From the IMG/VR virus record IMGVR_UViG_3300036814_000177, positions 1 to 59,332 of that record: a stretch of 59,332 nt of DNA. The stretch is one strand, 5' to 3'. Below the pieces are notes generated by a model that was not told the DNA's origin, did no database searches, and saw only the letters and a list, made by a program, of their open reading frames with translations. Shown here piece by piece: positions 1-59,332 of this stretch (position 1 is its first letter; every line of letters starts with the position of its first letter). The position numbers and the translations under genes are program-made. The stretch is from a virus (lineage: Duplodnaviria; Caudoviricetes).

Positions 1-150
1 ATTGAGGTACGCCTGACGGAACACTAGGTCTTGCCAGCCCTCATGCGGCCTGTTCCATTTGAACCGCACCGTCTCGTAGCCTAGGCTCTCATCAAGCCCA
101 TAACCTACAGGGTAGATGGCGAAGGGCGCAATCTCTACGTCCGTGCCGTC
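1..150. repeat. Terminal direct repeat copy 1 (circular-assembly overlap)
   Basis: 1-150 is identical to 59183-59332 except C127 vs T59309. It lies inside a reading frame that is continuous across the junction. Confidence 0.97.
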
Positions 151-1275
151 GATGGTCTGTACGATCTGGTTGCCTGTCCACTTGAAGGGATGCGGTGGCT
201 CTATCCTCTCCGCGTCAGTCTGGTCAGTGACCATCTCAACGGCTGCGTACTGCCGACCACACTGGGCGGGGGAGGTGATCTTCCCCTTGAGGGCGCACTT
301 GTCGCAGCCCTTAGCCCTGTGATCCTCAAACTTCTTGCAGGTGGTTGGACCCGTAGTCCGTGCTTGCCACTGGTGCAGCTTGCTAAGGGTGTTAGCCTCG
401 TTGTAGTCGGGGTGGCCCTTGCTCCAGTTCTTGGCTACATCGTCGGGGTTCCCGCAGTGCGCGGCGACACCGATCAGGCCATACCACAGTGGCTCCTCCA
501 CCTTGTCTTGATGGTCCACAGCCCAGCGTACCTGCTGGCACTGGTTATAAATAGTGTCGGCGTTGGCTGGCTGGTAGTCCTGTTTAATCTCCAACGCCTT
601 GCCTAACGCCGACACTGGCGCGACCATGCTCGGTACTTGTGTGACCGATCCTGTCACCCCCACAGGTGTCGCGCTCCCCAATATGTTCTGGAGCGTTTGC
701 TTATCATATGAGGGGGCGTCCATAAGGACGCGTACCTCTTTACCGTTCTTCGGATTGTGTGTACCTACTGGGCGCAGCACCCTTGCGCTGTCTGCCGTGA
801 CACTGGGGTCGAAGTCGAAGCGGTTTACTTTGAAGGTGGCCTTGAGTGCATCGGCCAGCGGTTGCCACTCAGCCTTGGGTAGAGCCTCGCTCAATACCCA
901 GTACACATGGAGGCCACGCCCGGATGATACGACCATCGGCTTCGGCATCCCTGTGAGTTCAAGGAATTTCAGTAGGGCAGCAAGCCCGTCTTGCTGGTTC
1001 TTATACTCATGCTTCTCATCATCAACACAGTCAATGTCGAGGAACAGAACCTTGGTCAGCTTGGTGTTGGATTGAGTACGGTTGAACCGTGTATTGAAGG
1101 TGGAGGTGGCGTAGTATGTGTTGTTCCCTGCCTGATCGAAGCGTTGGCAATTCTCTGCGAGTTCTTCCACCGTACCGAAGAACACTTGCTGCAGTGCTGA
1201 TCCACTGTTGATTACTATTGCACTGTAGAAGCCTTCGGATGGGAGAACACGCTGCAAAAACTCTAGCGTATTCAT
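1..1275 (-). CDS. N-terminal part of primase-helicase (AEP/RepB-like primase domain); continues across the circular junction into 59182..57593, about 954 aa in total
   Basis: Missing from the ORF track because it runs off the edge. ATG at 1275 follows GCAGGGA. It translates MNTLEFLQRVLPSEGFY...LFLDIDC...VVSSGRGLHVYW...DSARVLRPVGTHN (AEP DxD, SGxGxH and R-LR-P motifs) plus a Cys-rich C..CDKC segment. It is in frame with 57593..59251. Confidence 0.9.
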   Translation of the reverse strand, partial: MNTLEFLQRVLPSEGFYSAIVINSGSALQQVFFGTVEELAENCQRFDQAGNNTYYATSTFNTRFNRTQSNTKLTKVLFLDIDCVDDEKHEYKNQQDGLAALLKFLELTGMPKPMVVSSGRGLHVYWVLSEALPKAEWQPLADALKATFKVNRFDFDPSVTADSARVLRPVGTHNPKNGKEVRVLMDAPSYDKQTLQNILGSATPVGVTGSVTQVPSMVAPVSALGKALEIKQDYQPANADTIYNQCQQVRWAVDHQDKVEEPLWYGLIGVAAHCGNPDDVAKNWSKGHPDYNEANTLSKLHQWQARTTGPTTCKKFEDHRAKGCDKCALKGKITSPAQCGRQYAAVEMVTDQTDAERIEPPHPFKWTGNQIVQTIDGTDVEIAPFAIYPVGYGLDESLGYETVRFKWNRPHEGWQDLVFRQAYLN

Positions 1276-1337
1276 TCTATTCCCTGCCTTTTTGTGTGTA
1301 TCAGGGGGGTGGGACACCACCCCCCGAACACAAGATA

Positions 1338-1622
1338 CTACTCTTCTTCTTTTGTCATTTCAAGTAGCGTATCAAACCTGTCCTTGGGGACCATACCGAT
1401 CACTTCCGGCATGGGCCATTGGTGGCTCTCGATCACCACGAACATCTTACGGAGCGCGATCCTAACCTTGGCATCGTTCCCCTTGCGGATGGGCTTACCT
1501 TTAGTCCAGCCCGAATATGTTACCCGCGACACACCCAGAAATTTAGACATCTGGGTTGTGTTGAGCAGCATATGTTTCCGCAGTGCCTCCACCTTGGTGA
1601 AGTCGAGTGCGGGATTAGGCAT
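1338..1622 (-). CDS. XRE-like helix-turn-helix DNA-binding protein
   Basis: LRKHMLLNTTQMSKFLGVSRVTYSGW is an HTH pattern. Overlaps the upstream gene. Confidence 0.75.
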   Translation of the reverse strand: MPNPALDFTKVEALRKHMLLNTTQMSKFLGVSRVTYSGWTKGKPIRKGNDAKVRIALRKMFVVIESHQWPMPEVIGMVPKDRFDTLLEMTKEEE

Positions 1623-2577
1623 CGTCAGCTACCTCCGCCATCAGTGCAGTGATCTCATCGGCAAGGCCAGCGGTGCTGGCATCAGCGACGGGAGCAGGTT
1701 TAGGTTCTTCTGCAACAGGTTGTGCAGCGGGTGTCGCCACTGGCTCCGGAGCCGGGGCAGGAACCTCGACAGGTTTACCGAATGTGGAAACTGGGGCAGC
1801 GGGTTCCTCAACAGGAACTGCAACAGGTTCTGCTACGGGGGCAGCAATCGCAGGGGCAGGTGCTGGCGCACCAACCGTGATCTCACCCGTGATCTCCTTA
1901 ACCTTCTGCGTACCATGCAGCTTGTCCACCGCAACTTGGGTAGCCTCATCAATGAAGCCACCGAAGCCGAACTGCAACTTGGGGAAGGAGGCAGCGGTAT
2001 CAAAGGAGATCACAGTCTTGACAATCTCCGGCGCGATGCCACGCATCTGTAGTTCCCGGTTGTACTTGTTCAGCCCAGTCAACGCAGCCGGGGTAACTTC
2101 CAGCAGGTAGATGGGGCCAGTCGGGTCAGTGGCAGCAACAACAGCCAGCCGCTTCTTATCGGCACAGGCTTTGATGTCTTTGCCTTGGGCAGTTTTCTTA
2201 CTACCCCATGCGTTCTGAGGGCACGATGCACAGAGGTCGTTCTGTGGTTGAGTGCTGTCAGCAGCAGGACGAGTACCCTCAAGGGTGTAGCAGTCGGGAG
2301 CCTTGGCCTCTGCATCAGGGTTCCACGCCGTAGCATAGAACGCCTTCGAGATGCCGGGGTTAGCACCGACCACAACAACTTCCAGAGTGGGGTCTTCCAG
2401 CACAGTCTCGGCACCATCGGCTACAATGCGGAAGCGCGATGCCTTGATGGAGATACGGGGGAAGTCTGTCCCCGTGCTTAACCCGCCGCTAAGATCAGCA
2501 GCGAGGGCAGATGGTACACCGACACGCTCCGCAAGGTGGGCGGGTACGTCGATGTTAATCGGCACGATATTACTCAT
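1615..2577 (-). CDS. Putative ssDNA-binding/annealing protein
   Basis: PRISIK...APDC...CASCPQNAWGS...KAC pattern, a Pro/Ala-rich linker and an acidic C-terminal tail (EVADDA). Located in the replication cluster. Confidence 0.6.
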   Translation of the reverse strand: MSNIVPINIDVPAHLAERVGVPSALAADLSGGLSTGTDFPRISIKASRFRIVADGAETVLEDPTLEVVVVGANPGISKAFYATAWNPDAEAKAPDCYTLEGTRPAADSTQPQNDLCASCPQNAWGSKKTAQGKDIKACADKKRLAVVAATDPTGPIYLLEVTPAALTGLNKYNRELQMRGIAPEIVKTVISFDTAASFPKLQFGFGGFIDEATQVAVDKLHGTQKVKEITGEITVGAPAPAPAIAAPVAEPVAVPVEEPAAPVSTFGKPVEVPAPAPEPVATPAAQPVAEEPKPAPVADASTAGLADEITALMAEVADDA

Positions 2578-2579
2578 AG

Positions 2580-2795
2580 CTATTTCTTCCTTCTGGTTTC
2601 GCCCATCTCTTGGGCAGTGAACATCTCTTGCTGAGTACCAATACCCAGCTTCTCTTTGGCGGCAGCAGCTATAATAAGTTCTGCTATACCTGTCGCATCA
2701 GCAGCGTACGAGACGGAGCGTATGCTACCCGCTGGTCGGGTTAGCTCCACTAAGAACCCGTTCTCAATCTTGAAAACTTGTACGATGGGTTCCAT
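2580..2795 (-). CDS. Hypothetical protein
   Basis: Part of track ORF 2580..2882. The likely start is ATG 2795 (MEPIVQVFKIENGFLVEL), just after the upstream stop. Confidence 0.6.
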   Translation of the reverse strand: MEPIVQVFKIENGFLVELTRPAGSIRSVSYAADATGIAELIIAAAAKEKLGIGTQQEMFTAQEMGETRRKK

Positions 2796-2799
2796 ACCC

Positions 2800-3204
2800 C
2801 TAAGCCTTCTTTGTTGGTCGTCGTACTGAGACGCTGATCTTTGTGCCGAAGTTAACTCCGGCGGGGATGGCTCCGTCTGCATCTAGGTACTCCCTTACTG
2901 CTTTCTTATTCACTGCCTTGTTCAGCAGGTCATAAGCATCGTTGGTCTTGATGAAGTTCAGCACGGCGTCCCAGTCGCCCACGCTAGCGAAGTCAGCGGT
3001 GGACATGAACGCTGTACCCTCGTCAGTCTTGAAAGACTTTACACCAGTCTCATCGGACTTGGCTTGTATCCAAGCCTCAAGTTTCTGCATCTTTTCTTTG
3101 ATGGCTGCAACTTGTTCCTTAACATCAGACTCAATGGCCTCCTTCTGACCACGGAGCGTGATGTACGTGCCGATAACTTTATCGACGGTTAATGCTTCGG
3201 ACAT
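2800..3204 (-). CDS. Conserved phage replication-region coiled-coil protein
   Basis: 134 aa with a CAGGAG RBS. Coiled-coil N-terminus and a C-terminal IPAGVN motif typical of this gene slot. Confidence 0.7.
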   Translation of the reverse strand: MSEALTVDKVIGTYITLRGQKEAIESDVKEQVAAIKEKMQKLEAWIQAKSDETGVKSFKTDEGTAFMSTADFASVGDWDAVLNFIKTNDAYDLLNKAVNKKAVREYLDADGAIPAGVNFGTKISVSVRRPTKKA

Positions 3205-3207
3205 AAC

Positions 3208-4758
3208 TTACTCCTGTTCTTGTTGTATCAGGTCTAACAGCAATCCCTGTAACCGCTGCTTAGTTTCGAGACGCTTGTACATCTTGCGCTCTAATGTCGT
3301 GGCCTCTATGTGAACCACGTTGGTGACATGCCGCTTGCCAATTCTCTCGACCCTCCCGTTGGCTTGGACATACTGTTCGTTGCTTGTTATCGGGCCGTAC
3401 CAGATGATGGACTTGGCCGCTGTCAGTGTCAGCCCGTGTGCCATCGTGGCAGGGTGGGCTATGATAATCCGTGGCTCGGTGCGCTCTTGAAACCCTTGAA
3501 AGATTACGTTCCGTTTCTTTGCGCTGACCTCTCCGTTAACTATACCCACGGTGTAATGTTTTGCTAGCTCTTTATGTAGCATATGTAAAGTTCCTGTCAA
3601 GGGTACAAATACAATTACTTTACCACCGATCTCTTCGATGGTATCAAGAACCGCTTGAACCCTAGGCTTACAGTCAATCTCTACGTTCTCACCTCGGTCA
3701 TTATATGCCACGCCACAGGCTATTTGTATCAGCTTCTGCAACTTAACAGCCTCGTTAACTGCGGTGATCTGCTCCCCGTTGGCTACGTCAGTGATGAAGG
3801 ACTTCATCATCTTGTCGTAGTGCATCCGCTGATCCTTCGTAAGCTCTACCTTACGTGTCTGGAACACAGTGTCGGGGAGGTCGAAGCACTCGTCACGAGT
3901 GAAGCGCACCGCAGGTTGGAGAACATGTTGTACAGTAGTGAGCGCACCGGGACGAGGAACCCACGACCACTTGCCAAGTTTCTGCATGACCTGATCGCGG
4001 AAGCTGCCGAAGGTGCGGGGTGCGTATGGGCTATCAACCAGCTTGGCCAAGGCCCACGCATCGGTGGGATTGTTGGGGGTAGGTGTCCCGGTCATCATCC
4101 ATAACTTGACATCGGGGTTGTTGTCCATCCACTTGCGGAACAATCTGAAACGTGTTGTGCCGGGGGTGCGGTAGACAGCAGCCTCGTCCACGATTACCAA
4201 GTCGAACATACCGTGGCAGTCATCGGAGATGATACCGAACCCATCATGGTTGACGATGTAGAAGTCAACGTCCGTCTTGAGCAACTGCTTGCGCTTCTTG
4301 GCCGAGCCGTGGAGGACAGCGTGTTGCCTATGGATGAACCCCTTGAAGATTGCATCCCCCCAGACACGCTCCAGTGTGGACAGTGGAGAGACGATGAGTA
4401 CCTTGTTGATGACGCCCTGCTTCATGAGGTAGTCAGCCGCCCACAGTGCGCTCTGGGTCTTACCCGTACCTATCTCGTTGAGGACCAAGGCTTTGTGGTT
4501 CATGGTGAGGAAGGCAGACGTAGCCTTCTGGTGTTCGTAGGGGGTGAAGTCCCCGACCCAGTCGTAGTAGTGCATGATGGGAGCCGGGGCTTTGATGCCT
4601 AGGTTCCGTAGAACTCTGACCTCTGCGGGCTTATGCGGCACGACCACAAGGTCAGCACCATGTAAGGTTACGCGATGAGCAGAGGGTATACACTCTGTAA
4701 CACGTTGTGGATTGTCAAGTTTCAAGGCAATGGCTTGGGCCTCTTCGACTACAAGCAT
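3208..4758 (-). CDS. SNF2-like superfamily 2 helicase
   Basis: Motifs EIGTGKT, IVDEA, MTGTP, AHGLTL and QANGRVERIG. Confidence 0.92.
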   Translation of the reverse strand: MLVVEEAQAIALKLDNPQRVTECIPSAHRVTLHGADLVVVPHKPAEVRVLRNLGIKAPAPIMHYYDWVGDFTPYEHQKATSAFLTMNHKALVLNEIGTGKTQSALWAADYLMKQGVINKVLIVSPLSTLERVWGDAIFKGFIHRQHAVLHGSAKKRKQLLKTDVDFYIVNHDGFGIISDDCHGMFDLVIVDEAAVYRTPGTTRFRLFRKWMDNNPDVKLWMMTGTPTPNNPTDAWALAKLVDSPYAPRTFGSFRDQVMQKLGKWSWVPRPGALTTVQHVLQPAVRFTRDECFDLPDTVFQTRKVELTKDQRMHYDKMMKSFITDVANGEQITAVNEAVKLQKLIQIACGVAYNDRGENVEIDCKPRVQAVLDTIEEIGGKVIVFVPLTGTLHMLHKELAKHYTVGIVNGEVSAKKRNVIFQGFQERTEPRIIIAHPATMAHGLTLTAAKSIIWYGPITSNEQYVQANGRVERIGKRHVTNVVHIEATTLERKMYKRLETKQRLQGLLLDLIQQEQE

Positions 4759-5054
4759 CTTAGGTACTCCGCTACTTCCTCAATAGTCTCATCGTCGTAG
4801 ACCACAAAGCATTTACCACCAGCCCGTTCGATGTCGCCCATACATTTTACCTGTAAGTCGGTGGGCTTCTTAGTCTTATCAGCCTTCGCCTCTATCCCTA
4901 TGAAATGCCCTCCTGCACAGACAATACGGTCAGGGATACCCGCCGACCCAAAGGGGCCAGACTGGGGAGGGAACGACCACAGCCCGTACTGAGTAAAGTC
5001 CCCCAGCATCTTGTTAAGTTTCTTCTTGATCTTACCTTCGGGTGTCATGCCCAT
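4749..5054 (-). CDS. VRR-NUC domain nuclease
   Basis: TPEGKIK...GIPDRIVC...FIGIEAK...TDLQ pattern, with an AAGGA RBS. Confidence 0.88.
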   Translation of the reverse strand: MGMTPEGKIKKKLNKMLGDFTQYGLWSFPPQSGPFGSAGIPDRIVCAGGHFIGIEAKADKTKKPTDLQVKCMGDIERAGGKCFVVYDDETIEEVAEYLRCL

Positions 5055-5068
5055 AGTTCTATCCTTAC

Positions 5069-5084
5069 TTTACATTAGTGTCAA
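5069..5084. promoter_or_regulatory. Palindromic operator-like site TTTACA-N4-TGTCAA
   Basis: Intergenic ACTTTACATTAGTGTCAAGT. The same architecture occurs at 9426-9441 and 17950-17965. Confidence 0.55.
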
Positions 5085-5087
5085 GTT

Positions 5088-5744
5088 TTATCTGAACTCA
5101 CACTGGGATTGCGCCAACGGACACCAAGGGCATAGGCCGCTTGGCTTAGCGGGCCACTGGTCTTTCTCAAGGGAGTGTTCAATACGTTGCACCTTGGTCA
5201 TCAGGGCTTCCCATATAGCTGGCGCATCCTCTCGCTTGTACACCTCAGTGTCCATCACCATATCCTTGAGCCATATGAAGGTGGCCCTTACGGTCTGGAC
5301 TTCGGGGTACAGTTTGAACACAAGTATGGCGAACAGTTCTAACTGAAAGAAGTCGGGGCGATGCTTACCTGTTTTCCAATCCGCAACGACTGCGCTCTCG
5401 CCATTGATGATAAGGATGTCCAGCTTGGCGCGGAGCCATGCGTCTGCATCCCACCACCCAGTAGGCTCAAGCTCCTTGTTGAGCGTGAACTCCTGCTCTG
5501 CAACAAGTTGTCCGGGGAGTGACGCGAAGGCTTGGACCAGGGCTTCGTACTGTACGCTCTCGGCTGGCAGGGCAGTGTCACCCTTGAGACACAACTCCAA
5601 CTGCTCATGGATACGGTTGCCATAGATGCTGGCCTCCCCAAAGGAAGGCTTAACTTCGCGGGTGATCCGTTGCATCTGGTACTGCTTCGGACAGTTCTCG
5701 TACTGCTTGAGGGCAGAGTAGCTGTGAGCTAAGGGCTTGTTCAC
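5088..5744 (-). CDS. PD-(D/E)XK (Cas4/RecB-like) exonuclease
   Basis: SYSALKQYENCPKQY, GNRIH, LDILI...DWKTGK, QLELFA and C-terminal LCPWCP...C. Confidence 0.88.
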   Translation of the reverse strand: MNKPLAHSYSALKQYENCPKQYQMQRITREVKPSFGEASIYGNRIHEQLELCLKGDTALPAESVQYEALVQAFASLPGQLVAEQEFTLNKELEPTGWWDADAWLRAKLDILIINGESAVVADWKTGKHRPDFFQLELFAILVFKLYPEVQTVRATFIWLKDMVMDTEVYKREDAPAIWEALMTKVQRIEHSLEKDQWPAKPSGLCPWCPLAQSQCEFR

Positions 5745-7909
5745 TTACACTCTCCGTAGTTATCACCCACTGCGCTCTCGCAAGCGATGGGTAGTGTGGT
5801 TGCCCATGATGGAGGGGTACTCATTATCTCCTCCACAACTTGTTGTGCAGCATCAGCACCCTCCGACGACGTGCTGATAATGATCTCATCATGCACTTGG
5901 AACACAACGTGGTAGTGCTGTCCCACCGCAGTCATCTGGTCTGTTATAACTATACGAGCGAGGGCTTGGATGAGGTTCTCAGTCACCTTCCCGCCGTATA
6001 TGTTTGCCCACGCAATAGTCTCCCGCTTGCCTGAAACCTTAGTCTCTATGAACTTGCGGAACGCCCTTGCGTCAGAGATGTATTCAAACCCATCCTCGTC
6101 AGAGCGCAGTGCATTATACTTCAAGAGCATACCATTAGGCAACTCAATACCCTCCGGGCCGTAGCCTATGAAGCCACCGATCACACCTTGCTGACCCGCA
6201 ATCATGTCACTCAGCACGTTGTCGCACCGTGTCCACAACGCCACGATCATGGGGTGCTTGTCGCGGTACAGATAGACAATACGCTTGGCCTCACCCTCAT
6301 GTATATCCACACCTCCCTGCTTGAGGGTGTCGGTGAACTTGATGAAGCCCATGCCATAGCCCAAGCCAAGGATGCAGGTCTTACCTACGAACCGTTGCTC
6401 CTTGGTAACCTGTGCCACGGCGATGCCGTAAACAAGGGCGGCGAACTCACTGTATACGTCACGCCCCTCACGGAACGCCTGCACCAAGTCATGCTGCCCT
6501 GCAACATGTGCTAGCATACGTGCCTCTATCTGGCTCGAGTCACAAGCGATCAGCTTCTGTCCATCGGGCGCAGCTAGGGCGGTGCGTATCACGTTGTTGG
6601 TACGGGCGGGGAGGTTTTGGAGGTTGAGTTTATCCCCACCGCTGAACCGTCCGGTGTGTGCGCCGTAGTATTTGAGCATGATGGGGAGGGGGCCACGCTT
6701 GGAGACAGCGATCAGACGCTCAGTGCGCTTCTCCTCAATGGTACTCTTGACCCCTAACCTGACCTCGGTAACAGCCGCGACCGCTGGGTTGGGGTGGTTC
6801 AGTAAGTCCTTCATCCCTTGGTCTGTCTTGGCAAACGCAAAGGTATCCTTACCTGTGGTGGGGCTGACCTTATAAGGTATCGCTGCCCCCATAGCTGTGA
6901 GTAGGGCGGCGAACTTCATGTTGCTGTTGAGTGCCTTCTTTGCAGCCTCTGGGTCACCGCTGCCCAACTTGTTGAGCAACGTCAGCTTGCGGTCTTGCTC
7001 CGACTTCAGGTGGGCTTCCAGCTTATGCCTGTCCAACTCAATGACAGGCTCAGTGTACATACGGATGGTCTGGTCAATAACCATCAACTCCGACACCGGG
7101 AAATCCTTCTTCAACTTCTTGAATAGCTTATACGTTAGCTCCGTGTCGTTGCAACAGTACCCACCGTAGGCGTTGATCTGTGCTTTAGTGAAGTCCTTGC
7201 GCCTCTTATCTAACGCATCTATGACCTCTGTGCCCTTCTCACCTAGGCCAAAGGCCAGCACCAAAGCCTTGAGGCTACCACCTACTGTGACACCACACGT
7301 AGGCTTAGCCATCGACAGTGTATCGAACCAGAACTTTGGCCTGATGTTGAAGTGTTCCGCTAGGATCAGCCCGTCGAAGGCTGTGTTGTGGCAGAGGATG
7401 GCCTTGTCGGTGTAGTCCAACGAGTTGAGGAACGTGTGCGGATCACTGCCGGTGTACCAGTCAGTCTCACCATCGTTGACCTTAACGCTGACACCGATCA
7501 CCTCAAAGCGATCATCCCTGACGTACTCCTCCGTTGTCATCTTACCAAGGCTGTAGTCCTTGGCGTAGTAAGTTTCAAAGTCGATTGTTACGATGTCCAT
7601 CTGCTTCCTCGCTGTTGTTGGTTGGGGTACGCGTAACTGGTACTCCCATAAACCTGTGATCCTGTTACCTCTTGGCCTCTTGTCTATTGTGTGGCTACCA
7701 AACCTACGCTTCCTTAGGTGGCGTAGCTGGGCCGACACAGACGCAGGGGGATCACCTGTTAACTTTGCTACTTCATCGAGTGTTCTCCATGAGCCACAGA
7801 TCATAGCCTTATGCACACGATGTAGCTGATTAGCTAACCGGGCGTAGTCGTAGGTTGGGTCATACACTGGGCCGTTGAAATGCGCACTCACGTCCGGTGC
7901 ATCCATCAC
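5741..7909 (-). CDS. Family A DNA polymerase with 3'-5' exonuclease, fused in frame to an N-terminal HTH domain; internal start at 7600
   Basis: Exonuclease motifs DFETYY and HNTAFD. Polymerase motifs HTGRFS, NLQNLP, DSSQIEAR, KTCILGLGYG and VHDEI. A GAGG RBS precedes ATG 7600. Confidence 0.93.
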   Translation of the reverse strand: MMDAPDVSAHFNGPVYDPTYDYARLANQLHRVHKAMICGSWRTLDEVAKLTGDPPASVSAQLRHLRKRRFGSHTIDKRPRGNRITGLWEYQLRVPQPTTARKQMDIVTIDFETYYAKDYSLGKMTTEEYVRDDRFEVIGVSVKVNDGETDWYTGSDPHTFLNSLDYTDKAILCHNTAFDGLILAEHFNIRPKFWFDTLSMAKPTCGVTVGGSLKALVLAFGLGEKGTEVIDALDKRRKDFTKAQINAYGGYCCNDTELTYKLFKKLKKDFPVSELMVIDQTIRMYTEPVIELDRHKLEAHLKSEQDRKLTLLNKLGSGDPEAAKKALNSNMKFAALLTAMGAAIPYKVSPTTGKDTFAFAKTDQGMKDLLNHPNPAVAAVTEVRLGVKSTIEEKRTERLIAVSKRGPLPIMLKYYGAHTGRFSGGDKLNLQNLPARTNNVIRTALAAPDGQKLIACDSSQIEARMLAHVAGQHDLVQAFREGRDVYSEFAALVYGIAVAQVTKEQRFVGKTCILGLGYGMGFIKFTDTLKQGGVDIHEGEAKRIVYLYRDKHPMIVALWTRCDNVLSDMIAGQQGVIGGFIGYGPEGIELPNGMLLKYNALRSDEDGFEYISDARAFRKFIETKVSGKRETIAWANIYGGKVTENLIQALARIVITDQMTAVGQHYHVVFQVHDEIIISTSSEGADAAQQVVEEIMSTPPSWATTLPIACESAVGDNYGECK

Positions 7910-8397
7910 CCCCTCCGCTTACGCTCAGCATGGATCATGTGGATAGTCTCAGCGTACCCAGCGATATCGTCGATGGTGTCCTTGTGATCAGGGGTGTGGA
8001 CGAGGCGGCATATCTTGAGCCATATCATCTCCAGTGCGAACCGTACCTCATCGTCCTTGCACTTGTCGGTGACAGCCTTACCCCACTGTGCATCGCGGAA
8101 GTTCTCAAGGGGTGAGCCGTATATCTCTCCCTTCTCTGCAACAAGTTGCTGAGTGTCACGCCTCGTATGCGACACGGGTGTCGCCGGACGTTCAACAGGC
8201 TCGGCGGGTATCGTAGCCACGCTCTCCTTCTCCTCCAGTGCTTTCAGCCACCGCTTGGCGTTGTAGATGGTGTACATTGACACACCTGTTATGTCAGCTA
8301 AATGCCTAACATCCATGTGCTTCTTCTTGGGGTGACGTTTGACAGCGGCTAATGCCTTCATGAACTTCTTACTCTTGTGTTTAATTTTCTCACTCAT
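7906..8397 (-). CDS. HTH plus DUF6378/Nmad1-like nucleotide-modification-associated domain protein
   Basis: N-terminal HTH (VRHLADITGVSMYTIY). C-terminal GEIYGSPLENF...LKICR...HKDTIDDIAGYA. Confidence 0.65.
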   Translation of the reverse strand: MSEKIKHKSKKFMKALAAVKRHPKKKHMDVRHLADITGVSMYTIYNAKRWLKALEEKESVATIPAEPVERPATPVSHTRRDTQQLVAEKGEIYGSPLENFRDAQWGKAVTDKCKDDEVRFALEMIWLKICRLVHTPDHKDTIDDIAGYAETIHMIHAERKRRG

Positions 8398-8597
8398 GTG
8401 ATGTGTTCCTTTGCCTTAAATGCTATGAAAAGTTTGGCTAACTCAGGGTCAGCCTCGATTGCGTACTCCATGAACCTCAACATCTTGTTGAGTTGCTCAA
8501 CGTCTAGGGTATTCTGGTGGGTAGTGTGGCTCTCTATGCTAGACGCACCTATTAACCCGCCGACAGTCAATGTCTTATTCCCATACACCTCACTCAC
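8394..8597 (-). CDS. Hypothetical protein
   Basis: Coupled by 4-nt overlaps to both neighbours. Confidence 0.6.
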   Translation of the reverse strand: MSEVYGNKTLTVGGLIGASSIESHTTHQNTLDVEQLNKMLRFMEYAIEADPELAKLFIAFKAKEHIT

Positions 8598-9031
8598 AGC
8601 TTGTACTCCGCTACACCTAAGTCACAGTGGGGGGAGTATTCGTTGGCTACTGCAACAGCTTGTGCAGCGTCAGCACCCATCGCAAGCGCACCATAAGCGA
8701 ACTCTCTGCCCTCACCAAAGGCACACTTATCCAGCCCATGTGTAATGGGTATTTGGGAGGACTCGTAACGATACAGTCCTTGGATGGGGGATACCACGAT
8801 GAAGTGGCAGGGGTGTGTGGTCTGTATAACAGGGAACTCACTGGGTTTATACCCTTCCTTGAACCACTCGCGCATGGCTAAGATAGAGTGTAGGGGGCCA
8901 GAACCTGTTAGGATAAGTCTGTCCTCCCCCTCCCCATAGTACCACGCCTTCTCTGTTTTCCACTGAGTCTTGCCATCACTGGCGGCACGATCAGTAGCAA
9001 GGATGTCTCCATCCCATACGATGATTGTCAT
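8594..9031 (-). CDS. HslV/proteasome-beta-like Ntn hydrolase
   Basis: Starts M-T-I-I...LATD, giving an N-terminal Thr. Has a Lys in EKA and AFGEGREFAYGALAMGADAAQAV, which resembles the GSG..A.G helix. Confidence 0.65.
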   Translation of the reverse strand: MTIIVWDGDILATDRAASDGKTQWKTEKAWYYGEGEDRLILTGSGPLHSILAMREWFKEGYKPSEFPVIQTTHPCHFIVVSPIQGLYRYESSQIPITHGLDKCAFGEGREFAYGALAMGADAAQAVAVANEYSPHCDLGVAEYKL

Positions 9032-9237
9032 TTAGGGTACTCCTTCTTCTCGCATTTAGGATTGGTGAAATGGTATGAGCCTAGCCCCTCCCCTAGGTGG
9101 GTGATCCTGCGTCTTATGATGATGCTACGCACCACCCTACACGCTTCAAAGGTGGGGTAGGGGTTGCCCTTGACCGGGAGCATACCGTAGGCTTGCATGT
9201 CAATAAGCCACACCATCAGCACATATTTAATTATCAT
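9028..9237 (-). CDS. Hypothetical protein
   Basis: ATGA coupling on both sides; hydrophobic N-terminus. Confidence 0.55.
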   Translation of the reverse strand: MIIKYVLMVWLIDMQAYGMLPVKGNPYPTFEACRVVRSIIIRRRITHLGEGLGSYHFTNPKCEKKEYPK

Positions 9238-9422
9238 TCTATATCCCCGTCATCGTCAGGCAGTTCGTCTACACCGGGGATAATCTCCTTGTCCTCTGGC
9301 CCTAGTACCACAGGCTCCCCGTATGTGTTAAGTTCTTCTTCTTTTGCGTAGAATTTTCTACGGATTTCCCTTGCTTTCTTTGTGAAATCTATGCTTCTAA
9401 ATATTCCTTGGATCATTACCAT
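9234..9422 (-). CDS. Hypothetical protein
   Basis: TAATG coupling with an AAGG RBS; acidic C-terminus. Confidence 0.55.
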   Translation of the reverse strand: MVMIQGIFRSIDFTKKAREIRRKFYAKEEELNTYGEPVVLGPEDKEIIPGVDELPDDDGDIE

Positions 9423-9646
9423 TACCTTACATCCTTGTCAACTTGTTTCTCCACACGCCGCAGATCAGCGGCGCAATTCTTAACAGCATGAGAGTCGCTG
9501 GGTGTAGCGGATGCTCTAACGATAGTACCATCTGTCCATTCCAGAACATGATGTACAGAGCCTCGCTTCTTATCGAGTGTCGCGTCCCGCCATCCTCTCT
9601 TGACAGCGGAACGCACCAGCTTCTTCATGTCTCCTTTGGCACTCAC
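9422..9646 (-). CDS. HicA-like small protein
   Basis: DMKKLVRSAVKRGW...GSVHHVL...SATPSD...N..ADLRR pattern. The likely start is GTG 9646, overlapping the upstream stop (the track ORF starts at 9706). Confidence 0.5.
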   Translation of the reverse strand: MSAKGDMKKLVRSAVKRGWRDATLDKKRGSVHHVLEWTDGTIVRASATPSDSHAVKNCAADLRRVEKQVDKDVR

Positions 9647-10497
9647 GCCTTCTTGTGCAGGGTTTCCCCAAACACACCGTATAGTTTGCGGTACTGCAAA
9701 CTGCACTTGTCGAACACAGCATCCACGTTGGCGAGCATCATCTGGTCGGTGATTGTATCATTGCCCCACCCCAACTGGGTAGTTTGCGCTATCAGTTTGA
9801 GTATATCTTGGGGATAATCCTCGGTACGCATACACTCCACAACATGTTGTGCAATGTCAGGTGCTTCCCACTTAGGCACAGTCCGCCGATACCTCCATCC
9901 TCCACCAGCGTCTGCTTCCTCCTTTGCTATTGCAGGAAGGAAACCTTGGAGCGCACCTAACTTGGCTCTTACTTTAAGCCCCTTCTTATAACGCTTCACA
10001 TCGCGTAGCCATTGCTTGCGCTTCTCAGGTATCACGGTGTCCATCATGTGGGGTTGCTTGTTGAGGCACTGACCTGTGATGAGGTCAAACTGTAGGCCAC
10101 AGAAGTATTCAGCCCCTTGGCTCTTAACTTTACCCCAGCCTATCCTGCCTTCCTCTTGGAAAGCCTCATCATTCATACCAGCCAAGGCGTAGATACCCTT
10201 CCTCTTACGCTCAATCGTGATAGGGACCACACGGTACAGGCTACTCACTACCGTCTGGGTGTGGTGCAACAGGTTCTCAAGCGGCATGACGAAGGTGAGG
10301 GTGTTGTCAGGTGACACCTTAAACAGCGGGACGTTAGCCCCCCTCCACCCAACCTGTTTCACAACGTAGTCCTTACCGTCCTTATACAGCCGACACCAAT
10401 TCTTAATAGGCCGACCTATACTGACGTTGCGGCAACGCTGGAAGTCAAGGGCAAAGTCTTGGTAAGTTTTGAACTTAGCTCTGTCTATGCTGTACAT
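9643..10497 (-). CDS. Hypothetical protein
   Basis: 284-aa ORF with a GGAGG RBS, tightly packed in the operon. Confidence 0.8.
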   Translation of the reverse strand: MYSIDRAKFKTYQDFALDFQRCRNVSIGRPIKNWCRLYKDGKDYVVKQVGWRGANVPLFKVSPDNTLTFVMPLENLLHHTQTVVSSLYRVVPITIERKRKGIYALAGMNDEAFQEEGRIGWGKVKSQGAEYFCGLQFDLITGQCLNKQPHMMDTVIPEKRKQWLRDVKRYKKGLKVRAKLGALQGFLPAIAKEEADAGGGWRYRRTVPKWEAPDIAQHVVECMRTEDYPQDILKLIAQTTQLGWGNDTITDQMMLANVDAVFDKCSLQYRKLYGVFGETLHKKA

Positions 10498-10498
10498 A

Positions 10499-11173
10499 TC
10501 AGCTACCTCCCGTCAGCTTAGCCATAGTAGAGATCGCGGTCATATCGTCAAGGTTTACACCCTCAATCTCTGGCTTATCCCCTCTCTTCCTACGTTCCAC
10601 GATCTCCTTGTGCTTCTCCTGCTTATCGCTCGGCACTAAGTCCCACAGCGGAGGCCATGCCTTCAACGCTGGAGCCAGCGTACTGTAGGCGTTGATAACC
10701 TTATCCACACCGTCGATGAACACCGCTTGCTCCTGTTCCAGCTTGTGTACCTTCAAGCAGAACACCTTGTACTCAGCCTTGAGGGTATCCCACCGTGGAT
10801 CGTCGGCGTTGAGGGTGAAGCCGCCGTAGCTACCTGCACGGTGAACACCATGCGCTTCCTTATTCTCTGCCCAATCGTATGGAACCTTGCGCACCTCGTC
10901 ACCGGGGAAGGGCATATCCACACCCCCATTGATCGCGCTGTCCCAGTCCTTACCTTGGAACCCGCTAAGGTCCATATCATCCATGGTGTTGAAGTACCCA
11001 TCAGGGAGGGCATCCATCTGATCCTTGGTGTCCTTGAACATCAGGTCATAGATGTTACCAGCCCAGTTCTTAGGCGGGTTGTCCCTTTCCTTTTGGATGC
11101 GTTTGTCAAACACATCACTTGCCTTACGCCGGATGCGGGACCGAAGCTCGTCGCTAAATCTTACTGTCGCCAT
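10499..11173 (-). CDS. Nmad5-like (nucleotide modification associated domain 5) protein
   Basis: N-terminal VRFSDELRSRI and C-terminal STLAPALKAWPPLWDLVP, with a TAGGAG RBS. Confidence 0.65.
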   Translation of the reverse strand: MATVRFSDELRSRIRRKASDVFDKRIQKERDNPPKNWAGNIYDLMFKDTKDQMDALPDGYFNTMDDMDLSGFQGKDWDSAINGGVDMPFPGDEVRKVPYDWAENKEAHGVHRAGSYGGFTLNADDPRWDTLKAEYKVFCLKVHKLEQEQAVFIDGVDKVINAYSTLAPALKAWPPLWDLVPSDKQEKHKEIVERRKRGDKPEIEGVNLDDMTAISTMAKLTGGS

Positions 11174-11175
11174 GT

Positions 11176-11343
11176 CTATTCTCCTAGTTTTCTAACATGA
11201 ATGTCGTCACCGTCCACATGGACCTTAACTTTCCCTGTCGCAATATCTCCAACGGTCTGCTCCAACCGACGTATCCGAACATGTTGCCCTACGATGTACC
11301 CCGCCGCTACAGCAAGGGCCACCGCCGTTATCCAATCAATCAC
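11176..11343 (-). CDS. Small single-TM protein (55 aa, below the track cutoff)
   Basis: GTG overlaps the VWA stop. MIDWITAVALAVAAGYIVGQHVRIRRL... fills the gap exactly. Confidence 0.6.
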   Translation of the reverse strand: MIDWITAVALAVAAGYIVGQHVRIRRLEQTVGDIATGKVKVHVDGDDIHVRKLGE

Positions 11344-12521
11344 ATCATCACCGTTTCACCGAAGGGAGTGTCCTCTCCGCCCTTACCGTTGCTTACCCAC
11401 AGCACAGGGTAGGGTGGTGTATCCCCGTAGTCGGAGCAGTACAGGTCAGTCAGTACGATGCAAGCCACTGGCTCAACGCCCAACTCCTCCACCTTCTTGA
11501 AGATGGGGCTGAACGCTGTCCCTCCACCACCATGCATCTTGATGTCCACCTCGTCGTCCCTTGTGTACTCATCCACATGGGACACGCTACTGTCGAAGTA
11601 TATCACCGTGAGGGTCTTGGGCTTGTGGTCCTCTTGCACCACCTTAACCTCAGCGGCAAACTGAGCCAGTTCCGCATCACCGACAGAGCCAGAGCAATCC
11701 ACCGCTACAACAAGCTCACCCATAGCCTCACCGTCACGGCTTGGCAGGTACAGCCCTTGGGATATGAAGCGGCGATTAGGTCTGGCCCAAGTACGGCGAT
11801 CATCTTTCAGCTTCACCACAAACTGTTGCAGAACGTCACGCCAGTTTACCTTGGGGTTCAGCACCTCATCGACTAGCCTCTCCATGTTAGCCGACAGTTT
11901 GCCCATCATCTTAGCCGCTTGAGCCGCTTGTGCTACCTGCACCTTCATCTCAGCGGCGGCTTGGTCCATCTCCTGCTGAGTACCCTCACCGTCGAAGCAC
12001 TCATCCATTCCAGAACCTGTTCCGGAGCCTCCGCTGGGACCGTCAGGGTCGTCGGGAAGTATGGCGTAGATACCATCACTGGTTCCACCGCCCTCGTCGT
12101 AGATAGCATCGGACAACAGCCCACACTCAGGCATCTTGCCAATGCCATCATCAACCAGCAACTTGTTGATAACATAATCACCAGCGTGGTTCCACCGCTT
12201 GGGGCTACGCTCATGCCGTCGCCAGTTATGCTCCAACATGGGGTGGAAGCACTCATGGGCCACAAGGAACATCGTCTCCTCGTCGGTCAGATCGTCAAGA
12301 AAGTATGGGTTAAACTTGATCCACTTCCCATTGGTCCCGGCTGTCGGTACATCCAGCGACAAGATGAACGGCATGTTCATAGCCACCGTACCAACGAAGG
12401 GGTGTTGTAGTATGAGGTTGGTCTTGGCCTTAGCCAACTTCTTGGTCAGCTTGGCAAGCGTAGCCTCATCCGGCATCTCCTTGGGGTACTCAGGTATTGC
12501 GTCTGGATTAAGACTTGTCAT
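11340..12521 (-). CDS. Metallopeptidase-VWA protein (DUF2201-like)
   Basis: TAGTNG, HEXXH (AHECFH), WNHAGDYVIN, MIDAS DCSGS, GGGGT and LTD. The start is probably ATG 12521 after CAGGGAG. Confidence 0.88.
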   Translation of the reverse strand: MTSLNPDAIPEYPKEMPDEATLAKLTKKLAKAKTNLILQHPFVGTVAMNMPFILSLDVPTAGTNGKWIKFNPYFLDDLTDEETMFLVAHECFHPMLEHNWRRHERSPKRWNHAGDYVINKLLVDDGIGKMPECGLLSDAIYDEGGGTSDGIYAILPDDPDGPSGGSGTGSGMDECFDGEGTQQEMDQAAAEMKVQVAQAAQAAKMMGKLSANMERLVDEVLNPKVNWRDVLQQFVVKLKDDRRTWARPNRRFISQGLYLPSRDGEAMGELVVAVDCSGSVGDAELAQFAAEVKVVQEDHKPKTLTVIYFDSSVSHVDEYTRDDEVDIKMHGGGGTAFSPIFKKVEELGVEPVACIVLTDLYCSDYGDTPPYPVLWVSNGKGGEDTPFGETVMM

Positions 12522-12711
12522 TATCGTTCTCCCTGCTTTCAATTATGTCGTCGTTGATACGAAGGATAAGGCCAGCGAAAAACTCTCTGTCCATGTGGAC
12601 AATGAGCGTCTCCAGTAGCTGGCCCTTGTCGAGGTCGTGCATCCGGTCAGTCCACACCTGTATAGCATCAGGGTTGGTCTTTTTAACGAAGTCAAATTCT
12701 TCTTGTGTCAT
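12508..12711 (-). CDS. Hypothetical protein
   Basis: GGGAGG RBS and overlap coupling. Confidence 0.6.
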   Translation of the reverse strand: MTQEEFDFVKKTNPDAIQVWTDRMHDLDKGQLLETLIVHMDREFFAGLILRINDDIIESRENDNDKS

Positions 12712-13571
12712 GTTAGTCCTCCCATAAATACAGCCATCTTATCCATGATGGCCTTGGCTTCATCAGCCGTGTCTTGCCTGAGAACAGGATCATTCCTTAA
12801 ACTCTCAGGGTGGTGGTTCACTAGCTTCTGTTGCATCTCACTACGCAACTGCTCAAGGTTGGGATCGTCGGTGAAGTTCAGCCTAGTCAGCAACTCACAA
12901 GTGTCTTGAGCATCCTTGTAAGTGCCATCGCGGAACTCGTTCTGAGGGTCGGCCAGTCTACCCTGCAACCAGCTAACCTTATCGTACAGCCGTTGCCAAA
13001 CATCTTGCACAGCGGCTTGGTTCGCCTCCTTGAGCCTGTCCTCCATGTCACTCTCAATGGAGGCCAACTCAGCATCGGCAAGCTCTACACGGAAGTCACC
13101 AGTGGTAGGCACAGGCAGTACCGCTATGTCCATCTTGAACAGCTTCCTAAGATGGGGTATGCCGGGGTATTCCTTGGGGTTGAACAGTTCATGCTCACCA
13201 CTGTTAAGGATACGCTCAGCATCCAGCTTGGCTTGTGGGTACACATCAATGAAGTTCTCAACCAGCCCCATCCATGTGTTCCGTCTGCTACGGAAGTCAT
13301 TCATGTACGTCAGGTAGTTGCTTGAGGGCAGGATAAACGTACCGTCAATACCCCACGGCAGGGTGTTCAGATAGAACCCCTTCCTCACGTCGGTGGTGTC
13401 CTTGTGGACGATCCCCAACTCGTTGCAGGTAGGCAACAGGGTCTTGTTGAAGTTCCCTTTGTTGCCTTCCCCGTTCTCAGACACGATGGCCGAAGCCCTC
13501 CTGTCCAGTTTCCTTGCTGTCCACTGGCTTACGCTAAAGTGGACAAGTAGTGCCTTGTCACTTAGGTGCAT
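12708..13571 (-). CDS. DUF3150-like protein associated with the AAA/VWA module
   Basis: VSQWTARKLD, TLPW and LNFTDDPNLE; helical; lies between the AAA and VWA genes; TAGGAG RBS. Confidence 0.6.
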   Translation of the reverse strand: MHLSDKALLVHFSVSQWTARKLDRRASAIVSENGEGNKGNFNKTLLPTCNELGIVHKDTTDVRKGFYLNTLPWGIDGTFILPSSNYLTYMNDFRSRRNTWMGLVENFIDVYPQAKLDAERILNSGEHELFNPKEYPGIPHLRKLFKMDIAVLPVPTTGDFRVELADAELASIESDMEDRLKEANQAAVQDVWQRLYDKVSWLQGRLADPQNEFRDGTYKDAQDTCELLTRLNFTDDPNLEQLRSEMQQKLVNHHPESLRNDPVLRQDTADEAKAIMDKMAVFMGGLT

Positions 13572-13834
13572 TACATTTCTCCTAGAATTTTACGCTTGGT
13601 TTTCTCCACCACATTGTTGTCGTGGAGAACGTCATAAAACAAACTCATCCTCAGCTTCACTCTACACACAGCAACAAGTTGTGGATCACGCTTCTCAACC
13701 TGTTCCACAAACTTCTTACCGCTGTATGCATCGAGGTATCTGTCCTCCCCGTACCCTGCGGCATCCTTAACCGCACAGTACAGGTCGAACTCATCACCCG
13801 AACACTTGGACCAGCCTCTTGATCGCCCTACCAC
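13571..13834 (-). CDS. Hypothetical protein
   Basis: Fills the gap between the AAA and DUF3150-like genes, with overlaps. Confidence 0.5.
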   Translation of the reverse strand: MVGRSRGWSKCSGDEFDLYCAVKDAAGYGEDRYLDAYSGKKFVEQVEKRDPQLVAVCRVKLRMSLFYDVLHDNNVVEKTKRKILGEM

Positions 13835-14811
13835 AGTACGTCTTGGTTGGCTAAGGCCCAGTCCTTGAACGCTTGTGTTGAGGCCAGTGACTCATCCCGG
13901 CGACAGGCATAGGACACCATCAATGCTCCAAACTCTTGAGGCATCCGGTTAGCAAACACGATGGCCTTGGCAAACGAGGCGTTCTTAACCCTGTGAGCAA
14001 TGGCTCCGGTGATGGCATACAGCGTGGCAGGGTCTTCCGGTACAGTCGCCTTCTCAGGGTTCATCAACAGGTTGTCAATATCCGGCAAGTTACGCTCAAT
14101 CTTGCGGAAGCCCACAAACTCAGCCGCCGCACCCTCACCAATGGCTCCCTTGAAGCACTCGTACTCAGCCTCAACGGACACAACGTCGATCAGGTCACTA
14201 ACACCCTCGACCCAGCTACGACAGGTCGGGTTAGCACTACGCTGAGGGTCGTAGTCCTGCATCAGACCGGGACGAAAGCGGCAAAAGGTTATCACACTGG
14301 GGTTAACATCAGTGTCCACCCAGTAGCGAGTGGTCACATCAAGGTTCACCTCATACTCAAGCTCGGTGTACCTGTTGCTGAGGTGTCCCAACATCCTGTT
14401 GACGCCAGCCCTGTCCTCCTGCCTGTTGCCAGTAGCTATGACTTGCACATTGGCAGGCAAGGCGTGTCCATGTAGCTCCCGCTGTTGGATGATGTTGGCA
14501 ATCACCTTCTGGATATCAGCAGGACACTGACCCAGATCATCGAAGCAGATGATGGCTCTGCTCTCAGGGTCGGTAGGCCACCAATGCGGCATCTTGTAGC
14601 CGAACTTGTCGTCGTCCACGGTAATCATCGGCATCCCGAAGTCCTCCGTCAGACAGGTTGCGGCATGGACATGGATGTACTCCCTGCCCTGCTGTTCTGC
14701 ACCCTGTTCCACAACGCTGGTCTTGCCGCAACCGGGCTGACCAGTGATGTACACGGCCCTGTTGATCGTACCAAGGTTGACGAGTTCTCTAAGTATCTGT
14801 TCACTATGCAT
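13828..14811 (-). CDS. MoxR/AAA_5-like AAA+ ATPase
   Basis: Walker A GQPGCGKT, Walker B ICFDD, sensor ATGN, LSNR and TCRSW, with a TAGGAG RBS. Confidence 0.9.
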   Translation of the reverse strand: MHSEQILRELVNLGTINRAVYITGQPGCGKTSVVEQGAEQQGREYIHVHAATCLTEDFGMPMITVDDDKFGYKMPHWWPTDPESRAIICFDDLGQCPADIQKVIANIIQQRELHGHALPANVQVIATGNRQEDRAGVNRMLGHLSNRYTELEYEVNLDVTTRYWVDTDVNPSVITFCRFRPGLMQDYDPQRSANPTCRSWVEGVSDLIDVVSVEAEYECFKGAIGEGAAAEFVGFRKIERNLPDIDNLLMNPEKATVPEDPATLYAITGAIAHRVKNASFAKAIVFANRMPQEFGALMVSYACRRDESLASTQAFKDWALANQDVLW

Positions 14812-14828
14812 CGCAATCTCCTAGTAAG

Positions 14829-14905
14829 CTATCTGGCTCATCAGTGCAGGGTGATAATGCCCCACAGACCGGACGGCTAATCCGGTTTCGCCTTTCTCCT
14901 AGCCG
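14829..14905 (-). ncRNA. Type II hammerhead ribozyme
   Basis: Minus-strand RNA reads GGC-GAAA-CCGGA-uuagccg-UCCGG-UC^UGUGGGG-cauuauca-CCCUGCA-CUGAUGA-GCC. It has the complete core (CUGAUGA, GAAA, GUC), three stems and two pseudoknots. Predicted cleavage is between 14867 and 14866. Confidence 0.92.
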
Positions 14906-14921
14906 CTTTAGGCTCTCTGCA

Positions 14922-15224
14922 TCACAGCGTCACCTTGCCGCTGACTAACAGCTTGTGTGCTTGGCTCCAGCCGTAGTCGGTGTCGGCTAACTGCTCAATC
15001 TCTTGGAACAGGCTCACTGTCTGGAACTTGACAGTGTATTTGCTGTCATGGTGTTCCTCTTGTGTGGCAATATCCATCTCAGTAACTCTCGAACCCTTAC
15101 GAAAGCAGGGTGCATCACTGGTAACAACCTTGAATGTGTATCCAAGGTCGTATTCACGTTTAGTGTCGTTCTCGACGGTGGCTCCGTCCTCTGGGATGAG
15201 TTTGATGTTATATCTATGGGTCAT
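14922..15224 (-). CDS. Hypothetical protein
   Basis: CTAGGAG RBS; first gene after the 15284-15312 promoter. Confidence 0.75.
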   Translation of the reverse strand: MTHRYNIKLIPEDGATVENDTKREYDLGYTFKVVTSDAPCFRKGSRVTEMDIATQEEHHDSKYTVKFQTVSLFQEIEQLADTDYGWSQAHKLLVSGKVTL

Positions 15225-15283
15225 TTGGTAGCTCCTAGTTAGTTGGTGAAAAGTTTTGGGATTTGGTCGCTGGTCGAGCCGGG

Positions 15284-15312
15284 ACTATGCAATTTCCGGC
15301 GAAAATTGTCAA
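15284..15312 (-). promoter_or_regulatory. Sigma70-type early promoter
   Basis: TTGACA-N17-CATAGT on the minus strand, upstream of 15224. Confidence 0.75.
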
Positions 15313-15339
15313 GTTTGCTGGGCTGGGTATGAGGGGTGT

Positions 15340-15850
15340 AAGTTTGAGGGTATTAATTATCTGTTCTTCTATCTGTACTATCTGTTGGGGTGCTTAACTT
15401 GACGCTTCAACAGCTAGTATACAATTGTTTAATACCAATGGGTTAGGGGGTGCAGTATATAGATTATATAGATTATCCGTGTTTTGAAACTAATCAGTGC
15501 CACAATTTCATACATGTTTGTTGATGCCAAATTCGTAAAGTTATGATTTGGTAAAATTTGTGTGTGACTTTATCTATTTGAACAGATAACTTAGATAATT
15601 GATATAAAAGATTACTACCTAAACCCAGTTAATCCATGGTCAGTACCAAACTTGACAGTTAAAGTGTTAAGTTAAAACACCCCCTCCCCAACAGATATTA
15701 CAGATAGTTGGCCGTAAAGTATCCTCCAACCTGTTGTAATATAACAAACTTATACATCTACTACTACCTACCGATTAATGGTTCAGGTCTATTACCAATG
15801 CCTTATCGACCCTCTTTAATGGCGCACTCTGACCTACCGATGAATGGTTC
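15340..15850. other. AT-rich non-coding region with iterated TATCTGT/ACAGATA; candidate replication origin
   Basis: TATCTGT at 15358, 15370 and 15379. Inverted ACAGATA at 15582, 15691 and 15700. A 19-bp repeat at 15766/15832. No credible ORF. Confidence 0.45.
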
Positions 15851-15856
15851 TATAAT

Positions 15857-15895
15857 AAAAAGAAAAGAAAGAAGAGGAGAGGCTTGCGCCCCTCC
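15857..15895 (-). terminator. Intrinsic terminator
   Basis: GGAGGGGC-GCAA-GCCTCTCC hairpin followed by a U-rich tract (TCTTCTTTCTTTTCTTTTT). Confidence 0.7.
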
Positions 15896-15901
15896 AATCC
15901 T

Positions 15902-15997
15902 TCAGATGCGGTGCCAGTAGAACACCCAGTCTCCGTCTTTCCGGCACTTCCACAAGGTGTGGCCGGTGGGCAGCCTGCACACGAGGAGCCTACTCAC
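15902..15997 (-). CDS. Small hypothetical protein (31 aa)
   Basis: GTGA overlap with the upstream stop and a GAGG RBS. Sequence MSRLLVCRLPTGHTLWKCRKDGDWVFYWHRI. Confidence 0.45.
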   Translation of the reverse strand: MSRLLVCRLPTGHTLWKCRKDGDWVFYWHRI

Positions 15998-16173
15998 TTG
16001 GCCACCTCGAGCTTGGTGCGGAGGGTGATGAGGGTGCTGATGTAAGCCTGCATCTCCCGTTTGAAGTCTTCGGAGCAATTCTCCTCAGCTTCGGTTTCTG
16101 CATCGGCGATCTCGCCGACAATGGTGTCGATGAGCAAGCAGCGCTCAATACTGTCTAGGTCTATGTGTGCCAT
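15994..16173 (-). CDS. Small acidic helical protein (59 aa)
   Basis: TAGGAGGT RBS. Sequence MAHIDLDSIERCLLIDTIVGEIADAETEAEENCSEDFKREMQAYISTLITLRTKLEVAK. Confidence 0.75.
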   Translation of the reverse strand: MAHIDLDSIERCLLIDTIVGEIADAETEAEENCSEDFKREMQAYISTLITLRTKLEVAK

Positions 16174-16233
16174 GACGGCGCACCTCCTATGTAGGGGGGA
16201 GCCGAAGCTCCCCCCAGTGTGATAGGTATGAAC

Positions 16234-16413
16234 CTACATCTGTTCGGGAGGCATTACACCATCGAACTGTAAGTCCATAATACGCTCGCCTGCACGGCGC
16301 AGGGACTCGAGCAGGTTGAAGCGTGTCCGTGCCTCAACCCAGTCGGGTCTATCGAACGTCTCAACGACGTCCTGTCGGGCGTCGAGGTCGTAGTATAAGA
16401 TACGAAATGCCAC
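16234..16413 (-). CDS. Small hypothetical protein (59 aa)
   Basis: AAAGGAG RBS and GTG start. Sequence MAFRILYYDLDARQDVVETFDRPDWVEARTRF... Confidence 0.7.
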   Translation of the reverse strand: MAFRILYYDLDARQDVVETFDRPDWVEARTRFNLLESLRRAGERIMDLQFDGVMPPEQM

Positions 16414-16428
16414 TGCATTTCTCCTTTG

Positions 16429-16465
16429 AAAAAGGTTCCCCGGAGCGTTCTAGCTCCGGGGTTCC
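16429..16465 (-). terminator. Intrinsic terminator after the first early gene
   Basis: CCCCGGAGC-tagaac-GCTCCGGGG stem followed by TTTTT. Confidence 0.7.
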
Positions 16466-16475
16466 AGTTTAGTCC

Positions 16476-16895
16476 CTAGCCGACTACCTTCATGAAGGCC
16501 GCGAGTGCCGCGTCTTCACCCTTGTTGACAGGCCTTGGAGCCGCCTTAGGCTTCGCGCCTTCAACCGGTCGAACACCGATTGAGACGTTGCCACGCTTCG
16601 ACAACCAGCACTCGAGGCCAGCCGCTTCCGCCGTGGTCACCATGGCCAAGACTTCAGCCGGTGTCCGAGACACGAACTCGTGTTCGTCACCAACGAAGCA
16701 AGGGCTTCCGGGGTAAACCGGCAGCTTCAATTTGGTGGCGTAGGCTACCAGCCCACGTACCGCTGCGAAGCCTTCCTCACTCGTCTCGATTGGGACGCCT
16801 TGCTTTGCGACAGTTAACCGGGCCGAGCTTGCTCCCATCAACGTACCAGTTTTTGAGGCCGGATTGTGGATGGTCGTGTGAGGTTTAATAAACAT
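16476..16895 (-). CDS. First early gene, hypothetical protein
   Basis: 139 aa with an AAAGGA RBS, followed by a terminator. Confidence 0.8.
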   Translation of the reverse strand: MFIKPHTTIHNPASKTGTLMGASSARLTVAKQGVPIETSEEGFAAVRGLVAYATKLKLPVYPGSPCFVGDEHEFVSRTPAEVLAMVTTAEAAGLECWLSKRGNVSIGVRPVEGAKPKAAPRPVNKGEDAALAAFMKVVG

Positions 16896-17120
16896 ATTGA
16901 AATGTCCTTTCAGGGACTAAGGCCGTACCGCCGCCGCAATCGGAGGCGGCTTAGGCCTAATCTTTTCTTTCGCGCCCTAAACCAGTGTCTTGCGGGGCAA
17001 GGAAGTCTGCCGTTAGGCCTAGATTACTTCCGACCGTAGTTTTCTAAGGGTCAGCGTCTACCGGGGAAGGCTCGCCTTCTTGAAGTTCCCGTCTCTCCGC
17101 GGTGTGTGGTCCGTTTCGAT
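16896..17120 (-). ncRNA. Structured 5' leader RNA (candidate)
   Basis: About 225 nt without an ORF between the promoter and the ATG. Several complementary stems are visible by eye. Confidence 0.5.
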
Positions 17121-17126
17121 GATTGA

Positions 17127-17155
17127 ATTAAAGCATTATCCGGCGAAAAACACAA
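17127..17155 (-). promoter_or_regulatory. Sigma70-type early promoter with extended -10
   Basis: TTGTGT-N17-TTTAAT with TGn before the -10. Shares CAAACTTG and spacer TTTTCGCCGGA with the 15284-15312 promoter. Confidence 0.65.
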
Positions 17156-17353
17156 GTTTGGCTGGTTTCCGTGCGCTTGCCAAGCCATTGAAAGCATTGA
17201 AACATTCGCGCTGGCGGGGCGCGTCGAGGCTCGACGGGGGGCACTTGGCCAGTCAAAAACTTTGTACCCCCCATAATACTAAACCTCTCTCAACAAACCC
17301 CAAAAAATAGTATATGTAAAGTTACACGTTTTGTTCTTATTCCACCCCAACCC

Positions 17354-17383
17354 TTGACTTTTCACTGCGCATCCGCCTATCCT
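17354..17383 (+). promoter_or_regulatory. Possible promoter of the late arm
   Basis: TTGACT-N18-TATCCT upstream of 17452. Confidence 0.4.
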
Positions 17384-17451
17384 TCGGTACTAAGATTTTG
17401 CAAAATCTTGTTTTGTCCGCGAGGACAATTCTTTAACTGGAGTATTTCACT

Positions 17452-17946
17452 ATGGGCGCTAATGCCACAAATGCAGAAATCGTTACCCTCGATGTAGTTG
17501 AGACCTTCAAGGTTGCTGGAACAGCCGTCAACGCCACTGCCGCTGAACTCAATATGGCGGCTGACAGCTCAGCCAATATGGAGGTTGTAACCACGACCAA
17601 TGTCATTACGGCGGCTGAGAGCGGTAAGACCTTTATCCTGACTAACACAAGTGCGTTCGTCTCGACTCTACCCGCTGCTGCCGCTGGTCTGCGCTATCGG
17701 TTCATTGCTGGTGTGGGCCAGGTCACAGGCGGTAACCATACCATCGTCTGCACAAACAATGACAACACCATGTTCGGCTCTGTTACTGTGGCTGGCGTTG
17801 TGGTTGCGGGAACTGTCGAGGGCAGCATAAACTTCGTTGCTGACACAATGCTCCCCGGTGATTGGTGTGAGGTGTTCAATGACGGAACTAATTGGTACAT
17901 CTCGGGGCAAGCCACCGCGAGTGGTGCGATTACGCTCACCACCTAA
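17452..17946 (+). CDS. Putative virion (head fiber/decoration-like) protein
   Basis: GGAG RBS. Beta-rich: ATAAELN...ITAAESGKTFIL...TLPAAAAGLRYRF...GTNWY. Confidence 0.6.
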   Translation: MGANATNAEIVTLDVVETFKVAGTAVNATAAELNMAADSSANMEVVTTTNVITAAESGKTFILTNTSAFVSTLPAAAAGLRYRFIAGVGQVTGGNHTIVCTNNDNTMFGSVTVAGVVVAGTVEGSINFVADTMLPGDWCEVFNDGTNWYISGQATASGAITLTT

Positions 17947-17949
17947 CAC

Positions 17950-17965
17950 TTGACATGAGTGTCAA
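17950..17965. promoter_or_regulatory. Palindromic operator-like site TTGACA-N4-TGTCAA
   Basis: Perfectly inverted 6-bp half-sites in the intergenic gap before the small terminase candidate. Confidence 0.55.
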
Positions 17966-17987
17966 CTAAGAGCTAGGCTCTCCGACC

Positions 17988-18449
17988 ATGGACAACTTGC
18001 CTCTCAAGTACCATCCATGGTCGGACCGTCTGGCGATGGATATTGCCCTCACCCTTGAGGGTTCGGGGGAGACACTGCCGGAAATTATGAAGCGTCACTC
18101 CATAACTATGGATGACGTGGGGCGCTTCAACGCAGACAGCGTGTTCCTCAAAAAAGTTCACCACCTCCGCGACGAGATCAGAGAGAAGGGGATGACGTTC
18201 CGCCTGAAAGCGAAAGCGCAGGCGGAGGAACTCCTCACAACAAGTTGGACGCTGATCCACAGTGCGGATGTAAGTGCCTCCGTAAAGGCGGACCTCATTA
18301 AGTCCACCGTCAAGTGGGGTGGGCTTGAGCCACAGAAAGACTCCGTCATAGAGGGTGGTGTCGTGGGTGGCGTAACCATACAGATAAATCTGCCAACGGC
18401 GGAGGCAAAGGTGCCGCAGGTCAAGACCATTGACCATGAGAGTGTTTAA
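17988..18449 (+). CDS. Putative terminase small subunit
   Basis: Helical 153-aa protein upstream of terL, with a C-terminal VTIQINL strand. Confidence 0.6.
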   Translation: MDNLPLKYHPWSDRLAMDIALTLEGSGETLPEIMKRHSITMDDVGRFNADSVFLKKVHHLRDEIREKGMTFRLKAKAQAEELLTTSWTLIHSADVSASVKADLIKSTVKWGGLEPQKDSVIEGGVVGGVTIQINLPTAEAKVPQVKTIDHESV

Positions 18450-18582
18450 GACATTCGCAGAGGCGCAGGTGTTCACTGCACAACTTGTTGAAGCGGGGGT
18501 TTCATTCACGACGAAGATTGTTACATTCCGCAAGCGGCTCAGAAAGCCGATGGAGATACAGGTGAAGATGTATGGCGTATGA
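18436..18582 (+). CDS. Small basic protein (48 aa)
   Basis: MRVFKTFAEAQVFTAQLVEAGVSFTTKIV... bridges terS and terL with overlaps. Confidence 0.5.
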   Translation: MRVFKTFAEAQVFTAQLVEAGVSFTTKIVTFRKRLRKPMEIQVKMYGV

Positions 18583-19957
18583 GATAGACTACACCCCCAC
18601 CAAGGTGTGCGGGCAGTTCATGGCAGACGACGCTAAGATGCGTGTGCTGATGGGGCCGGTCGGTAGCGGCAAGAGTGTGACTTCAACCTTTGAAGTCATA
18701 CGCAGAGCAGGGGAGCAAGAGCCAAATGAGCAAGGCATCCGCAAGTCAAGGGCGGCGGTTGTCCGCGAAACTGCCCGACAACTCATGGATACTACAATCA
18801 AAACGTTCCTCGATTGGTTCCCACCGGGGGTATGCGGGCGTTACATGCGAACCACAAAGACCTACTTTTTTGAGGTGGGCGACATTGAATGTGAAATTAT
18901 GTTCCGCGCTCTTGATGATGCGGACGATGTGGCCAACCTTAATTCACTTGAGCTAACATTCGCGTGGTTCAACGAGTGTCAGGATATTCACCCCGACATC
19001 ATAGACGCCATGTCCAAGCGCGTTGGGCGTTATCCATCCAAGAAGGACGGTGGCCCGACGTGGTGGGGGATGTGGGGGGACACCAACCCGCCGACGATGG
19101 ATACTTGGTGGTATTACCAGATGGAACACCTTGATCCGGATGACGGGGTCAGCGCCAACGACAACGGGTGGGGGGTGTACAAGCAGCCCAGCGGGCGCAG
19201 TCCCCAAGCGGAGAACATAGAGAACTTAGTGGAGGGATATTATGATACCCAAGGGCGCTCCGAGGAATACATACGAACGTTCATTGATGGGGAGTACGGG
19301 CTTAGCAGTCACGGTCAGCCTGTTTATAAGTATTTTCGCCCTGATTATCATATGGCTACCGAGCGTATGGAGCCTATTGTTAACGGCGTTCGCCCCCTTG
19401 TCATCGGCATGGACTTGGGCCTCACGCCCGCTGCGGTCATTGGCCAGAGCGACCCACGGGGGCGGGCGCTGATATATGACGAAGCTGTGTCGTTTGACAT
19501 GGGGGTGCAACGTTTCGCCCGGACGGTGCTGAAGCCGCTGCTGTTCGAGAGGTTCTCCGGAGCGAACTCCATTATCATCGTTGACCCTGCTGGCGTTCAG
19601 CGGGCACAGACAGACGAGCGCAGCGCCATAGATATCCTCAAGGCCGAGGGGTTCAAGGTCATGGCGGCTAAGACCAACAACGTGTCGGCCCGCCTCAACT
19701 CAGTGGACGAGTACCTCATGCGCCATGCGGATGGGGACTCAGCATTTTTAGTTAACCCTAACTGTACGGCGCTCAAAAGTGCGATGATGGGTGGGTATCG
19801 CTTCCATCCCAAGACCGGGAACATCGAGAAGAACAATCACAGTCACGTTGCCGAGGCGCTACAATATCTTATGCTACACATTGCGAGCATCAGTGACGGG
19901 TCGGTTGTCTCCCAGAGGCGGGAGATAAAGCCGATGTCCGCCATGGGGTGGACGTAA
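18572..19957 (+). CDS. terL: Terminase large subunit
   Basis: Walker A GPVGSGKS, Walker B AWFNE, DTNPP coupling motif, and nuclease motifs GMDLG, DPAG and SHVAEALQY. Confidence 0.95.
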   Translation: MAYEIDYTPTKVCGQFMADDAKMRVLMGPVGSGKSVTSTFEVIRRAGEQEPNEQGIRKSRAAVVRETARQLMDTTIKTFLDWFPPGVCGRYMRTTKTYFFEVGDIECEIMFRALDDADDVANLNSLELTFAWFNECQDIHPDIIDAMSKRVGRYPSKKDGGPTWWGMWGDTNPPTMDTWWYYQMEHLDPDDGVSANDNGWGVYKQPSGRSPQAENIENLVEGYYDTQGRSEEYIRTFIDGEYGLSSHGQPVYKYFRPDYHMATERMEPIVNGVRPLVIGMDLGLTPAAVIGQSDPRGRALIYDEAVSFDMGVQRFARTVLKPLLFERFSGANSIIIVDPAGVQRAQTDERSAIDILKAEGFKVMAAKTNNVSARLNSVDEYLMRHADGDSAFLVNPNCTALKSAMMGGYRFHPKTGNIEKNNHSHVAEALQYLMLHIASISDGSVVSQRREIKPMSAMGWT

Positions 19958-19965
19958 CTTTACTA

Positions 19966-19994
19966 TTGCGTTGTCTCACCGTGTCCCATATAGT
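19966..19994 (+). promoter_or_regulatory. Sigma70-type promoter of the sRNA
   Basis: TTGCGT-N17-TATAGT. Confidence 0.7.
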
Positions 19995-19999
19995 TCGCA

Positions 20000-20094
20000 T
20001 TGGTCGGACATGACCTCGGTTGAGTTTTCCTCCCTGTCAACTCGCCTCCTAGTAAACTTCCCCCAGCGGACTCCTAGCCGCTGGGGGGTTTTTT
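20000..20094 (+). ncRNA. Candidate ~95-nt sRNA with three anti-SD motifs
   Basis: Has its own promoter, two hairpins and an intrinsic terminator. CCUCCC, CCUCCUAG and ACUCCUAG lie in unpaired regions. Confidence 0.65.
20060..20094 (+). terminator. Intrinsic terminator
   Basis: CCCCCAGCGG-actcctag-CCGCTGGGGG followed by TTTTTT. Confidence 0.85.
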
Positions 20095-20097
20095 CTA

Positions 20098-20126
20098 TTG
20101 CTTCACATTCTCCAACAGGTTATAAG
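20098..20126 (+). promoter_or_regulatory. Possible promoter for the basic-protein/portal operon
   Basis: TTGCTT-N17-TATAAG directly after the terminator. Confidence 0.4.
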
Positions 20127-20158
20127 GAAGCTCCGATAATTTTTAGGGGGTTTTTGCT

Positions 20159-20377
20159 ATGGGTATTAAAGTCGTTAAGCGTAAGGTCAAGTTGACGCCG
20201 ACGCAGAGAGCTGTGATGCGTACGCCAGCAGAACGTGTTGCTGACGGCCTTGCCAAGTCAACGGCGAAGACGCAGCGTACTGGGGTTAGCTCCAGCGTTG
20301 GTAGCCGCGACGTTCTTTCCAAGCCCGGCTTCTTCAAAAAGAACTACCACCCCAATAGCAAAGGGAAGAACCAGTAA
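20159..20377 (+). CDS. Small Lys/Arg-rich protein
   Basis: AGGGGG RBS and TAATG coupling to the next gene. Confidence 0.65.
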   Translation: MGIKVVKRKVKLTPTQRAVMRTPAERVADGLAKSTAKTQRTGVSSSVGSRDVLSKPGFFKKNYHPNSKGKNQ

Positions 20378-20508
20378 TGCCAGTCGTTGGTGGTAAACAC
20401 TATCCGTACACTTCCAAAGGTCGCAAGGCGGCTAAGAGAGCCCAGCGTAGCAAGGCTACTGCTAAGCCGCGAAAGGCCAACAAGATTAAGCAGAGCAGGA
20501 AAAAATAA
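20377..20508 (+). CDS. Small Lys/Arg-rich protein (43 aa, below the track cutoff)
   Basis: MPVVGGKHYPYTSKGRKAAKRAQRSKATAKPRKANKIKQSRKK, TAATG-coupled at both ends. Confidence 0.7.
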   Translation: MPVVGGKHYPYTSKGRKAAKRAQRSKATAKPRKANKIKQSRKK

Positions 20509-20808
20509 TGGCTGGTCGTGAGTATTCCAACAAGGATAATAAGAAGGGCAACACACAGCGGTACTTACCGGTGAAGGTTGTCAGCCGCAAGACCGGCAAG
20601 AAGCAGGTGGGTAAGACTGCGGTTCTGGATATGAACAACAGAATATACGATGCGGCTATTAAGGATAGCACATTAGAAAAGCGTGGCCCCTACGGCAAAC
20701 ATTCAGACCGGATAATTAGGCAAACACGGAAGGCCAACAAGATTAAGCAGAGTAGGAAGAAATAATGCCTGGTCGTAAGTATTCCAACGCTGACAATAAG
20801 AAGGGCAA
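20473..20808 (+). repeat. 79-bp imperfect direct repeat spanning gene junctions (20473-20551, 20730-20808)
   Basis: aaggccaacaagattaagcagagYaggaaRaaataatgSctggtcgtRagtattccaac...aataagaagggcaa occurs twice, offset by 257 bp. Confidence 0.9.
20508..20765 (+). CDS. Small Lys/Arg-rich protein
   Basis: TAATG coupling; shares its termini with the neighbouring genes. Confidence 0.7.
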   Translation: MAGREYSNKDNKKGNTQRYLPVKVVSRKTGKKQVGKTAVLDMNNRIYDAAIKDSTLEKRGPYGKHSDRIIRQTRKANKIKQSRKK

Positions 20809-21010
20809 TATGAAACGCGCCCCTAAACCATTTGAGCGCGGCGGTAGTATGTACAATAGGTCTGCTCAGCGGGAGAGAGACCTTGAGTCAACGGATGGTG
20901 ACCGCTCTCGCGGCAGAGATGAGTATGGTCGGCTTAAGTATTACAAACCTAAGAAGGGTGCGAAGGCTTCCGAGGGTGATCTGGTCTTGAGGTTTAGGGG
21001 CGGAAAATAA
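20765..21010 (+). CDS. Small Lys/Arg-rich protein
   Basis: TAATG coupling to the portal gene. Confidence 0.7.
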   Translation: MPGRKYSNADNKKGNMKRAPKPFERGGSMYNRSAQRERDLESTDGDRSRGRDEYGRLKYYKPKKGAKASEGDLVLRFRGGK

Positions 21011-23079
21011 TGGCCGGACTTAGCTTCCTCAGAGTCGTGGACAACGAGACTCTTGTACAGCAAGAGTCTGAGGAGGAGACCCGACGCGCCATGCAGGAGC
21101 GACAGGCTGAGCCGTTGATGATCGGCCTAACGGGCTATCTCCGTACAGCGTTCGACGCAGCCAACCGAGCCAAAGACCCAATTGAGCGGGCGATGCTCAC
21201 AGCCCTTCGCCAGCGTAATGGCGAGTACGAGCCAAGTAAGCTGGTGCAAATCCAGAAGCAGGGTGGCTCAGAAATTTACATGATGCTTACCGAGGTGAAG
21301 TGCCGCGCAGCCGAGAGTTGGTTGCGCGATATCCTTATGGACACTGGCACACCCCCTTGGGATATTAAGCCAACCCCATTGCCCGACCTTCCCGAAGCGC
21401 GTGACGAGGTCATAGATCAAATACTTGGAGAGAAGGTCACTGGATTGATCGAGGAGATCGGGCAGGCTCCTAACCCCGCAGAGGTTTCCCAGCTTAAAGA
21501 GGTGATCGCACAGGAGCTACGGTTCTCTGTACTGCAAGACGCTCAGAACCGCGCAGAGGGTATGAAGCGTAAGATCGCTGACCAGTTTGCGGAAGGTGGG
21601 TTTGCGGAGGGCTTCAATGAGTTCCTCACTGACTTAGTAACTTTTCCCGCCGCCATTCTTAAAGGCCCATGTGTGCGCAGGCAGCGCAAGCTATCATGGG
21701 AGACCGACGAGGAAGGTAAGACTGTTGCGGTGGCTGACGAACAACTTGCTCCGGAGTTTGAGCGTGTTGACCCATTCCGGTTCTATCCGGAACCGGGCAT
21801 CGCTAAGGTTAGTGACGGCTACTGCTTCGAGCATCATCCCCTGACTCGAATGGCATTGTCTGAACTGCTTGGGGTGCCCGGTTATGATGACGACGCAATC
21901 CGTGAGCTACTTAAGATCGGTAACGGACAGAGTTGGATCAATAGTGACGTTGACCATGAGAAGGACGAGCTTGAGCGCAAGCACAGCACCGAGCAGCGCC
22001 CGACAGAAATTTACGATGCCCTTGAGTTCTGGGGCAAAGTCAGCGGAAAGATGCTGCTTGAATGGGGGCTTACAGAAGAGGAAGTCTCCGACTCTGCCAA
22101 AGAATATGACGCGAACGTGTGGATCGTGGGTAACTTCGTTATCAAGGCTATCCTCAACTACGATCCCCTTGGGGAGAAGCCATATGCTGTCACTTCATTT
22201 ATTAAAAGCCCCGGTGCGTTTTGGGGTAAAGGTATACCGGAGATTATCGAAGATGTGCAGAGCGTATGCAATGCGGCTGCGCGTTCGCTGGTTAATAACA
22301 TGGGCATCGCTTCTGGCCCTCAAGTTGAGGTTAACCTTGAGCGTATCCCCACTAATGAAGATATTACGCAGATGCACCCGTGGCGCATCTGGCAGGTACT
22401 CAATGACCCGCTCGGTGGTTCCGCCCCTGCTGTGCGTTTTAACCAGCCTAATGATAATTCTGCTGCGTTGATGGCGGTGTACAGCCAGTTCAGTCAACTG
22501 GCTGATGAACACTCCGGTGTACCCTCTTACTTGCACGGTGATCTCAATGTTTCCGGTGCGGGACGTACGGCCAGTGGCCTCTCCATGCTGATGGGTTCGG
22601 CGGGCAAGAGCATCCGCCAAGTCGTGATGCACATAGACGCAGACGTTATAAAACTTGTTGTGCATCGTATGTTTGTGTACAACATGCGGTACGATGAAGA
22701 CGAAGGCATTAAGGGTGACGCACAGATTATCCCCCGTGGCGCAATTAACTTGGCTGTTAAAGACACGGTTAACACACGCCGCGTTGAGTTCTTGCAAGCC
22801 ACCGCTAATGAGTTCGACATGGAGATCATCGGTACAGATGGTCGTGCAGCGATTCTTCGGGAAGTTGCTAAGGGGCTTCAGATGCCAGAAGACGAAGTCA
22901 TCCCATCCCGAGAGAAGGCTGCGTTCAATAAACGCGCCGCACAGAAGGAGTCACAAGCAGCCATTGCGCCGCCCGATGGAGGCCGCACTGGAGAACAGCC
23001 CAAGACACTTGACGTTGCTGGCAACCCTGCGGGTGGCATGAATGAAGTCGCAAACCAACAAACCGGGAGGGCAGTGTGA
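21010..23079 (+). CDS. Portal protein
   Basis: 689 aa after terL, with ERVDPFRFYP, FWGKGIPE..EDVQ...NAAAR and RTASGLSML. Confidence 0.88.
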   Translation: MAGLSFLRVVDNETLVQQESEEETRRAMQERQAEPLMIGLTGYLRTAFDAANRAKDPIERAMLTALRQRNGEYEPSKLVQIQKQGGSEIYMMLTEVKCRAAESWLRDILMDTGTPPWDIKPTPLPDLPEARDEVIDQILGEKVTGLIEEIGQAPNPAEVSQLKEVIAQELRFSVLQDAQNRAEGMKRKIADQFAEGGFAEGFNEFLTDLVTFPAAILKGPCVRRQRKLSWETDEEGKTVAVADEQLAPEFERVDPFRFYPEPGIAKVSDGYCFEHHPLTRMALSELLGVPGYDDDAIRELLKIGNGQSWINSDVDHEKDELERKHSTEQRPTEIYDALEFWGKVSGKMLLEWGLTEEEVSDSAKEYDANVWIVGNFVIKAILNYDPLGEKPYAVTSFIKSPGAFWGKGIPEIIEDVQSVCNAAARSLVNNMGIASGPQVEVNLERIPTNEDITQMHPWRIWQVLNDPLGGSAPAVRFNQPNDNSAALMAVYSQFSQLADEHSGVPSYLHGDLNVSGAGRTASGLSMLMGSAGKSIRQVVMHIDADVIKLVVHRMFVYNMRYDEDEGIKGDAQIIPRGAINLAVKDTVNTRRVEFLQATANEFDMEIIGTDGRAAILREVAKGLQMPEDEVIPSREKAAFNKRAAQKESQAAIAPPDGGRTGEQPKTLDVAGNPAGGMNEVANQQTGRAV

Positions 23080-23282
23080 TACAGCCTGACCCCGACACAG
23101 TTAAAGCGTTCGCCCATGTGGCGCTGAACGTACCGCGAGTGGCTAGGTTCCTTGAGGTTCAGTATCATGCTGAACTCGAGCGTCTACCGCAGACGGCATC
23201 AGACAAGCAGGGCATTGCCTCCGGGCGGTGTCAAGTTTTAGGTGAGTTGTGTAAACTTCTCACTGAAGCAACGGAGGCATAG
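23076..23282 (+). CDS. Small conserved head-region protein
   Basis: GTGA overlap; SGRCQVLGEL motif; lies between portal and scaffold. Confidence 0.65.
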   Translation: MIQPDPDTVKAFAHVALNVPRVARFLEVQYHAELERLPQTASDKQGIASGRCQVLGELCKLLTEATEA

Positions 23283-23332
23283 CCCAATGGGTAGCTTCTT
23301 TATTAACCAACGCATACCGATAGGAGCGTAAG

Positions 23333-24334
23333 ATGGCAGTACCAGAGCAAGTTCAAAAGCAGACTGAGGCCGTGAAAGCCTTGTATGACGATCTTAATGC
23401 AGAGAACGCGTCGTCTGAGACAGATGAAGCGCCTGTAGCTGAGCCGGTTCTACAAGAGGTTCCACCCGCCGACAGTGCTGAAGAGCTTGCACCGGAGTCC
23501 CCACCTGCTGAGCAGGGTGGTGACAACCGAGATGATGAAACGTGGCAACAGAAGTACCAGACCCTTCAGGGCATGTACAACGCCGAAGTCCCCCGTATGA
23601 ACGCACATATACAGGACTTGACGCAACGCGGCCAGCAGATGGAGCAGTTACTCGCTTCCATGCAGGCCGCACCAGCACCTGCCCCCGAGCCTGCCCCAGC
23701 GCCAGTCAGTGCTTTGACTAGCGACGAGGTGGAGGAGTATGGAGAGTCTATCGACATTATGCGCAAGGTTAGCCAAGAGATCGCTGGTCAGTACGAGCAG
23801 CGGCTTACAGCTATGCAGACTAAGCTCGATGAGTTACAGGGGACGGTTGTCCCCCGTGTTGAGCAGATTGCTAGTCAGCAAGCGCATAACGCTGAGCAGG
23901 GCTTCTGGGCCAGTCTACAGAGTACCGTTCCGAACTGGCGTGAGATCAACGACAATCAGGATTTCCAGTCTTGGCTGTTAGAGACCGATCCCCTTTCCGG
24001 ACTTACTCGGCAGACCTACCTTGACGATGCCCAGCGTAATCAGGACATCACACGGGTGGCGAGCTTCTTCGAGTCTTGGCAGTCGGCAACTGGTGCCGCA
24101 GTGGCTCAACCTAATCGGACCGCATCCGAACTAGAAAAACAAGTCGCACCGGGTAAAGGTCGCAGCAGCGGCGCTCCCCAAAGTGGTGAGACTAAAACCT
24201 ACGCTCCGGACGACATCACTAAATTCTTTGAGAAGGTCCGGACGGGTGGGTTTAAAGGTAAGGAGAAAGAGCGGGACGCCATTGAACGCGACATTTTCGC
24301 AGCGCAAAGCGAGGGTCGTATCACTTATGCGTAA
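23333..24334 (+). CDS. Putative scaffolding protein
   Basis: Acidic coiled-coil (WQQKYQTLQGMYNAEVPR) directly before the capsid gene, with a TAGGAG RBS. Confidence 0.75.
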   Translation: MAVPEQVQKQTEAVKALYDDLNAENASSETDEAPVAEPVLQEVPPADSAEELAPESPPAEQGGDNRDDETWQQKYQTLQGMYNAEVPRMNAHIQDLTQRGQQMEQLLASMQAAPAPAPEPAPAPVSALTSDEVEEYGESIDIMRKVSQEIAGQYEQRLTAMQTKLDELQGTVVPRVEQIASQQAHNAEQGFWASLQSTVPNWREINDNQDFQSWLLETDPLSGLTRQTYLDDAQRNQDITRVASFFESWQSATGAAVAQPNRTASELEKQVAPGKGRSSGAPQSGETKTYAPDDITKFFEKVRTGGFKGKEKERDAIERDIFAAQSEGRITYA

Positions 24335-24352
24335 CCTATAAAGGAGCCAATT

Positions 24353-25273
24353 ATGGCATATCCAATCGCCGCTGGCCATCCGGCCTATACTGGGAATTTC
24401 ATTCCCGAGATTTGGTCAGGTAAGCTGATCGAAAACTTCTACGACGCCACTGTGTTGTCGGCTATCGCCAACACTGACTACGAGGGCGAAATCAAAGCCC
24501 ATGGTGATACGGTGAACATCCGTACGACCCCGGACATCACGATCCGTGATTACGTCAAGGGTCAGACGCTGAACACTGAAAACCCCGACAAGGCCAAAAT
24601 TCAGTTGCTCATCGACAAAGGCAAGTATTTTGCCTGTGTTGAAGATGATGTGGATCAGGTCCAGTCGGATATTGCCCTGATGGACACTTGGTCAAAAGAT
24701 GCTTCCGAGCAGATGAAGATCAAGATCGACGTTGACGTTCTGGGTAACATCGCCACTGACGTCGTCGCTGCTAACAAGGGTCTCACCGCTGGTGAACAGA
24801 CTCTCTCCATTGACCTTGGTGTGACGGGCACTCCTAATGCCATCACGACTTCCAATGTCTTGGCTGAAATCATCAACCACGGTACGGTTCTTGATGAGGC
24901 TAACGTTTCGGAGCAAGATCGCTGGATGGTCATCCCCGCCAAGATGGCTGGCTTGATCAAACAGTCCGATCTTAAGGACGCTTCCATTACCGGTGACGGC
25001 TCTTCGCCGCTGCGTAATGGTCGCCTTGGTATGATTGATCGCTTCATGCTCTATGTGTCGCACAATCTTCCGCTGTCCGCGACTGGCGCTGCTGGTGAGT
25101 TCACCATCTTCTCCGGTCACAAGAAGGGTCTTACCTTCGCTTCGCAGATGACCAACATGGAAACTCTGCGTTCCGAGTCTACCTTCGGGGACATCATTCG
25201 TGGCTTGCAGGTTTACGGCTATAAAGTCGTTAAGGGCGAAGCCCTTACTGCTGGCATCATCACAATCGCATAA
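24353..25273 (+). CDS. Major capsid protein
   Basis: FIPEIWSGKL, NTDYEGEI, GDTVNI, NGRLGMIDRF and RGLQVYGYKV. AAGGAG RBS and strongly biased codons. Confidence 0.92.
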   Translation: MAYPIAAGHPAYTGNFIPEIWSGKLIENFYDATVLSAIANTDYEGEIKAHGDTVNIRTTPDITIRDYVKGQTLNTENPDKAKIQLLIDKGKYFACVEDDVDQVQSDIALMDTWSKDASEQMKIKIDVDVLGNIATDVVAANKGLTAGEQTLSIDLGVTGTPNAITTSNVLAEIINHGTVLDEANVSEQDRWMVIPAKMAGLIKQSDLKDASITGDGSSPLRNGRLGMIDRFMLYVSHNLPLSATGAAGEFTIFSGHKKGLTFASQMTNMETLRSESTFGDIIRGLQVYGYKVVKGEALTAGIITIA

Positions 25274-25292
25274 GCGGAAGGAAAAATTTATT

Positions 25293-25754
25293 ATGGCTGC
25301 TTATACTGACACGGTTGGTTTTAACAAGGGGTCTGCCGCTAGCACGGCCTCCACCAACAACCGGGTCTACCTCCAGCAGGTGGACCTTGACTTCCCGGCT
25401 ATCGTCGCTGCTCGGTTGGCTGCGGGCTTAACGGCTCTTGCTGCTACCGACTCATTGGCGGTGCTGCACATCCCGGCCAAGACGCTTATCTTGGCGGCGG
25501 GTATCGACGTCACGACTGCCGAGACCACGTCAAGCACCCTTGATCTTGGCTACACCGGTGGTGATGTTGACGCTTGGGTTGACGGGCTTGATCCTACGTC
25601 TATCACCAGTGCGGTTGGGCTTGGTACGCTTATGACCACTGCGGTCTCTACCAACTACCACCACACTGCCGATACGCTTGATCTGCTGTTCTTGACGGCA
25701 CTTCAGGATACGTCGGTGATGCGTGTTTGGGCTGTCATGGTTGACTGCTCGTAA
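25293..25754 (+). CDS. Capsid decoration/cement-like protein
   Basis: The start is ATG 25293 after an AAGGA RBS (the track ORF starts at 25200). Beta-rich; follows the MCP. Confidence 0.65.
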   Translation: MAAYTDTVGFNKGSAASTASTNNRVYLQQVDLDFPAIVAARLAAGLTALAATDSLAVLHIPAKTLILAAGIDVTTAETTSSTLDLGYTGGDVDAWVDGLDPTSITSAVGLGTLMTTAVSTNYHHTADTLDLLFLTALQDTSVMRVWAVMVDCS

Positions 25755-25765
25755 ACAAGTTGGTT

Positions 25766-25783
25766 GGGGGGCTTCGGCCCCCC
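25766..25783 (+). terminator. GC hairpin with UUCG loop after the capsid genes (weak terminator or mRNA-stabilising stem)
   Basis: GGGGGGC-TTCG-GCCCCCC; there is no proper U-tract. Confidence 0.4.
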
Positions 25784-25806
25784 TCCCTCCAACTTAGGAG
25801 GTCACC

Positions 25807-26070
25807 ATGGCTATTATGGGTGTACCGGGTCGTTGGCTGCGCCATAAGACGGACGGCACGATTTATAATTATAATGAGGTTCTATGTAAGAACCCCGCTG
25901 TGGAGGAAGTCTCTGAGGAACTTGCGTTTCCTGAGAAGCACATCCCCAAGAAGCAGCAGGGGCGCAAGGTCAAAGTTGATCTATCCACCGACGAAGGCGC
26001 TATCAAGAAGGCCAAACCCAAGAAGGGTACGGGCCTGAAAATCAGCGCCACAGGCGGCAATAAGAAATGA
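25807..26070 (+). CDS. Hypothetical basic protein
   Basis: TAGGAGG RBS. Confidence 0.7.
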   Translation: MAIMGVPGRWLRHKTDGTIYNYNEVLCKNPAVEEVSEELAFPEKHIPKKQQGRKVKVDLSTDEGAIKKAKPKKGTGLKISATGGNKK

Positions 26071-26714
26071 TCTTGAATGCCATAATCACAACAGTCCGGC
26101 GGATCATCCAAGATGAGACGGCCACTTATCGGTACAGCGACGCGTTCCTCCTTGACCTCTGTAATCAAGGGCTGAAGCGGATACAGTTGCTGCGTCCGGA
26201 CCTGTTTTCTTATGTCAGCACCGTGGCGTGTACAGCAGGGGAGGTTATTCAAGCTGCCCCCAGCGACTCGCTGCGTATCATTGAGGTCTATTCCATTGTT
26301 GGGGGCACGGGGCTAGTCGAGGCGGACCGCGAAGTTCTCGATCAGACCATACCTACGTGGCCCAACGATACTGCAGGGGCTGCGATTAACTGGATGCGCC
26401 ATGTCCGGAACCCCAATAAGTTCTTCATATATCCGCAGGCTCCTGTTGCACAGAGCCTAGATATCGAGTATTCCCAAGTCCCAACCACCTATGATGGGAC
26501 GACTACAGTTACGCTTTTACCAGATGCGTATATACCTGCGCTAGTAGATGTTGTAGTATTTCTAGCAGAGTCAATTGATAATGAACACGTTACAAACGGG
26601 CGGGCTAAGATGTATAAAGACCTCTTCATGGCGGAGCTTGGTGCGACTACCGCTTCGCTTCCTGTCACAGATACTGAGAACGCTGGCCAACCCATTCAGG
26701 TTGAGGTGGTCTAA
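26067..26714 (+). CDS. Putative head-tail adaptor
   Basis: VRRIIQD...RYSDAFLL...LRPD and FFIYP motifs; located after the capsid genes. Confidence 0.7.
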   Translation: MILNAIITTVRRIIQDETATYRYSDAFLLDLCNQGLKRIQLLRPDLFSYVSTVACTAGEVIQAAPSDSLRIIEVYSIVGGTGLVEADREVLDQTIPTWPNDTAGAAINWMRHVRNPNKFFIYPQAPVAQSLDIEYSQVPTTYDGTTTVTLLPDAYIPALVDVVVFLAESIDNEHVTNGRAKMYKDLFMAELGATTASLPVTDTENAGQPIQVEVV

Positions 26715-27364
26715 TGGCAACACGATTATTCTCTGATCTAGTCAACCGCATCGCTCCAAGTGCGCCGGGTTGCCCGCAGCCTGTCGTACTCACGTATGTT
26801 CGCGCAGCGGCCATTGATGTGTGTGAGCGTACCAATGCGTGGAAATATGAACACGCCACGGTGACGATGACTGCTGGGACGTATGAGTATGCCTTTGTGC
26901 CGGAGTCCGGAGCCGAGGTGTATTCCATCCTCACGGCGAACATCAATGGTAATGCTATGTCGTCTGTCACTCTTGAGCATATGCACGATATGTACCCTAA
27001 GTATCCATCTAGTGTAGCGGCTGAGCGGGCAACACCTCGGTTTATAACCCAGATTAGCCCGATTACGTTTCATGTCGGGCTAGTACCTGATAACAGCACC
27101 GACACGATTAAGATGTTCGTCAGTGAGCGGCCTACCAAGGCCGCTACTGGTATGAACGAGGCCGTGATGGACGATCTGGAAGACGCCATAGTGCATGGCG
27201 CTCTACAACATCTTCTGACGCTTCCTGAACGGACATGGAGTGATACTGAGTTGGCTGCTTACCATGCGAAGCAGTTCATATTTAAAGTCACAGAGCGGCG
27301 GGCACGGGCTAACATCGGTGCGCAGCGGGCTGCGCCGACTGTACGTATGCAGTCGTGGGCTTAG
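26714..27364 (+). CDS. Putative second adaptor / tail structural protein
   Basis: PGCP...AAIDVCERT..W and IVHGAL motifs; TAATG coupling. Confidence 0.65.
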   Translation: MATRLFSDLVNRIAPSAPGCPQPVVLTYVRAAAIDVCERTNAWKYEHATVTMTAGTYEYAFVPESGAEVYSILTANINGNAMSSVTLEHMHDMYPKYPSSVAAERATPRFITQISPITFHVGLVPDNSTDTIKMFVSERPTKAATGMNEAVMDDLEDAIVHGALQHLLTLPERTWSDTELAAYHAKQFIFKVTERRARANIGAQRAAPTVRMQSWA

Positions 27365-27375
27365 GGAGTTAACTT

Positions 27376-29607
27376 ATGGCACAAGCACTATTCGCAAATA
27401 ACGCCTTTAGCCTGCTGGCTAGTGGGATCACTGACGCAGCGACCTCAATGACGGTTACGTCTTCTGATGGCGCACTGTTCCCCGCCGTTACAGGGTCGGA
27501 TTATTTTTACGTGACGTTGATCGACACCTCCAATAACTTGGAGATTGTTAAATGCACAGCGCGTTCAACTGACACGCTTACCATTGTTCGTGAGCAAGAG
27601 GGTACTACAGGCCGGGTTTACAGCGCTGGTGACCGGGTCGAACTACGTCTCACCGCAGCGGGCATCACTGAGGCAGACGGCTACGTTGGGCCTACGGATG
27701 AGAGCAGTGATACCACTACATTCCCGCTCTTTGTGAACGCCGCTACTGGGTCTCAGCTACCCCACACGGGGACCAACCTAACATTTAATTCCAATACGGG
27801 CGCGTTGGTGTCCACGAATTACGATGGTATTATTGGCGCTAGTAGTGCCGCTGCCGGATCATTTACTACGATTACAGGTAGCGGCGTTGCCTCTATCGAC
27901 GACACCACGGATACCACTAGCGGTACGTCTGGTTCTGTTCATACGGACGGCGGTGTCGGTATAGCCAAAAAACTCTATGTCGGCGGGACTGCGAAGGTTG
28001 TTGGTGTTCTTACAGCGGGTGATGATATTGTCTCCGATACTGACAGTACCGACGACCTCGGTACGACGGGAGTACGCTGGGCGAACCTATGGGTTGATGC
28101 CATTGCTGTGACAGACAACATTACCATCGGCGGTAATCTTACGGTTAATGGGACGACCACCACTGTTGATACCACCAACCTATTAGTGGAAGACCCGCTG
28201 ATCCTGCTGAACGATGGTTTAGTTAGTTCTGGCACTAACAATGCTGATCTCGGCCTTTATATGGCCCGAGGTGACGCTGACGCTGCGTTCGTTGGCTGGG
28301 ATGAGAGCGCTGATGTTATCGCGTTGGGCACTACCCCAACTGGTCATACGACGGCTGGAAATCTGGTAATCACCGACGCCCAGTTTACAGCGGCAGGTGC
28401 GACTTTCTCAGGAACATCTTCTAATCTCGGTACTGTTACGACGATAGATATCAATGGCGGAACGATTGATGGTACGGCTATCGGCGGCGCGGCCACGGCG
28501 GCTGGTGCGTTTACTACTGTTGACGGCACATTGGGCCATTTTACAACTAGTTTACAACTTGCTACGGGCGCGACAGTGACAGGTATCGAGGACAGTGACA
28601 CACTGAACGCCAATTCAGCCACTCTTCTCGCCACACAACAAAGTATTAAAGCCTATGTTGATAATCTAACTCCCGCCGCCGGTATCCAGATGACGTGGGC
28701 TACGGACGTGATTGACAATGATGAAGGTGTAGGGACCGTAAAGGCTGATAATGGTACGTTCGAGAGCATTGGGTTCCTCTACATCGACGATGTGGATGCT
28801 AACAGTTCTAGCATTAATACGTTTATCGATACTCTAGATGACCCTACTGCGGCTAACTCCGCGATTATTTACCTGACTAAAGCGGGTGCCACTACCACGG
28901 CCATGAAGGTATTCCGCGTTGACGGGGGAGTTGAGAGCAAAACTACCTATTCCAAAGTCGAAGTCACCGGACTTGTCGAAGTCGGTAGCTTCTCCGATGG
29001 CGATACGGTTGGGATGATAATTGCCTATTCGGGCGATAACGGTGCTGGGGATGGGACGGTTACTCAGATCAACGCTGGCGATGGTTTCTCGTTCTCCGCA
29101 ATAACCGGCACGGGCACCATTGCGGTAGACGGCAACCTCCAAGACCTCGACGCTTTAGGGGTAGTGGCCTCAGACGGCAAAATGATCGTTGGGACAGGTT
29201 CCGGGGCATACGCTTATGAGAGCGGCGCTACCCTACGGACTTCAATCGGTTGTCCAGCTTTAGCAGCGGTAAATACATTCACTAAGGCACAATCCGGTTC
29301 GATAACGGCCTTGTCAGATGGATCGACTATTGCTGTAGATTTAAGCCTGAATAATCATTTCAGCGTGACGTTGGGTGGCAATAGGGCGCTAGGTAATCCC
29401 AGCAATATTGTCGCTGGGACAAGCGGCAGTATTTTTATTACGCAAGATGGCACCGGTAGCCGTACACTTTCTTATAGCAGCTATTATGATTTTGCTGGGG
29501 GCACGGCTCCGACTCTAACGACTACCGCATCAAAGATAGACCGTATAGATTATATTGCCAGAACAACCACTTCACTTCATTGTGTGTTTACGGGAGATTT
29601 ATCGTGA
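27376..29607 (+). CDS. Tail fiber protein
   Basis: N-terminal anchor (ANNAFSLLASGIT...EIVKCTARSTDTLTIVREQEGT), fiber repeats (GNLTVNGTTTTV) and a C-terminal QDGTGSRTL domain. Confidence 0.85.
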   Translation: MAQALFANNAFSLLASGITDAATSMTVTSSDGALFPAVTGSDYFYVTLIDTSNNLEIVKCTARSTDTLTIVREQEGTTGRVYSAGDRVELRLTAAGITEADGYVGPTDESSDTTTFPLFVNAATGSQLPHTGTNLTFNSNTGALVSTNYDGIIGASSAAAGSFTTITGSGVASIDDTTDTTSGTSGSVHTDGGVGIAKKLYVGGTAKVVGVLTAGDDIVSDTDSTDDLGTTGVRWANLWVDAIAVTDNITIGGNLTVNGTTTTVDTTNLLVEDPLILLNDGLVSSGTNNADLGLYMARGDADAAFVGWDESADVIALGTTPTGHTTAGNLVITDAQFTAAGATFSGTSSNLGTVTTIDINGGTIDGTAIGGAATAAGAFTTVDGTLGHFTTSLQLATGATVTGIEDSDTLNANSATLLATQQSIKAYVDNLTPAAGIQMTWATDVIDNDEGVGTVKADNGTFESIGFLYIDDVDANSSSINTFIDTLDDPTAANSAIIYLTKAGATTTAMKVFRVDGGVESKTTYSKVEVTGLVEVGSFSDGDTVGMIIAYSGDNGAGDGTVTQINAGDGFSFSAITGTGTIAVDGNLQDLDALGVVASDGKMIVGTGSGAYAYESGATLRTSIGCPALAAVNTFTKAQSGSITALSDGSTIAVDLSLNNHFSVTLGGNRALGNPSNIVAGTSGSIFITQDGTGSRTLSYSSYYDFAGGTAPTLTTTASKIDRIDYIARTTTSLHCVFTGDLS

Positions 29608-30209
29608 GCAAAGTAGCCAAGATCAATGATGATGGCGCTGTAATCGCTGTTCACAATCCTCGCCCTGTAACAGACGATAACGGCATCCAGCATCCTCGCA
29701 ATATCTTTCAGCTTTGGACGGATGAGGAATTGAACGCTATCGGATATGCAAGGTTCGATGAAGAGAACGTCCCGTCCGACAAGCGGTCAACTGGTACTAC
29801 AGATACGTTTGAGGGGGGTAAAGTATTCCGAAGCCACACCACTAAGGATTATGTCCCGCCTCCTCCCCCACCTGATCCAGAACCCACTATAGAAGACCCC
29901 GACAACCCAGCGTACACAGAAGACGTTCCAGCGGTGATGGAAGACGTTCCAGCAGTTATGTCTGAAGATGGTGAGGAAGTTATTACTCCAGCCACTACGC
30001 GAGAAGCCACTCCAGCCACGACTATAGATCACCCTGCCGGAACATTGCCTAATCCAGACTACGATTATGTCGCACTAAGACTTCGCGACTATCCCGCCTT
30101 GGACGATCTGAGCGTTGCAATCTGGGAGAAAGTAGTCGAGGACAGGCCAGAGGCAGCGGCTGAATTGCAGACAGCCAGAGAAATCGTGAAGGTACGCTTT
30201 CCGAAATGA
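29604..30209 (+). CDS. Tail fiber-associated (assembly/chaperone-like) protein
   Basis: GTG 29604 after GGGAG. NGIQHPRNIFQLWT..EL..IG and C-terminal R..DYP...VKVRFPK, with a Pro-rich repeat linker. Confidence 0.6.
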   Translation: MSKVAKINDDGAVIAVHNPRPVTDDNGIQHPRNIFQLWTDEELNAIGYARFDEENVPSDKRSTGTTDTFEGGKVFRSHTTKDYVPPPPPPDPEPTIEDPDNPAYTEDVPAVMEDVPAVMSEDGEEVITPATTREATPATTIDHPAGTLPNPDYDYVALRLRDYPALDDLSVAIWEKVVEDRPEAAAELQTAREIVKVRFPK

Positions 30210-33200
30210 GCGTAATCAATTCAGATAGTGTCAGGGCTGGTGCGTCTGGAGTCGTTTCCGGCTACACCATCGAACAATCGTGCCGTTCCAATTACGATGA
30301 CAGCGCATACTTGTCACGGACGCCACGGGTTGCGGGGAACCGTAGGACTTGGACATACTCTGTATGGTTCAAGCGGGGTAATACCACCTCTGTTCAAAAC
30401 CTGTTCAACGCCGGGGCTAGTGAAGATATCGCTATCAACGCCGCTGACCAACTCATAATGAACATGGGAACTTGTAACTATATTTCTACACAGTTATTTC
30501 GTGACCCTTCGGCTTGGTTTCACTTGATAGTTGCGGTGGACACCACCCAATCTACGGCGGCTAGTCGTGTACGGTTCTATGGTAATGGTACGGAGATTAC
30601 CGCTTTCGGCACTGAAACCAACCCTGCACAGAATGAAGAATTAGCTGTTAACTCGGCAACCCTCCACACTGTAGGAGCCAATGAGGGTGGAACTGAAGAG
30701 TGGGACGGCTACATGGCCGATGTCCACTTCATCGACGGCCAGCAACTAGCCGCCAGCGATTTCGGTGAGAGCGATGCGAATGGGAATTGGATTCCGAAAG
30801 AATACTCGGCTGGTATCGTTGGAAGTGCTGCTACTGCTACTTTTGCTGGCGGCACTACCGATGCAACAGATGGGTCGGCAGGGACATATACTTTCTCTAA
30901 TCACGCGATAGGAACCGATACTGGCACACGAAAAGTCTTAGTAGCCATAAGCCTTGATGGTAAACAAGGTGATGAGCAAATCACTGGGGTTACGATTGAC
31001 GGAGACACCGCTACTCAAGTTATAAATAGCGACGGTGCGTCGGCGGGCCGACCTACTGATATGTGGATCGCTGATGTTCTATCAGGGGGAACCACAGGCG
31101 ACATTGTTATTACATTTACTTCCGGCGGGTTGGGAACCTATGGCGTAGGAATTGGTGTTTGGGCTTTGGAGGGTGTTTCTAGTTCTCCTTATGACGTTAT
31201 TGTTAATAATAGTACTAACCCCGGTACAGGTACTATAGATTGCCCCGCTGGTGGTGTTATAATAGCTTCTGAAATGAAGGCCAATGCATCTGGCTCACCT
31301 ACTACGGTGTGGACGGGTCTTACTGAAAGATATGATGCCGAGGTAGACAGCGGCAGAATGTCGGTTTCCGGTGCTTCAGATGCCTTCTCGGCCAAGCAAA
31401 CAGGCTTAACTGTAACAGCCACTAGAACCGCGACAGGAGATAGCCAGTGGGCCTTTAATGTTGTTTCCTTCGGCCCTGTCGATGAAACCTACGGCACAAA
31501 CGGCTTCCACCTCGACTACGCGGATAGTTCGCACTTTGGGTATGACATTCAGACAAACCTTCGTAGTTCAACGGAGCAAGACTTCCTGCAAGATATTACC
31601 GATGCCAGTCTGACCACTGATCTAAAACTCTGCTTGGATGCTGGAGATAGCGCGTCTTACACTAGCGGTACAAGCTGGCTGGATCAGTCTGGTGGTGGGT
31701 ATGACTTCTTCTTTGGTGCAGACGCCGGGGCTTCTACGGATGACCCAACATTTAACGGCGCGGCTGGTGGGTTAAGCCTTTCTGAATATATGTCGTTTGA
31801 TGGTGGAGATTTATTTAAATACGACACCACCACAGAAGGGTGGATGGACAACCTCCACCAAGATAACGCGCTATTCACTATAGCAGCATGGGTGTGGATA
31901 CCTGCATCAGCAGCCGAGCAGTATTATGTTTCAACAACGGGTTCTGGGTTCTTTACTGGTATTTACTTCTATAGCAACGGCACGGAGAACCCCGTCTTTG
32001 CCGCAAGACATGGGTCGGGGAACGCTCTTACTGTTACAGCAGACACGGCCTTAACTACCGGAGCGTGGAATTTTATAGCCATTTCGATAGACGAAGCAAC
32101 AGGTGCAGGTGGCGGTTTCTTCTATGTAAACGGAGACTACTCGCAAGTCAGTTCCGCAGACACGTTTACCGCTACTTACTCGACCCCATCTTCTAGTGCT
32201 GCCGCAAGCCCGATGATACTTGGGGCTAGGACAGGTGGCGGGTTTTTACAGAGTACGGCTAAGATGGCAGGGATGATGATTTGGGAGGGGGGAACTGCTA
32301 TAACCAAAGCCAACCTCGACACCCTTTACGCAAGCACCAAGGAACGCTTCGAGGAATTTGAAGACAGCGGCCTCGCCACCAACGACCAAGTAACCGACAG
32401 CCCCACGGATGATGCTGATAATGGGGTGGGGAATTACTGTACCCTTAATCCCTTGGATTTTGCCGGAGGAATTACCCTTTCAAACGGAAATCTACAAGTG
32501 GTACTCGGCAACGATGACGGCATACGAGGGACACAGTTTTTTGATGCCAACGATGCTGATGGGTATTATTGGGAGGTCATACCCAGCGCCGTTAGTACGA
32601 GTAATACCAGATGCGGAGTGGCTACTGCTGATGCCGATATAAGCACAGATAGCCCACTCACAGGTTTATACGTGTATATTCATAACGGAGATAAGATTGC
32701 CGCCGCCGCGCAAACAACTTATGGCGATGCTTGGACAACGAGCGAAGTCATTGGCGTCTTTCTCAAAGCTGGAACGCTTGAAATGTTTAATCAAGGCATT
32801 TCTCAAGGGAACCTTGCCACAGGAATTACAGGGCTAGTTGCCCCCGTGCTACAGGATAGAAACACAGGGTCTACTTTGGCTATTAATTTTGGTCAACAAC
32901 CCTTTGTGCGTACTCCCCCAACAGGCGCAAAGCGCCTTTACACCGCAAGTATGGCTGCACCTGACGTACCTGACCCAAGCAAATATTACCAAGAGGAAAA
33001 CTTCACCGGTACAGGTGCGGAGTTGGCAAGGACGCTGACGGATGGTGGTGGCGCGGCTTTCTCTCCTGACCTTGTTATTTGTCGGGAAACTGAAACCTCT
33101 TCTATGGATCACAACATGATCGACACCACCAGAGGGGCAACAAAGGAATTTGCCTTTGGTGAGGATGAGGCGGCGTCCACTGTGGCCCAAGGACTTAAAT

Positions 33201-33967
33201 CATTTGATAGTTCTGGCGTAACTCTTGGGACAGCGGTGGATTACAACCGGTTGTCTACCCTATGTAGTCTAAACGCTTGGGTGGAAGGAACACTCCCCGG
33301 CTTTGAGATTATAACGTGGACAGGAACAGCCGCAGAAAAGACCATCACACATAACCTCGGTGTAGCCCCTGCTTGCATCTGGGCTAGGAATGTCACCGAC
33401 AGCGTTAATACCACAATGTACCATCAGAGCTTAAATGGTGGTACAACTCCAGAGAACTTCCGTTTGGAGTTAGGTGCTACGGGAGAAGCGGATGACGATA
33501 CCGTGTGGTTCGATTATGCTCCTACAAGTGCCAACTTTAAAGTCGGGGCCAGTAACCTGACCAACGGCGACGGCGACACGATAATCGCTTACGTCTTTGC
33601 GGAAGTCCCCGGCTTCAGTTCCTTCGGGAGTTATGTCGGCAACGGCAACCCCGTTGGCCCCTTCGTATTTACAAATTACCGTCCTCGTTTTGTATTAACT
33701 AAGAGGCGGGACGGTTCTGCTCACCAACCTGTCATTACGCCGAGTGAGTGGTCAGGCCACAGCGGAGGAGGTAACACTACAAGTGGTTCGGACCTTGTAG
33801 ACGGCCAACTCTTGGACACCGCAAGGGAGATGGATTATCTCGCCAACGGGTTCAAGATCAGGGATGCTGATAATACAATCAACGGCTCTGGTTTTAACAT
33901 GGTGTACTGTTCCTTCGCTCACTGGCCATTCGGCGGCGACGGTGTTAGCCAAGCACGGGCGAGGTAG
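30206..33967 (+). CDS. Multi-domain receptor-binding protein (LamG/concanavalin-like and SPRY-like domains)
   Basis: TWTYSVWFKR, FRDPSAWFHLIVAVDTTQ, YGTNGFHL, DSPT..NYCTLNP, YYWEV, NFGQ and GFSSFGSYVGNG. Confidence 0.8.
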   Translation: MSVINSDSVRAGASGVVSGYTIEQSCRSNYDDSAYLSRTPRVAGNRRTWTYSVWFKRGNTTSVQNLFNAGASEDIAINAADQLIMNMGTCNYISTQLFRDPSAWFHLIVAVDTTQSTAASRVRFYGNGTEITAFGTETNPAQNEELAVNSATLHTVGANEGGTEEWDGYMADVHFIDGQQLAASDFGESDANGNWIPKEYSAGIVGSAATATFAGGTTDATDGSAGTYTFSNHAIGTDTGTRKVLVAISLDGKQGDEQITGVTIDGDTATQVINSDGASAGRPTDMWIADVLSGGTTGDIVITFTSGGLGTYGVGIGVWALEGVSSSPYDVIVNNSTNPGTGTIDCPAGGVIIASEMKANASGSPTTVWTGLTERYDAEVDSGRMSVSGASDAFSAKQTGLTVTATRTATGDSQWAFNVVSFGPVDETYGTNGFHLDYADSSHFGYDIQTNLRSSTEQDFLQDITDASLTTDLKLCLDAGDSASYTSGTSWLDQSGGGYDFFFGADAGASTDDPTFNGAAGGLSLSEYMSFDGGDLFKYDTTTEGWMDNLHQDNALFTIAAWVWIPASAAEQYYVSTTGSGFFTGIYFYSNGTENPVFAARHGSGNALTVTADTALTTGAWNFIAISIDEATGAGGGFFYVNGDYSQVSSADTFTATYSTPSSSAAASPMILGARTGGGFLQSTAKMAGMMIWEGGTAITKANLDTLYASTKERFEEFEDSGLATNDQVTDSPTDDADNGVGNYCTLNPLDFAGGITLSNGNLQVVLGNDDGIRGTQFFDANDADGYYWEVIPSAVSTSNTRCGVATADADISTDSPLTGLYVYIHNGDKIAAAAQTTYGDAWTTSEVIGVFLKAGTLEMFNQGISQGNLATGITGLVAPVLQDRNTGSTLAINFGQQPFVRTPPTGAKRLYTASMAAPDVPDPSKYYQEENFTGTGAELARTLTDGGGAAFSPDLVICRETETSSMDHNMIDTTRGATKEFAFGEDEAASTVAQGLKSFDSSGVTLGTAVDYNRLSTLCSLNAWVEGTLPGFEIITWTGTAAEKTITHNLGVAPACIWARNVTDSVNTTMYHQSLNGGTTPENFRLELGATGEADDDTVWFDYAPTSANFKVGASNLTNGDGDTIIAYVFAEVPGFSSFGSYVGNGNPVGPFVFTNYRPRFVLTKRRDGSAHQPVITPSEWSGHSGGGNTTSGSDLVDGQLLDTAREMDYLANGFKIRDADNTINGSGFNMVYCSFAHWPFGGDGVSQARAR

Positions 33968-33974
33968 AACTGTC

Positions 33975-34181
33975 ATGAATAAAGTTACAGACATCGTGCA
34001 AGAAATGTCGGCTGAAACCGCCGGGAAAATTAGTATTGGCATAGGCGGCGGTGGCGTGACTTTGCAGCTCATAACTGAGTATACCAGCCTGTTCATTCTG
34101 TTCGGAAATGGTCTGTTGGTGGCGGCTGGCCTGTTTCTCGTGAGTTATAAAATCCGTGAGCAATGGAACAAAAATGGATGA
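33975..34181 (+). CDS. Holin-like membrane protein
   Basis: The likely start is ATG 33975 after GAGG. Hydrophobic segments and a basic C-terminus. Confidence 0.5.
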   Translation: MNKVTDIVQEMSAETAGKISIGIGGGGVTLQLITEYTSLFILFGNGLLVAAGLFLVSYKIREQWNKNG

Positions 34182-34326
34182 GATACTGAAATGGTGGCCG
34201 ATTATTACGTTTGCGATCCTAGTGGTACTGGCGATTGGCGCACATCATGAGAAAATTAAGACGATGGAGCTTAAACTTATCGAGTTATTTAAGCTTTGGA
34301 ACACAGATCGTACAGATAAGAAGTGA
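34174..34326 (+). CDS. Small single-TM protein (50 aa)
   Basis: MDEILKWWPIITFAILVVLAIGAHHEKIKTMELKL... fills the gap with overlaps. Confidence 0.6.
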   Translation: MDEILKWWPIITFAILVVLAIGAHHEKIKTMELKLIELFKLWNTDRTDKK

Positions 34327-34664
34327 TAATGTTCAAACTGATTCCGGTTCTTATGTTACTGATAACAGGTTGCGCAGCGGCTGATGCCGATTTGCCCACA
34401 CCTGTTATCGGCAATATTATAACGCTAAAGCCAAATCAATGTATGCCGACCAGAATTCTGGGGCCGTTGCTATCTCAGGAATACGGCGAAAAATTAACGG
34501 CGTCAGGTGTTCTTCAAGCCGCAAACATTCCGCTTATAATGATGCTGTTCACTTCTAAAGCTGGCTCATGGACGGTGACTACGACTTCACAAGAAGGACT
34601 TACTTGCGTCTTGATTTGGGGCGAAAACTACAAGGTTAATGCACCACCGGGGGAGAAGATCTAA
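34323..34664 (+). CDS. Putative lipoprotein
   Basis: Signal peptide with lipobox ITGC; GSWT...TCVL..G motif. Confidence 0.55.
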   Translation: MIMFKLIPVLMLLITGCAAADADLPTPVIGNIITLKPNQCMPTRILGPLLSQEYGEKLTASGVLQAANIPLIMMLFTSKAGSWTVTTTSQEGLTCVLIWGENYKVNAPPGEKI

Positions 34665-34897
34665 TGACAGAAAAATTATTGCTGATGATGGTTGTCTTAT
34701 TAATCTCTGGCTGTGCCTTTCTGCCAACCCCGCTGGCGTGGCTAAATTACGCACGGTTGGGCTATGACGTGAACCAAATGGCTGTAGGTGACTCTACTAC
34801 GTCAGACGTTATACTTTCGTCGTCCGTGGACATGGACTGCAAACTCTTGAATGCTCTGGACGGTGAGGCCATTTGCGTAAAGGGGCCGAAGGGGTGA
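34664..34897 (+). CDS. Putative lipoprotein
   Basis: Signal peptide with lipobox ISGC. Confidence 0.6.
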   Translation: MTEKLLLMMVVLLISGCAFLPTPLAWLNYARLGYDVNQMAVGDSTTSDVILSSSVDMDCKLLNALDGEAICVKGPKG

Positions 34898-34967
34898 AAA
34901 TGATCACTTTTATTTTAACCGTGACGGGTGTCGGCCATGCTCTCTTTTTTGGCCTTACATTTCCACT

Positions 34968-35366
34968 ATGACGCTGGTGATTTATGACCATTGGACACAG
35001 GTTCCACGCACACACACAGCATGGCCTTGGGAGCATTTCAAGCCTAAAGAGATGGCGTGTCGTGGTACGGGAAAACTTACAGTTGAACCTCGATTGCTTG
35101 GTTACCTTGATCTTTTGCGCGGGCGTTTTGGCAGTCCTCTTACTGTACTCAGTGCTTATCGTTCTCCCTACCACAATGCTAAAGTGGGCGGCGCACCGTT
35201 TAGCTCTCATCTCAAAGCTGTAGCAGTAGATTTATCGATAGTTGGACAGGACAAAAAACAGATGGAACGGCTTGCAAAAGAAGTAGGGTTTACAGGGTTT
35301 GGTTACTATCGAACCTTCCTACATATCGACCTTGGACGGCCTCGTTTTTGGGGAAGGAGAAATTAG
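34968..35366 (+). CDS. Endolysin, peptidase M15 family
   Basis: SAYRS..HN..VGGA..SSH...AVD and FLHID zinc-binding motifs. Confidence 0.9.
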   Translation: MTLVIYDHWTQVPRTHTAWPWEHFKPKEMACRGTGKLTVEPRLLGYLDLLRGRFGSPLTVLSAYRSPYHNAKVGGAPFSSHLKAVAVDLSIVGQDKKQMERLAKEVGFTGFGYYRTFLHIDLGRPRFWGRRN

Positions 35367-35822
35367 ATGTTTGATCTTTTAGGGACCGTTATGACTGGCG
35401 GTTTAACTGGTGTTATCGGTAGCGTCATTGGCAAAGCCTTCAGTTTCCTTGATGCGTGGCAAAAGGAAAAGGCTGCGGATAGTGAACATGGAAGAACACT
35501 TGAACTCCTTGAGCTACAGAATAAAATCGGCGCAGAGGAGAGCGAAAGGGAGATGGAAATCGCCCAAGCAAAGATTGATGCCGATTCTCGTGTGGCGTCC
35601 TACAGCCACGACTCTATGGGTGGTACAAGTTCTGGCTGGGTCACTGACTGTTTACGCTTGGTGCGCCCTGTGCTTACATTTTCTCTCATTGTTTTAGTAG
35701 GCATCTTGTATTTTAAGGCCATCCCAGCCGGTAGAGCGACGATTGAGGCATCTGTGATATACATGTGTTCGTCATCCGTGCTATGGTGGTTCGGGGATAG
35801 GGCCATGAGGTCTAAGAAATAA
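35367..35822 (+). CDS. Holin-like membrane protein (3TM type)
   Basis: LVRPVLT and WWFGDR motifs; hydrophobic segments; follows the endolysin. Confidence 0.7.
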   Translation: MFDLLGTVMTGGLTGVIGSVIGKAFSFLDAWQKEKAADSEHGRTLELLELQNKIGAEESEREMEIAQAKIDADSRVASYSHDSMGGTSSGWVTDCLRLVRPVLTFSLIVLVGILYFKAIPAGRATIEASVIYMCSSSVLWWFGDRAMRSKK

Positions 35823-35834
35823 AAGGAGATTGCT

Positions 35835-35960
35835 GTGACTTGGAAAACACTAAAATCTAATATTAAATTCGTTGCGAAATCGAAGCCTTTTGCGGCTAGT
35901 TTTGTGTTCGGAACCGGCGTCCTTATAGGATACTGTGTTAAGTTACTAACTAGTTTCTAG
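35835..35960 (+). CDS. Small membrane protein (41 aa)
   Basis: AAGGAG RBS and GTG start; hydrophobic C-terminal half. Confidence 0.55.
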   Translation: MTWKTLKSNIKFVAKSKPFAASFVFGTGVLIGYCVKLLTSF

Positions 35961-35984
35961 GGTTTACGGGGTCGGAGTAACACC

Positions 35985-38825
35985 ATGGCCGCTATTAAAC
36001 TAAAGAAGTTTTTAGGCACCGCCCCGAAAGTATCATCGGAGCTACTCCCCGATGGTGCAGGGCAGACCGCCTATAACCTACAGCTATATTCTGGTGATCT
36101 TATCCCGTATAGTGAGCCTGCGGTTATCGACAGCGTTCCTAGGCTAGGTACGCTGAAGACCCTATATGCCCTACGGGCCACCCCCGCTAGCTCCCTCGAA
36201 TGGCTCACATGGTTGACCGATGTGGACATTATTACTGTGTCTGACTCGTCCGATGACGAGCAGCGGTTTTACTATACAGGCGACGGTGTGCCCAAGGTAT
36301 CAAACTACGCACTGGCTACAACAGGTTCTGAACCATATCCCGGCACATCCAACACATTTTACAACCTTGGCCTCCCCCTGCCCACAGTAACTCCCACAAC
36401 GTCCGCCGCATCATTCTCCGCGTTGACGACGGCCTCGTACGAGCGAGACCCAGGCAACACAGCTATTCTAACTTTCAGTAGTGCCCATGGCCTGCGTGAT
36501 GGCAACATCGTTACAGTCCGTGCGTTCACCGGTGACCCCGCCGTGGACTTCAACGTGATTAATACACGGATCACTGTCACCAGTGACACCACGTTTGAGT
36601 ATTATAACGCCGGGGATACAGAGGCTTTGGCGGCTGACACCAACGGGCGGGTCGATCTCGCAGGTGGCACCATCACTCGTGACTACACCTACACTTGGTA
36701 CACTCCGTGGGATGAGGAGAGTGTAGGTGCTGTTCCATCTACCACGCTCTTCATCAAGGAGGGGCAGCAGGTTACTGTAAGTGGGCTACCTACTGCTGCG
36801 CCAGCAGGTGATAACTTTATTAGTGGTATGAAGCTCTACCGAACACTAAGCTCGGCGTCAGGCACTGAGTTCTACCACCTGTCCACGCTATGGTTCCCCG
36901 TTTTAGGCTCAACTGGTGCGCTTGCGAGCAATGTTGTTACCATGGTCTTCGCTAGTCACCACAACCTCATCGTGGATGATAAGTTCAAAATTGCTAAGAG
37001 TGCCGACTCGACGTTTGACATCATTGATGGTGTGGTCCTCTCAGTACCCGATGATCTGACTATTACCTATGCCCAGACGGCGGGCGACATTACCGAGAAG
37101 GCTGAAGCTACGGCTACCATGTACCATAATGTTGCTGAGCTTCCGGCTGATACCGCCCGCTATTACGGCGATGATAGCATCGAGCCAACCTTAGTTGAAC
37201 GTAACACCAGCGTAGTCCAGTTAACCACAGCGGCAGTACACGGGCTGCTGGTTAACCAGAAGATCACTGTATCTGGTATGGCTGACGCTACATACGACGA
37301 GTCTACAGCGGTAAGTATCGCTACGGTGCCTAGCACGACGACGCTCACCTATACTTCGCTTGGCGGGGTAGCTGTGTCTACGGTTGCGCGTACCTCCAAC
37401 GTGGTGACTGTAACCACAGCGGCTGTGCATGGTTTCTCTACCAGTGACGTAGTCACGATGAAACTTATGACGGACTCGACCTTTGACAGTGAAGATGAGT
37501 CGATAACTGTCACCGACACCACCCACTTCACCTATGCCCAGACTGCTGACGACGTAGGCACTAAAGCCGATACCACTGGTCGTTGCCAACGCGACGACAC
37601 CAGCGCGGCTGATACGACAGGCATTATCACCAACGACAGCTACTTGGACGACTTTGACTTCCTTAATCTGGTGGATATTCTGCTCTCAGACGATTACGAT
37701 GAGCCTCACGCTGACATGATTGGCCTTACGCTGGCGCAGAACAATATGGTTGCCGGGTTCTTCGACAACCAGTTGTGCTTCGCTGAGCCAGCCAAGCCTT
37801 GGGCTTGGCCCTTGGCGTACCGCATTACGTTTGAGTACGACATCGTAGACATCGAGACTGTCGGCGGCTTTCTGATCGTTTTAACTAGCAAATACGCTTA
37901 CCGCGTAGCAGGTAATGACCCACTGACGTTAAGTATCTCCCGTATTGACACCCCGTATCCGTGCCTCTCTAAGCGGTCAGTGGTTAACATGGGGTATGGC
38001 GTTATCTTCGCTACGTACGGTGGCCTAGCTTTGTGGAACCTAAAGGGGCTGTCCCTTGCGACTGAGTATATCCATGACTGGGATACGTGGGACGACGACA
38101 TTGACCCCACCACCATTGTTGGGCATTTCTTCGATGATAAGTATTTTGGGTCTTACACAGGTGGGTCGTTCCTCTTTGAGCGTGACGAGAAGGTAGGCGG
38201 GTACTACACAACCGCCGGGCACCAGTTCAACAGTGCATGGACTGACGTATCCACCAATGCGCTCTACACAGCCAGTGACACACTTGGTAACGTTACCCAG
38301 TGGGGAAGCTCCACTTGGCCCCTACGCCCCATGGAGTGGAAGTCAAAGACCATCGTTACCAAAGACTATATCAACGTGGGCGCTGCCCGCGTGGTCGCTG
38401 ATTACACCGCAACCGCTGAAGATATTACAGCGTACACCACGTACAACGATGGCATCGTTGCATATAACACCCTTGTATGGGCTGACAGTGAGCAGCTTGG
38501 CGGCATTAACGGCCCTACTGACTACGTCGATACTGGTGGGGTGGACGTTAATAACTTTGGCTCGTTTAATACTGGGCTGGTGAATGGCCCGAGTGGGCTT
38601 AATGCAATGGTCAGATCCACGCGCACCGCGCCGTCCACGTACTCTCTTGTGTTTAAATTGTGGCAGAATAAGACGCTGGTTTACACTGAGGTAATCACCA
38701 GTGATAGCATCTTCCGTTGCCCAGCGGGGTATAAGTCAGATACTTTTGAAGTGTCTGTCTCTAGCTCCGCGAGAGTAAGGGCGATCCACATTGGGGAAAC
38801 TCCAGATGGGTTGAGGAAAGCATAA
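35985..38825 (+). CDS. Tail nozzle / stabilisation-like protein with repeated beta-domain insertions
   Basis: YTYTWYTPWDEES, MKLYRT, LCFAEP..PWAWP, CLSKRS and MEWKSK motifs, plus four HG-containing repeats. Confidence 0.75.
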   Translation: MAAIKLKKFLGTAPKVSSELLPDGAGQTAYNLQLYSGDLIPYSEPAVIDSVPRLGTLKTLYALRATPASSLEWLTWLTDVDIITVSDSSDDEQRFYYTGDGVPKVSNYALATTGSEPYPGTSNTFYNLGLPLPTVTPTTSAASFSALTTASYERDPGNTAILTFSSAHGLRDGNIVTVRAFTGDPAVDFNVINTRITVTSDTTFEYYNAGDTEALAADTNGRVDLAGGTITRDYTYTWYTPWDEESVGAVPSTTLFIKEGQQVTVSGLPTAAPAGDNFISGMKLYRTLSSASGTEFYHLSTLWFPVLGSTGALASNVVTMVFASHHNLIVDDKFKIAKSADSTFDIIDGVVLSVPDDLTITYAQTAGDITEKAEATATMYHNVAELPADTARYYGDDSIEPTLVERNTSVVQLTTAAVHGLLVNQKITVSGMADATYDESTAVSIATVPSTTTLTYTSLGGVAVSTVARTSNVVTVTTAAVHGFSTSDVVTMKLMTDSTFDSEDESITVTDTTHFTYAQTADDVGTKADTTGRCQRDDTSAADTTGIITNDSYLDDFDFLNLVDILLSDDYDEPHADMIGLTLAQNNMVAGFFDNQLCFAEPAKPWAWPLAYRITFEYDIVDIETVGGFLIVLTSKYAYRVAGNDPLTLSISRIDTPYPCLSKRSVVNMGYGVIFATYGGLALWNLKGLSLATEYIHDWDTWDDDIDPTTIVGHFFDDKYFGSYTGGSFLFERDEKVGGYYTTAGHQFNSAWTDVSTNALYTASDTLGNVTQWGSSTWPLRPMEWKSKTIVTKDYINVGAARVVADYTATAEDITAYTTYNDGIVAYNTLVWADSEQLGGINGPTDYVDTGGVDVNNFGSFNTGLVNGPSGLNAMVRSTRTAPSTYSLVFKLWQNKTLVYTEVITSDSIFRCPAGYKSDTFEVSVSSSARVRAIHIGETPDGLRKA

Positions 38826-39175
38826 TGGTACGTAGGCATGTAGCAACTCCCGAGATTCCGGATACACTTCTTGACTGGCAAGCTATCCTGTTTAGTGCTA
38901 TTAAGGAGAACGTAGAGCTTCTTACGGGGACTCGAGGGGAGGCCGATTTTGCAAGTATGGCAATCGTGAGGGGCGATATTAGCGTTAATCAGGTTGGGAA
39001 CCAGCTTATGGGCAGCGTAAACACTAGCCATAACACTACTCCGGCTTCGCTAGCCACAGCCGCGCCCCTCAACGCCTTCATTGATCTCCGTAATGATGTG
39101 CAGCTGTTAGCCAATGATTTGTTTCGGACTCGGCAGTCTCTCGACCTACTTATCCGAAACATGACGGGGGTGTAG
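38825..39175 (+). CDS. Hypothetical virion protein
   Basis: AIKENVELLTGTRG with a C-terminal coiled coil; TAATG coupling. Confidence 0.7.
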   Translation: MVRRHVATPEIPDTLLDWQAILFSAIKENVELLTGTRGEADFASMAIVRGDISVNQVGNQLMGSVNTSHNTTPASLATAAPLNAFIDLRNDVQLLANDLFRTRQSLDLLIRNMTGV

Positions 39176-39244
39176 AGTATGGCGTCTAATGGCGCTGGCG
39201 ATGACGATGATGGGCCGTAAGAAGAACCACAAGAGGAAGAAGTA

Positions 39245-40867
39245 ATGGCTGTTGCCCCCAACACGTTTAAGCGTACCCCCAAGAGGGTAACGACTAAGGC
39301 TGGAGGCCCCGAGGAAGTATTAATACTTAAGTCGGGAGCCAAGATAGCTGTGACCAAGAGTGAGTTAAAGACTCTTACGACTAACGCCCTGACAGAGAAC
39401 ACAGTTAATGATGTCCGCAAGGCTCTAGGCATTGAAGGTAAGAGGAACTTCCTCAAGGGTGAGGGTAATAAGAATATCATATCCTTCTATGACCCCGGGG
39501 ATGATGCAGGTGATCCAGATGGGGACTCTGCTAGCGCGGATGCTGATGCTGGAACTAGCGGCGAAGACGATGCAGGCTCTGCAATGGACATGGAAACGCA
39601 GATAGCTTATTTCGCTGGGATGCCGACCTCAGCACCGGCGGATGACTACGGCCTACTCAATGCCCTCTCCTCTTTAGCTGAGACTGCTGTTAGCTTTATG
39701 ACGACGGGTGTTGTTAACCCTGATTTCGACGGTAAGTCTATGATTGGCCCGAATTCTAATGCGCCCGGTGTGTCCTTTGGCTTACCGGGTATAGGCCCTT
39801 TCGGCCCCACTGTGGGGGTCAACACAGGTGGCCTCACTGCTGACCCTGGGTTAGTCGCTAATTTCGCGGAGGACGTGGTTGATAAGGGCTTGGCAGATAC
39901 AATCAGTAGCCAAACCACCGATATAGGGGACAAACTATCTGGGCTAGCCGATGAAGCTGGACTGGACACTACCACAGGCGGCCTATCCACAGGCGGCCTA
40001 TCCACAGGTGGGCTTGATGATGGCGTTGGGGATAGTGGCCCATACGTACCGCCTGTCGGTGCGCAGCAGTACGCATCTATGTCACCCCCAGCCTCTTACG
40101 CAAAAGGCGGATTAGTTACCGCACAAGGAGATAACACCATGTCAAAAGTTGAAGAGCTTCTTCGGATCGCTACTGATCCCTCGTTCGACACCGTCGATCC
40201 CGGTGTCTTACAGCAGGGCGCACCCGGCAATACATCCGGCCCCACGATGGATTATAGGATGAACCCTTCCTACGCTGACGGCGGGGTCGTATCGGCAGGC
40301 GGTCCACAACAAGTTGCAGGGCTTGCACCTCAAGGTGCGCAACAGCAGGGTCCGATGCCAATGCCTCAGATGGAGGCAGAGATGCAGCGCATGGCGCAGA
40401 ATAACCCTGAGAAGGTTATGCAGATGAAAAAGGCCATTCAACAGCTTATGCAGGCAGGGGAAGTTACCCCCCAAGAGATTAACATGGCTGTACAGCTTGC
40501 CACTGCTGCCGCGCAGAACCCCTCACTCTGGCCTCAGCTACGTCAGTTCGCTATTCAGCAGGGGCTAGCCGACGAGCAAGACTTACCCCAAGAGTACGAT
40601 CAGGGGCTTGTGTTCACCATTCTGATGGCAGCGAAGGTCGTCCTGTCCGGGCAGGCCGGGGCAGCTTCTGCTCCGCAGTCTCAGAGTCAACCTCCACAAA
40701 CCACTATGCGTACAGGCGGGGAAGTTCCTAAGAGCAACAACGCTGACGGCAGTGTCGCTATCAACGCGCACAAAGGCGAGTATGTCATTCCAGAGGGTGT
40801 TGTGCTAAAGAAGGGCACCGACTTTTTTGATAAGATGATCGGGCAAGATGAAAAAGCCAGCGCTTAA
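39245..40867 (+). CDS. Putative internal virion protein; in-frame internal start at 40139
   Basis: Low-complexity sequence with YAxGGxV motifs and GEYVIP..VV..KG. AAGGAG precedes ATG 40139. Confidence 0.7.
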   Translation: MAVAPNTFKRTPKRVTTKAGGPEEVLILKSGAKIAVTKSELKTLTTNALTENTVNDVRKALGIEGKRNFLKGEGNKNIISFYDPGDDAGDPDGDSASADADAGTSGEDDAGSAMDMETQIAYFAGMPTSAPADDYGLLNALSSLAETAVSFMTTGVVNPDFDGKSMIGPNSNAPGVSFGLPGIGPFGPTVGVNTGGLTADPGLVANFAEDVVDKGLADTISSQTTDIGDKLSGLADEAGLDTTTGGLSTGGLSTGGLDDGVGDSGPYVPPVGAQQYASMSPPASYAKGGLVTAQGDNTMSKVEELLRIATDPSFDTVDPGVLQQGAPGNTSGPTMDYRMNPSYADGGVVSAGGPQQVAGLAPQGAQQQGPMPMPQMEAEMQRMAQNNPEKVMQMKKAIQQLMQAGEVTPQEINMAVQLATAAAQNPSLWPQLRQFAIQQGLADEQDLPQEYDQGLVFTILMAAKVVLSGQAGAASAPQSQSQPPQTTMRTGGEVPKSNNADGSVAINAHKGEYVIPEGVVLKKGTDFFDKMIGQDEKASA

Positions 40868-41345
40868 ACTCGTGGAGCCTACCGTAGAGGTTGATACCCT
40901 TGAGGGGTACGAGCCGCTGCTGCTCTCCACTGTAGAGATACTGGACGTCTATTGGCCGCAGACTGCTGCGGTTCTTCAGCGTTGTGTGGACAAGGCTATG
41001 CACGGCGAGATGACAATGGACGACATCTACGAAGGCATCAAGGCTGGGCGTATGTACGCCCTTATTGCTAAGAATGACGAGGGGGAGCTACCTGATGTAG
41101 CTTTGGCCCTTATATTAGAGACGCAAGCATACCCACAGTTCACAGTGCTAAACATCGCTGCACTTGGCGGGCGGGAGCTTGATCTACTCAAGAGTAGGTT
41201 CTGGAAGCACGTATGTAGCTGGGCATTTATGAATGGTGTCCGGACTATGCAGGCTTCTGTTTCCCCCGCAATGGCCCGTATCCTTAAGCGGTACGGCTTT
41301 AACAAGATTTATGAAACGGTCCGACTGGACCTGACGGAGATGTGA
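40848..41345 (+). CDS. GNAT-fold-like protein of the podovirus tail/ejection region
   Basis: YPQFTVLNIAALGG...W...G...ARILKRYGF pattern, located before the ejection proteins. Confidence 0.55.
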   Translation: MKKPALKLVEPTVEVDTLEGYEPLLLSTVEILDVYWPQTAAVLQRCVDKAMHGEMTMDDIYEGIKAGRMYALIAKNDEGELPDVALALILETQAYPQFTVLNIAALGGRELDLLKSRFWKHVCSWAFMNGVRTMQASVSPAMARILKRYGFNKIYETVRLDLTEM

Positions 41346-41346
41346 T

Positions 41347-42651
41347 ATGAACATTGTGTACGTCCCACCCCTACGGTCCCAGTTGATGGCGTCCACTGCC
41401 CTCACCCCCACGCAACACAAAGGTGGTATTGGTGCTATTATCGGTATCGTGGCCGCCATTGCTATACCCTTCGCAGCCCCCATAATTGCTAGTTCCATGA
41501 TGGTATCGATGGGTATCGCCGCATCTGCTACAGCCCTCTCCGCTACGGCCATGACCATCGGCTCCGCGATTGTGGGGGGTGCATTGGGCGCTGGCCTCGC
41601 TGCTATCACTGGCGGCAACGTCGCCATGGGTGCTATCGGCGGTGCTATCAGTGGTGGTATCAGCGGGTTCGCGGAGGCAGGGACTGCTGGTGGCGCTATT
41701 TCTGGCGCTGAGGCTAATGCGTTTATGGGTCCGGGCGGTGGCGGTTCTGTAGGGTTGCCTTCCACCCTACCGGTGACGTCGCCGGTGTCTCCCGCAGGTC
41801 TGGGGCCGCCAAAACTTGTAACCGATTCGGCTGGTAACACCTTCATCCAGCCAGCCACAAGCGTAGGATCAGACGCAGGATCTACTCTTTCAGGTGGCGC
41901 TATTTCTGGCGCTGAGGCTAATGCGTTTATGGGTCCGGGCAACCCTATGGGGGTCGGTTCTGTAGGGTTGCCTTCCACCATATCGCCCACCTTCATTGAT
42001 AAGGCTGCCAACTTTATCGGTGACCTCCCCAATAAGTTAATGTCCTCTGAGGCTCTCCAGCAGGTAGCAGGGCAGGCTATCACGACGGGCGTTGGCAACG
42101 CGATGGTTGGCGAACCCAACATGACCAACGAGGAGAAAGCCCGGATGGCTGACCTTGAGCAGGCACGGGCCTTCCAGAAGGGGCAGCTTGCGAAGAAGCA
42201 GGCAGTCTCTGACTCCTACTTGCAGCAAGCCGCCAGCACTAACCCGGAATATTACGGTCAGCAGGCTCTTACCGAGGAGCAGAACAGGCTCAACCGCGCA
42301 CAACAAGCTGGGCTACGTAACATCCGCCCGAGTGCTACCGGCCAACGAGCAGCGCAGGTGCAGCGTAATGCCCTACAGAAGTCTCGTTTGAGCGGGTTTG
42401 ATCGTGGTCGTCAGGAAGCAGAATCTAAACGCTTACATTATATGCAAGCTGCGCAGTCCTCCGCCCCCACTGGTGCGGGGTATGCAGGTAACATAGCGGG
42501 TGACCTGAAGGCCGCTGACCTCCGCTATAAACGCAGTGAGAAAGAATATAACGACTACGCTGGTATCCTTGAGCCACTGGCAGCAGACATCTTCTCTGTG
42601 GATAGTGCCGCGGAACGTGAGAAAAAACGTAAAGAGGCAACAGGAGAGTAG
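41347..42651 (+). CDS. DNA ejection / pilot-like protein
   Basis: Gly/Ala-rich hydrophobic N-terminus and Gln-rich helical C-terminus. Confidence 0.7.
   Translation: MNIVYVPPLRSQLMASTALTPTQHKGGIGAIIGIVAAIAIPFAAPIIASSMMVSMGIAASATALSATAMTIGSAIVGGALGAGLAAITGGNVAMGAIGGAISGGISGFAEAGTAGGAISGAEANAFMGPGGGGSVGLPSTLPVTSPVSPAGLGPPKLVTDSAGNTFIQPATSVGSDAGSTLSGGAISGAEANAFMGPGNPMGVGSVGLPSTISPTFIDKAANFIGDLPNKLMSSEALQQVAGQAITTGVGNAMVGEPNMTNEEKARMADLEQARAFQKGQLAKKQAVSDSYLQQAASTNPEYYGQQALTEEQNRLNRAQQAGLRNIRPSATGQRAAQVQRNALQKSRLSGFDRGRQEAESKRLHYMQAAQSSAPTGAGYAGNIAGDLKAADLRYKRSEKEYNDYAGILEPLAADIFSVDSAAEREKKRKEATGE
41689..41979 (+). repeat. Intragenic direct repeats (48 bp at 41689/41893; 25 bp at 41742/41955)
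   Basis: Perfect DNA identity encoding GGAISGAEANAFMGPG and GSVGLPST twice. Confidence 0.9.
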
Positions 42652-42653
42652 TA

Positions 42654-44591
42654 ATGGCCTTCACAACTAGCCCAGCACAGCGGAGCGCTGCTCTTCAAGG
42701 ATCGTTAGACTACCAGCGATACGTGAATTTGCAGAACCAGCGTAACAATCAACGTGATGTCCTCAGCCAAGGGCTTCGTACTCAACAAGCCCCGTCCGGT
42801 AATGGCGCTCCCGCCCCCGGTTTGGGTGAGCAGTCCAATGCACAGAGGCTAGCCGCTCAGCAGCAGGCACAGGCAGAGGCGCAGAAGCGGTTAGAGGAGC
42901 AAAGGCAAGCAGAGGCGCAGAAACAATCCGCAGCCCTCCCACAGCCCGCAGCGCCGGGCCTTGATCTTGCGGGTACACAGCAGCCTAATGCAGCACAGCC
43001 TAATCTACCGCAGGTTAGCCAGAACCAATCGCCTATTTCACAGTGGTTTACGAAGAAGACTGCTGAGGGGGTAACAGGGGCTGCTCGCTTACAGTCTAGG
43101 TTTAACGGGTTCTTTGAGCCGTTGATGCGCCCCTTTACAGGAGACCCAGCGCAACGTGCCCTGTACGACAAGCGCGGGGAGATACGTGACTGGTTCGACT
43201 CTGATGAGGGCTTAGCTGCGGTGAACGCACACCCCGAAGACTGGACGTTAATGACTGACGACCCTGATGGGATCAGTAAGTTTTATACCAAGTACGCAAA
43301 TAAGAGGGCAGCGGCTCTTGCTGTGGCTGAGGATCAGGCTGTTACGGATTGGAAGCCTGTACCCCACACTACGATTGCGCCGGGCAGCGGGCAGATGCAT
43401 GACCTCTATTCGATTGTGATGGGTGCCGAGAGTGGGGGCAGCCCTAATGCAGTTAGCGCAAAAGGTGCTAATGGGCTGATGCAGATCATGCCCAAGACTG
43501 GTAAGAAGCCCGGCTTTGGTGTCACCCCGCTACGCAACACCACCCCCGAGGAGAACTTTCGGTTTGGCTCAGATTACCTAGACGCCATGATGAACCGGTA
43601 CAGTGGGGACTTGAACGCAGCCTTGGTCGCTTACAACTGGGGGCCAAAGAAGGCTGATGCGTGGATGAAGTACGGTGCTGACCCTGCTGCGCTACCCGAA
43701 GAAACGTTTAAGTACGTGAACAAGATCGCTAAGCAGATGGGCCAACCTGCACTCGCTATCACTAACCCCCCTACAGTGATAGGCGGTATAACCCCCGGTT
43801 CTGTCGAGACGACTATCAAAGACAATACTGGTGCTACCCGCAAGATTGCTCCCCGCCCCGGCTTAAAAGAAGGTGCGACAACTGCGGCAGAGCAGGTCGC
43901 CACTAAGCCCCTGAACAAGATTAAAGCTCCCGGCCCCATGCCCTTTGCAGTACGTCAGCAGGAGATGCGCGGGCTACAGCAGCAGAGGCTCATGTTGCGG
44001 GATCAGATCGCCGCCAATATATATGATACAGGCAAAGCGCTAGAGCTACGCGGCCAGTACCACGCGAACGAAGTGCTTATCACAAACCTCGCCACGCAAC
44101 AGGCCATTGACCGGTTCGAGATTAGCGATGACCCCCTTATGCTAAGCCAAATATTATCTACTCAGCAGGGTCGGGACATCCAGATTGGCCGAGCCTCTGA
44201 GGATACGTGGTATATGCGTGTGGATGGGAAGCTATTAGACCAGCGATGGACTAGGAAGCAGATAGTTTCAGAGCAGCGCAGGCGCTCTTCCAAACTCATC
44301 CACGATGGCCTTAAGCAAGCCGCTGCTGCTGGCAAGGCTAAGACAGATATGGAAATCCTCAAGGGTCACTTGAAGATGGCTAGTGATGAGGTTATTGGCA
44401 GGTATAAACTAATGGGTGAGAGGCTGAAGAAGATGGGCATCATCAAGGGGTTAGAGCAGATGTTCAAAGAGACCCCGCGAGGCACCTTCGTTCTTGAGAT
44501 TGAGGAGGGTAAGGACGGTGTAGAGCGTCCGGTATGGAAGCCTATCTCTCAAGGCGGTGGCAACGAAGCGTACTTACTGGATGTTCAATAG
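42654..44591 (+). CDS. Internal virion protein with lytic transglycosylase (SLT) domain
   Basis: AESGG.PNAVS.KGA.GLMQIMP, AYNWGP and ETFKYV motifs. Confidence 0.88.
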   Translation: MAFTTSPAQRSAALQGSLDYQRYVNLQNQRNNQRDVLSQGLRTQQAPSGNGAPAPGLGEQSNAQRLAAQQQAQAEAQKRLEEQRQAEAQKQSAALPQPAAPGLDLAGTQQPNAAQPNLPQVSQNQSPISQWFTKKTAEGVTGAARLQSRFNGFFEPLMRPFTGDPAQRALYDKRGEIRDWFDSDEGLAAVNAHPEDWTLMTDDPDGISKFYTKYANKRAAALAVAEDQAVTDWKPVPHTTIAPGSGQMHDLYSIVMGAESGGSPNAVSAKGANGLMQIMPKTGKKPGFGVTPLRNTTPEENFRFGSDYLDAMMNRYSGDLNAALVAYNWGPKKADAWMKYGADPAALPEETFKYVNKIAKQMGQPALAITNPPTVIGGITPGSVETTIKDNTGATRKIAPRPGLKEGATTAAEQVATKPLNKIKAPGPMPFAVRQQEMRGLQQQRLMLRDQIAANIYDTGKALELRGQYHANEVLITNLATQQAIDRFEISDDPLMLSQILSTQQGRDIQIGRASEDTWYMRVDGKLLDQRWTRKQIVSEQRRRSSKLIHDGLKQAAAAGKAKTDMEILKGHLKMASDEVIGRYKLMGERLKKMGIIKGLEQMFKETPRGTFVLEIEEGKDGVERPVWKPISQGGGNEAYLLDVQ

Positions 44592-44600
44592 GATATTAGT

Positions 44601-46691
44601 ATGGCCCTAGGTTACAACACAGGTATACCGTTCGACGCCACATATGATCCTGATGCGGCGTACGATCATGATAGGCAGGGTGGTAATATAAACTTGCCCA
44701 ACCCTGCGGATTACGGTCCTGCTCCGCTAGCTCCGCCTACGGTTAATACTGTTGGCGTTAGTGGTGATATGTGGTGGGTCAACGGTAAGGAGTTTCATAC
44801 GGATGACCACCAATCTGCTGTCGAGTCTCAAGAGGCGCTGAAAGGCCCAGAGCGGGCAATGCCCGCTGGCTACCGTGTCGTGGGTCCGGATGAGTATAAG
44901 GGCTACCTCAAGCAGATCATGGACCCTACCCTTGGCCGTTTGGCCAAGAAGAATTTCGGTATCGGTGTCGATAACCTTCAGCTTCTGGGCGGCTACGGCC
45001 TGCAGTTGGCTGGCGCTGAGGAGACCGGGAAGGCAATCGTTGAGCAACAGGTTGAGGACTTACGGTTCAACCAGCCCTACCAACGCACGTTCACAGAGGA
45101 CGCAGCGTCTGATCCTATTGGCTGGTTCGTCGCTAACCTAGCACAGCAAGGGCCAAACCTCATCGAGTCTGCCCTCGCTGCTATCGCTGGCGCAGGTGTC
45201 GGTGCTATGGCTGGTGGTAACCCGTTCACCGCTATCGGCGGCATGATGATGACGCTCGGTTCCAAGGGTGCGGTTAAGAAGGCGCTGATTGAAACTGCTA
45301 GGAAGAAACTACGGGGTGAGCCGCTTGACCCCACGGAGATGAAAGCCCTGCGTGAGGCTGCATCCGGGGCGTATGCCTTTAACATGAAGGGCGCAGCCAA
45401 GGACATTGCTGGAGGTTTTGACAAGACTGCTGCCAAGGTGGGCGGTGCAGCCCTAGCCACAGGCGCAAGCAACTACGGTATAGGCGCAGCCGACATCTAC
45501 GGCGAGCAGCTTGATAGCGGTACACCCAACCGTGCAGCAGCCCTTGGGCTAGCTGTACCCTACGCCATTATGGAGTCCCTGCCTGAGTTGGTGGGCTTCG
45601 GCTACTTCGCTAAGGGAGCCAAGGTTCCTTGGAGGGGCAACAAGCTGCGCCGTGGTAAGCAGACCGCAGGCGCTATAGGTCTTGGTGCTGTAGGTGAGGG
45701 TCTTACTGAAGCGGGCCAAGAGAGCCTACTGCTTAGCCAGAACGATGAAGTCGATATCAACTCTAAGGAAGGCATCCACCGTCTGATTAACTCCTTCGCT
45801 GCGGGTGCAGGTGTCGGTGGTGCTGTGAGTGGTGGTGCGTCAGTCCTTCGCCGTGGCCCGAAAGAACGTGTGGCCCGTGACCTTGATGAAGAAGAGCATG
45901 ATCTACTTGGTATCGAGCAGGAAGAACGCTTAGGTATCACAGACCAGCGTGAGGCTGAGGATATGGGCAACCTTGGTAACACTATTGAACAGGAAGAACG
46001 CCTCGCTATTGAAGATCAGCGTGAGATGGGTGATCTCGGTAATGAGCTTGAGGGTCCGGGGCCAGTACCTTTGCTAGAAAGCCCAGACGATACCCGTGGA
46101 TACCAACTCCCCGTTGGTGTTGTACCTGATGTAGTGCAGGACGCTAACCAAGCTGCACAGATTACAAGTGACCCTGTTGTTACCCCCGAGGTAATAGATG
46201 TACCGCCTGTCGATAATACTCAGCGCGACCCCGGCCAAGTACCCATCGCACAGCCTGACCTTACAGCTACCCCCTTCGCACTGGACTCACTGGCGCTTGA
46301 CCCGAATACACCCCCGGCTGAGAACTTCGGCAACACTACCGTGCAAGACCAGCAGTTCGCTGAGGCTGACGCTGCGCTCGTTGACCAGCAGCAGGGTGAT
46401 ATACGCTTACAGGAACAACTTCCACTACCTCAGCCAGCGTGGGTTAAGCCGCAGCCCCTCCCCAGCGGTGGTAATAAGGGTCCACTGGTGTTGACGGAAG
46501 GTGCCGATGGTAAGCTCAAGCGCTCTACTAACGAGCCTATGATTATGGTGGGACACGATGTATTAGATGAGAATGGCAACTCAACTGGCCAAATAGTAGA
46601 CCGCCTCGCTCCTGTAGCTGAAGTGTACGAAGAGTCCCGTGTCGGGATCAGAGCGCTTAACCGGCTGGCTCACTGTCTGAAGGGTAAGTGA
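44601..46691 (+). CDS. Internal virion / ejection protein
   Basis: Ala/Gly-rich helical region (EGLTEAGQE) and an acidic repeat region. Confidence 0.7.
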   Translation: MALGYNTGIPFDATYDPDAAYDHDRQGGNINLPNPADYGPAPLAPPTVNTVGVSGDMWWVNGKEFHTDDHQSAVESQEALKGPERAMPAGYRVVGPDEYKGYLKQIMDPTLGRLAKKNFGIGVDNLQLLGGYGLQLAGAEETGKAIVEQQVEDLRFNQPYQRTFTEDAASDPIGWFVANLAQQGPNLIESALAAIAGAGVGAMAGGNPFTAIGGMMMTLGSKGAVKKALIETARKKLRGEPLDPTEMKALREAASGAYAFNMKGAAKDIAGGFDKTAAKVGGAALATGASNYGIGAADIYGEQLDSGTPNRAAALGLAVPYAIMESLPELVGFGYFAKGAKVPWRGNKLRRGKQTAGAIGLGAVGEGLTEAGQESLLLSQNDEVDINSKEGIHRLINSFAAGAGVGGAVSGGASVLRRGPKERVARDLDEEEHDLLGIEQEERLGITDQREAEDMGNLGNTIEQEERLAIEDQREMGDLGNELEGPGPVPLLESPDDTRGYQLPVGVVPDVVQDANQAAQITSDPVVTPEVIDVPPVDNTQRDPGQVPIAQPDLTATPFALDSLALDPNTPPAENFGNTTVQDQQFAEADAALVDQQQGDIRLQEQLPLPQPAWVKPQPLPSGGNKGPLVLTEGADGKLKRSTNEPMIMVGHDVLDENGNSTGQIVDRLAPVAEVYEESRVGIRALNRLAHCLKGK

Positions 46692-46996
46692 TGCGTACTG
46701 TAAGTATTGAAGAGCTTCGCCCTAAGCCGAAGCCACAACTCAAGCGTCCGGGTACTGCCAAGCCTAAGCCCCAAGAGGTTAAGGTCGAGGTTAAGCAGGC
46801 TGAGGGCGTGGCTCCTGTGGTTAACATAGACATGAATAAATTTTCGGAAGATAATACCGCAGCGTTGAAGCTGTTGGTGGATGCGATTAAGGCTCAGCCC
46901 GGTAGTCCTACTGCTGAGTCTCCCAAGGAGTGGGAGTTTACGGTTAAGCGGGACGGCAACAACCTGATCCACACAATCACAGCAAAGGCAAAATAA
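46688..46996 (+). CDS. Hypothetical protein
   Basis: GTGA overlap; Pro/Lys-rich; C-terminal WEFTVKRDGNNLI. Confidence 0.65.
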   Translation: MMRTVSIEELRPKPKPQLKRPGTAKPKPQEVKVEVKQAEGVAPVVNIDMNKFSEDNTAALKLLVDAIKAQPGSPTAESPKEWEFTVKRDGNNLIHTITAKAK

Positions 46997-47006
46997 GGAA
47001 CGTATC

Positions 47007-47453
47007 ATGGCCTATATCCAACACCTTGTTAACTCCCATGCGATCACTGCTAACCAGGCTGTCGCTACACGCGGTAAAGTTCATAAGCTTCCCGACAGCA
47101 CGAGGGGGCTCACTGCTGAGTGCGTCTTCGTTGATGGCGGGGCTGGTGGCACGATTGATGTGTATATCCAGACCAGCATGGACTTCAGCGGCAGCACGAC
47201 TGTCGGCAGTAAACCTCAAGTTTGGTTCGACGTCATGGCTTTCCACTTCACCACTGCGGCGGCACGTAAAATCCTTAAGGTGCGTGAAGAGACAGCCATC
47301 GTGGCTGATTACGTCGAAACAGTTGATGCACTAACTGACGATACGGCTATCTCAGGTATCATCGGCTCCCATGTTAGGGCCCGCATCGTATCGGCAGGTA
47401 CAGCGTACTCCTCTGGAACCTCCATCGACGTATACGTACGCGTAGAAGACTGA
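47007..47453 (+). CDS. Beta-sandwich virion accessory protein (putative)
   Basis: AAGGA RBS; DVYIQTSMD...WFDV...HVRARI pattern. Confidence 0.6.
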   Translation: MAYIQHLVNSHAITANQAVATRGKVHKLPDSTRGLTAECVFVDGGAGGTIDVYIQTSMDFSGSTTVGSKPQVWFDVMAFHFTTAAARKILKVREETAIVADYVETVDALTDDTAISGIIGSHVRARIVSAGTAYSSGTSIDVYVRVED

Positions 47454-47464
47454 AGTAACTAACC

Positions 47465-50400
47465 ATGGCGACAATTTCAACAACGACTTCTGGCAACTCT
47501 AACGCTACAGGAACTTGGGCCGGTGGAGCCATCCCTGTTGACGGCGACAAGGTCAACATCCTCAATGGTCATACAGTGACCATGACCGGAACCCATGTTT
47601 GGGGCGACGATACTAGCACAGGTATTAATGTGAAGTCTGGCGGCATTATCAAGGCCAGCCACTCGGCCTCGTCAGAACTTACATGCAAAGGTGAGATGGT
47701 TATTGAAGCTGGCGGCGAACTGGATTACGGCAAAGCCGGTGACGTTATCTCAGCAAGCTACACTCACAAGATTAGACTTAACTTTTCTGCGTCTATGGCT
47801 GATGGGAAGTGGGGGTTCAAGACACTCATAAATGGTTCCAAGTTCCACATGTGGGGGACTGTCAAGACTACTAATACTGACTTAACTACAAGGCTAGCAG
47901 CGTCTGGCACGTCTTTTGATGTTACTAATGCCACAGGCTGGGCTGTTGGTGATATTGTCCTTCTCGGCACTACCTCTCCCGGTAATACAAAAGCCGAAAA
48001 TGAAGAGCGTGTAATTAGTTCAGTATCTACCAACACAATTGGAATTTCTGTGGGCGCGACTAACGACCATGAAATAGGTTGTCGCATTTCTAACTTTACT
48101 AAGAATGTAGGGTTTGAAGCTCACACAGACGCTAACGAAAGCTACACTTGGTTTGACGAAAGTGCGGGGGGAACCGCTGGTGATAAGACTATCTCACATG
48201 CTCAGTTTAGGTACATGGGTGATGACGGTTCTAGTAATGAATATGGGGGGTTTAGAATAGACGGGAACGGTACAAACCACGTCGAATGGACAACGATGAC
48301 AGATGTCGCGATTTACAAAGGTCAGTATGCTGGAGTTGATCTTTATAGCTTCTCTGCCTCATTAACAACTCCGAAGACACTGTCTAACTTTGCTATTTAT
48401 ACAACAGTGAATATGGGAGTTTACTGTCGATCAATCTCTGGTGGGAACTTCAACAATTGGCATGTTTTCAACACACAAAATTATTGTCTGTATTCGGCTT
48501 GGGGCAATGGCATGGTCAACGCCAACTGGAATGACTGCTGGTTCATGGGTGGTTACGGGTTTCTATGTGGTGAAGGTTGGAACATTACTTTCACTCGCTG
48601 TAAGTTCGTTAGTTGTTATCGAGCAATACAAACATATAATCATAAAGCGCTGAAGTTCGTTGACTGTGATATGGGTTATATTCTTAATTCGTTTGATGGC
48701 TCCAGCCAATACATTATCTACATGTATCTCTACGGATGCACAGATGCTTTATTCACCAATTGTAATTTTAACTATACCAGCAGTTTATTACTCCACGGTA
48801 CTACCGGGGTGGCACAAAAACTAAACAAGTTTTACATTGAGCGTAAGAACGGTGATTGGAACTCCCAAGAAATTCACACTAGTGAAGGCTCGTTCTTTAA
48901 AAACTCTGGTGGTCAGACAGCCGCTTACTCTCTAAGGGCCGAGCCTGTAGCGGCGGCGGCTGAAACCTTAGATTACGAATGGTATATCCCTGCGCCTTCT
49001 GGTGTGGCCGTGACTGTTACTGGCTATATGCAGAAGAACTCTTCTTATGGCTCTGCTACCCGTCCCGCGATGACTTTCAGCGGCATGGGTATTACACCTG
49101 TTGTCGCGACCATGACTGACATTACTGATACTTGGTATGCGTTCTCGGTTTCCGCCACTCAGTCAACTGGCGCAAGTGGGGTGCTAACTGTAACTTGGTC
49201 CACTCAATCAGCCAATAGCTCCGCGACTGCGACACTTTCCGATGTGACCCACTCCATGCCAGCCAGCGACATCGACACTGGCGATATGCTCTGGTGGCAC
49301 GATGGTCGGCCTATCCAAGCCATCATGCGGAACAACCAAGGGCCGGTTACAAATGCCAACATAGTCCAGATTTCAGGAGATGCTACAGCCGCTGATAACT
49401 GCGAATTGATGTTTGATGGCACCGGTTATCAAGGCGGGACTGAGAAGTTGTGGGTAGATACCAGAGAAATTAGTGGTGATAGCGGAGCCGCTGATAACAT
49501 GGAAGCTGACTACGATGGGACTGGCTACGCTGGCGGCACGATAGATAAAGGTGCGAATGTTACTGAGTGGCTGGGTACGGCGGTGACGGCTGCAACGGCT
49601 GGTATGCCTGATATTAATGTGGAGAAGATAGGTAATTACGGCACACCTCCGGGGGTGCTTGCCGAGATGTTTGACGGTAAGATCGGGACAGCCGACAGCG
49701 GCACGACAACGACAATGGTCGATGCTGCCATAACGTGGGCGCAGGATGATGCGGCTATTGGGGGGATTATTAAATTTACCGGAGGAACCAACAACGATTT
49801 AACTCGATTGATCACCGACTACGATCAGGGAACCGATACCGTTACATTCACCCCCGCCCTGCCAAATGCTGTGACTACGGAAACCTATGTTGTTTGTCAC
49901 GGCATGGGGCTTGCCAACGTTGAGGCTTGGAAGGGTACGGCTGTAGAAGCGGCAACGGCTGGTATTCCAGATGTTAATGCTGGGAAGGTTAGTAATAGCA
50001 GCACCGCCGCCGCTAATCTCAAGGCCATGTATGACGGCACAGGCTACGCTGGCGGGACGGAGAAATTGCAAGTTGATGCCGTCGAAATAAACAGTAGCGA
50101 TAAACCAGCCAAGGCACTTCAACAATGGTTGGATGAAGCATCTGTCGGTGGTACTGCCAGTAGCGGGTCAACAACAACGCTGCGAGACACGGGTGTTCTG
50201 ACACAAGCCGATGACTGTTGGAATGGCTCACTCCTACAGATTAGAGCCGGAAATAACGCCGGGTTTTCTGCTGTTGTCACCGACTTTGATGCGGGCACAG
50301 ACACGGTCACATTTGCACCTGCTATGCCTAGCTCGATAGATGGCACCTCCACTTATGTCCTCATCCCCGGCCTAGGCCTAGCCAACGTTGAGGCTTGGAA

Positions 50401-51244
50401 GGGTACGGCGGTCCCTGCACCTGATACAGCCGGTATTCCGAAAGTAAATATGCAAGAGATGAACGGCCAAGAAGGGGATGTAAATGTTCTACAAACTTGG
50501 CTTAATGCTGGTGTAGCGTCAACAGCCGATAGTGGAACTACTACAACGGCAGTAGATAGTGCATTAAGCGGCTTTGCAGATGGAGCGTTTGTTGGCGGGA
50601 TAATATCTTTTAACAGCGGCACTAATGATCGTAGATCAGCTATCATCACAACCTTTGACCAAGGCACAACTACTCTTACATTCCTCCCCGCTTTAGCAGA
50701 TGCAGTCACTACAGAGAAGTTCTCCATAGTAGCTGGTATGGGCCACGCCAACGTCGAGGCTTGGAAGGGTACGGCTGTATCTGACGCTGGCGGCGCTGGC
50801 TACCCAGATGTAAATGTTGCTCGTATTGGAACCAGCATTAACCCTGCAACAGTATTAAGCACTTGGCTCAATGAAGGGCTTTCGGGAGTATCAGATAGCG
50901 GAACTACTACCACTCTTGTCGATAGCGCAGTAACAGATGCAGATGATCGTTGGAACGGGGGGTTACTAGTAATATGCAATGGCACTAATAATGGGTATTC
51001 AGCCCTTATTACTGATTGGGATAACGGTACTAATACATTTACATTCACCCCTGCACTCCCCAACGCCATGACAACAGAAGGTTATGTAGTTGTACCGGGG
51101 ATAGGTCACGCCAACGTTGAGGCTTGGAGAGGCAACCAGCCTAACCTAACCTCCGGTGGCGACCTTCCGGCCAACGTTAATAAAGTCAACGCTGTTGATG
51201 TAGGCGGCTCCGGTACGCACGGTGATGAATGGGGGCCTGAGTAA
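47465..51244 (+). CDS. Large spike-like protein: G8-like N-terminus, beta-helix region and tandem repeats
   Basis: TWAGGAIPVDGDKVNILNGHTVT, Asn/Cys/aromatic beta-helix-like periodicity, and four repeats ending in ANVEAW. Confidence 0.7.
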   Translation: MATISTTTSGNSNATGTWAGGAIPVDGDKVNILNGHTVTMTGTHVWGDDTSTGINVKSGGIIKASHSASSELTCKGEMVIEAGGELDYGKAGDVISASYTHKIRLNFSASMADGKWGFKTLINGSKFHMWGTVKTTNTDLTTRLAASGTSFDVTNATGWAVGDIVLLGTTSPGNTKAENEERVISSVSTNTIGISVGATNDHEIGCRISNFTKNVGFEAHTDANESYTWFDESAGGTAGDKTISHAQFRYMGDDGSSNEYGGFRIDGNGTNHVEWTTMTDVAIYKGQYAGVDLYSFSASLTTPKTLSNFAIYTTVNMGVYCRSISGGNFNNWHVFNTQNYCLYSAWGNGMVNANWNDCWFMGGYGFLCGEGWNITFTRCKFVSCYRAIQTYNHKALKFVDCDMGYILNSFDGSSQYIIYMYLYGCTDALFTNCNFNYTSSLLLHGTTGVAQKLNKFYIERKNGDWNSQEIHTSEGSFFKNSGGQTAAYSLRAEPVAAAAETLDYEWYIPAPSGVAVTVTGYMQKNSSYGSATRPAMTFSGMGITPVVATMTDITDTWYAFSVSATQSTGASGVLTVTWSTQSANSSATATLSDVTHSMPASDIDTGDMLWWHDGRPIQAIMRNNQGPVTNANIVQISGDATAADNCELMFDGTGYQGGTEKLWVDTREISGDSGAADNMEADYDGTGYAGGTIDKGANVTEWLGTAVTAATAGMPDINVEKIGNYGTPPGVLAEMFDGKIGTADSGTTTTMVDAAITWAQDDAAIGGIIKFTGGTNNDLTRLITDYDQGTDTVTFTPALPNAVTTETYVVCHGMGLANVEAWKGTAVEAATAGIPDVNAGKVSNSSTAAANLKAMYDGTGYAGGTEKLQVDAVEINSSDKPAKALQQWLDEASVGGTASSGSTTTLRDTGVLTQADDCWNGSLLQIRAGNNAGFSAVVTDFDAGTDTVTFAPAMPSSIDGTSTYVLIPGLGLANVEAWKGTAVPAPDTAGIPKVNMQEMNGQEGDVNVLQTWLNAGVASTADSGTTTTAVDSALSGFADGAFVGGIISFNSGTNDRRSAIITTFDQGTTTLTFLPALADAVTTEKFSIVAGMGHANVEAWKGTAVSDAGGAGYPDVNVARIGTSINPATVLSTWLNEGLSGVSDSGTTTTLVDSAVTDADDRWNGGLLVICNGTNNGYSALITDWDNGTNTFTFTPALPNAMTTEGYVVVPGIGHANVEAWRGNQPNLTSGGDLPANVNKVNAVDVGGSGTHGDEWGPE
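49540..51140 (+). repeat. Four tandem ~120-155-aa protein repeats
   Basis: gccaacgtYgaggcttgga at 49913, 50381, 50747 and 51110. Each unit has SGxTTT..D...G.N...ITD.D.GT.T.TF.PA. Confidence 0.85.
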
Positions 51245-51456
51245 TGCTGCTTAACGCGTGGGGCGACTCTTGGGCCGCACTGTGGGGTAGGGCATGGGAG
51301 TTCTTAGAAGGTACTCCCGGCGTAGACCAGCCTCGGTCCGGTGGCTTCCTCCGGGGGCAAGCGAAACGTGGTAGACTACTCAAGGAAGATGAAGATATAC
51401 TGGCGTTCGTGACCACTGTTGTCACACAAGGAGTTTTAGATGGCCAAAGCATGTAG
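51244..51456 (+). CDS. Small Trp-rich hypothetical protein
   Basis: TAATG coupling; AWGDSWAALWGRAW. Confidence 0.6.
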   Translation: MLLNAWGDSWAALWGRAWEFLEGTPGVDQPRSGGFLRGQAKRGRLLKEDEDILAFVTTVVTQGVLDGQSM

Positions 51457-54400
51457 CATAGCAGGCGTACCAGATGATGTTGTCGCCGTCTATCGCACCA
51501 AGGACACCGCCCGTAAGAAGCTGAGCTACGTCAAGAAGCAGCTTGACGGTAACACCCCGAACACAGCGCAGTGGAAGCACGACCAGCTTGTTGCACAGAT
51601 CAATGAGCAGTTCCCCGGCTATGTGGATATGGAGGATGAGCGCCAAGGTGACCTGTTTGTTAGCGAGGAAGAGGCTGATGCAGCCGCCGCTGGTAAGGAG
51701 CAGGCCAAGGCGAAGGCGAAGGCTGCGGCGCAGGCCCAGAAGTTAGTGAGGGAGCCTGTCACTGTAGCCTCTAGTAAACACAACCGGGAAACTAACGAGC
51801 ATACAGTCACGTTCTCTGATGGGAAGACCACGAATATATACCGCGACACTGAGCAGTTCGGCACAGCCTATTGGTACGAGGTTACTCCCAAGGGAGAAGA
51901 TAGGTGGCTGGGTTTCACAAAGGCTGAGGCTATTGACCGCTTACTGGAGGTAACGAATGAAGAACAAACCGAAAGCAAAGCCCGGAGTAAGGAGCCAAGC
52001 CCAGCAAAAGTTCTTAAAAAAGGAGAAACCAAAAGTCCTAGCGCAGCTTCAAAAGGAAAGGCCAAGCTCACAGCCGCAGTTGCCGAAAAGAGTGAGAGGC
52101 AGCAAGACACAAACCCAAAAGCCGAAAGCCCAAAGGTCGAAAGTAAGCCCGCTAGAAAATCGGAGTCGCAACAGACTAAGCGGGAAAAACAACAGCAAGC
52201 TCGTCTAGTTAAAGAGACGGCGAGGCGTCATGCTGAGGACGCAGCGCAGGTTGTACAGGCTGCGAAGGAAAATCTCCCACTGCCCGAGCGGGTAGCTGAT
52301 GCTATCCGAGACTTGGAAGGCCCGAGCAACACGCAGGTCTGGAAGGATGCTGCGTCCACGATCTTTGAGATCGCACTAATCAACCCCAAGGAAGGCTTGA
52401 AGAACAAAGGCAAACCTAACGAGTCGAACCAGAAGGACGCCGAAGCCTACGACACCGCGCTTGAAATGGTGCAGGGTATTGGACCGCACAGTGAGTTGTT
52501 GTGGAGTGACAACAACACGATGCCGAGCAAGAAGATACTGCTTGGGTGGGTAGAAGATACTATCCTGACTAAGACTTCTAGAAAAGTATCTGACCCTAAT
52601 TTCCTAAGCCACATCCGCTTATGGCAGGCTACCATTGAGCAGGGTATGTTCCAAGCTGCGCTGCGTAGTGTTACACACCCACAGCAGAATGTGACACCTG
52701 TGTTCCCAAGGCTGACGGACTCCGTGTCGTATCTCCGAGAGCATATGCCCAACTCCTATGACTGGACGAAGCACGGCGGGGAGAACGTGCAGGCTGAGAT
52801 CACCCCTGAGACTAAGCCCAAGACTGCTGAGGAAATTGACAACCGTAAGGAGGAATACACCAGCCTTGGCAACGAAGGTGTCGAGGAAATGGAGAGCAAC
52901 TTCTACGAGGAGGACTTATTCGACGCAGGTGTATCCGAGGCTGATGTCTCCAGTGCCAACAATGATCGCTTCTTCGATGATGACGGCCACGCGAAAATCT
53001 TTGACCACCAGACAGGTAAGCCCATCACGAAGCCCATCTCTATGGGTGCCGCCAAGCTGCTGGTCAAGCGGTTCATGGCGAGGCTGTACGATAAGAGTAT
53101 CAAGGCCCGTGTGTATAAGAACGTTGCGGAGTTCAAGCGTAAAGCTCCGGAGCTATATGCTCAAGCTACTGCATCACGTTCTGATAAGAAGCCCATCCCT
53201 AACAACGCAGCAGGTTATGCGTTCAAGAAAGATGGTAAGGCGCACGTACTGATCTTCGCTGACAACATCGCTACCAAGGATCAACTCAACTTCACCATTG
53301 CTCACGAAGTAATCGGTCACTTCGGCCTTGGCTCCATCATGCCAACTGAGAAGTTCAATAAGCTACTCGATGATGTGTACGCCAACGATGGCAACATACG
53401 CAAAGAAGCTGACCTGATGATGGAGATGCGTGGCCTTGGCAAGCGTGAGGCTACTGAGGAAGCACTGGCTGACGCCGCAGCGCACATGGACAACTCCCTC
53501 GTCGCCCGCATAGCTGATGCTATCAAGCGGTTCTTCCATGCGCTGGGGGTTAAGTTCGACGATGACATGACCCGCTACTTCCTGCGCCACTCCCGTATCT
53601 ACCAGCGCACGGGCAGGACACCGGACTCTTCACCCTACGCGGTGATGCGTGAGTTCAAGCAGATGGACAACCTAGCAGGCCGCGCCCGCGCTACACAGTT
53701 CGACCACAACAACGAGCCTATCCGCAATACGGAGGGTAGCAGCTACCAGAATATGCCGGGCAGGGTTAAGCGGTTCTTGCGGGACATAAGTGGCAAAGAT
53801 AAGGCAGCGCTAGGCAAGACTGCGGCCAGCAGGTTGAAGAACGCAGGTAAGACTATGGGCAAACTACTGGAGAACATCCAGAGTTTTGATAACCTTGCGC
53901 TACGTAGCCGCCCACTGCGTGAACTGTTTAAGATTATGACCATGCAGAAGCAGAGGCTTGAGTCTCTCAAGAGTGACCTCAGTGACATCATGGCGTGGTC
54001 GAACAAGAGCCGTTACCTAGAGGATAAGATGCGGGCTGTGGGTATTGGCCGTGACATCAAGGAAGAGAACCGCGCACCCACTGACGAGGAACGTAGGCAA
54101 GCTGCCATCGCTTCTGTCTGGCGCAACCGTATGAAGGCTGATGCTGTTACGGAGGCGAAGCTATCAGGTGCCGCTGACCTTGGTGTTATGGTCAACGGTG
54201 AGATGAAGATCGACTATGAGGGCGGGTTCAAGTCCAACCGGAAGGCTGCGGAAATGTCCCGCGAGGAACTCAACAAGGGGTTCAGGGTCCAACGCATCGA
54301 CAACAACGGCAACCCCGCCTATGAGCAGAAGGACGGCAAGGATGTTTACTACGATGACAGTGGTAAGGTCACTACTGAGACGAAGAAAGACGCTAAGGGT

Positions 54401-57400
54401 AACAAAGTACCTGTTGGTCGCCGTAAGAAAGACATGCGCCACGAACCACTGGTGGACCACGAGGGTAAACCGTATAAAATTTCAAAGCGTGTGTTCCGGT
54501 TGATGGAACAGCAGCGGCTAGCCACTGATACCATCGCTGCCCATGTGTACGTTGATAAGGTCAACGGCATGATGGAGGAGCATAAGGCGTACTTCCAGCA
54601 GCTACAGGATGAGCAGAACCTAGCGGCCACCGAGACTGAAGTCCTGAAGGAAGTCTACAAGGTGTACACCAAGTTGTACAACGAGGGAGCCGTGGTCGAA
54701 GGCTCTGGTATGAAGTGGAACTCTGCCTCTATCGCACGGGCTAAAGCATTTTCTTACAACATCACTCGCCTGCTTGATGCAGGGCTGTCGAAAGAAAAGA
54801 TTAAGGACTGGGAACAGCATCGGGACAACGACACGATAGGTATGTTCCACCCTCCCGGCTCCGGTACGCATAAGGTCAAGGGGCAGAAGAAACCTGTAGA
54901 CAATGGCGAGTACCATGACCTTACGAAAGACGTTGTAGCTAAGATGCTGGCTGTCGCCAAGGTCAAGGACCATACAGGTAAGCGTAAGACAACCGCCTCG
55001 AAGATACACGTTGCCATCCAGAATATGTATCTGATGGACACGCAGGTTACTAACGCTGAACTCTACGCAAAGAACACTATCCAGTCTGCGTACGTCCCTC
55101 TCAGGCGGGACGGCAAGTACCAAGTCCAGATGAGTGGGTTCATCCGTAGTGTGGATGCACAGGGTAACGAGGTGCTTACCCCCGTAGAGTTACCGGAAGC
55201 GATCCAGCAGCAGATGTTCTACACCCGCATGGACAGCCCGAACGAGGCAGAGGCTAAGACCAATGAACTGCATGAGATATTAAAAGACCAGCCTGCCGTT
55301 GAGATGCACTTGCCGGGAGACCCAGCAGATAGTCCTTCCAAGGTTGTGTTCCGTGCAACGTGGTCTACAGCAGAGCAGGGGGCGTCCCTGTCTGGCTCCA
55401 TTAGCTATGATGATGTGGCTAACGTACTGGTCCGTGCTGGTGTCAACCTCAACCCAGCAGATCGGGAACGGCTGGTTCAGCTTACTGCCTCCGAGCATAG
55501 CACCGCACGTAATAACCTACGGAAGAACTGGTCGCCGGGCTATGACCCCAACATCCAGCATCGCGTAGCAGAACATCTTGAGCAGCAGGCGCACATCTCC
55601 GCCAAGAACCGCCACGTACACAAGGTATCTCGCCTGATGATTAACGAGCGGGGCAACTGGAAAGGCGACGAGGGTAGGCTCAACGAGTTGCAGAGAGAGT
55701 TCCTCCGAACTAAGAAGCTAGGCAATGAGGCCGCTACCGATATCGCCTACCAGAAGATGGCGGCGTTCCAGTGGCAGCACATCTCCTCTGCTCCGACTAT
55801 GGGTGGGGGTGAGAAGAACATTAAGATGATGGCGCGTGATGGCGAAGTTAAGATGGTGGCCGGGCATAACAAAGGGGAGCAGTACCACGATAAAGCGAAG
55901 GCCATCATTGAGGGATACCACAAGCACCAAGGTACGCCCGTCACTGGCGACGAAGCCTTTGCTAATCAGGGTAGCTGGGCCATGTCAGGTACTGCACTGT
56001 TCCACCTCGGTGGCTCCCTCGCCCCTGCACTGGTCAACATGACAGCTATCATCACGCACTCCGCTAACTACCTAGCCACCATGAACAGTAAGACAGGCTA
56101 TGGTGGGGGGCATGGGTACAACGCTGCGTTCATCGCCCTCACAAAAGCTGGTAAGGATATGTCCCTGTTCAGGGACGGCCTCACTGATATGACTGGCAGT
56201 GCAAAGAATATACAGAAGCTCATCGACAACGGAACTTGGAAGAAATACTTCGAGTCTGTTGAGGAAGCTGAGTTCATGCGTGACTTGACACGGGAGGGGG
56301 CGACCACACCTAACCTCTTCAACTCGTTGTCAGACGTTGCTGCATCCGGACACGCGGATAGCGCAGTCACCAAGGTGGCTGAGAAGTGGATGATTATGTT
56401 CGCCAAGTCTGAGCAGTACAACCGCCGTGTCACAGCACTGGCCTCGTACCGCCTAGACAAGCAGCGGCTACTCGCTTCTAAACCTGCTGGCTATAAGATG
56501 ACCAACGTGGATAAGCTGACCTTACATGATCGGGCGACTGATGCGGTGAACTTCTCGCAGGGGAATTACGACAGCTTCAACCGCCCATCGTGGGCGCAGG
56601 GCAACGTGTTCAAGTACCTGTGGATGTATAAACAGTTCCAAGTTATCACCGTCCAACTGATGCGGAATGTATCTCATGCTGATAGGCTCAAGATGGTGGG
56701 GATGCTTATCCTCCTCAGTGGCCTCAAGGGTGTGCCGTTCATGGATGACATCTGGGACTTGTTCGACACGCTAATGCAGAAGTTCGGCCTCAAGTGGGCA
56801 GGGGTAGAGGCAGAGATGACCATGCTCCTCAAGGACACGCCCATCTCCTCGGCCCTCGTTGCGCGGGGTGTACTGGATCACTCCTTCGGGTTCACTGGCT
56901 CAACACGTTTCAGCATGGGTGATCTTATCCCCGGCACTGGGATGCTCAAGGCTGGTGCAGACCTCGGCAGGGAAACGGAGTCGATCTTCGGACCTGTCTA
57001 CGGTGCATGGAAGGGTGCCCTAGTCTCGGGAGCAACCTTAGCACAATATGTTGCAGAGAGTGTGGGTTTGAAGGACGACGTCACATCTCTGTCGGACGTA
57101 CTCAAGACGGGCGCAGGTTTCTCGGCGTTGAAGAACTACGCTCGGGGTATCACCATGATGATGGATGGCACGATCACCAATAACCGTGGGCAAATCGTAG
57201 CCAAGGACGCAGGGATACTGGATGCCTTAACACAACTCGTTGGGTTCTATCCGGCGGCGGCAACGGACCAGTACGCTGTGATCCGAATGACAAACGATGC
57301 GCGGAATTATGCACAGGCCATTAAGTCTGCTTACGTTGACGCAGCGATCAAGGCTGACTCAGCCAAGGAGCGCAACGCGATCAATCAGATGGTCAGGGAA

Positions 57401-57592
57401 TGGAACAAGGACTCCAAGGGTACGCCGTTCTATATCAAGAACTTCCCCGGTGCAGTGAGTACAGCACGTAAGGCTGCTAGGATGAACTCGGTGGGACGTA
57501 ACCTTAAGTCTGTACCAACTGCGATGAAGAAGTTTGGTAAGGGCTTGGCGGAGTCGCGTGGCCTTGACGCTAAAGGTATTCCGTTAGAGTAG
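51440..57592 (+). CDS. Giant polyvalent internal virion protein (zincin-like HEXXXH and PLxRFG-like domains)
   Basis: 2050 aa with an AAGGAG RBS. AHEVIGHFGL...EEALA, YVPLRRDGKY, and a helical C-terminal region (SEQYNRRVTALASY). Confidence 0.8.
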   Translation: MAKACSIAGVPDDVVAVYRTKDTARKKLSYVKKQLDGNTPNTAQWKHDQLVAQINEQFPGYVDMEDERQGDLFVSEEEADAAAAGKEQAKAKAKAAAQAQKLVREPVTVASSKHNRETNEHTVTFSDGKTTNIYRDTEQFGTAYWYEVTPKGEDRWLGFTKAEAIDRLLEVTNEEQTESKARSKEPSPAKVLKKGETKSPSAASKGKAKLTAAVAEKSERQQDTNPKAESPKVESKPARKSESQQTKREKQQQARLVKETARRHAEDAAQVVQAAKENLPLPERVADAIRDLEGPSNTQVWKDAASTIFEIALINPKEGLKNKGKPNESNQKDAEAYDTALEMVQGIGPHSELLWSDNNTMPSKKILLGWVEDTILTKTSRKVSDPNFLSHIRLWQATIEQGMFQAALRSVTHPQQNVTPVFPRLTDSVSYLREHMPNSYDWTKHGGENVQAEITPETKPKTAEEIDNRKEEYTSLGNEGVEEMESNFYEEDLFDAGVSEADVSSANNDRFFDDDGHAKIFDHQTGKPITKPISMGAAKLLVKRFMARLYDKSIKARVYKNVAEFKRKAPELYAQATASRSDKKPIPNNAAGYAFKKDGKAHVLIFADNIATKDQLNFTIAHEVIGHFGLGSIMPTEKFNKLLDDVYANDGNIRKEADLMMEMRGLGKREATEEALADAAAHMDNSLVARIADAIKRFFHALGVKFDDDMTRYFLRHSRIYQRTGRTPDSSPYAVMREFKQMDNLAGRARATQFDHNNEPIRNTEGSSYQNMPGRVKRFLRDISGKDKAALGKTAASRLKNAGKTMGKLLENIQSFDNLALRSRPLRELFKIMTMQKQRLESLKSDLSDIMAWSNKSRYLEDKMRAVGIGRDIKEENRAPTDEERRQAAIASVWRNRMKADAVTEAKLSGAADLGVMVNGEMKIDYEGGFKSNRKAAEMSREELNKGFRVQRIDNNGNPAYEQKDGKDVYYDDSGKVTTETKKDAKGNKVPVGRRKKDMRHEPLVDHEGKPYKISKRVFRLMEQQRLATDTIAAHVYVDKVNGMMEEHKAYFQQLQDEQNLAATETEVLKEVYKVYTKLYNEGAVVEGSGMKWNSASIARAKAFSYNITRLLDAGLSKEKIKDWEQHRDNDTIGMFHPPGSGTHKVKGQKKPVDNGEYHDLTKDVVAKMLAVAKVKDHTGKRKTTASKIHVAIQNMYLMDTQVTNAELYAKNTIQSAYVPLRRDGKYQVQMSGFIRSVDAQGNEVLTPVELPEAIQQQMFYTRMDSPNEAEAKTNELHEILKDQPAVEMHLPGDPADSPSKVVFRATWSTAEQGASLSGSISYDDVANVLVRAGVNLNPADRERLVQLTASEHSTARNNLRKNWSPGYDPNIQHRVAEHLEQQAHISAKNRHVHKVSRLMINERGNWKGDEGRLNELQREFLRTKKLGNEAATDIAYQKMAAFQWQHISSAPTMGGGEKNIKMMARDGEVKMVAGHNKGEQYHDKAKAIIEGYHKHQGTPVTGDEAFANQGSWAMSGTALFHLGGSLAPALVNMTAIITHSANYLATMNSKTGYGGGHGYNAAFIALTKAGKDMSLFRDGLTDMTGSAKNIQKLIDNGTWKKYFESVEEAEFMRDLTREGATTPNLFNSLSDVAASGHADSAVTKVAEKWMIMFAKSEQYNRRVTALASYRLDKQRLLASKPAGYKMTNVDKLTLHDRATDAVNFSQGNYDSFNRPSWAQGNVFKYLWMYKQFQVITVQLMRNVSHADRLKMVGMLILLSGLKGVPFMDDIWDLFDTLMQKFGLKWAGVEAEMTMLLKDTPISSALVARGVLDHSFGFTGSTRFSMGDLIPGTGMLKAGADLGRETESIFGPVYGAWKGALVSGATLAQYVAESVGLKDDVTSLSDVLKTGAGFSALKNYARGITMMMDGTITNNRGQIVAKDAGILDALTQLVGFYPAAATDQYAVIRMTNDARNYAQAIKSAYVDAAIKADSAKERNAINQMVREWNKDSKGTPFYIKNFPGAVSTARKAARMNSVGRNLKSVPTAMKKFGKGLAESRGLDAKGIPLE

Positions 57593-59332
57593 CTACTTCA
57601 CTACCCCCATCTGCCCCAGTGTAAGCTCATCTGACTGTTGCTGTGCCTCGTCAAGGTAGCCCAGCATTGCCATGTTGTTGAGGTTGACCCCGAACACGTA
57701 GTGCTGCCCTGCCTTGAGGCTGGTGTCTTTGCTGATCGTGAACTTCTTAGAGCGCGGGGTGGCATCAGCACCTACATCACCGACCTCCTTACGCAACTGA
57801 TTGAAGTCGTACCCACGGCTGGCGACATACTCTCTGAATGGTTTGACCACCAGCATCACCGTGCCCCTATCGAACTTATCCATGTTGCCCTTACGGTACA
57901 CATCGAACCGTGCTTTGATCTCGCCCTTCGGCTCACGCTTGATGTCATGGGTTGAGGGGAGGCTCCCATCAGTGGTGTGCATAATGGTCAGTGCTTTGTC
58001 TGCTTCCTCATTGAGGAAGTCTTTGATGATGTCGAACCCGTTGATACGGTTGTCCTCGACTGCACCACGCAGCGCATCAATCTGGTCGATGATGAAGCGG
58101 ATACCAATGGTGAAGTCGTAGCGGATGAGTCCCTCCTCCTTTGCAATGGTACATGCAACATGTTGTAGAATGAGTGCTGTCTCCCAGAAGCGCTCAACGC
58201 CAGCAAACTTAAACCCATACCAGTCAACGAACTTGAGTCGTGCCTCTGCGATACGCCGCTTGAGTTCTTTCTCCCCAAGCCGGAGGTACGCCTTCATCAG
58301 CTTATCACCAACCAAGCCGTGGTTCTCCATGAGGTGTTCCACGATCTTACGCCCTGCATCGCTGCTCTTTGCAAACAGTTTATGCCTTGGTATGTGAACC
58401 TCTAACAGCCGTGCCATCTGTGCATCAGTCTCTACCCCTGACGCTGCCATCTTGGAAGCGAAGGATATGTTGGTGGATACTGTGACACTCGTTGCCCACT
58501 CCTTGGCCTCGCGCTCTGAGGCTGAACGGTTGAGCCGCGCCTTGTCCCTACCCTGTGACACCCAGTAGCAGAAGTCGCCTACGTCCTCCATCAACGTAGC
58601 TTCGTCGATGGTCATGGGCAGGTGGCAGTACGTCCCCAACCTGTTGAACAGCGCGTTGTGTGTGAACTTGGCTGCGAAGTGCAGCTTGTCTGGCGCACCC
58701 CATACGCTCTGCATCCATAGCTGGATGATGGACTTGCCACCACCTGACTTGCCATGAAGGGAGATGGTCAGCCCTTTGAGTCCGGTCAGTGCCCACAGTG
58801 GGCCAGCGAAAGAATTGTTCAGCGCGAATATATGGTGGGGCATATCGGTTGTCTCAAGCACAGCCGTGGCACTAGCCCATTCCTCTATGGTGCCAGCCAT
58901 CCCGTACATCTTCTGACCTATGTTGGAGGCTGCCGAGGTGAGGGATATATCCTCTACAACAACTTCTCCAGCGTCTGATCTTTTGTAGAGGCGCTCGCCA
59001 ATGACAAATTGTTTGAAGCCGTTCTTCCACCCCATCGTCCCATGTATGTTAGACATGGACTGGGTCTCGCGTAGCTTGTTCATATATCCACGTAACATGT
59101 ACTGAAACCCTTTCGTCTGCTTCTCAGTCTGGAGGACGATACCTTGGTCTGCTATAGAGGTGGGGAACTCCCTGCTCTGGTCATTGAGGTACGCCTGACG
59201 GAACACTAGGTCTTGCCAGCCCTCATGCGGCCTGTTCCATTTGAACCGCACCGTCTCGTAGCCTAGGCTCTCATCAAGCCCATAACCTACAGGGTAGATG
59301 GCGAAGGGTGCAATCTCTACGTCCGTGCCGTC
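57593..59332 (-). CDS. C-terminal part of primase-helicase (DUF927 plus P-loop helicase domain)
   Basis: TMGWK, Walker A GKSGGGKS, Walker B TIDE, GRDKARL and ENHG. The frame is open to the window end and continues at the left end. Confidence 0.9.
   Translation of the reverse strand, partial: DGTDVEIAPFAIYPVGYGLDESLGYETVRFKWNRPHEGWQDLVFRQAYLNDQSREFPTSIADQGIVLQTEKQTKGFQYMLRGYMNKLRETQSMSNIHGTMGWKNGFKQFVIGERLYKRSDAGEVVVEDISLTSAASNIGQKMYGMAGTIEEWASATAVLETTDMPHHIFALNNSFAGPLWALTGLKGLTISLHGKSGGGKSIIQLWMQSVWGAPDKLHFAAKFTHNALFNRLGTYCHLPMTIDEATLMEDVGDFCYWVSQGRDKARLNRSASEREAKEWATSVTVSTNISFASKMAASGVETDAQMARLLEVHIPRHKLFAKSSDAGRKIVEHLMENHGLVGDKLMKAYLRLGEKELKRRIAEARLKFVDWYGFKFAGVERFWETALILQHVACTIAKEEGLIRYDFTIGIRFIIDQIDALRGAVEDNRINGFDIIKDFLNEEADKALTIMHTTDGSLPSTHDIKREPKGEIKARFDVYRKGNMDKFDRGTVMLVVKPFREYVASRGYDFNQLRKEVGDVGADATPRSKKFTISKDTSLKAGQHYVFGVNLNNMAMLGYLDEAQQQSDELTLGQMGVVK
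59183..59332. repeat. Terminal direct repeat copy 2
   Basis: Matches 1-150 at 149 of 150 positions. Confidence 0.97.

What the first reader, a model, noticed from the sequence alone, without database searches (positions are those of the whole stretch)
14829..14905. Double-pseudoknotted type II hammerhead ribozyme inside the early operon, 55 nt upstream of the AAA ATPase start
Seen: the minus strand carries the full hammerhead core (GAAA 14889-14886, GUC ending at 14867, CUGAUGA 14844-14838). Stem III is ACCGGA/UCCGGU, stem I is UGUGGGG/CCCUGCA and the open stem II is GGC/GCC. Loop III UUAGCCG can pair with upstream CGGCUAG (14905-14899), and loop I UUAUC can pair with downstream GAUAG (14833-14829). 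Established: pseudoknotted type II hammerheads occur in bacteria and phages, and cleavage leaves a 5'-OH. Inference: it cuts the polycistronic early mRNA and gives the AAA/VWA module a 5'-OH end next to its RBS. This would change mRNA stability or translation independently of the first gene.
Basis: partly seen in the sequence, partly recalled or inferred. Interest (0 to 1): 0.85.

Follow-up and report, generated by a model that had tools for sequence, protein, structure and literature searches.

The report
Type II hammerhead ribozyme before phage ATPase
A genuine self-cleaving hammerhead RNA sits just ahead of an ATPase gene in a marine phage genome, an ordinary example of a known arrangement, and the proposed extra second pseudoknot is probably a chance match.

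Summary
The minus strand at 14893-14827 matches Rfam Hammerhead_II (RF02276) at 40.3 bits, above the curated cut-off of 37. It is the only Rfam family over its cut-off in this 59,332-b marine phage record. A covariance model built only from 14 hammerheads of related phages finds the same site (32.5 bits, E 1.8e-6; next best 11.9 bits).

The loop I/3'-tail pseudoknot is the canonical type II contact. It covaries with the closest relative, L105 (UUAUC:GAUAG versus UUGUC:GACAA).

The second pseudoknot (loop III with 14905-14899) is not supported:
- A 7-bp match arises by chance in about 4% of controls.
- It is not enriched among 183 phage type II hammerheads.
- It is absent from L105, whose loop III is a 4-nt GAGG loop.

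The ribozyme lies between a non-conserved 100-aa ORF and a MoxR-like AAA ATPase gene. Cleavage would leave a 55-nt leader. Hammerheads between phage genes, and the idea that they process polycistronic mRNA, were described by Perreault et al. 2011 (PMC3088659). Cleavage here is inferred, since no RNA data exist. Verdict: a new member of a known kind, of low to moderate interest.

The parts
14827..14893 (-). Type II hammerhead ribozyme (whole Rfam match, including the 3' tail)
   Evidence: RF02276 at 40.3 bits, cut-off 37. An independent model R1 gives 32.5 bits, E 1.8e-6.
14866..14867 (-). Predicted cleavage site: after C17 (14867), before U1.1 (14866)
   Evidence: Position of GUC relative to the core in the sequence and in the Rfam alignment. 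Cleavage itself has not been shown.
14890..14892 (-). Stem II 5' strand GGC, followed by core GAAA (14889-14886)
   Evidence: It pairs with GCC 14837-14835. Relatives have GUC/GAC and L105 has GCC/GGC, which is compensatory.
14868..14886 (-). Stem III hairpin ACCGGA-UUAGCCG-UCCGGU
   Evidence: it forms in the minimum-free-energy fold.
14845..14866 (-). Stem I hairpin UGUGGGG-CAUUAUCA-CCCUGCA
14835..14844 (-). Core CUGAUGA (14844-14838) and stem II 3' strand GCC (14837-14835)
14829..14833 (-). 3' tail strand GAUAG of the canonical pseudoknot with loop I UUAUC (14857-14853)
   Evidence: 5 bp starting one nucleotide after stem II. Among hammerheads with at least 5 bp, the tail strand starts 0 or 1 nt after stem II in 88 of 95. 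It covaries with L105.
14899..14905 (-). CGGCUAG, complementary to loop III. The proposed second pseudoknot strand is probably fortuitous.
   Evidence: Chance rate about 4%. Not conserved.
14809..14822 (-). Shine-Dalgarno AGGAG (14822-14818) and ATG (14811-14809) of the AAA ATPase gene
13828..14811 (-). MoxR-like AAA+ ATPase gene (327 aa) downstream of the ribozyme
   Evidence: Pfam AAA_5, E 1.2e-7. PHROG 1297 ATPase, E 9.9e-66.
14922..15224 (-). Upstream 100-aa ORF with no family match and no homologue in the related loci

Best explanation
This is a functional type II hammerhead self-cleaving ribozyme. It is transcribed as part of the minus-strand mRNA that runs from the 100-aa ORF into the MoxR-like AAA ATPase gene. 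It folds into stems I and III (hairpins) and a 3-bp open stem II. A 5-bp pseudoknot between loop I and the tail just 3' of stem II holds stems I and II side by side. The RNA then cleaves itself after C14867.

Cleavage splits the message in two. The upstream piece ends in the stem III hairpin with a 2',3'-cyclic phosphate. The downstream piece begins with a 5'-OH at the first base of the stem I hairpin and carries a fixed 55-nt leader with the AGGAG ribosome-binding site and the ATPase gene.

The likely consequence (inferred) is that the ATPase module's mRNA gets a defined, structured 5' end. That end would not depend on whatever variable gene lies upstream, which uncouples its stability from the upstream cistron.

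The folding and membership are shown by sequence and comparison. Cleavage and its effect on expression are inferred.
For: Membership and fold:
- RF02276 scores 40.3 bits, above the cut-off of 37.
- Model R1, built without the window, finds only this site.
- All core positions are intact.
- On 16 distinct hammerheads of this phage group, 97.9% of cells pair and 16 of 24 pairs show compensatory changes. No shuffle of 500 reached the observed covariation score.

Conserved placement:
- A same-strand hammerhead ends within 100 nt of the AAA start in 7 of 23 IMG/VR relatives that have enough upstream sequence.
- The same holds in 6 of 31 metagenome loci, several of which duplicate the IMG/VR ones.
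- This includes L105, the closest relative (AAA 64% identical). There stem II is GCC/GGC and the pseudoknot is UUGUC:GACAA, against GGC/GCC and UUAUC:GAUAG here.
- The Rfam scan reports one hammerhead in each of two complete related genomes (G001, G002), and it is the one before the AAA gene.
- The gene upstream of the ribozyme is not conserved.

General architecture:
- Of 177 distinct phage type II hammerheads, 140 have an SD plus start codon within 60 nt downstream, against 40 of 177 for the upstream control.
- The modal distance from stem II to the start codon is 20-29 nt. Here it is 23 nt.
- No locus carries hammerheads on both strands.

Literature:
- Type II hammerheads with this pseudoknot, clustered between prophage genes and cleaving in vitro and in vivo, are described in PMC3088659 (passages).
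- Three type II hammerheads of Desulfovibrio vulgaris were shown to be active by end capture (PMC8782182; abstract and passages).
Against: - There are no RNA data for this phage, so transcription across the site and cleavage are unshown (one search listed no RNA holder).
- The window's pseudoknot is AU-rich and weak: duplex energy is -1.2 kcal/mol, against -5.8 for the relatives' UGGCU:AGCCA.
- A 5-bp match of loop I to a random 10-nt stretch occurs in about 10% of trials. The pseudoknot therefore rests on its register and on covariation with L105, not on its own statistics.
- Nested-fold modelling does not predict a more open RBS after cleavage: P(unpaired) of the SD is 0.50-0.51 in precursors and 0.17 in the 3' product.
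- The minimum-free-energy fold pairs the CUGAUGA core with downstream GCUUACUAG instead of forming stem II.
- 16 of 23 IMG/VR relatives have no hammerhead directly before the AAA gene, so it is dispensable at this junction.
Confidence: 0.85

Rival explanations
1. Double-pseudoknotted variant. The hammerhead carries a second tertiary helix between loop III (14880-14874) and the upstream strand CGGCUAG (14905-14899). This helix either braces the fold or acts as a co-transcriptional trap or switch that tunes cleavage.
For: - The 7-bp complementarity is real and strong as a duplex (-8.9 kcal/mol).
- As a hairpin it is isoenergetic with stem III (-8.1 versus -7.9 kcal/mol), so it could compete with or add to the fold.
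- Among hammerheads with short loops III, only one other case (L094) reaches 7 bp.
Against: - The chance rate is about 4% (4.3% of 20,000 shuffles; 4.0% of 11,859 genomic windows; 4 of 182 foreign upstream flanks).
- There is no enrichment of loop III/upstream pairing over swapped controls in 183 hammerheads: 36 reach 6 bp or more, against about 30 expected.
- The hammerhead at the same junction in the closest relative, L105, has a 4-nt GAGG loop III and no such partner. None of the other AAA-linked relatives has one either.
- Geometry (inference): stems II and III stack end to end, so the 6-nt linker GAGAAA would have to span the whole length of the ribozyme.
- The passages read from PMC3088659 describe no such contact.
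Confidence: 0.08
2. Decayed or inactive hammerhead-like remnant. The sequence keeps the consensus but no longer cleaves at a useful rate, because the stem I/II tertiary contact is too weak, and it has no present function.
For: - The pseudoknot energy is only -1.2 kcal/mol.
- Stem I contains tandem G-U pairs.
- The score is only 3.3 bits over the Rfam cut-off and far below the relatives on model R1 (32.5 versus 72.7-89.3 bits).
- PMC3088659 notes that some candidates were inactive in its assays (passage).
Against: - Every invariant core nucleotide is intact, and all three stems and the pseudoknot register are kept despite heavy sequence divergence from relatives. That is the signature of selection on the fold.
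- The sequence is identical in contigs of four further public DNA runs from different studies, although these do not sample divergence.
Confidence: 0.07

Closest known systems
Type II hammerhead ribozymes of bacteria, prophages and metagenomes (Rfam RF02276; Perreault et al. 2011, PMC3088659)
   Same: - Same permuted architecture: open stem II, with hairpins on stems I and III.
- Same invariant core.
- Same pseudoknot between loop I and the nucleotides just 3' of stem II.
- Same placement between genes of phage origin on the coding strand.
- The score is over the family cut-off.
   Different: - The pseudoknot sequence is UUAUC:GAUAG instead of the common UGGY:RCCA type.
- Stem I is shorter (7 bp) and has an 8-nt loop.
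- There is one copy in the genome rather than a cluster.
HHphage of haloviruses HF1/HF2 (discussed in PMC3088659)
   Same: [quoted passage not shown] The mapped transcript 5' end lies near the cleavage site (passage read).
   Different: In the paper that element is a core-variant hammerhead of archaeal viruses. Here the core is canonical, the host is unknown, and no 5'-end mapping exists.
Active type II hammerheads of Desulfovibrio vulgaris next to phage-derived genes (cyPhyRNA-seq, PMC8782182)
   Same: Same ribozyme type, next to genes of bacteriophage origin. Their 2',3'-cyclic phosphate and 5'-OH products were captured in vivo.
   Different: Those are chromosomal loci with experimental proof. 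This one is in a free phage genome and has none.
Synthetic ribozyme insulators placed before an RBS (RiboJ-type parts). Recalled from memory, not from any call.
   Same: It works alike in principle. A hammerhead directly upstream of the RBS cuts away variable upstream RNA and leaves a fixed, hairpin-capped leader.
   Different: Those are engineered type III satellite-RNA-derived ribozymes. This is a functional analogy only, not a family relationship.

Membership tests
Hammerhead ribozyme, type II (RF02276) | Invariant catalytic core: CUGAUGA, GAAA, and a U-H cleavage dinucleotide with A15.1-U16.1 | tested here: met
   CUGAUGA 14844-14838, GAAA 14889-14886, GUC 14869-14867, and G10.1-C11.1 closing stem II.
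Hammerhead ribozyme, type II (RF02276) | Three stems around the core, with stems I and III closed by loops and stem II open | tested here: met
   Stem I is 7 bp, stem III is 6-7 bp and stem II is 3 bp and open. The stems covary across 16 distinct relatives.
Hammerhead ribozyme, type II (RF02276) | Score at or above Rfam's curated gathering cut-off | tested here: met
   40.3 bits against a cut-off of 37.
Hammerhead ribozyme, type II (RF02276) | Pseudoknot of 4 or more bp between loop I and the nucleotides immediately 3' of stem II. This is seen in the majority of members, not all (PMC3088659). | tested here: met
   UUAUC:GAUAG, 5 bp, starting 1 nt after stem II. L105 has UUGUC:GACAA at the same place, with an A:U to G:C change. 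Within the relatives, one pseudoknot column pair reads C:G in 9 and U:A in 6.
Hammerhead ribozyme, type II (RF02276) | Site-specific self-cleavage giving 2',3'-cyclic phosphate and 5'-OH ends | not testable with these tools
   No RNA run is listed for this DNA. An in vitro transcription assay or end-capture sequencing is needed.
Hypothetical 'double-pseudoknotted' hammerhead subclass | Conserved or covarying pairing of loop III with a flanking strand | tested here: not met
   There is no enrichment over swapped controls in 183 hammerheads. The chance rate is about 4%. The pairing is absent from L105 and the other AAA-linked relatives.

The most novel reading that the evidence does not exclude
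The loop III/upstream helix is real and makes this a switchable hammerhead. The upstream strand CGGCUAG is transcribed first and is as stable a partner for loop III as stem III is for itself. It would capture the nascent RNA and gate or time self-cleavage, perhaps in response to ribosomes finishing the upstream ORF or to a trans-acting RNA that shares the CUCCUAGCCGCU 12-mer at 20071-20082. The ATPase module's mRNA would then be released only under certain conditions. More broadly, hammerhead-plus-RBS units in this marine phage group may act as portable 5'-leader cassettes that move between gene junctions.
Probability: 0.07. Interest if true: 0.6.

Novelty: new member of a known kind. Interest (0 to 1): 0.25.

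Why it matters
The biological role of hammerheads between bacterial and phage genes is still unsettled. A 2019 review says that additional work is needed to define their purpose (PMC6765202, passage read).

This locus adds a clean, simple case. The Rfam scan reports a single hammerhead in each of three complete phage genomes (the window, G001 and G002), and each one sits directly before the same MoxR-like ATPase gene, while the upstream gene varies. If a host were found, such a one-ribozyme phage would be a convenient system to test whether cleavage sets mRNA stability or translation of the downstream module.

As a discovery, however, it is an expected hit of a curated Rfam model in a setting already described in 2011.

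Tried and rejected
1. RNA evidence. The look-up of sequencing runs listed no RNA holder. All 22 listed rows are DNA metagenome runs, marine, seawater or freshwater by label.

2. Natural variants. Contigs of four DNA runs (X3, X6, X8, X10) laid on 14500-15250 show no differing letters. They therefore give no micro-covariation test of either pseudoknot.

3. Other ribozymes in the window. A permissive Rfam scan (E up to 1) gave only the hammerhead plus four sub-threshold hits elsewhere. Model R1 with filters off gave no second hammerhead.

4. Near-identical phages. Megablast of 12700-16900 against 50,697 phage records found no match. Cultured phages match only at the protein level: under 60% for the AAA gene, with the listed hits at 25-31%, and TerL best at 43% to Pseudomonas phage Rollin.

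5. The idea that cleavage opens the RBS. Partition-function modelling gave the opposite trend. I dropped this as a claimed mechanism. The model ignores pseudoknots and kinetics.

6. MAFFT alignment A1 misaligned the window's stem I. I replaced it with a model-based alignment, A3. In A3 the window's loop I falls in insert columns, so its pseudoknot was compared with L105 by eye and in A4. In A4 the third row (L105_up) is out of register, so A4 was not counted.

7. Homology of flanking genes. The 100-aa ORF has no tblastn hit (E up to 1) in loci L002-L104. Three genes upstream of L007's AAA gene have no hit better than E 0.88 in the window.

8. The 12-mer shared by 14896-14907 and 20071-20082 is real. 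However, 51% of 129-nt windows of this genome contain a 12-mer repeated elsewhere on the same strand. CGGCTAGGAG with up to 1 mismatch occurs 3 times against 3.4 expected. This is not evidence for a circuit.

9. The promoter and terminator scan is uninformative overall: 4 promoter-like sites against 4.3 expected.

10. Supplementary files of the papers (for example Dataset S1 and Figure S4 of PMC3088659) were not seen. They may already list close relatives of this hammerhead.

Limits of my own counts:
- The 183 or 177 hammerheads come from a regex parser of my own. It was run on loci that were fetched either through the AAA protein or through a pattern requiring GGC/GCC stem II, so they are not an unbiased sample.
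- Parses with loop III longer than 30 nt or with short flanks were dropped for the 177 (6 dropped).

Full report
**What the window is.** The window is a complete IMG/VR virus record of 59,332 b, which CheckV rates 100% complete. Public runs that hold it are labelled marine, seawater or freshwater metagenomes. Genes run on the minus strand up to about 18.5 kb, and a large terminase starts the plus-strand block at 18572. No cultured phage is close. Megablast found no match, and the best protein identities are 43% for TerL and 25-31% among the listed hits for the AAA ATPase.

**The observation.**
- stem II GGC 14892-14890 / GCC 14837-14835
- GAAA 14889-14886
- stem III ACCGGA / UCCGGU with loop UUAGCCG
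- GUC ending at 14867
- stem I UGUGGGG / CCCUGCA with loop CAUUAUCA
- CUGAUGA 14844-14838

Rfam's Hammerhead_II model (RF02276) matches 14893-14827 end to end at 40.3 bits, with a curated cut-off of 37 and E 8.9e-5 for the whole window against 4227 families. It is the only family over its cut-off. A permissive scan adds no other ribozyme.

As an independent check I built a covariance model (R1) from 14 hammerheads of related phages, leaving the window out. With filters off it finds this one site at 32.5 bits (E 1.8e-6). The next best of 17 listed is 11.9 bits.

**Surroundings.** The ribozyme lies in the 110-nt gap between a 100-aa ORF (15224-14922) and a 327-aa MoxR-like AAA+ ATPase gene (14811-13828).
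- The 100-aa ORF has no Pfam or PHROG match.
- The ATPase gene matches Pfam AAA_5 and PHROG 1297.
- Small ORFs follow the ATPase gene, then a DUF2201 metallopeptidase/VWA-like protein (12542-11340) and an Nmad5-like protein.
- The AGGAG ribosome-binding site is at 14822-14818 and the ATG at 14811-14809. The ribozyme's stem II ends 23 nt before the start codon.
- A sigma-70-like match (TTGACA-17-CATAGT, 15312-15284, minus strand) lies just upstream of the 100-aa ORF. However, the scan found no more such sites than shuffles do. 'First gene of the operon' and 'early' therefore remain inferences.

**Relatives.** The AAA protein retrieved 24 IMG/VR loci at 49-58% identity and 35 metagenome loci. 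Several metagenome loci duplicate IMG/VR ones, and the closest with upstream sequence is L105 at 64%.

Rfam and my own parser find type II hammerheads on the gene strand in many of these loci:
- 15 of 24 IMG/VR loci carry at least one, and none has one on the opposite strand.
- A hammerhead ends within 100 nt of the AAA start in 7 of the 23 IMG/VR loci with enough upstream sequence. These are L002, L007, L012, L013, L014, L015 and L025, making five distinct sequences.
- The same holds in 6 of 31 metagenome loci: L105, L111, L112, L117, L119 and L137.
- In the other loci the hammerheads sit at junctions further upstream, or just downstream of the AAA gene.
- The Rfam scan reports one hammerhead in each of two complete related genomes (G001, 58.8 kb; G002, 57.7 kb). 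In each it is the one in front of the AAA gene.
- The gene upstream of the ribozyme is not conserved. The window's 100-aa ORF has no homologue in the loci then held (L002-L104), and three genes upstream of L007's AAA gene have none in the window. L105's upstream ORFs also found nothing in the window at E 1e-3.

**Covariation.** On the model-based alignment of 20 hits (16 distinct), 97.9% of cells form standard pairs. Sixteen of 24 pairs show changes on both sides. No shuffle of 500 reaches the observed covariation score, and sliding the partners drops pairing to 31-42%.

The window itself differs from the relatives compensatorily:
- Stem II is GGC/GCC here, GUC/GAC in most relatives and GCC/GGC in L105.
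- Stems I and III are different sequences that still pair.

**First pseudoknot.** Perreault et al. [quoted passage not shown]
- Among 183 distinct phage hammerheads parsed here, 95 have 5 bp or more, against about 42 in tail-swapped controls. The tail strand starts 0 or 1 nt after stem II in 88 of those 95.
- The window has UUAUC:GAUAG (5 bp, one G-U) starting 1 nt after stem II.
- L105's hammerhead at the same junction has UUGUC:GACAA, an A:U to G:C exchange at the centre.
- Within the relatives, one pseudoknot column pair reads C:G in nine sequences and U:A in six.
- On its own the window's helix is weak (-1.2 kcal/mol). A 5-bp match to a random 10-mer occurs in about 10% of trials. The support is therefore comparative.

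**Second pseudoknot.** The 7-bp complementarity between loop III and CGGCUAG (14905-14899) exists and would be stable (-8.9 kcal/mol as a duplex). The evidence against it as a feature is as follows:
- Such a run appears in 4.3% of shuffles of the same upstream stretch, in 4.0% of 37-nt windows of this strand, and in 4 of 182 foreign upstream flanks.
- Loop III/upstream pairing is not enriched over swapped controls in the 183 hammerheads.
- L105 has a 4-nt GAGG loop III with no such partner.
- None of the other AAA-linked relatives shows it.

I therefore rate 'double-pseudoknotted' as unsupported and give it about 8%.

The shared 12-mer is real, but half of all 129-nt windows of this genome contain such a repeat.

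**Mechanism.** Shown: the sequence fits the family, and the fold is under selection. Inferred from established hammerhead chemistry and the cited papers: co-transcriptional cleavage after C14867 splits the mRNA.
- The upstream fragment ends in the stem III hairpin with a 2',3'-cyclic phosphate.
- The downstream fragment starts with a 5'-OH directly at the stem I hairpin and carries the RBS and the ATPase module.

The general layout supports a role tied to the downstream gene. Of 177 phage hammerheads, 140 are followed by an SD plus start codon within 60 nt (control 40 of 177), most often 20-29 nt after stem II.

A defined, hairpin-capped 5'-OH leader that does not depend on the variable upstream gene is the most economical reading. 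It is the hypothesis already in print (PMC3088659; PMC6765202).

My thermodynamic model gives no support to the narrower idea that cleavage unmasks the RBS. No RNA data could be found, and four DNA runs show no variants.

**Verdict.** This is a real type II hammerhead of the known phage-intergenic kind. Novelty: new member of a known kind. Interest: 0.25.

Noticed in passing
L105:449-503 and L105:1409-1467: The closest relative has two hammerheads about 900 nt apart. The upstream one, not the AAA-linked one, has a 3' tail plus RBS almost identical to the window's (AGACAGCUUACUAGGAGA versus AGAUAGCUUACUAGGAGA). This suggests that hammerhead-plus-leader units are duplicated or exchanged between gene junctions.
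   Followed up: partly
L085, L039, L048, L104 (IMG/VR loci from the pattern search): Some unrelated phage contigs carry arrays of 7 to 10 type II hammerheads, one before nearly every gene and all on the gene strand.
   Followed up: partly
window 19990-20095 (+): A short unit ends in a strong terminator hairpin (CCCCCAGCGG...CCGCUGGGGG followed by a U run). It gave sub-threshold Rfam hits to ctRNA_p42d, NsiR1 and anti-hemB. It shares a 12-mer with 14896-14907, which is not statistically unusual.
   Followed up: partly
L004:1627-2091, and upstream of the AAA gene in L008-L011: Relatives encode Gly/Tyr/Asp-rich low-complexity repeats (GGCTACGGCGAC units) just upstream of the AAA gene or of a hammerhead.
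   Followed up: no
L020:4384-4445 and L128:1205-1263, 2911-2972: These hammerheads have A or U instead of C at the cleavage position 17 (GUA, GUU). Both are allowed by the H17 rule, but they are variants among near-identical copies.
   Followed up: no
window 14824-14817 and 14902-14895 (minus strand): The 8-mer CUAGGAGA occurs twice within 85 nt. One copy is the AAA gene's RBS. The other lies upstream of the ribozyme, overlaps the proposed second pseudoknot strand, and has no start codon after it.
   Followed up: partly

Follow-up and report, generated by a model that had tools for sequence, protein, structure and literature searches.

Locus and predicted transcript

The window is a stretch of 59,332 nt from an uncultured marine phage, and the interval 19966-20094 on its plus strand lies between terL and the portal/structural genes. 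The original prediction placed a self-contained small RNA gene here, with a TTGCGT-N17-TATAGT promoter, a transcript of about 95 nt exposing three CU-rich anti-Shine-Dalgarno (anti-SD) motifs, and a strong terminator. The promoter is present as claimed, and every motif was found where it had been placed (Table 1). The two hexamers are identical to the sigma-70 consensus at 8 of 12 positions, and a consensus promoter scan made no call. The predicted fold of the 95-nt RNA has an energy of -36.5 kcal/mol (z = -2.98; equalled by 2 of 200 shuffles), and in the same prediction the three CU-rich motifs come out largely unpaired, with mean unpaired probabilities of 0.74-0.80: 0.80 for CCUCCCUG (20029-20036) within the loop of hairpin 2, 0.74 for the linker seed, and 0.75 for the terminator loop, which constitutes a second CUCCUAG seed. 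The terminator was scored at 11 pairs, nine of them G-C. Hfq-dependent small RNAs end in a run of at least six U after the terminator hairpin, and a U6 tail is present here. A 74-aa ORF with a TTG start (19971-20195) overlaps the RNA and spans both the terminator and the next promoter; it showed no conservation in relatives, which differ by long indels in the subclade alignment, and the sole internal ATG of the RNA (20010) is ATA in relatives. Judged by these indels and by the change of ATG to ATA, 20000-20094 appears to be non-coding.

A second promoter, that of the structural-gene operon, lies directly past the terminator and is followed by a 5'UTR and the SD sequence UAGGGGG of the gene starting at 20159. 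A promoter-like site within 45 nt past the terminator was found in 45 of 81 distinct loci, compared with 303 of 3200 random windows. CTATTGC was considered as a genome-wide promoter word and rejected, as TATTGC-N14-19-TANNNT was matched 3 times where 1.71 matches were expected, and 20 of 100 shuffles had at least as many. The order of promoter, about 60-100 nt, strong terminator and structural genes resembles the PR'-tR' unit of phage lambda, whose short 6S RNA ends at a terminator and is encoded immediately before the late genes. On this analogy the true late promoter might be the one at the end of terL, with the RNA a by-product and the structural genes reached by antiterminator read-through. 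To our knowledge, however, lambda has no second late promoter after its terminator, and no pairing role has been proposed for its 6S RNA, whereas the promoter that follows the terminator here is separate, conserved and the better of the two, so that read-through is not needed. A terminated late leader of the lambda type was rejected on this ground; such a reading would also leave the co-variation of seeds and ribosome-binding sites described below unexplained, and we hold it to be improbable.

Three seawater metatranscriptome runs, from three studies, each contained 7-12 % of the words of window positions 14001-24000. Their contigs were 99-100 % identical to the window and covered 16636-17091, 17434-18464, 20156-20363, 21935-22085 and 23274-24000; none covered 19966-20094, the contigs being sparse, of low depth and of a kind that cannot show small RNAs.

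Table 1 Features of the putative small RNA gene and its candidate pairing sites in the window
Feature	Position	Strand	Description
Candidate small RNA promoter	19966..19994	+	Sigma-70-type; -35 TTGCGT (19966-19971), 17-nt spacer, -10 TATAGT (19989-19994)
Predicted non-coding RNA, ~95 nt	20000..20094	+	5' end inferred from the -10 hexamer; 3' end at the U-tract
Hairpin 1	20002..20015	+	GGUCG/UGACC; loop GACA within invariant GACAU
Hairpin 2	20018..20046	+	GGUUGA (20018-20023) pairs with UCAACU (20037-20042); loop GUUUUCCUCCCUG (20024-20036)
Linker seed	20045..20055	+	CCUCCUAGUAA, predicted single-stranded
Intrinsic terminator	20059..20094	+	Stem 20060-20069/20078-20087; loop ACUCCUAG (20070-20077); U6 (20089-20094)
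Structural-gene operon promoter	20098..20126	+	TTGCTT, 17 nt, TATAAG; directly 3' of the small RNA terminator
SD region UUACUAGGAG of AAA ATPase gene (13828-14811)	14818..14827	-	10-nt complement of linker seed; best candidate target
SD region ACUAGGAG of 100-aa ORF 14922-15224	15232..15239	-	8-nt complement of linker seed
SD CUAGGAG of 287-aa ORF 12708-13571	13579..13585	-	7-nt complement of linker seed
SD region ACUAGGAG of 224-aa ORF 10499-11173 (weak Nmad5 match)	11181..11188	-	8-nt complement
SD UAGGAGG of 59-aa ORF 15994-16173	16183..16189	-	7-nt complement of CCUCCUA
SD CAGGGAG of DUF2201 metallopeptidase/VWA-like gene (ATG 12521)	12529..12535	-	7-nt complement of hairpin-2 loop; weakest candidate target
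AGCGGCUAGGAG, just 5' of hammerhead ribozyme	14896..14907	-	12-nt complement of 20071-20082 of the small RNA

Conservation and covariation among relatives

TerL relatives numbered 596 in IMG/VR and 500 in metagenomes, and sequence comparison indicates that hundreds of contigs from uncultured marine phages share a conserved small-RNA-like element. A promoter of the pattern TTGNNN-N16-18-TANNNT, a non-coding stretch of 60-100 nt and a terminator were found together in 68 of 97 distinct loci 3' of terL, so that the promoter pattern predicted for the window recurs in its relatives. Where terL ends in TGA, the -10 begins exactly past the stop codon in 59 of 72 loci, so that the TGA would itself supply the TG of an extended -10. 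Among distinct TAA-stop loci, the window included, 9 of 13 have a promoter, the distance from the stop to the start of the -10 being 31 or 41 nt. None of the 12 TAG-stop loci carries the promoter pattern, and there the element may therefore amount to no more than a terL 3'UTR. Nearly all relatives have a terminator after terL; a relaxed terminator finder placed one in 147 loci, including a spurious one in L013, where a gene follows terL directly. Among cultured phages the nearest by TerL is Pseudomonas phage Rollin (43 %), in which the gap between terL and the next gene is only 9 nt, leaving no tractable model phage with the element, and a search of GenBank phages with window positions 19800-20400 returned no match.

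The TAG-stop loci and the near-universal terminator would suit a simpler reading, in which the whole element is a terL 3'UTR with its terminator and an insulator before the structural-gene promoter, and its matches elsewhere reflect the generic anti-SD/SD complementarity of a pyrimidine-rich RNA. This is hard to reconcile with a promoter that is kept, with an exact 17-nt spacing, in so many distinct loci while the interior of its -10 varies, nor would it account for the covariation of the 5' hairpin around an invariant loop. An alignment across all clades (A1) had a mean column identity of 41 % and was unusable, and per-subclade alignments (A2 and A3) were made instead, the clades being too divergent for one covariance model. 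In a nine-sequence subclade alignment the promoter hexamers were kept and the spacers varied. In alignment A2, 3 of 6 pairs of hairpin 1 change on both sides while its loop is invariant in all nine sequences, and 4 of 10 pairs of the terminator stem do so (7 of 16 for the two together), giving a covariation score of 0.271 against 0.157 +/- 0.025 for shuffles, none of 500 of which reached it, and at most 0.125 for slid controls. Hairpin 2 is present in the window and in L012 and absent from seven relatives (L002, L004, L006, L007, L097, L099 and L101). In the AT-rich clade a comparable hairpin (loop UUUCCUCUC) is predicted; RNAalifold found little covariation in this clade (4 of 19 pairs changing on both sides; covariation term +0.19). 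With a conserved promoter, a covarying 5' hairpin, a terminator and a separate structural-gene promoter after it, the locus looks like the self-contained small transcription unit that had been proposed.

Complementarity to ribosome-binding sites of early genes

Genes were classed as early from their strand (minus) and gene content (replication module) and as late if they were plus-strand structural genes. The window contains seven copies of CTCCTAG on the plus strand and none of CTAGGAG. Four copies stand 6-7 nt upstream of the minus-strand starts at 15224, 14811, 13571 and 11173, one at 14896 adjoins a hammerhead ribozyme, and two are inside the RNA itself. All of the complementary stretches of 7, 8 and 10 nt listed in the original prediction proved correct, and the product of the gene with the longest one (14811 start) matches AAA_5 and the phrog_1297 ATPase. 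Of the bases of the RNA that are complementary to the ribozyme flank, five belong to the 3' arm of the terminator, and CCGCU there has an unpaired probability of 0.00. In the closest relative, the anti-SD partner lies in cis on the 5' flank of the hammerhead ribozyme and not in trans.

Since all seven copies lie on one strand, what reads as complementarity in RNA is a direct repeat in DNA, and the copies at early starts and after terL might be sites, in one orientation, for a DNA-binding protein. Such a signal would have no need of the fixed SD distance kept by the early copies, or of the placement of the copies after terL in predicted unpaired loops and linkers of a covarying RNA fold. The seed also shifts between linker and terminator loop within the subclade (L097 versus L101, L002 and the window), which likewise counts against such a signal, and we give a DNA-level signal very little credence.

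Within the window, counting only the transcribed part of the RNA, matches of at least 8 nt were present at three early sites out of 23 and at none of the 33 late ones, a count of 3 that 118 of 2000 dinucleotide-shuffled RNAs also reached; matches of at least 7 nt occurred at 6 of 23 early and 6 of 33 late sites. With crude gene calls, and with the untranscribed promoter still included in the RNA string, the latter counts were 7 of 29 and 7 of 41 (p = 0.33). By duplexfold energy the early and the late sites of the window could not be told apart. The enrichment at early sites within the window alone is marginal, and this, like the failure of the duplex energies to discriminate, favours the reading of the element as a terL 3'UTR.

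The comparison across relatives gave a clearer result. Each RNA was scored at the ribosome-binding sites of its own phage and the score compared with those of other phages' RNAs at the same sites, the metric being the length of the longest perfect complement, averaged over the three best sites, with gene starts in relatives taken from our own crude gene caller. For 29 clusters the cognate excess was 0.405 at early sites (p = 0.00045) and -0.136 at late sites (p = 0.89), and shuffled RNAs gave 0.055 +/- 0.110, none of 200 reaching the observed value. For 34 sequence clusters, with only the transcribed part of each RNA, the early excess was 0.504, reached by 0 of 20000 permutations, against -0.067 at late sites (p = 0.74) and -0.048 for antisense (p = 0.68). 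The value was positive in 25 of the 34 clusters (Wilcoxon p = 0.001), and the cognate RNA ranked first in 7. Removal of the top 5 clusters left p = 0.011 and removal of the 8 best p = 0.13. L013, with its spurious terminator, served as an unintended negative in this set and had a centred value of -0.38. Matches of at least 8 nt across the 34 clusters numbered 37 at 392 early sites and 12 at 417 late sites. In six large genomes, matches of at least 7 nt were found at 53 of 182 early and 24 of 226 late sites (Fisher p = 1.8e-6), a count in which the RNA strings of the window and L004 include the untranscribed promoter and one 10-nt early match, at a doubtful 49-aa ORF, is spurious. With duplexfold energy as the metric, the swap test gave no cognate effect (p = 0.22). 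The complementarity of seeds and targets measured as perfect matches thus exceeds chance and co-varies across relatives; it is marginal in the window alone and not seen with duplex energies.

The seeds and their sites change together between clades. The pairs CUCCUAG/CUAGGAG, UUUACUCC/GGAGUAAA and GUUACCU/AGGUAAC belong to different clades, and the seed extends on different sides of GGAG according to clade. The complement of CUCCUAG was carried by 10 of 78 early sites in seed-bearing genomes versus 11 of 314 in seed-lacking ones, that of UUACUCC by 10 of 58 versus 3 of 334, and that of GUUACCU by 8 of 63 versus 0 of 329; at late sites of the seed-bearing genomes the counts were 0 of 82, 0 of 67 and 0 of 64, respectively. 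For CUCCUAG the association was not significant at cluster level (3, 2, 11, 18; p = 0.33). The seeds are therefore complementary to the SD flanks of minus-strand early and replication genes in a genome-specific manner, as suggested for the window. Three further CU-rich motifs, CUCCCUG, UCACCUC and UUUCCUC, had no co-occurring targets (0 of 56, 0 of 46 and 1 of 90 early sites), the CUCCCUG count being conservative because the crude gene caller missed the VWA start of the window itself. The proposed pairing of the hairpin-2 loop with the VWA gene consequently stands as one 7-nt match in the window and found no comparative support, CAGGGAG being the site absent from those 56.

The motifs that lack specific targets again favour the reading as a terL 3'UTR. 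Generic complementarity, however, cannot yield an excess that is specific to the cognate RNA and absent for late sites, shuffled RNAs and antisense, and we consider the 3'UTR reading unlikely.

Proposed role and relation to known regulatory RNAs

We favour the reading that a large clade of uncultured marine phages has at this locus a gene for a small non-coding RNA, whose seeds would lower the translation of early genes, and assign it a probability of roughly 0.55. Going by the conservation of the motifs, host RNA polymerase would start at the weak sigma-70-type promoter just past terL and, at the predicted and covarying intrinsic terminator, would stop about 95 nt on. In the predicted fold a single-stranded linker and hairpin loops expose the CU-rich anti-SD seeds, and these may pair with the SD and its genome-specific flanks at some of the minus-strand genes of the same phage; in the window phage the site would be (A)CUAGGAG at the four promoter-proximal genes whose starts are given above. 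The pairing step is based on complementarity and on its co-variation across clades, both computed here. By analogy with anti-SD small RNAs, paired ribosome-binding sites would be masked and their genes translated less, so that the RNA probably damps the translation of early genes in its own phage. Its role would be to reduce or shut off the early AAA/VWA module in the course of infection, and this is the least certain step. Repression itself, the early-to-late or lysis/carrier switch of the original prediction and its host targets are matters that we can only infer.

A bolder form of the same idea, which we regard as tentative, is a private address code used by a whole clade of abundant marine phages, in which clade-specific flanks of the SD core mark early genes and are read by one co-evolving small RNA that silences the early class at translation, the CUCCUAG/CUAGGAG pairing being wired also to the flanks of the hammerhead ribozyme before the AAA ATPase gene. 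If true, such an RNA, with its gene at the start of the late region, would perform with RNA alone a task like that of RegA/RegB in T4.

What is known of the timing of phage gene expression concerns chiefly transcription factors, modification of the polymerase and a small number of proteins that act on early mRNAs; known phage RNAs that occlude ribosome-binding sites serve the immunity of temperate phages and are encoded in cis. The RNA predicted here is encoded in trans, has several seeds and, going by sequence, appears to be co-evolving with an entire class of ribosome-binding sites in the same genome. If confirmed, this would add an RNA layer to the timing of phage genes and explain the unusual extended SD flanks of the early genes. 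The full-text literature covered, including one 2025 review, describes no such RNA in a lytic phage.

Comparison with Rfam gave no family at gathering score for the window RNA. Fourteen matches had E <= 10, including ar14 of the cuckoo family (RF02344; 19.7 bits, E = 0.071, gathering 58.8), the Betaproteobacteria toxic small RNA RF02278 (13.6 bits, gathering 50) and anti-hemB RF02837 (22.9 bits, gathering 49.5), and seven relatives gave no match at E <= 0.05. The RNA thus lies outside all Rfam families and may be read as a variety of anti-SD small RNA. The cuckoo RNAs (ar14/CcsR-type) are bacterial, chromosomal RNAs of Alphaproteobacteria with two to four adjacent hairpins, each with CCUCCUCCC in its loop; the stems vary with compensating changes, only the anti-SD-like CU-rich loop motif is conserved, and occlusion of ribosome-binding sites has been proposed (all from the portion of PMC4615179 on this family). 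The window RNA shares the modular hairpins with variable, compensating stems and a CU-rich, anti-SD-like loop motif. It differs in that its loops, UUUUCCUCCCUG and ACUCCUAG, are without CCUCCUCCC and its seeds have genome-specific flanks that match phage genes; the absence of CCUCCUCCC and the score below gathering led us to reject membership. Two relatives, L020 and L117, and no others carry the exact cuckoo motif as defined in that portion of PMC4615179.

These two relatives, the weak sub-threshold resemblance to ar14, anti-hemB and RF02278, and the recurrence of CUCCCUG, UCACCUC and UUUCCUC in many clades without phage targets would fit a real RNA that acts mainly on host mRNAs, or that acts as mimic or decoy of the CU-rich anti-SD small RNAs that the host itself encodes, its complementarity to phage early genes being secondary. 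Against this, no Rfam family was reached at threshold, the eight contigs matched in a MAG scan belonged to scattered phyla and identified no host, and the genome-specific match to phage early sites needs no host target; we think a mainly host-directed RNA rather unlikely. Action on the phage's own early genes has functional precedent in T4, where the endoribonuclease RegB and the translational repressor RegA shut off early mRNAs as a class through recognition of their ribosome-binding sites. The analogy is one of early-class shut-off at these sites; the T4 agents are proteins, whereas here the agent would be an RNA that derives its specificity from base pairing with SD flanks.

RsaE of Staphylococcus is a C-rich anti-SD small RNA. 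RNAIII of the same genus is another anti-SD RNA, with C-rich UCCC loops (from the part of PMC4615179 on these RNAs). They have several C-rich hairpin loops that pair with the SD of multiple mRNAs, as is proposed for the window RNA; unlike it, they are host-encoded, come from another group of organisms and have other sequences, a comparison made here by Rfam scan only. The c4 RNA of phages P1 and P7 has one target operon, icd-ant, is processed from the transcript that also carries this operon, and acts in the immunity of temperate phages. It is a structured small RNA in which short sequences, thought to lie in loops, are complementary to a phage mRNA around its ribosome-binding site, bind there and block translation (from the section of PMC12197685 on c4). 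The c4 model was absent among Rfam matches at E up to 10, no integrase was found among the proteins scanned, which were part of the gene set, and membership was rejected for want of a family match and for the position of the candidate targets. Like c4, the window RNA would be a phage-encoded, structured small RNA with loop sequences complementary to phage ribosome-binding regions; unlike c4, it has its own putative promoter and several candidate targets, on the opposite strand and about 5 kb away.

Genome context and the predicted small RNA

In IMG/VR the window is a virus record of 59,332 bp, complete by CheckV (100 %). Minus-strand ORFs are open at both record ends (1-1320 and 57593-59332) and, joined, would form one gene of ~1019 aa with a DUF927 match in its C-terminal part; because these ORFs run off both ends and would join, the record appears to be a complete genome in circularly permuted form. 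The nearest cultured TerL match is Pseudomonas phage Rollin (43 % identity), and no close cultured phage was found, all 47 of the 47 matching TerL records being below 60 % identity. The plus-strand gene block runs from 17452 onward. The minus-strand block encodes an AAA ATPase, a DUF2201 metallopeptidase/VWA-like protein, a weak Nmad5 match, an HslV-like peptidase, a family A DNA polymerase, an SNF2 helicase, a PD-(D/E)XK nuclease and DUF927, and is termed early from this gene content, as distinct from measured timing. Seawater metatranscriptome contigs (3 runs, 3 studies) match 16636-17091, 17434-18464, 20156-20363 and 23274-24000 at 99-100 % identity, so RNA libraries contain this phage or one nearly identical to it, which concerns presence as distinct from transcription.

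All sequence features listed in the original prediction were found in the window, each at the position given there. The predicted 95-nt RNA has a fold energy of -36.5 kcal/mol (z = -2.98), its three CU-rich motifs are predicted to be mostly unpaired (mean probability 0.74-0.80), and ORF and relative comparison indicate that it is non-coding. Four small ORFs separate the RNA from the portal gene, and two of them, at 20508 and 20765 (+), have almost identical 30-nt upstream regions (caacaagattaagcagag.agga....ata ATG), which fits a local duplication.

Positions and predicted features of the small RNA and neighbouring genes
Feature	Position	Strand	Detail
TerL	18572-19957	+	
Predicted small RNA	20000-20094	+	95 nt
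5' hairpin of the RNA		+	loop GACA (predicted fold)
Second hairpin of the RNA		+	loop GUUUUCCUCCCUG (predicted fold)
Single-stranded linker of the RNA		+	contains CCUCCUAGUAA (predicted fold)
Terminator of the RNA		+	loop ACUCCUAG, U6 tail (predicted fold)
Portal, SU10-type	21010-23079	+	
Type II hammerhead ribozyme	14827-14893	-	just upstream of the AAA ATPase gene

Conserved promoter, terminator and covarying structure

TerL relatives number at least 596 in IMG/VR and 500 in metagenomes, and the best 80 of each collection were examined. Almost all of these carry a strong terminator 30-125 nt past the terL stop codon, preceded by a G-poor, CU-rich stretch. Within the window's subclade (9 aligned sequences) the -35 (TTGCGT/TTGCAT) and -10 (TATAGT/TACAGT) elements are kept and the spacer varies, and the pattern TTGNNN-N16-18-TANNNT is present in 68/97 distinct terL-3' loci. 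Where terL ends in TGA, the -10 begins exactly past the stop codon in 59 of 72 loci, the TGA providing the TG of an extended -10 and the -35 (TTGC..) lying within the last terL codons at 17-nt spacing, with free variation in the -10 interior. The pattern was found in 9/13 TAA-stop loci and in 0/12 TAG-stop loci, and for this reason the element of the latter may be no more than a 3'UTR.

Directly 3' of the terminator, the structural genes have a promoter of their own, close to consensus and followed by a conserved 5'UTR; a strict pattern that visibly misses some real cases finds it in 45/81 distinct loci versus 303/3200 random windows. This second promoter argues against a terminated late leader of the lambda type.

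The predicted structure of the RNA covaries. Pairing is kept in 85.7 % of cells of the subclade alignment, both sides have changed in 7 of 16 pairs (hairpin 1, 3/6; terminator, 4/10), and the covariation score of 0.271 was reached by 0/500 shuffles (0.157 +/- 0.025), with slid controls at or below 0.125. The GACAU loop of hairpin 1 is invariant in the subclade, where hairpin 2 is found only in the window and in one other locus (L012). For an AT-rich clade of relatives, folding predicts an analogous hairpin that has UUUCCUCUC in its loop, with little covariation.

Genome-specific complementarity to early SD regions

The heptamer CTCCTAG occurs seven times on the plus strand of the window and its complement 0 times; minus-strand genes have four of the copies as their SDs, another is next to the hammerhead ribozyme and the other two are within the RNA. 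Perfect complements of at least 8 nt were found at 3/23 early (minus-strand) and 0/33 late (plus-strand) ribosome sites, equalled by 118 of 2000 dinucleotide-shuffled RNAs, and those of at least 7 nt are equally common at both (6/23 and 6/33), so that the statistics from the window by itself are marginal.

Across the window and five large relative genomes (among them G001, G003, G004 and G005), early sites carry clade-specific extended SDs that are mirrored by the local RNA: (A)CUAGGAG and CUCCUAG in the window and G001, GGAGUAAA and a terminator loop (A/C)UUUACUCC in G003 and G004, and GAGGUAAC and two GUUACCUUC repeats in G005. In the window and G001 the extension is on the 5' side of GGAG, in G003, G004 and G005 on the 3' side, and it therefore does not appear to track the ribosomal 16S tail. 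With the six genomes pooled and genes called crudely in the five relatives, perfect complements of at least 7 nt occur at 53/182 early versus 24/226 late sites (p=1.8e-6); the window alone is not significant in this test.

A swap test scored every cluster's RNA against every cluster's ribosome sites, and the cognate diagonal of the double-centred matrix was compared with permutations. With 29 clusters the early value was +0.405 (p=0.00045) and the late value -0.136 (p=0.89); dinucleotide-shuffled RNAs gave 0.055 +/- 0.110, and 0/200 reached the observed value. With 34 clusters from 82 usable loci, transcribed part only, the early value of +0.504 was reached by 0/20000 permutations, and late sites (-0.067, p=0.74) and the RNA reverse complement (-0.048, p=0.68) gave no effect. 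The larger test was positive for 25/34 clusters (Wilcoxon p=0.001) and the cognate RNA ranked first in 7/34; removal of the best 3, 5 and 8 clusters gave p=0.002, 0.011 and 0.13. A duplex-energy metric gave no cognate effect (p=0.22), the CUCCUAG seed/target association was not significant at cluster level, and only 3/6 seed classes tested had co-occurring targets. The proposal of an sRNA that silences an AAA/VWA early module is partly supported, as to the conserved unit and, by the swap tests, genome-specific early-SD complementarity. For the VWA target the match of the hairpin 2 loop motif CUCCCUG to that SD stands alone, with co-occurring targets at 0/56 early sites.

The window's hammerhead (40.3 bits, Rfam gathering score 37) has CUAGGAG on both flanks, and complements of 12 nt and 10 nt to them are available in trans from the small RNA. 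G001, the closest of the large relatives, carries a hammerhead in the same place (40.2 bits; L083 2338-2404, -), the 5' flank of which, UCUCCUAG, could form a cis pairing with its 3' flank, where the SD CUAGGAGA lies. None was found at gathering score in the stretches of four other relatives. At 25774-25806 (+), UCCCUCC comes after a G-C hairpin, GGGGGGCUUCGGCCCCCC, and 6 nt before the SD UUAGGAGG of the gene that begins at 25807; here anti-SD and SD may form a hairpin in cis, past the end of the preceding gene. Two further ribosome-site words are repeated among the minus-strand replication genes, GGAGGUAGCUGA twice (starts 1622 and 10497) and GGAGUAC(C) four times (starts 2882, 4758, 8597 and 9031), and the full complement of either is absent from the small RNA.

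Proposed function and comparison with known RNAs

The best reading, to which we give a probability slightly above even (about 0.55), is that this conserved element specifies a phage small RNA of the anti-SD type, which pairs with early ribosome-binding sites of the same phage. The RNA would be transcribed from its own promoter; as with anti-SD sRNAs and the c4 RNA of P1/P7, pairing would hide the SD and lower translation, and in the course of infection the RNA may damp the promoter-proximal early module.

The RNA could be assigned to none of the known RNA families tested. The RNA matches no Rfam family at gathering score, its best matches being terminator-driven or anti-SD-type sRNA families far below threshold, and the elements of seven relatives had no match at E <= 0.05. 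A literature search and the review PMC12197685 gave no description of a trans-encoded lytic-phage RNA aimed at a class of the phage's own early genes. Post-terL elements of two relatives (L020, ~2275-2300; L117, ~1605-1630) contain an exact CCUCCUCCC motif, with no Rfam match at E <= 0.05; this motif is described in PMC4615179 as defining the alphaproteobacterial cuckoo sRNA family. In mode of action the candidate RNA may be likened to the CU-rich anti-SD sRNAs of the cuckoo family (PMC4615179) and RNAIII, and to the phage c4 RNA as outlined in PMC12197685.
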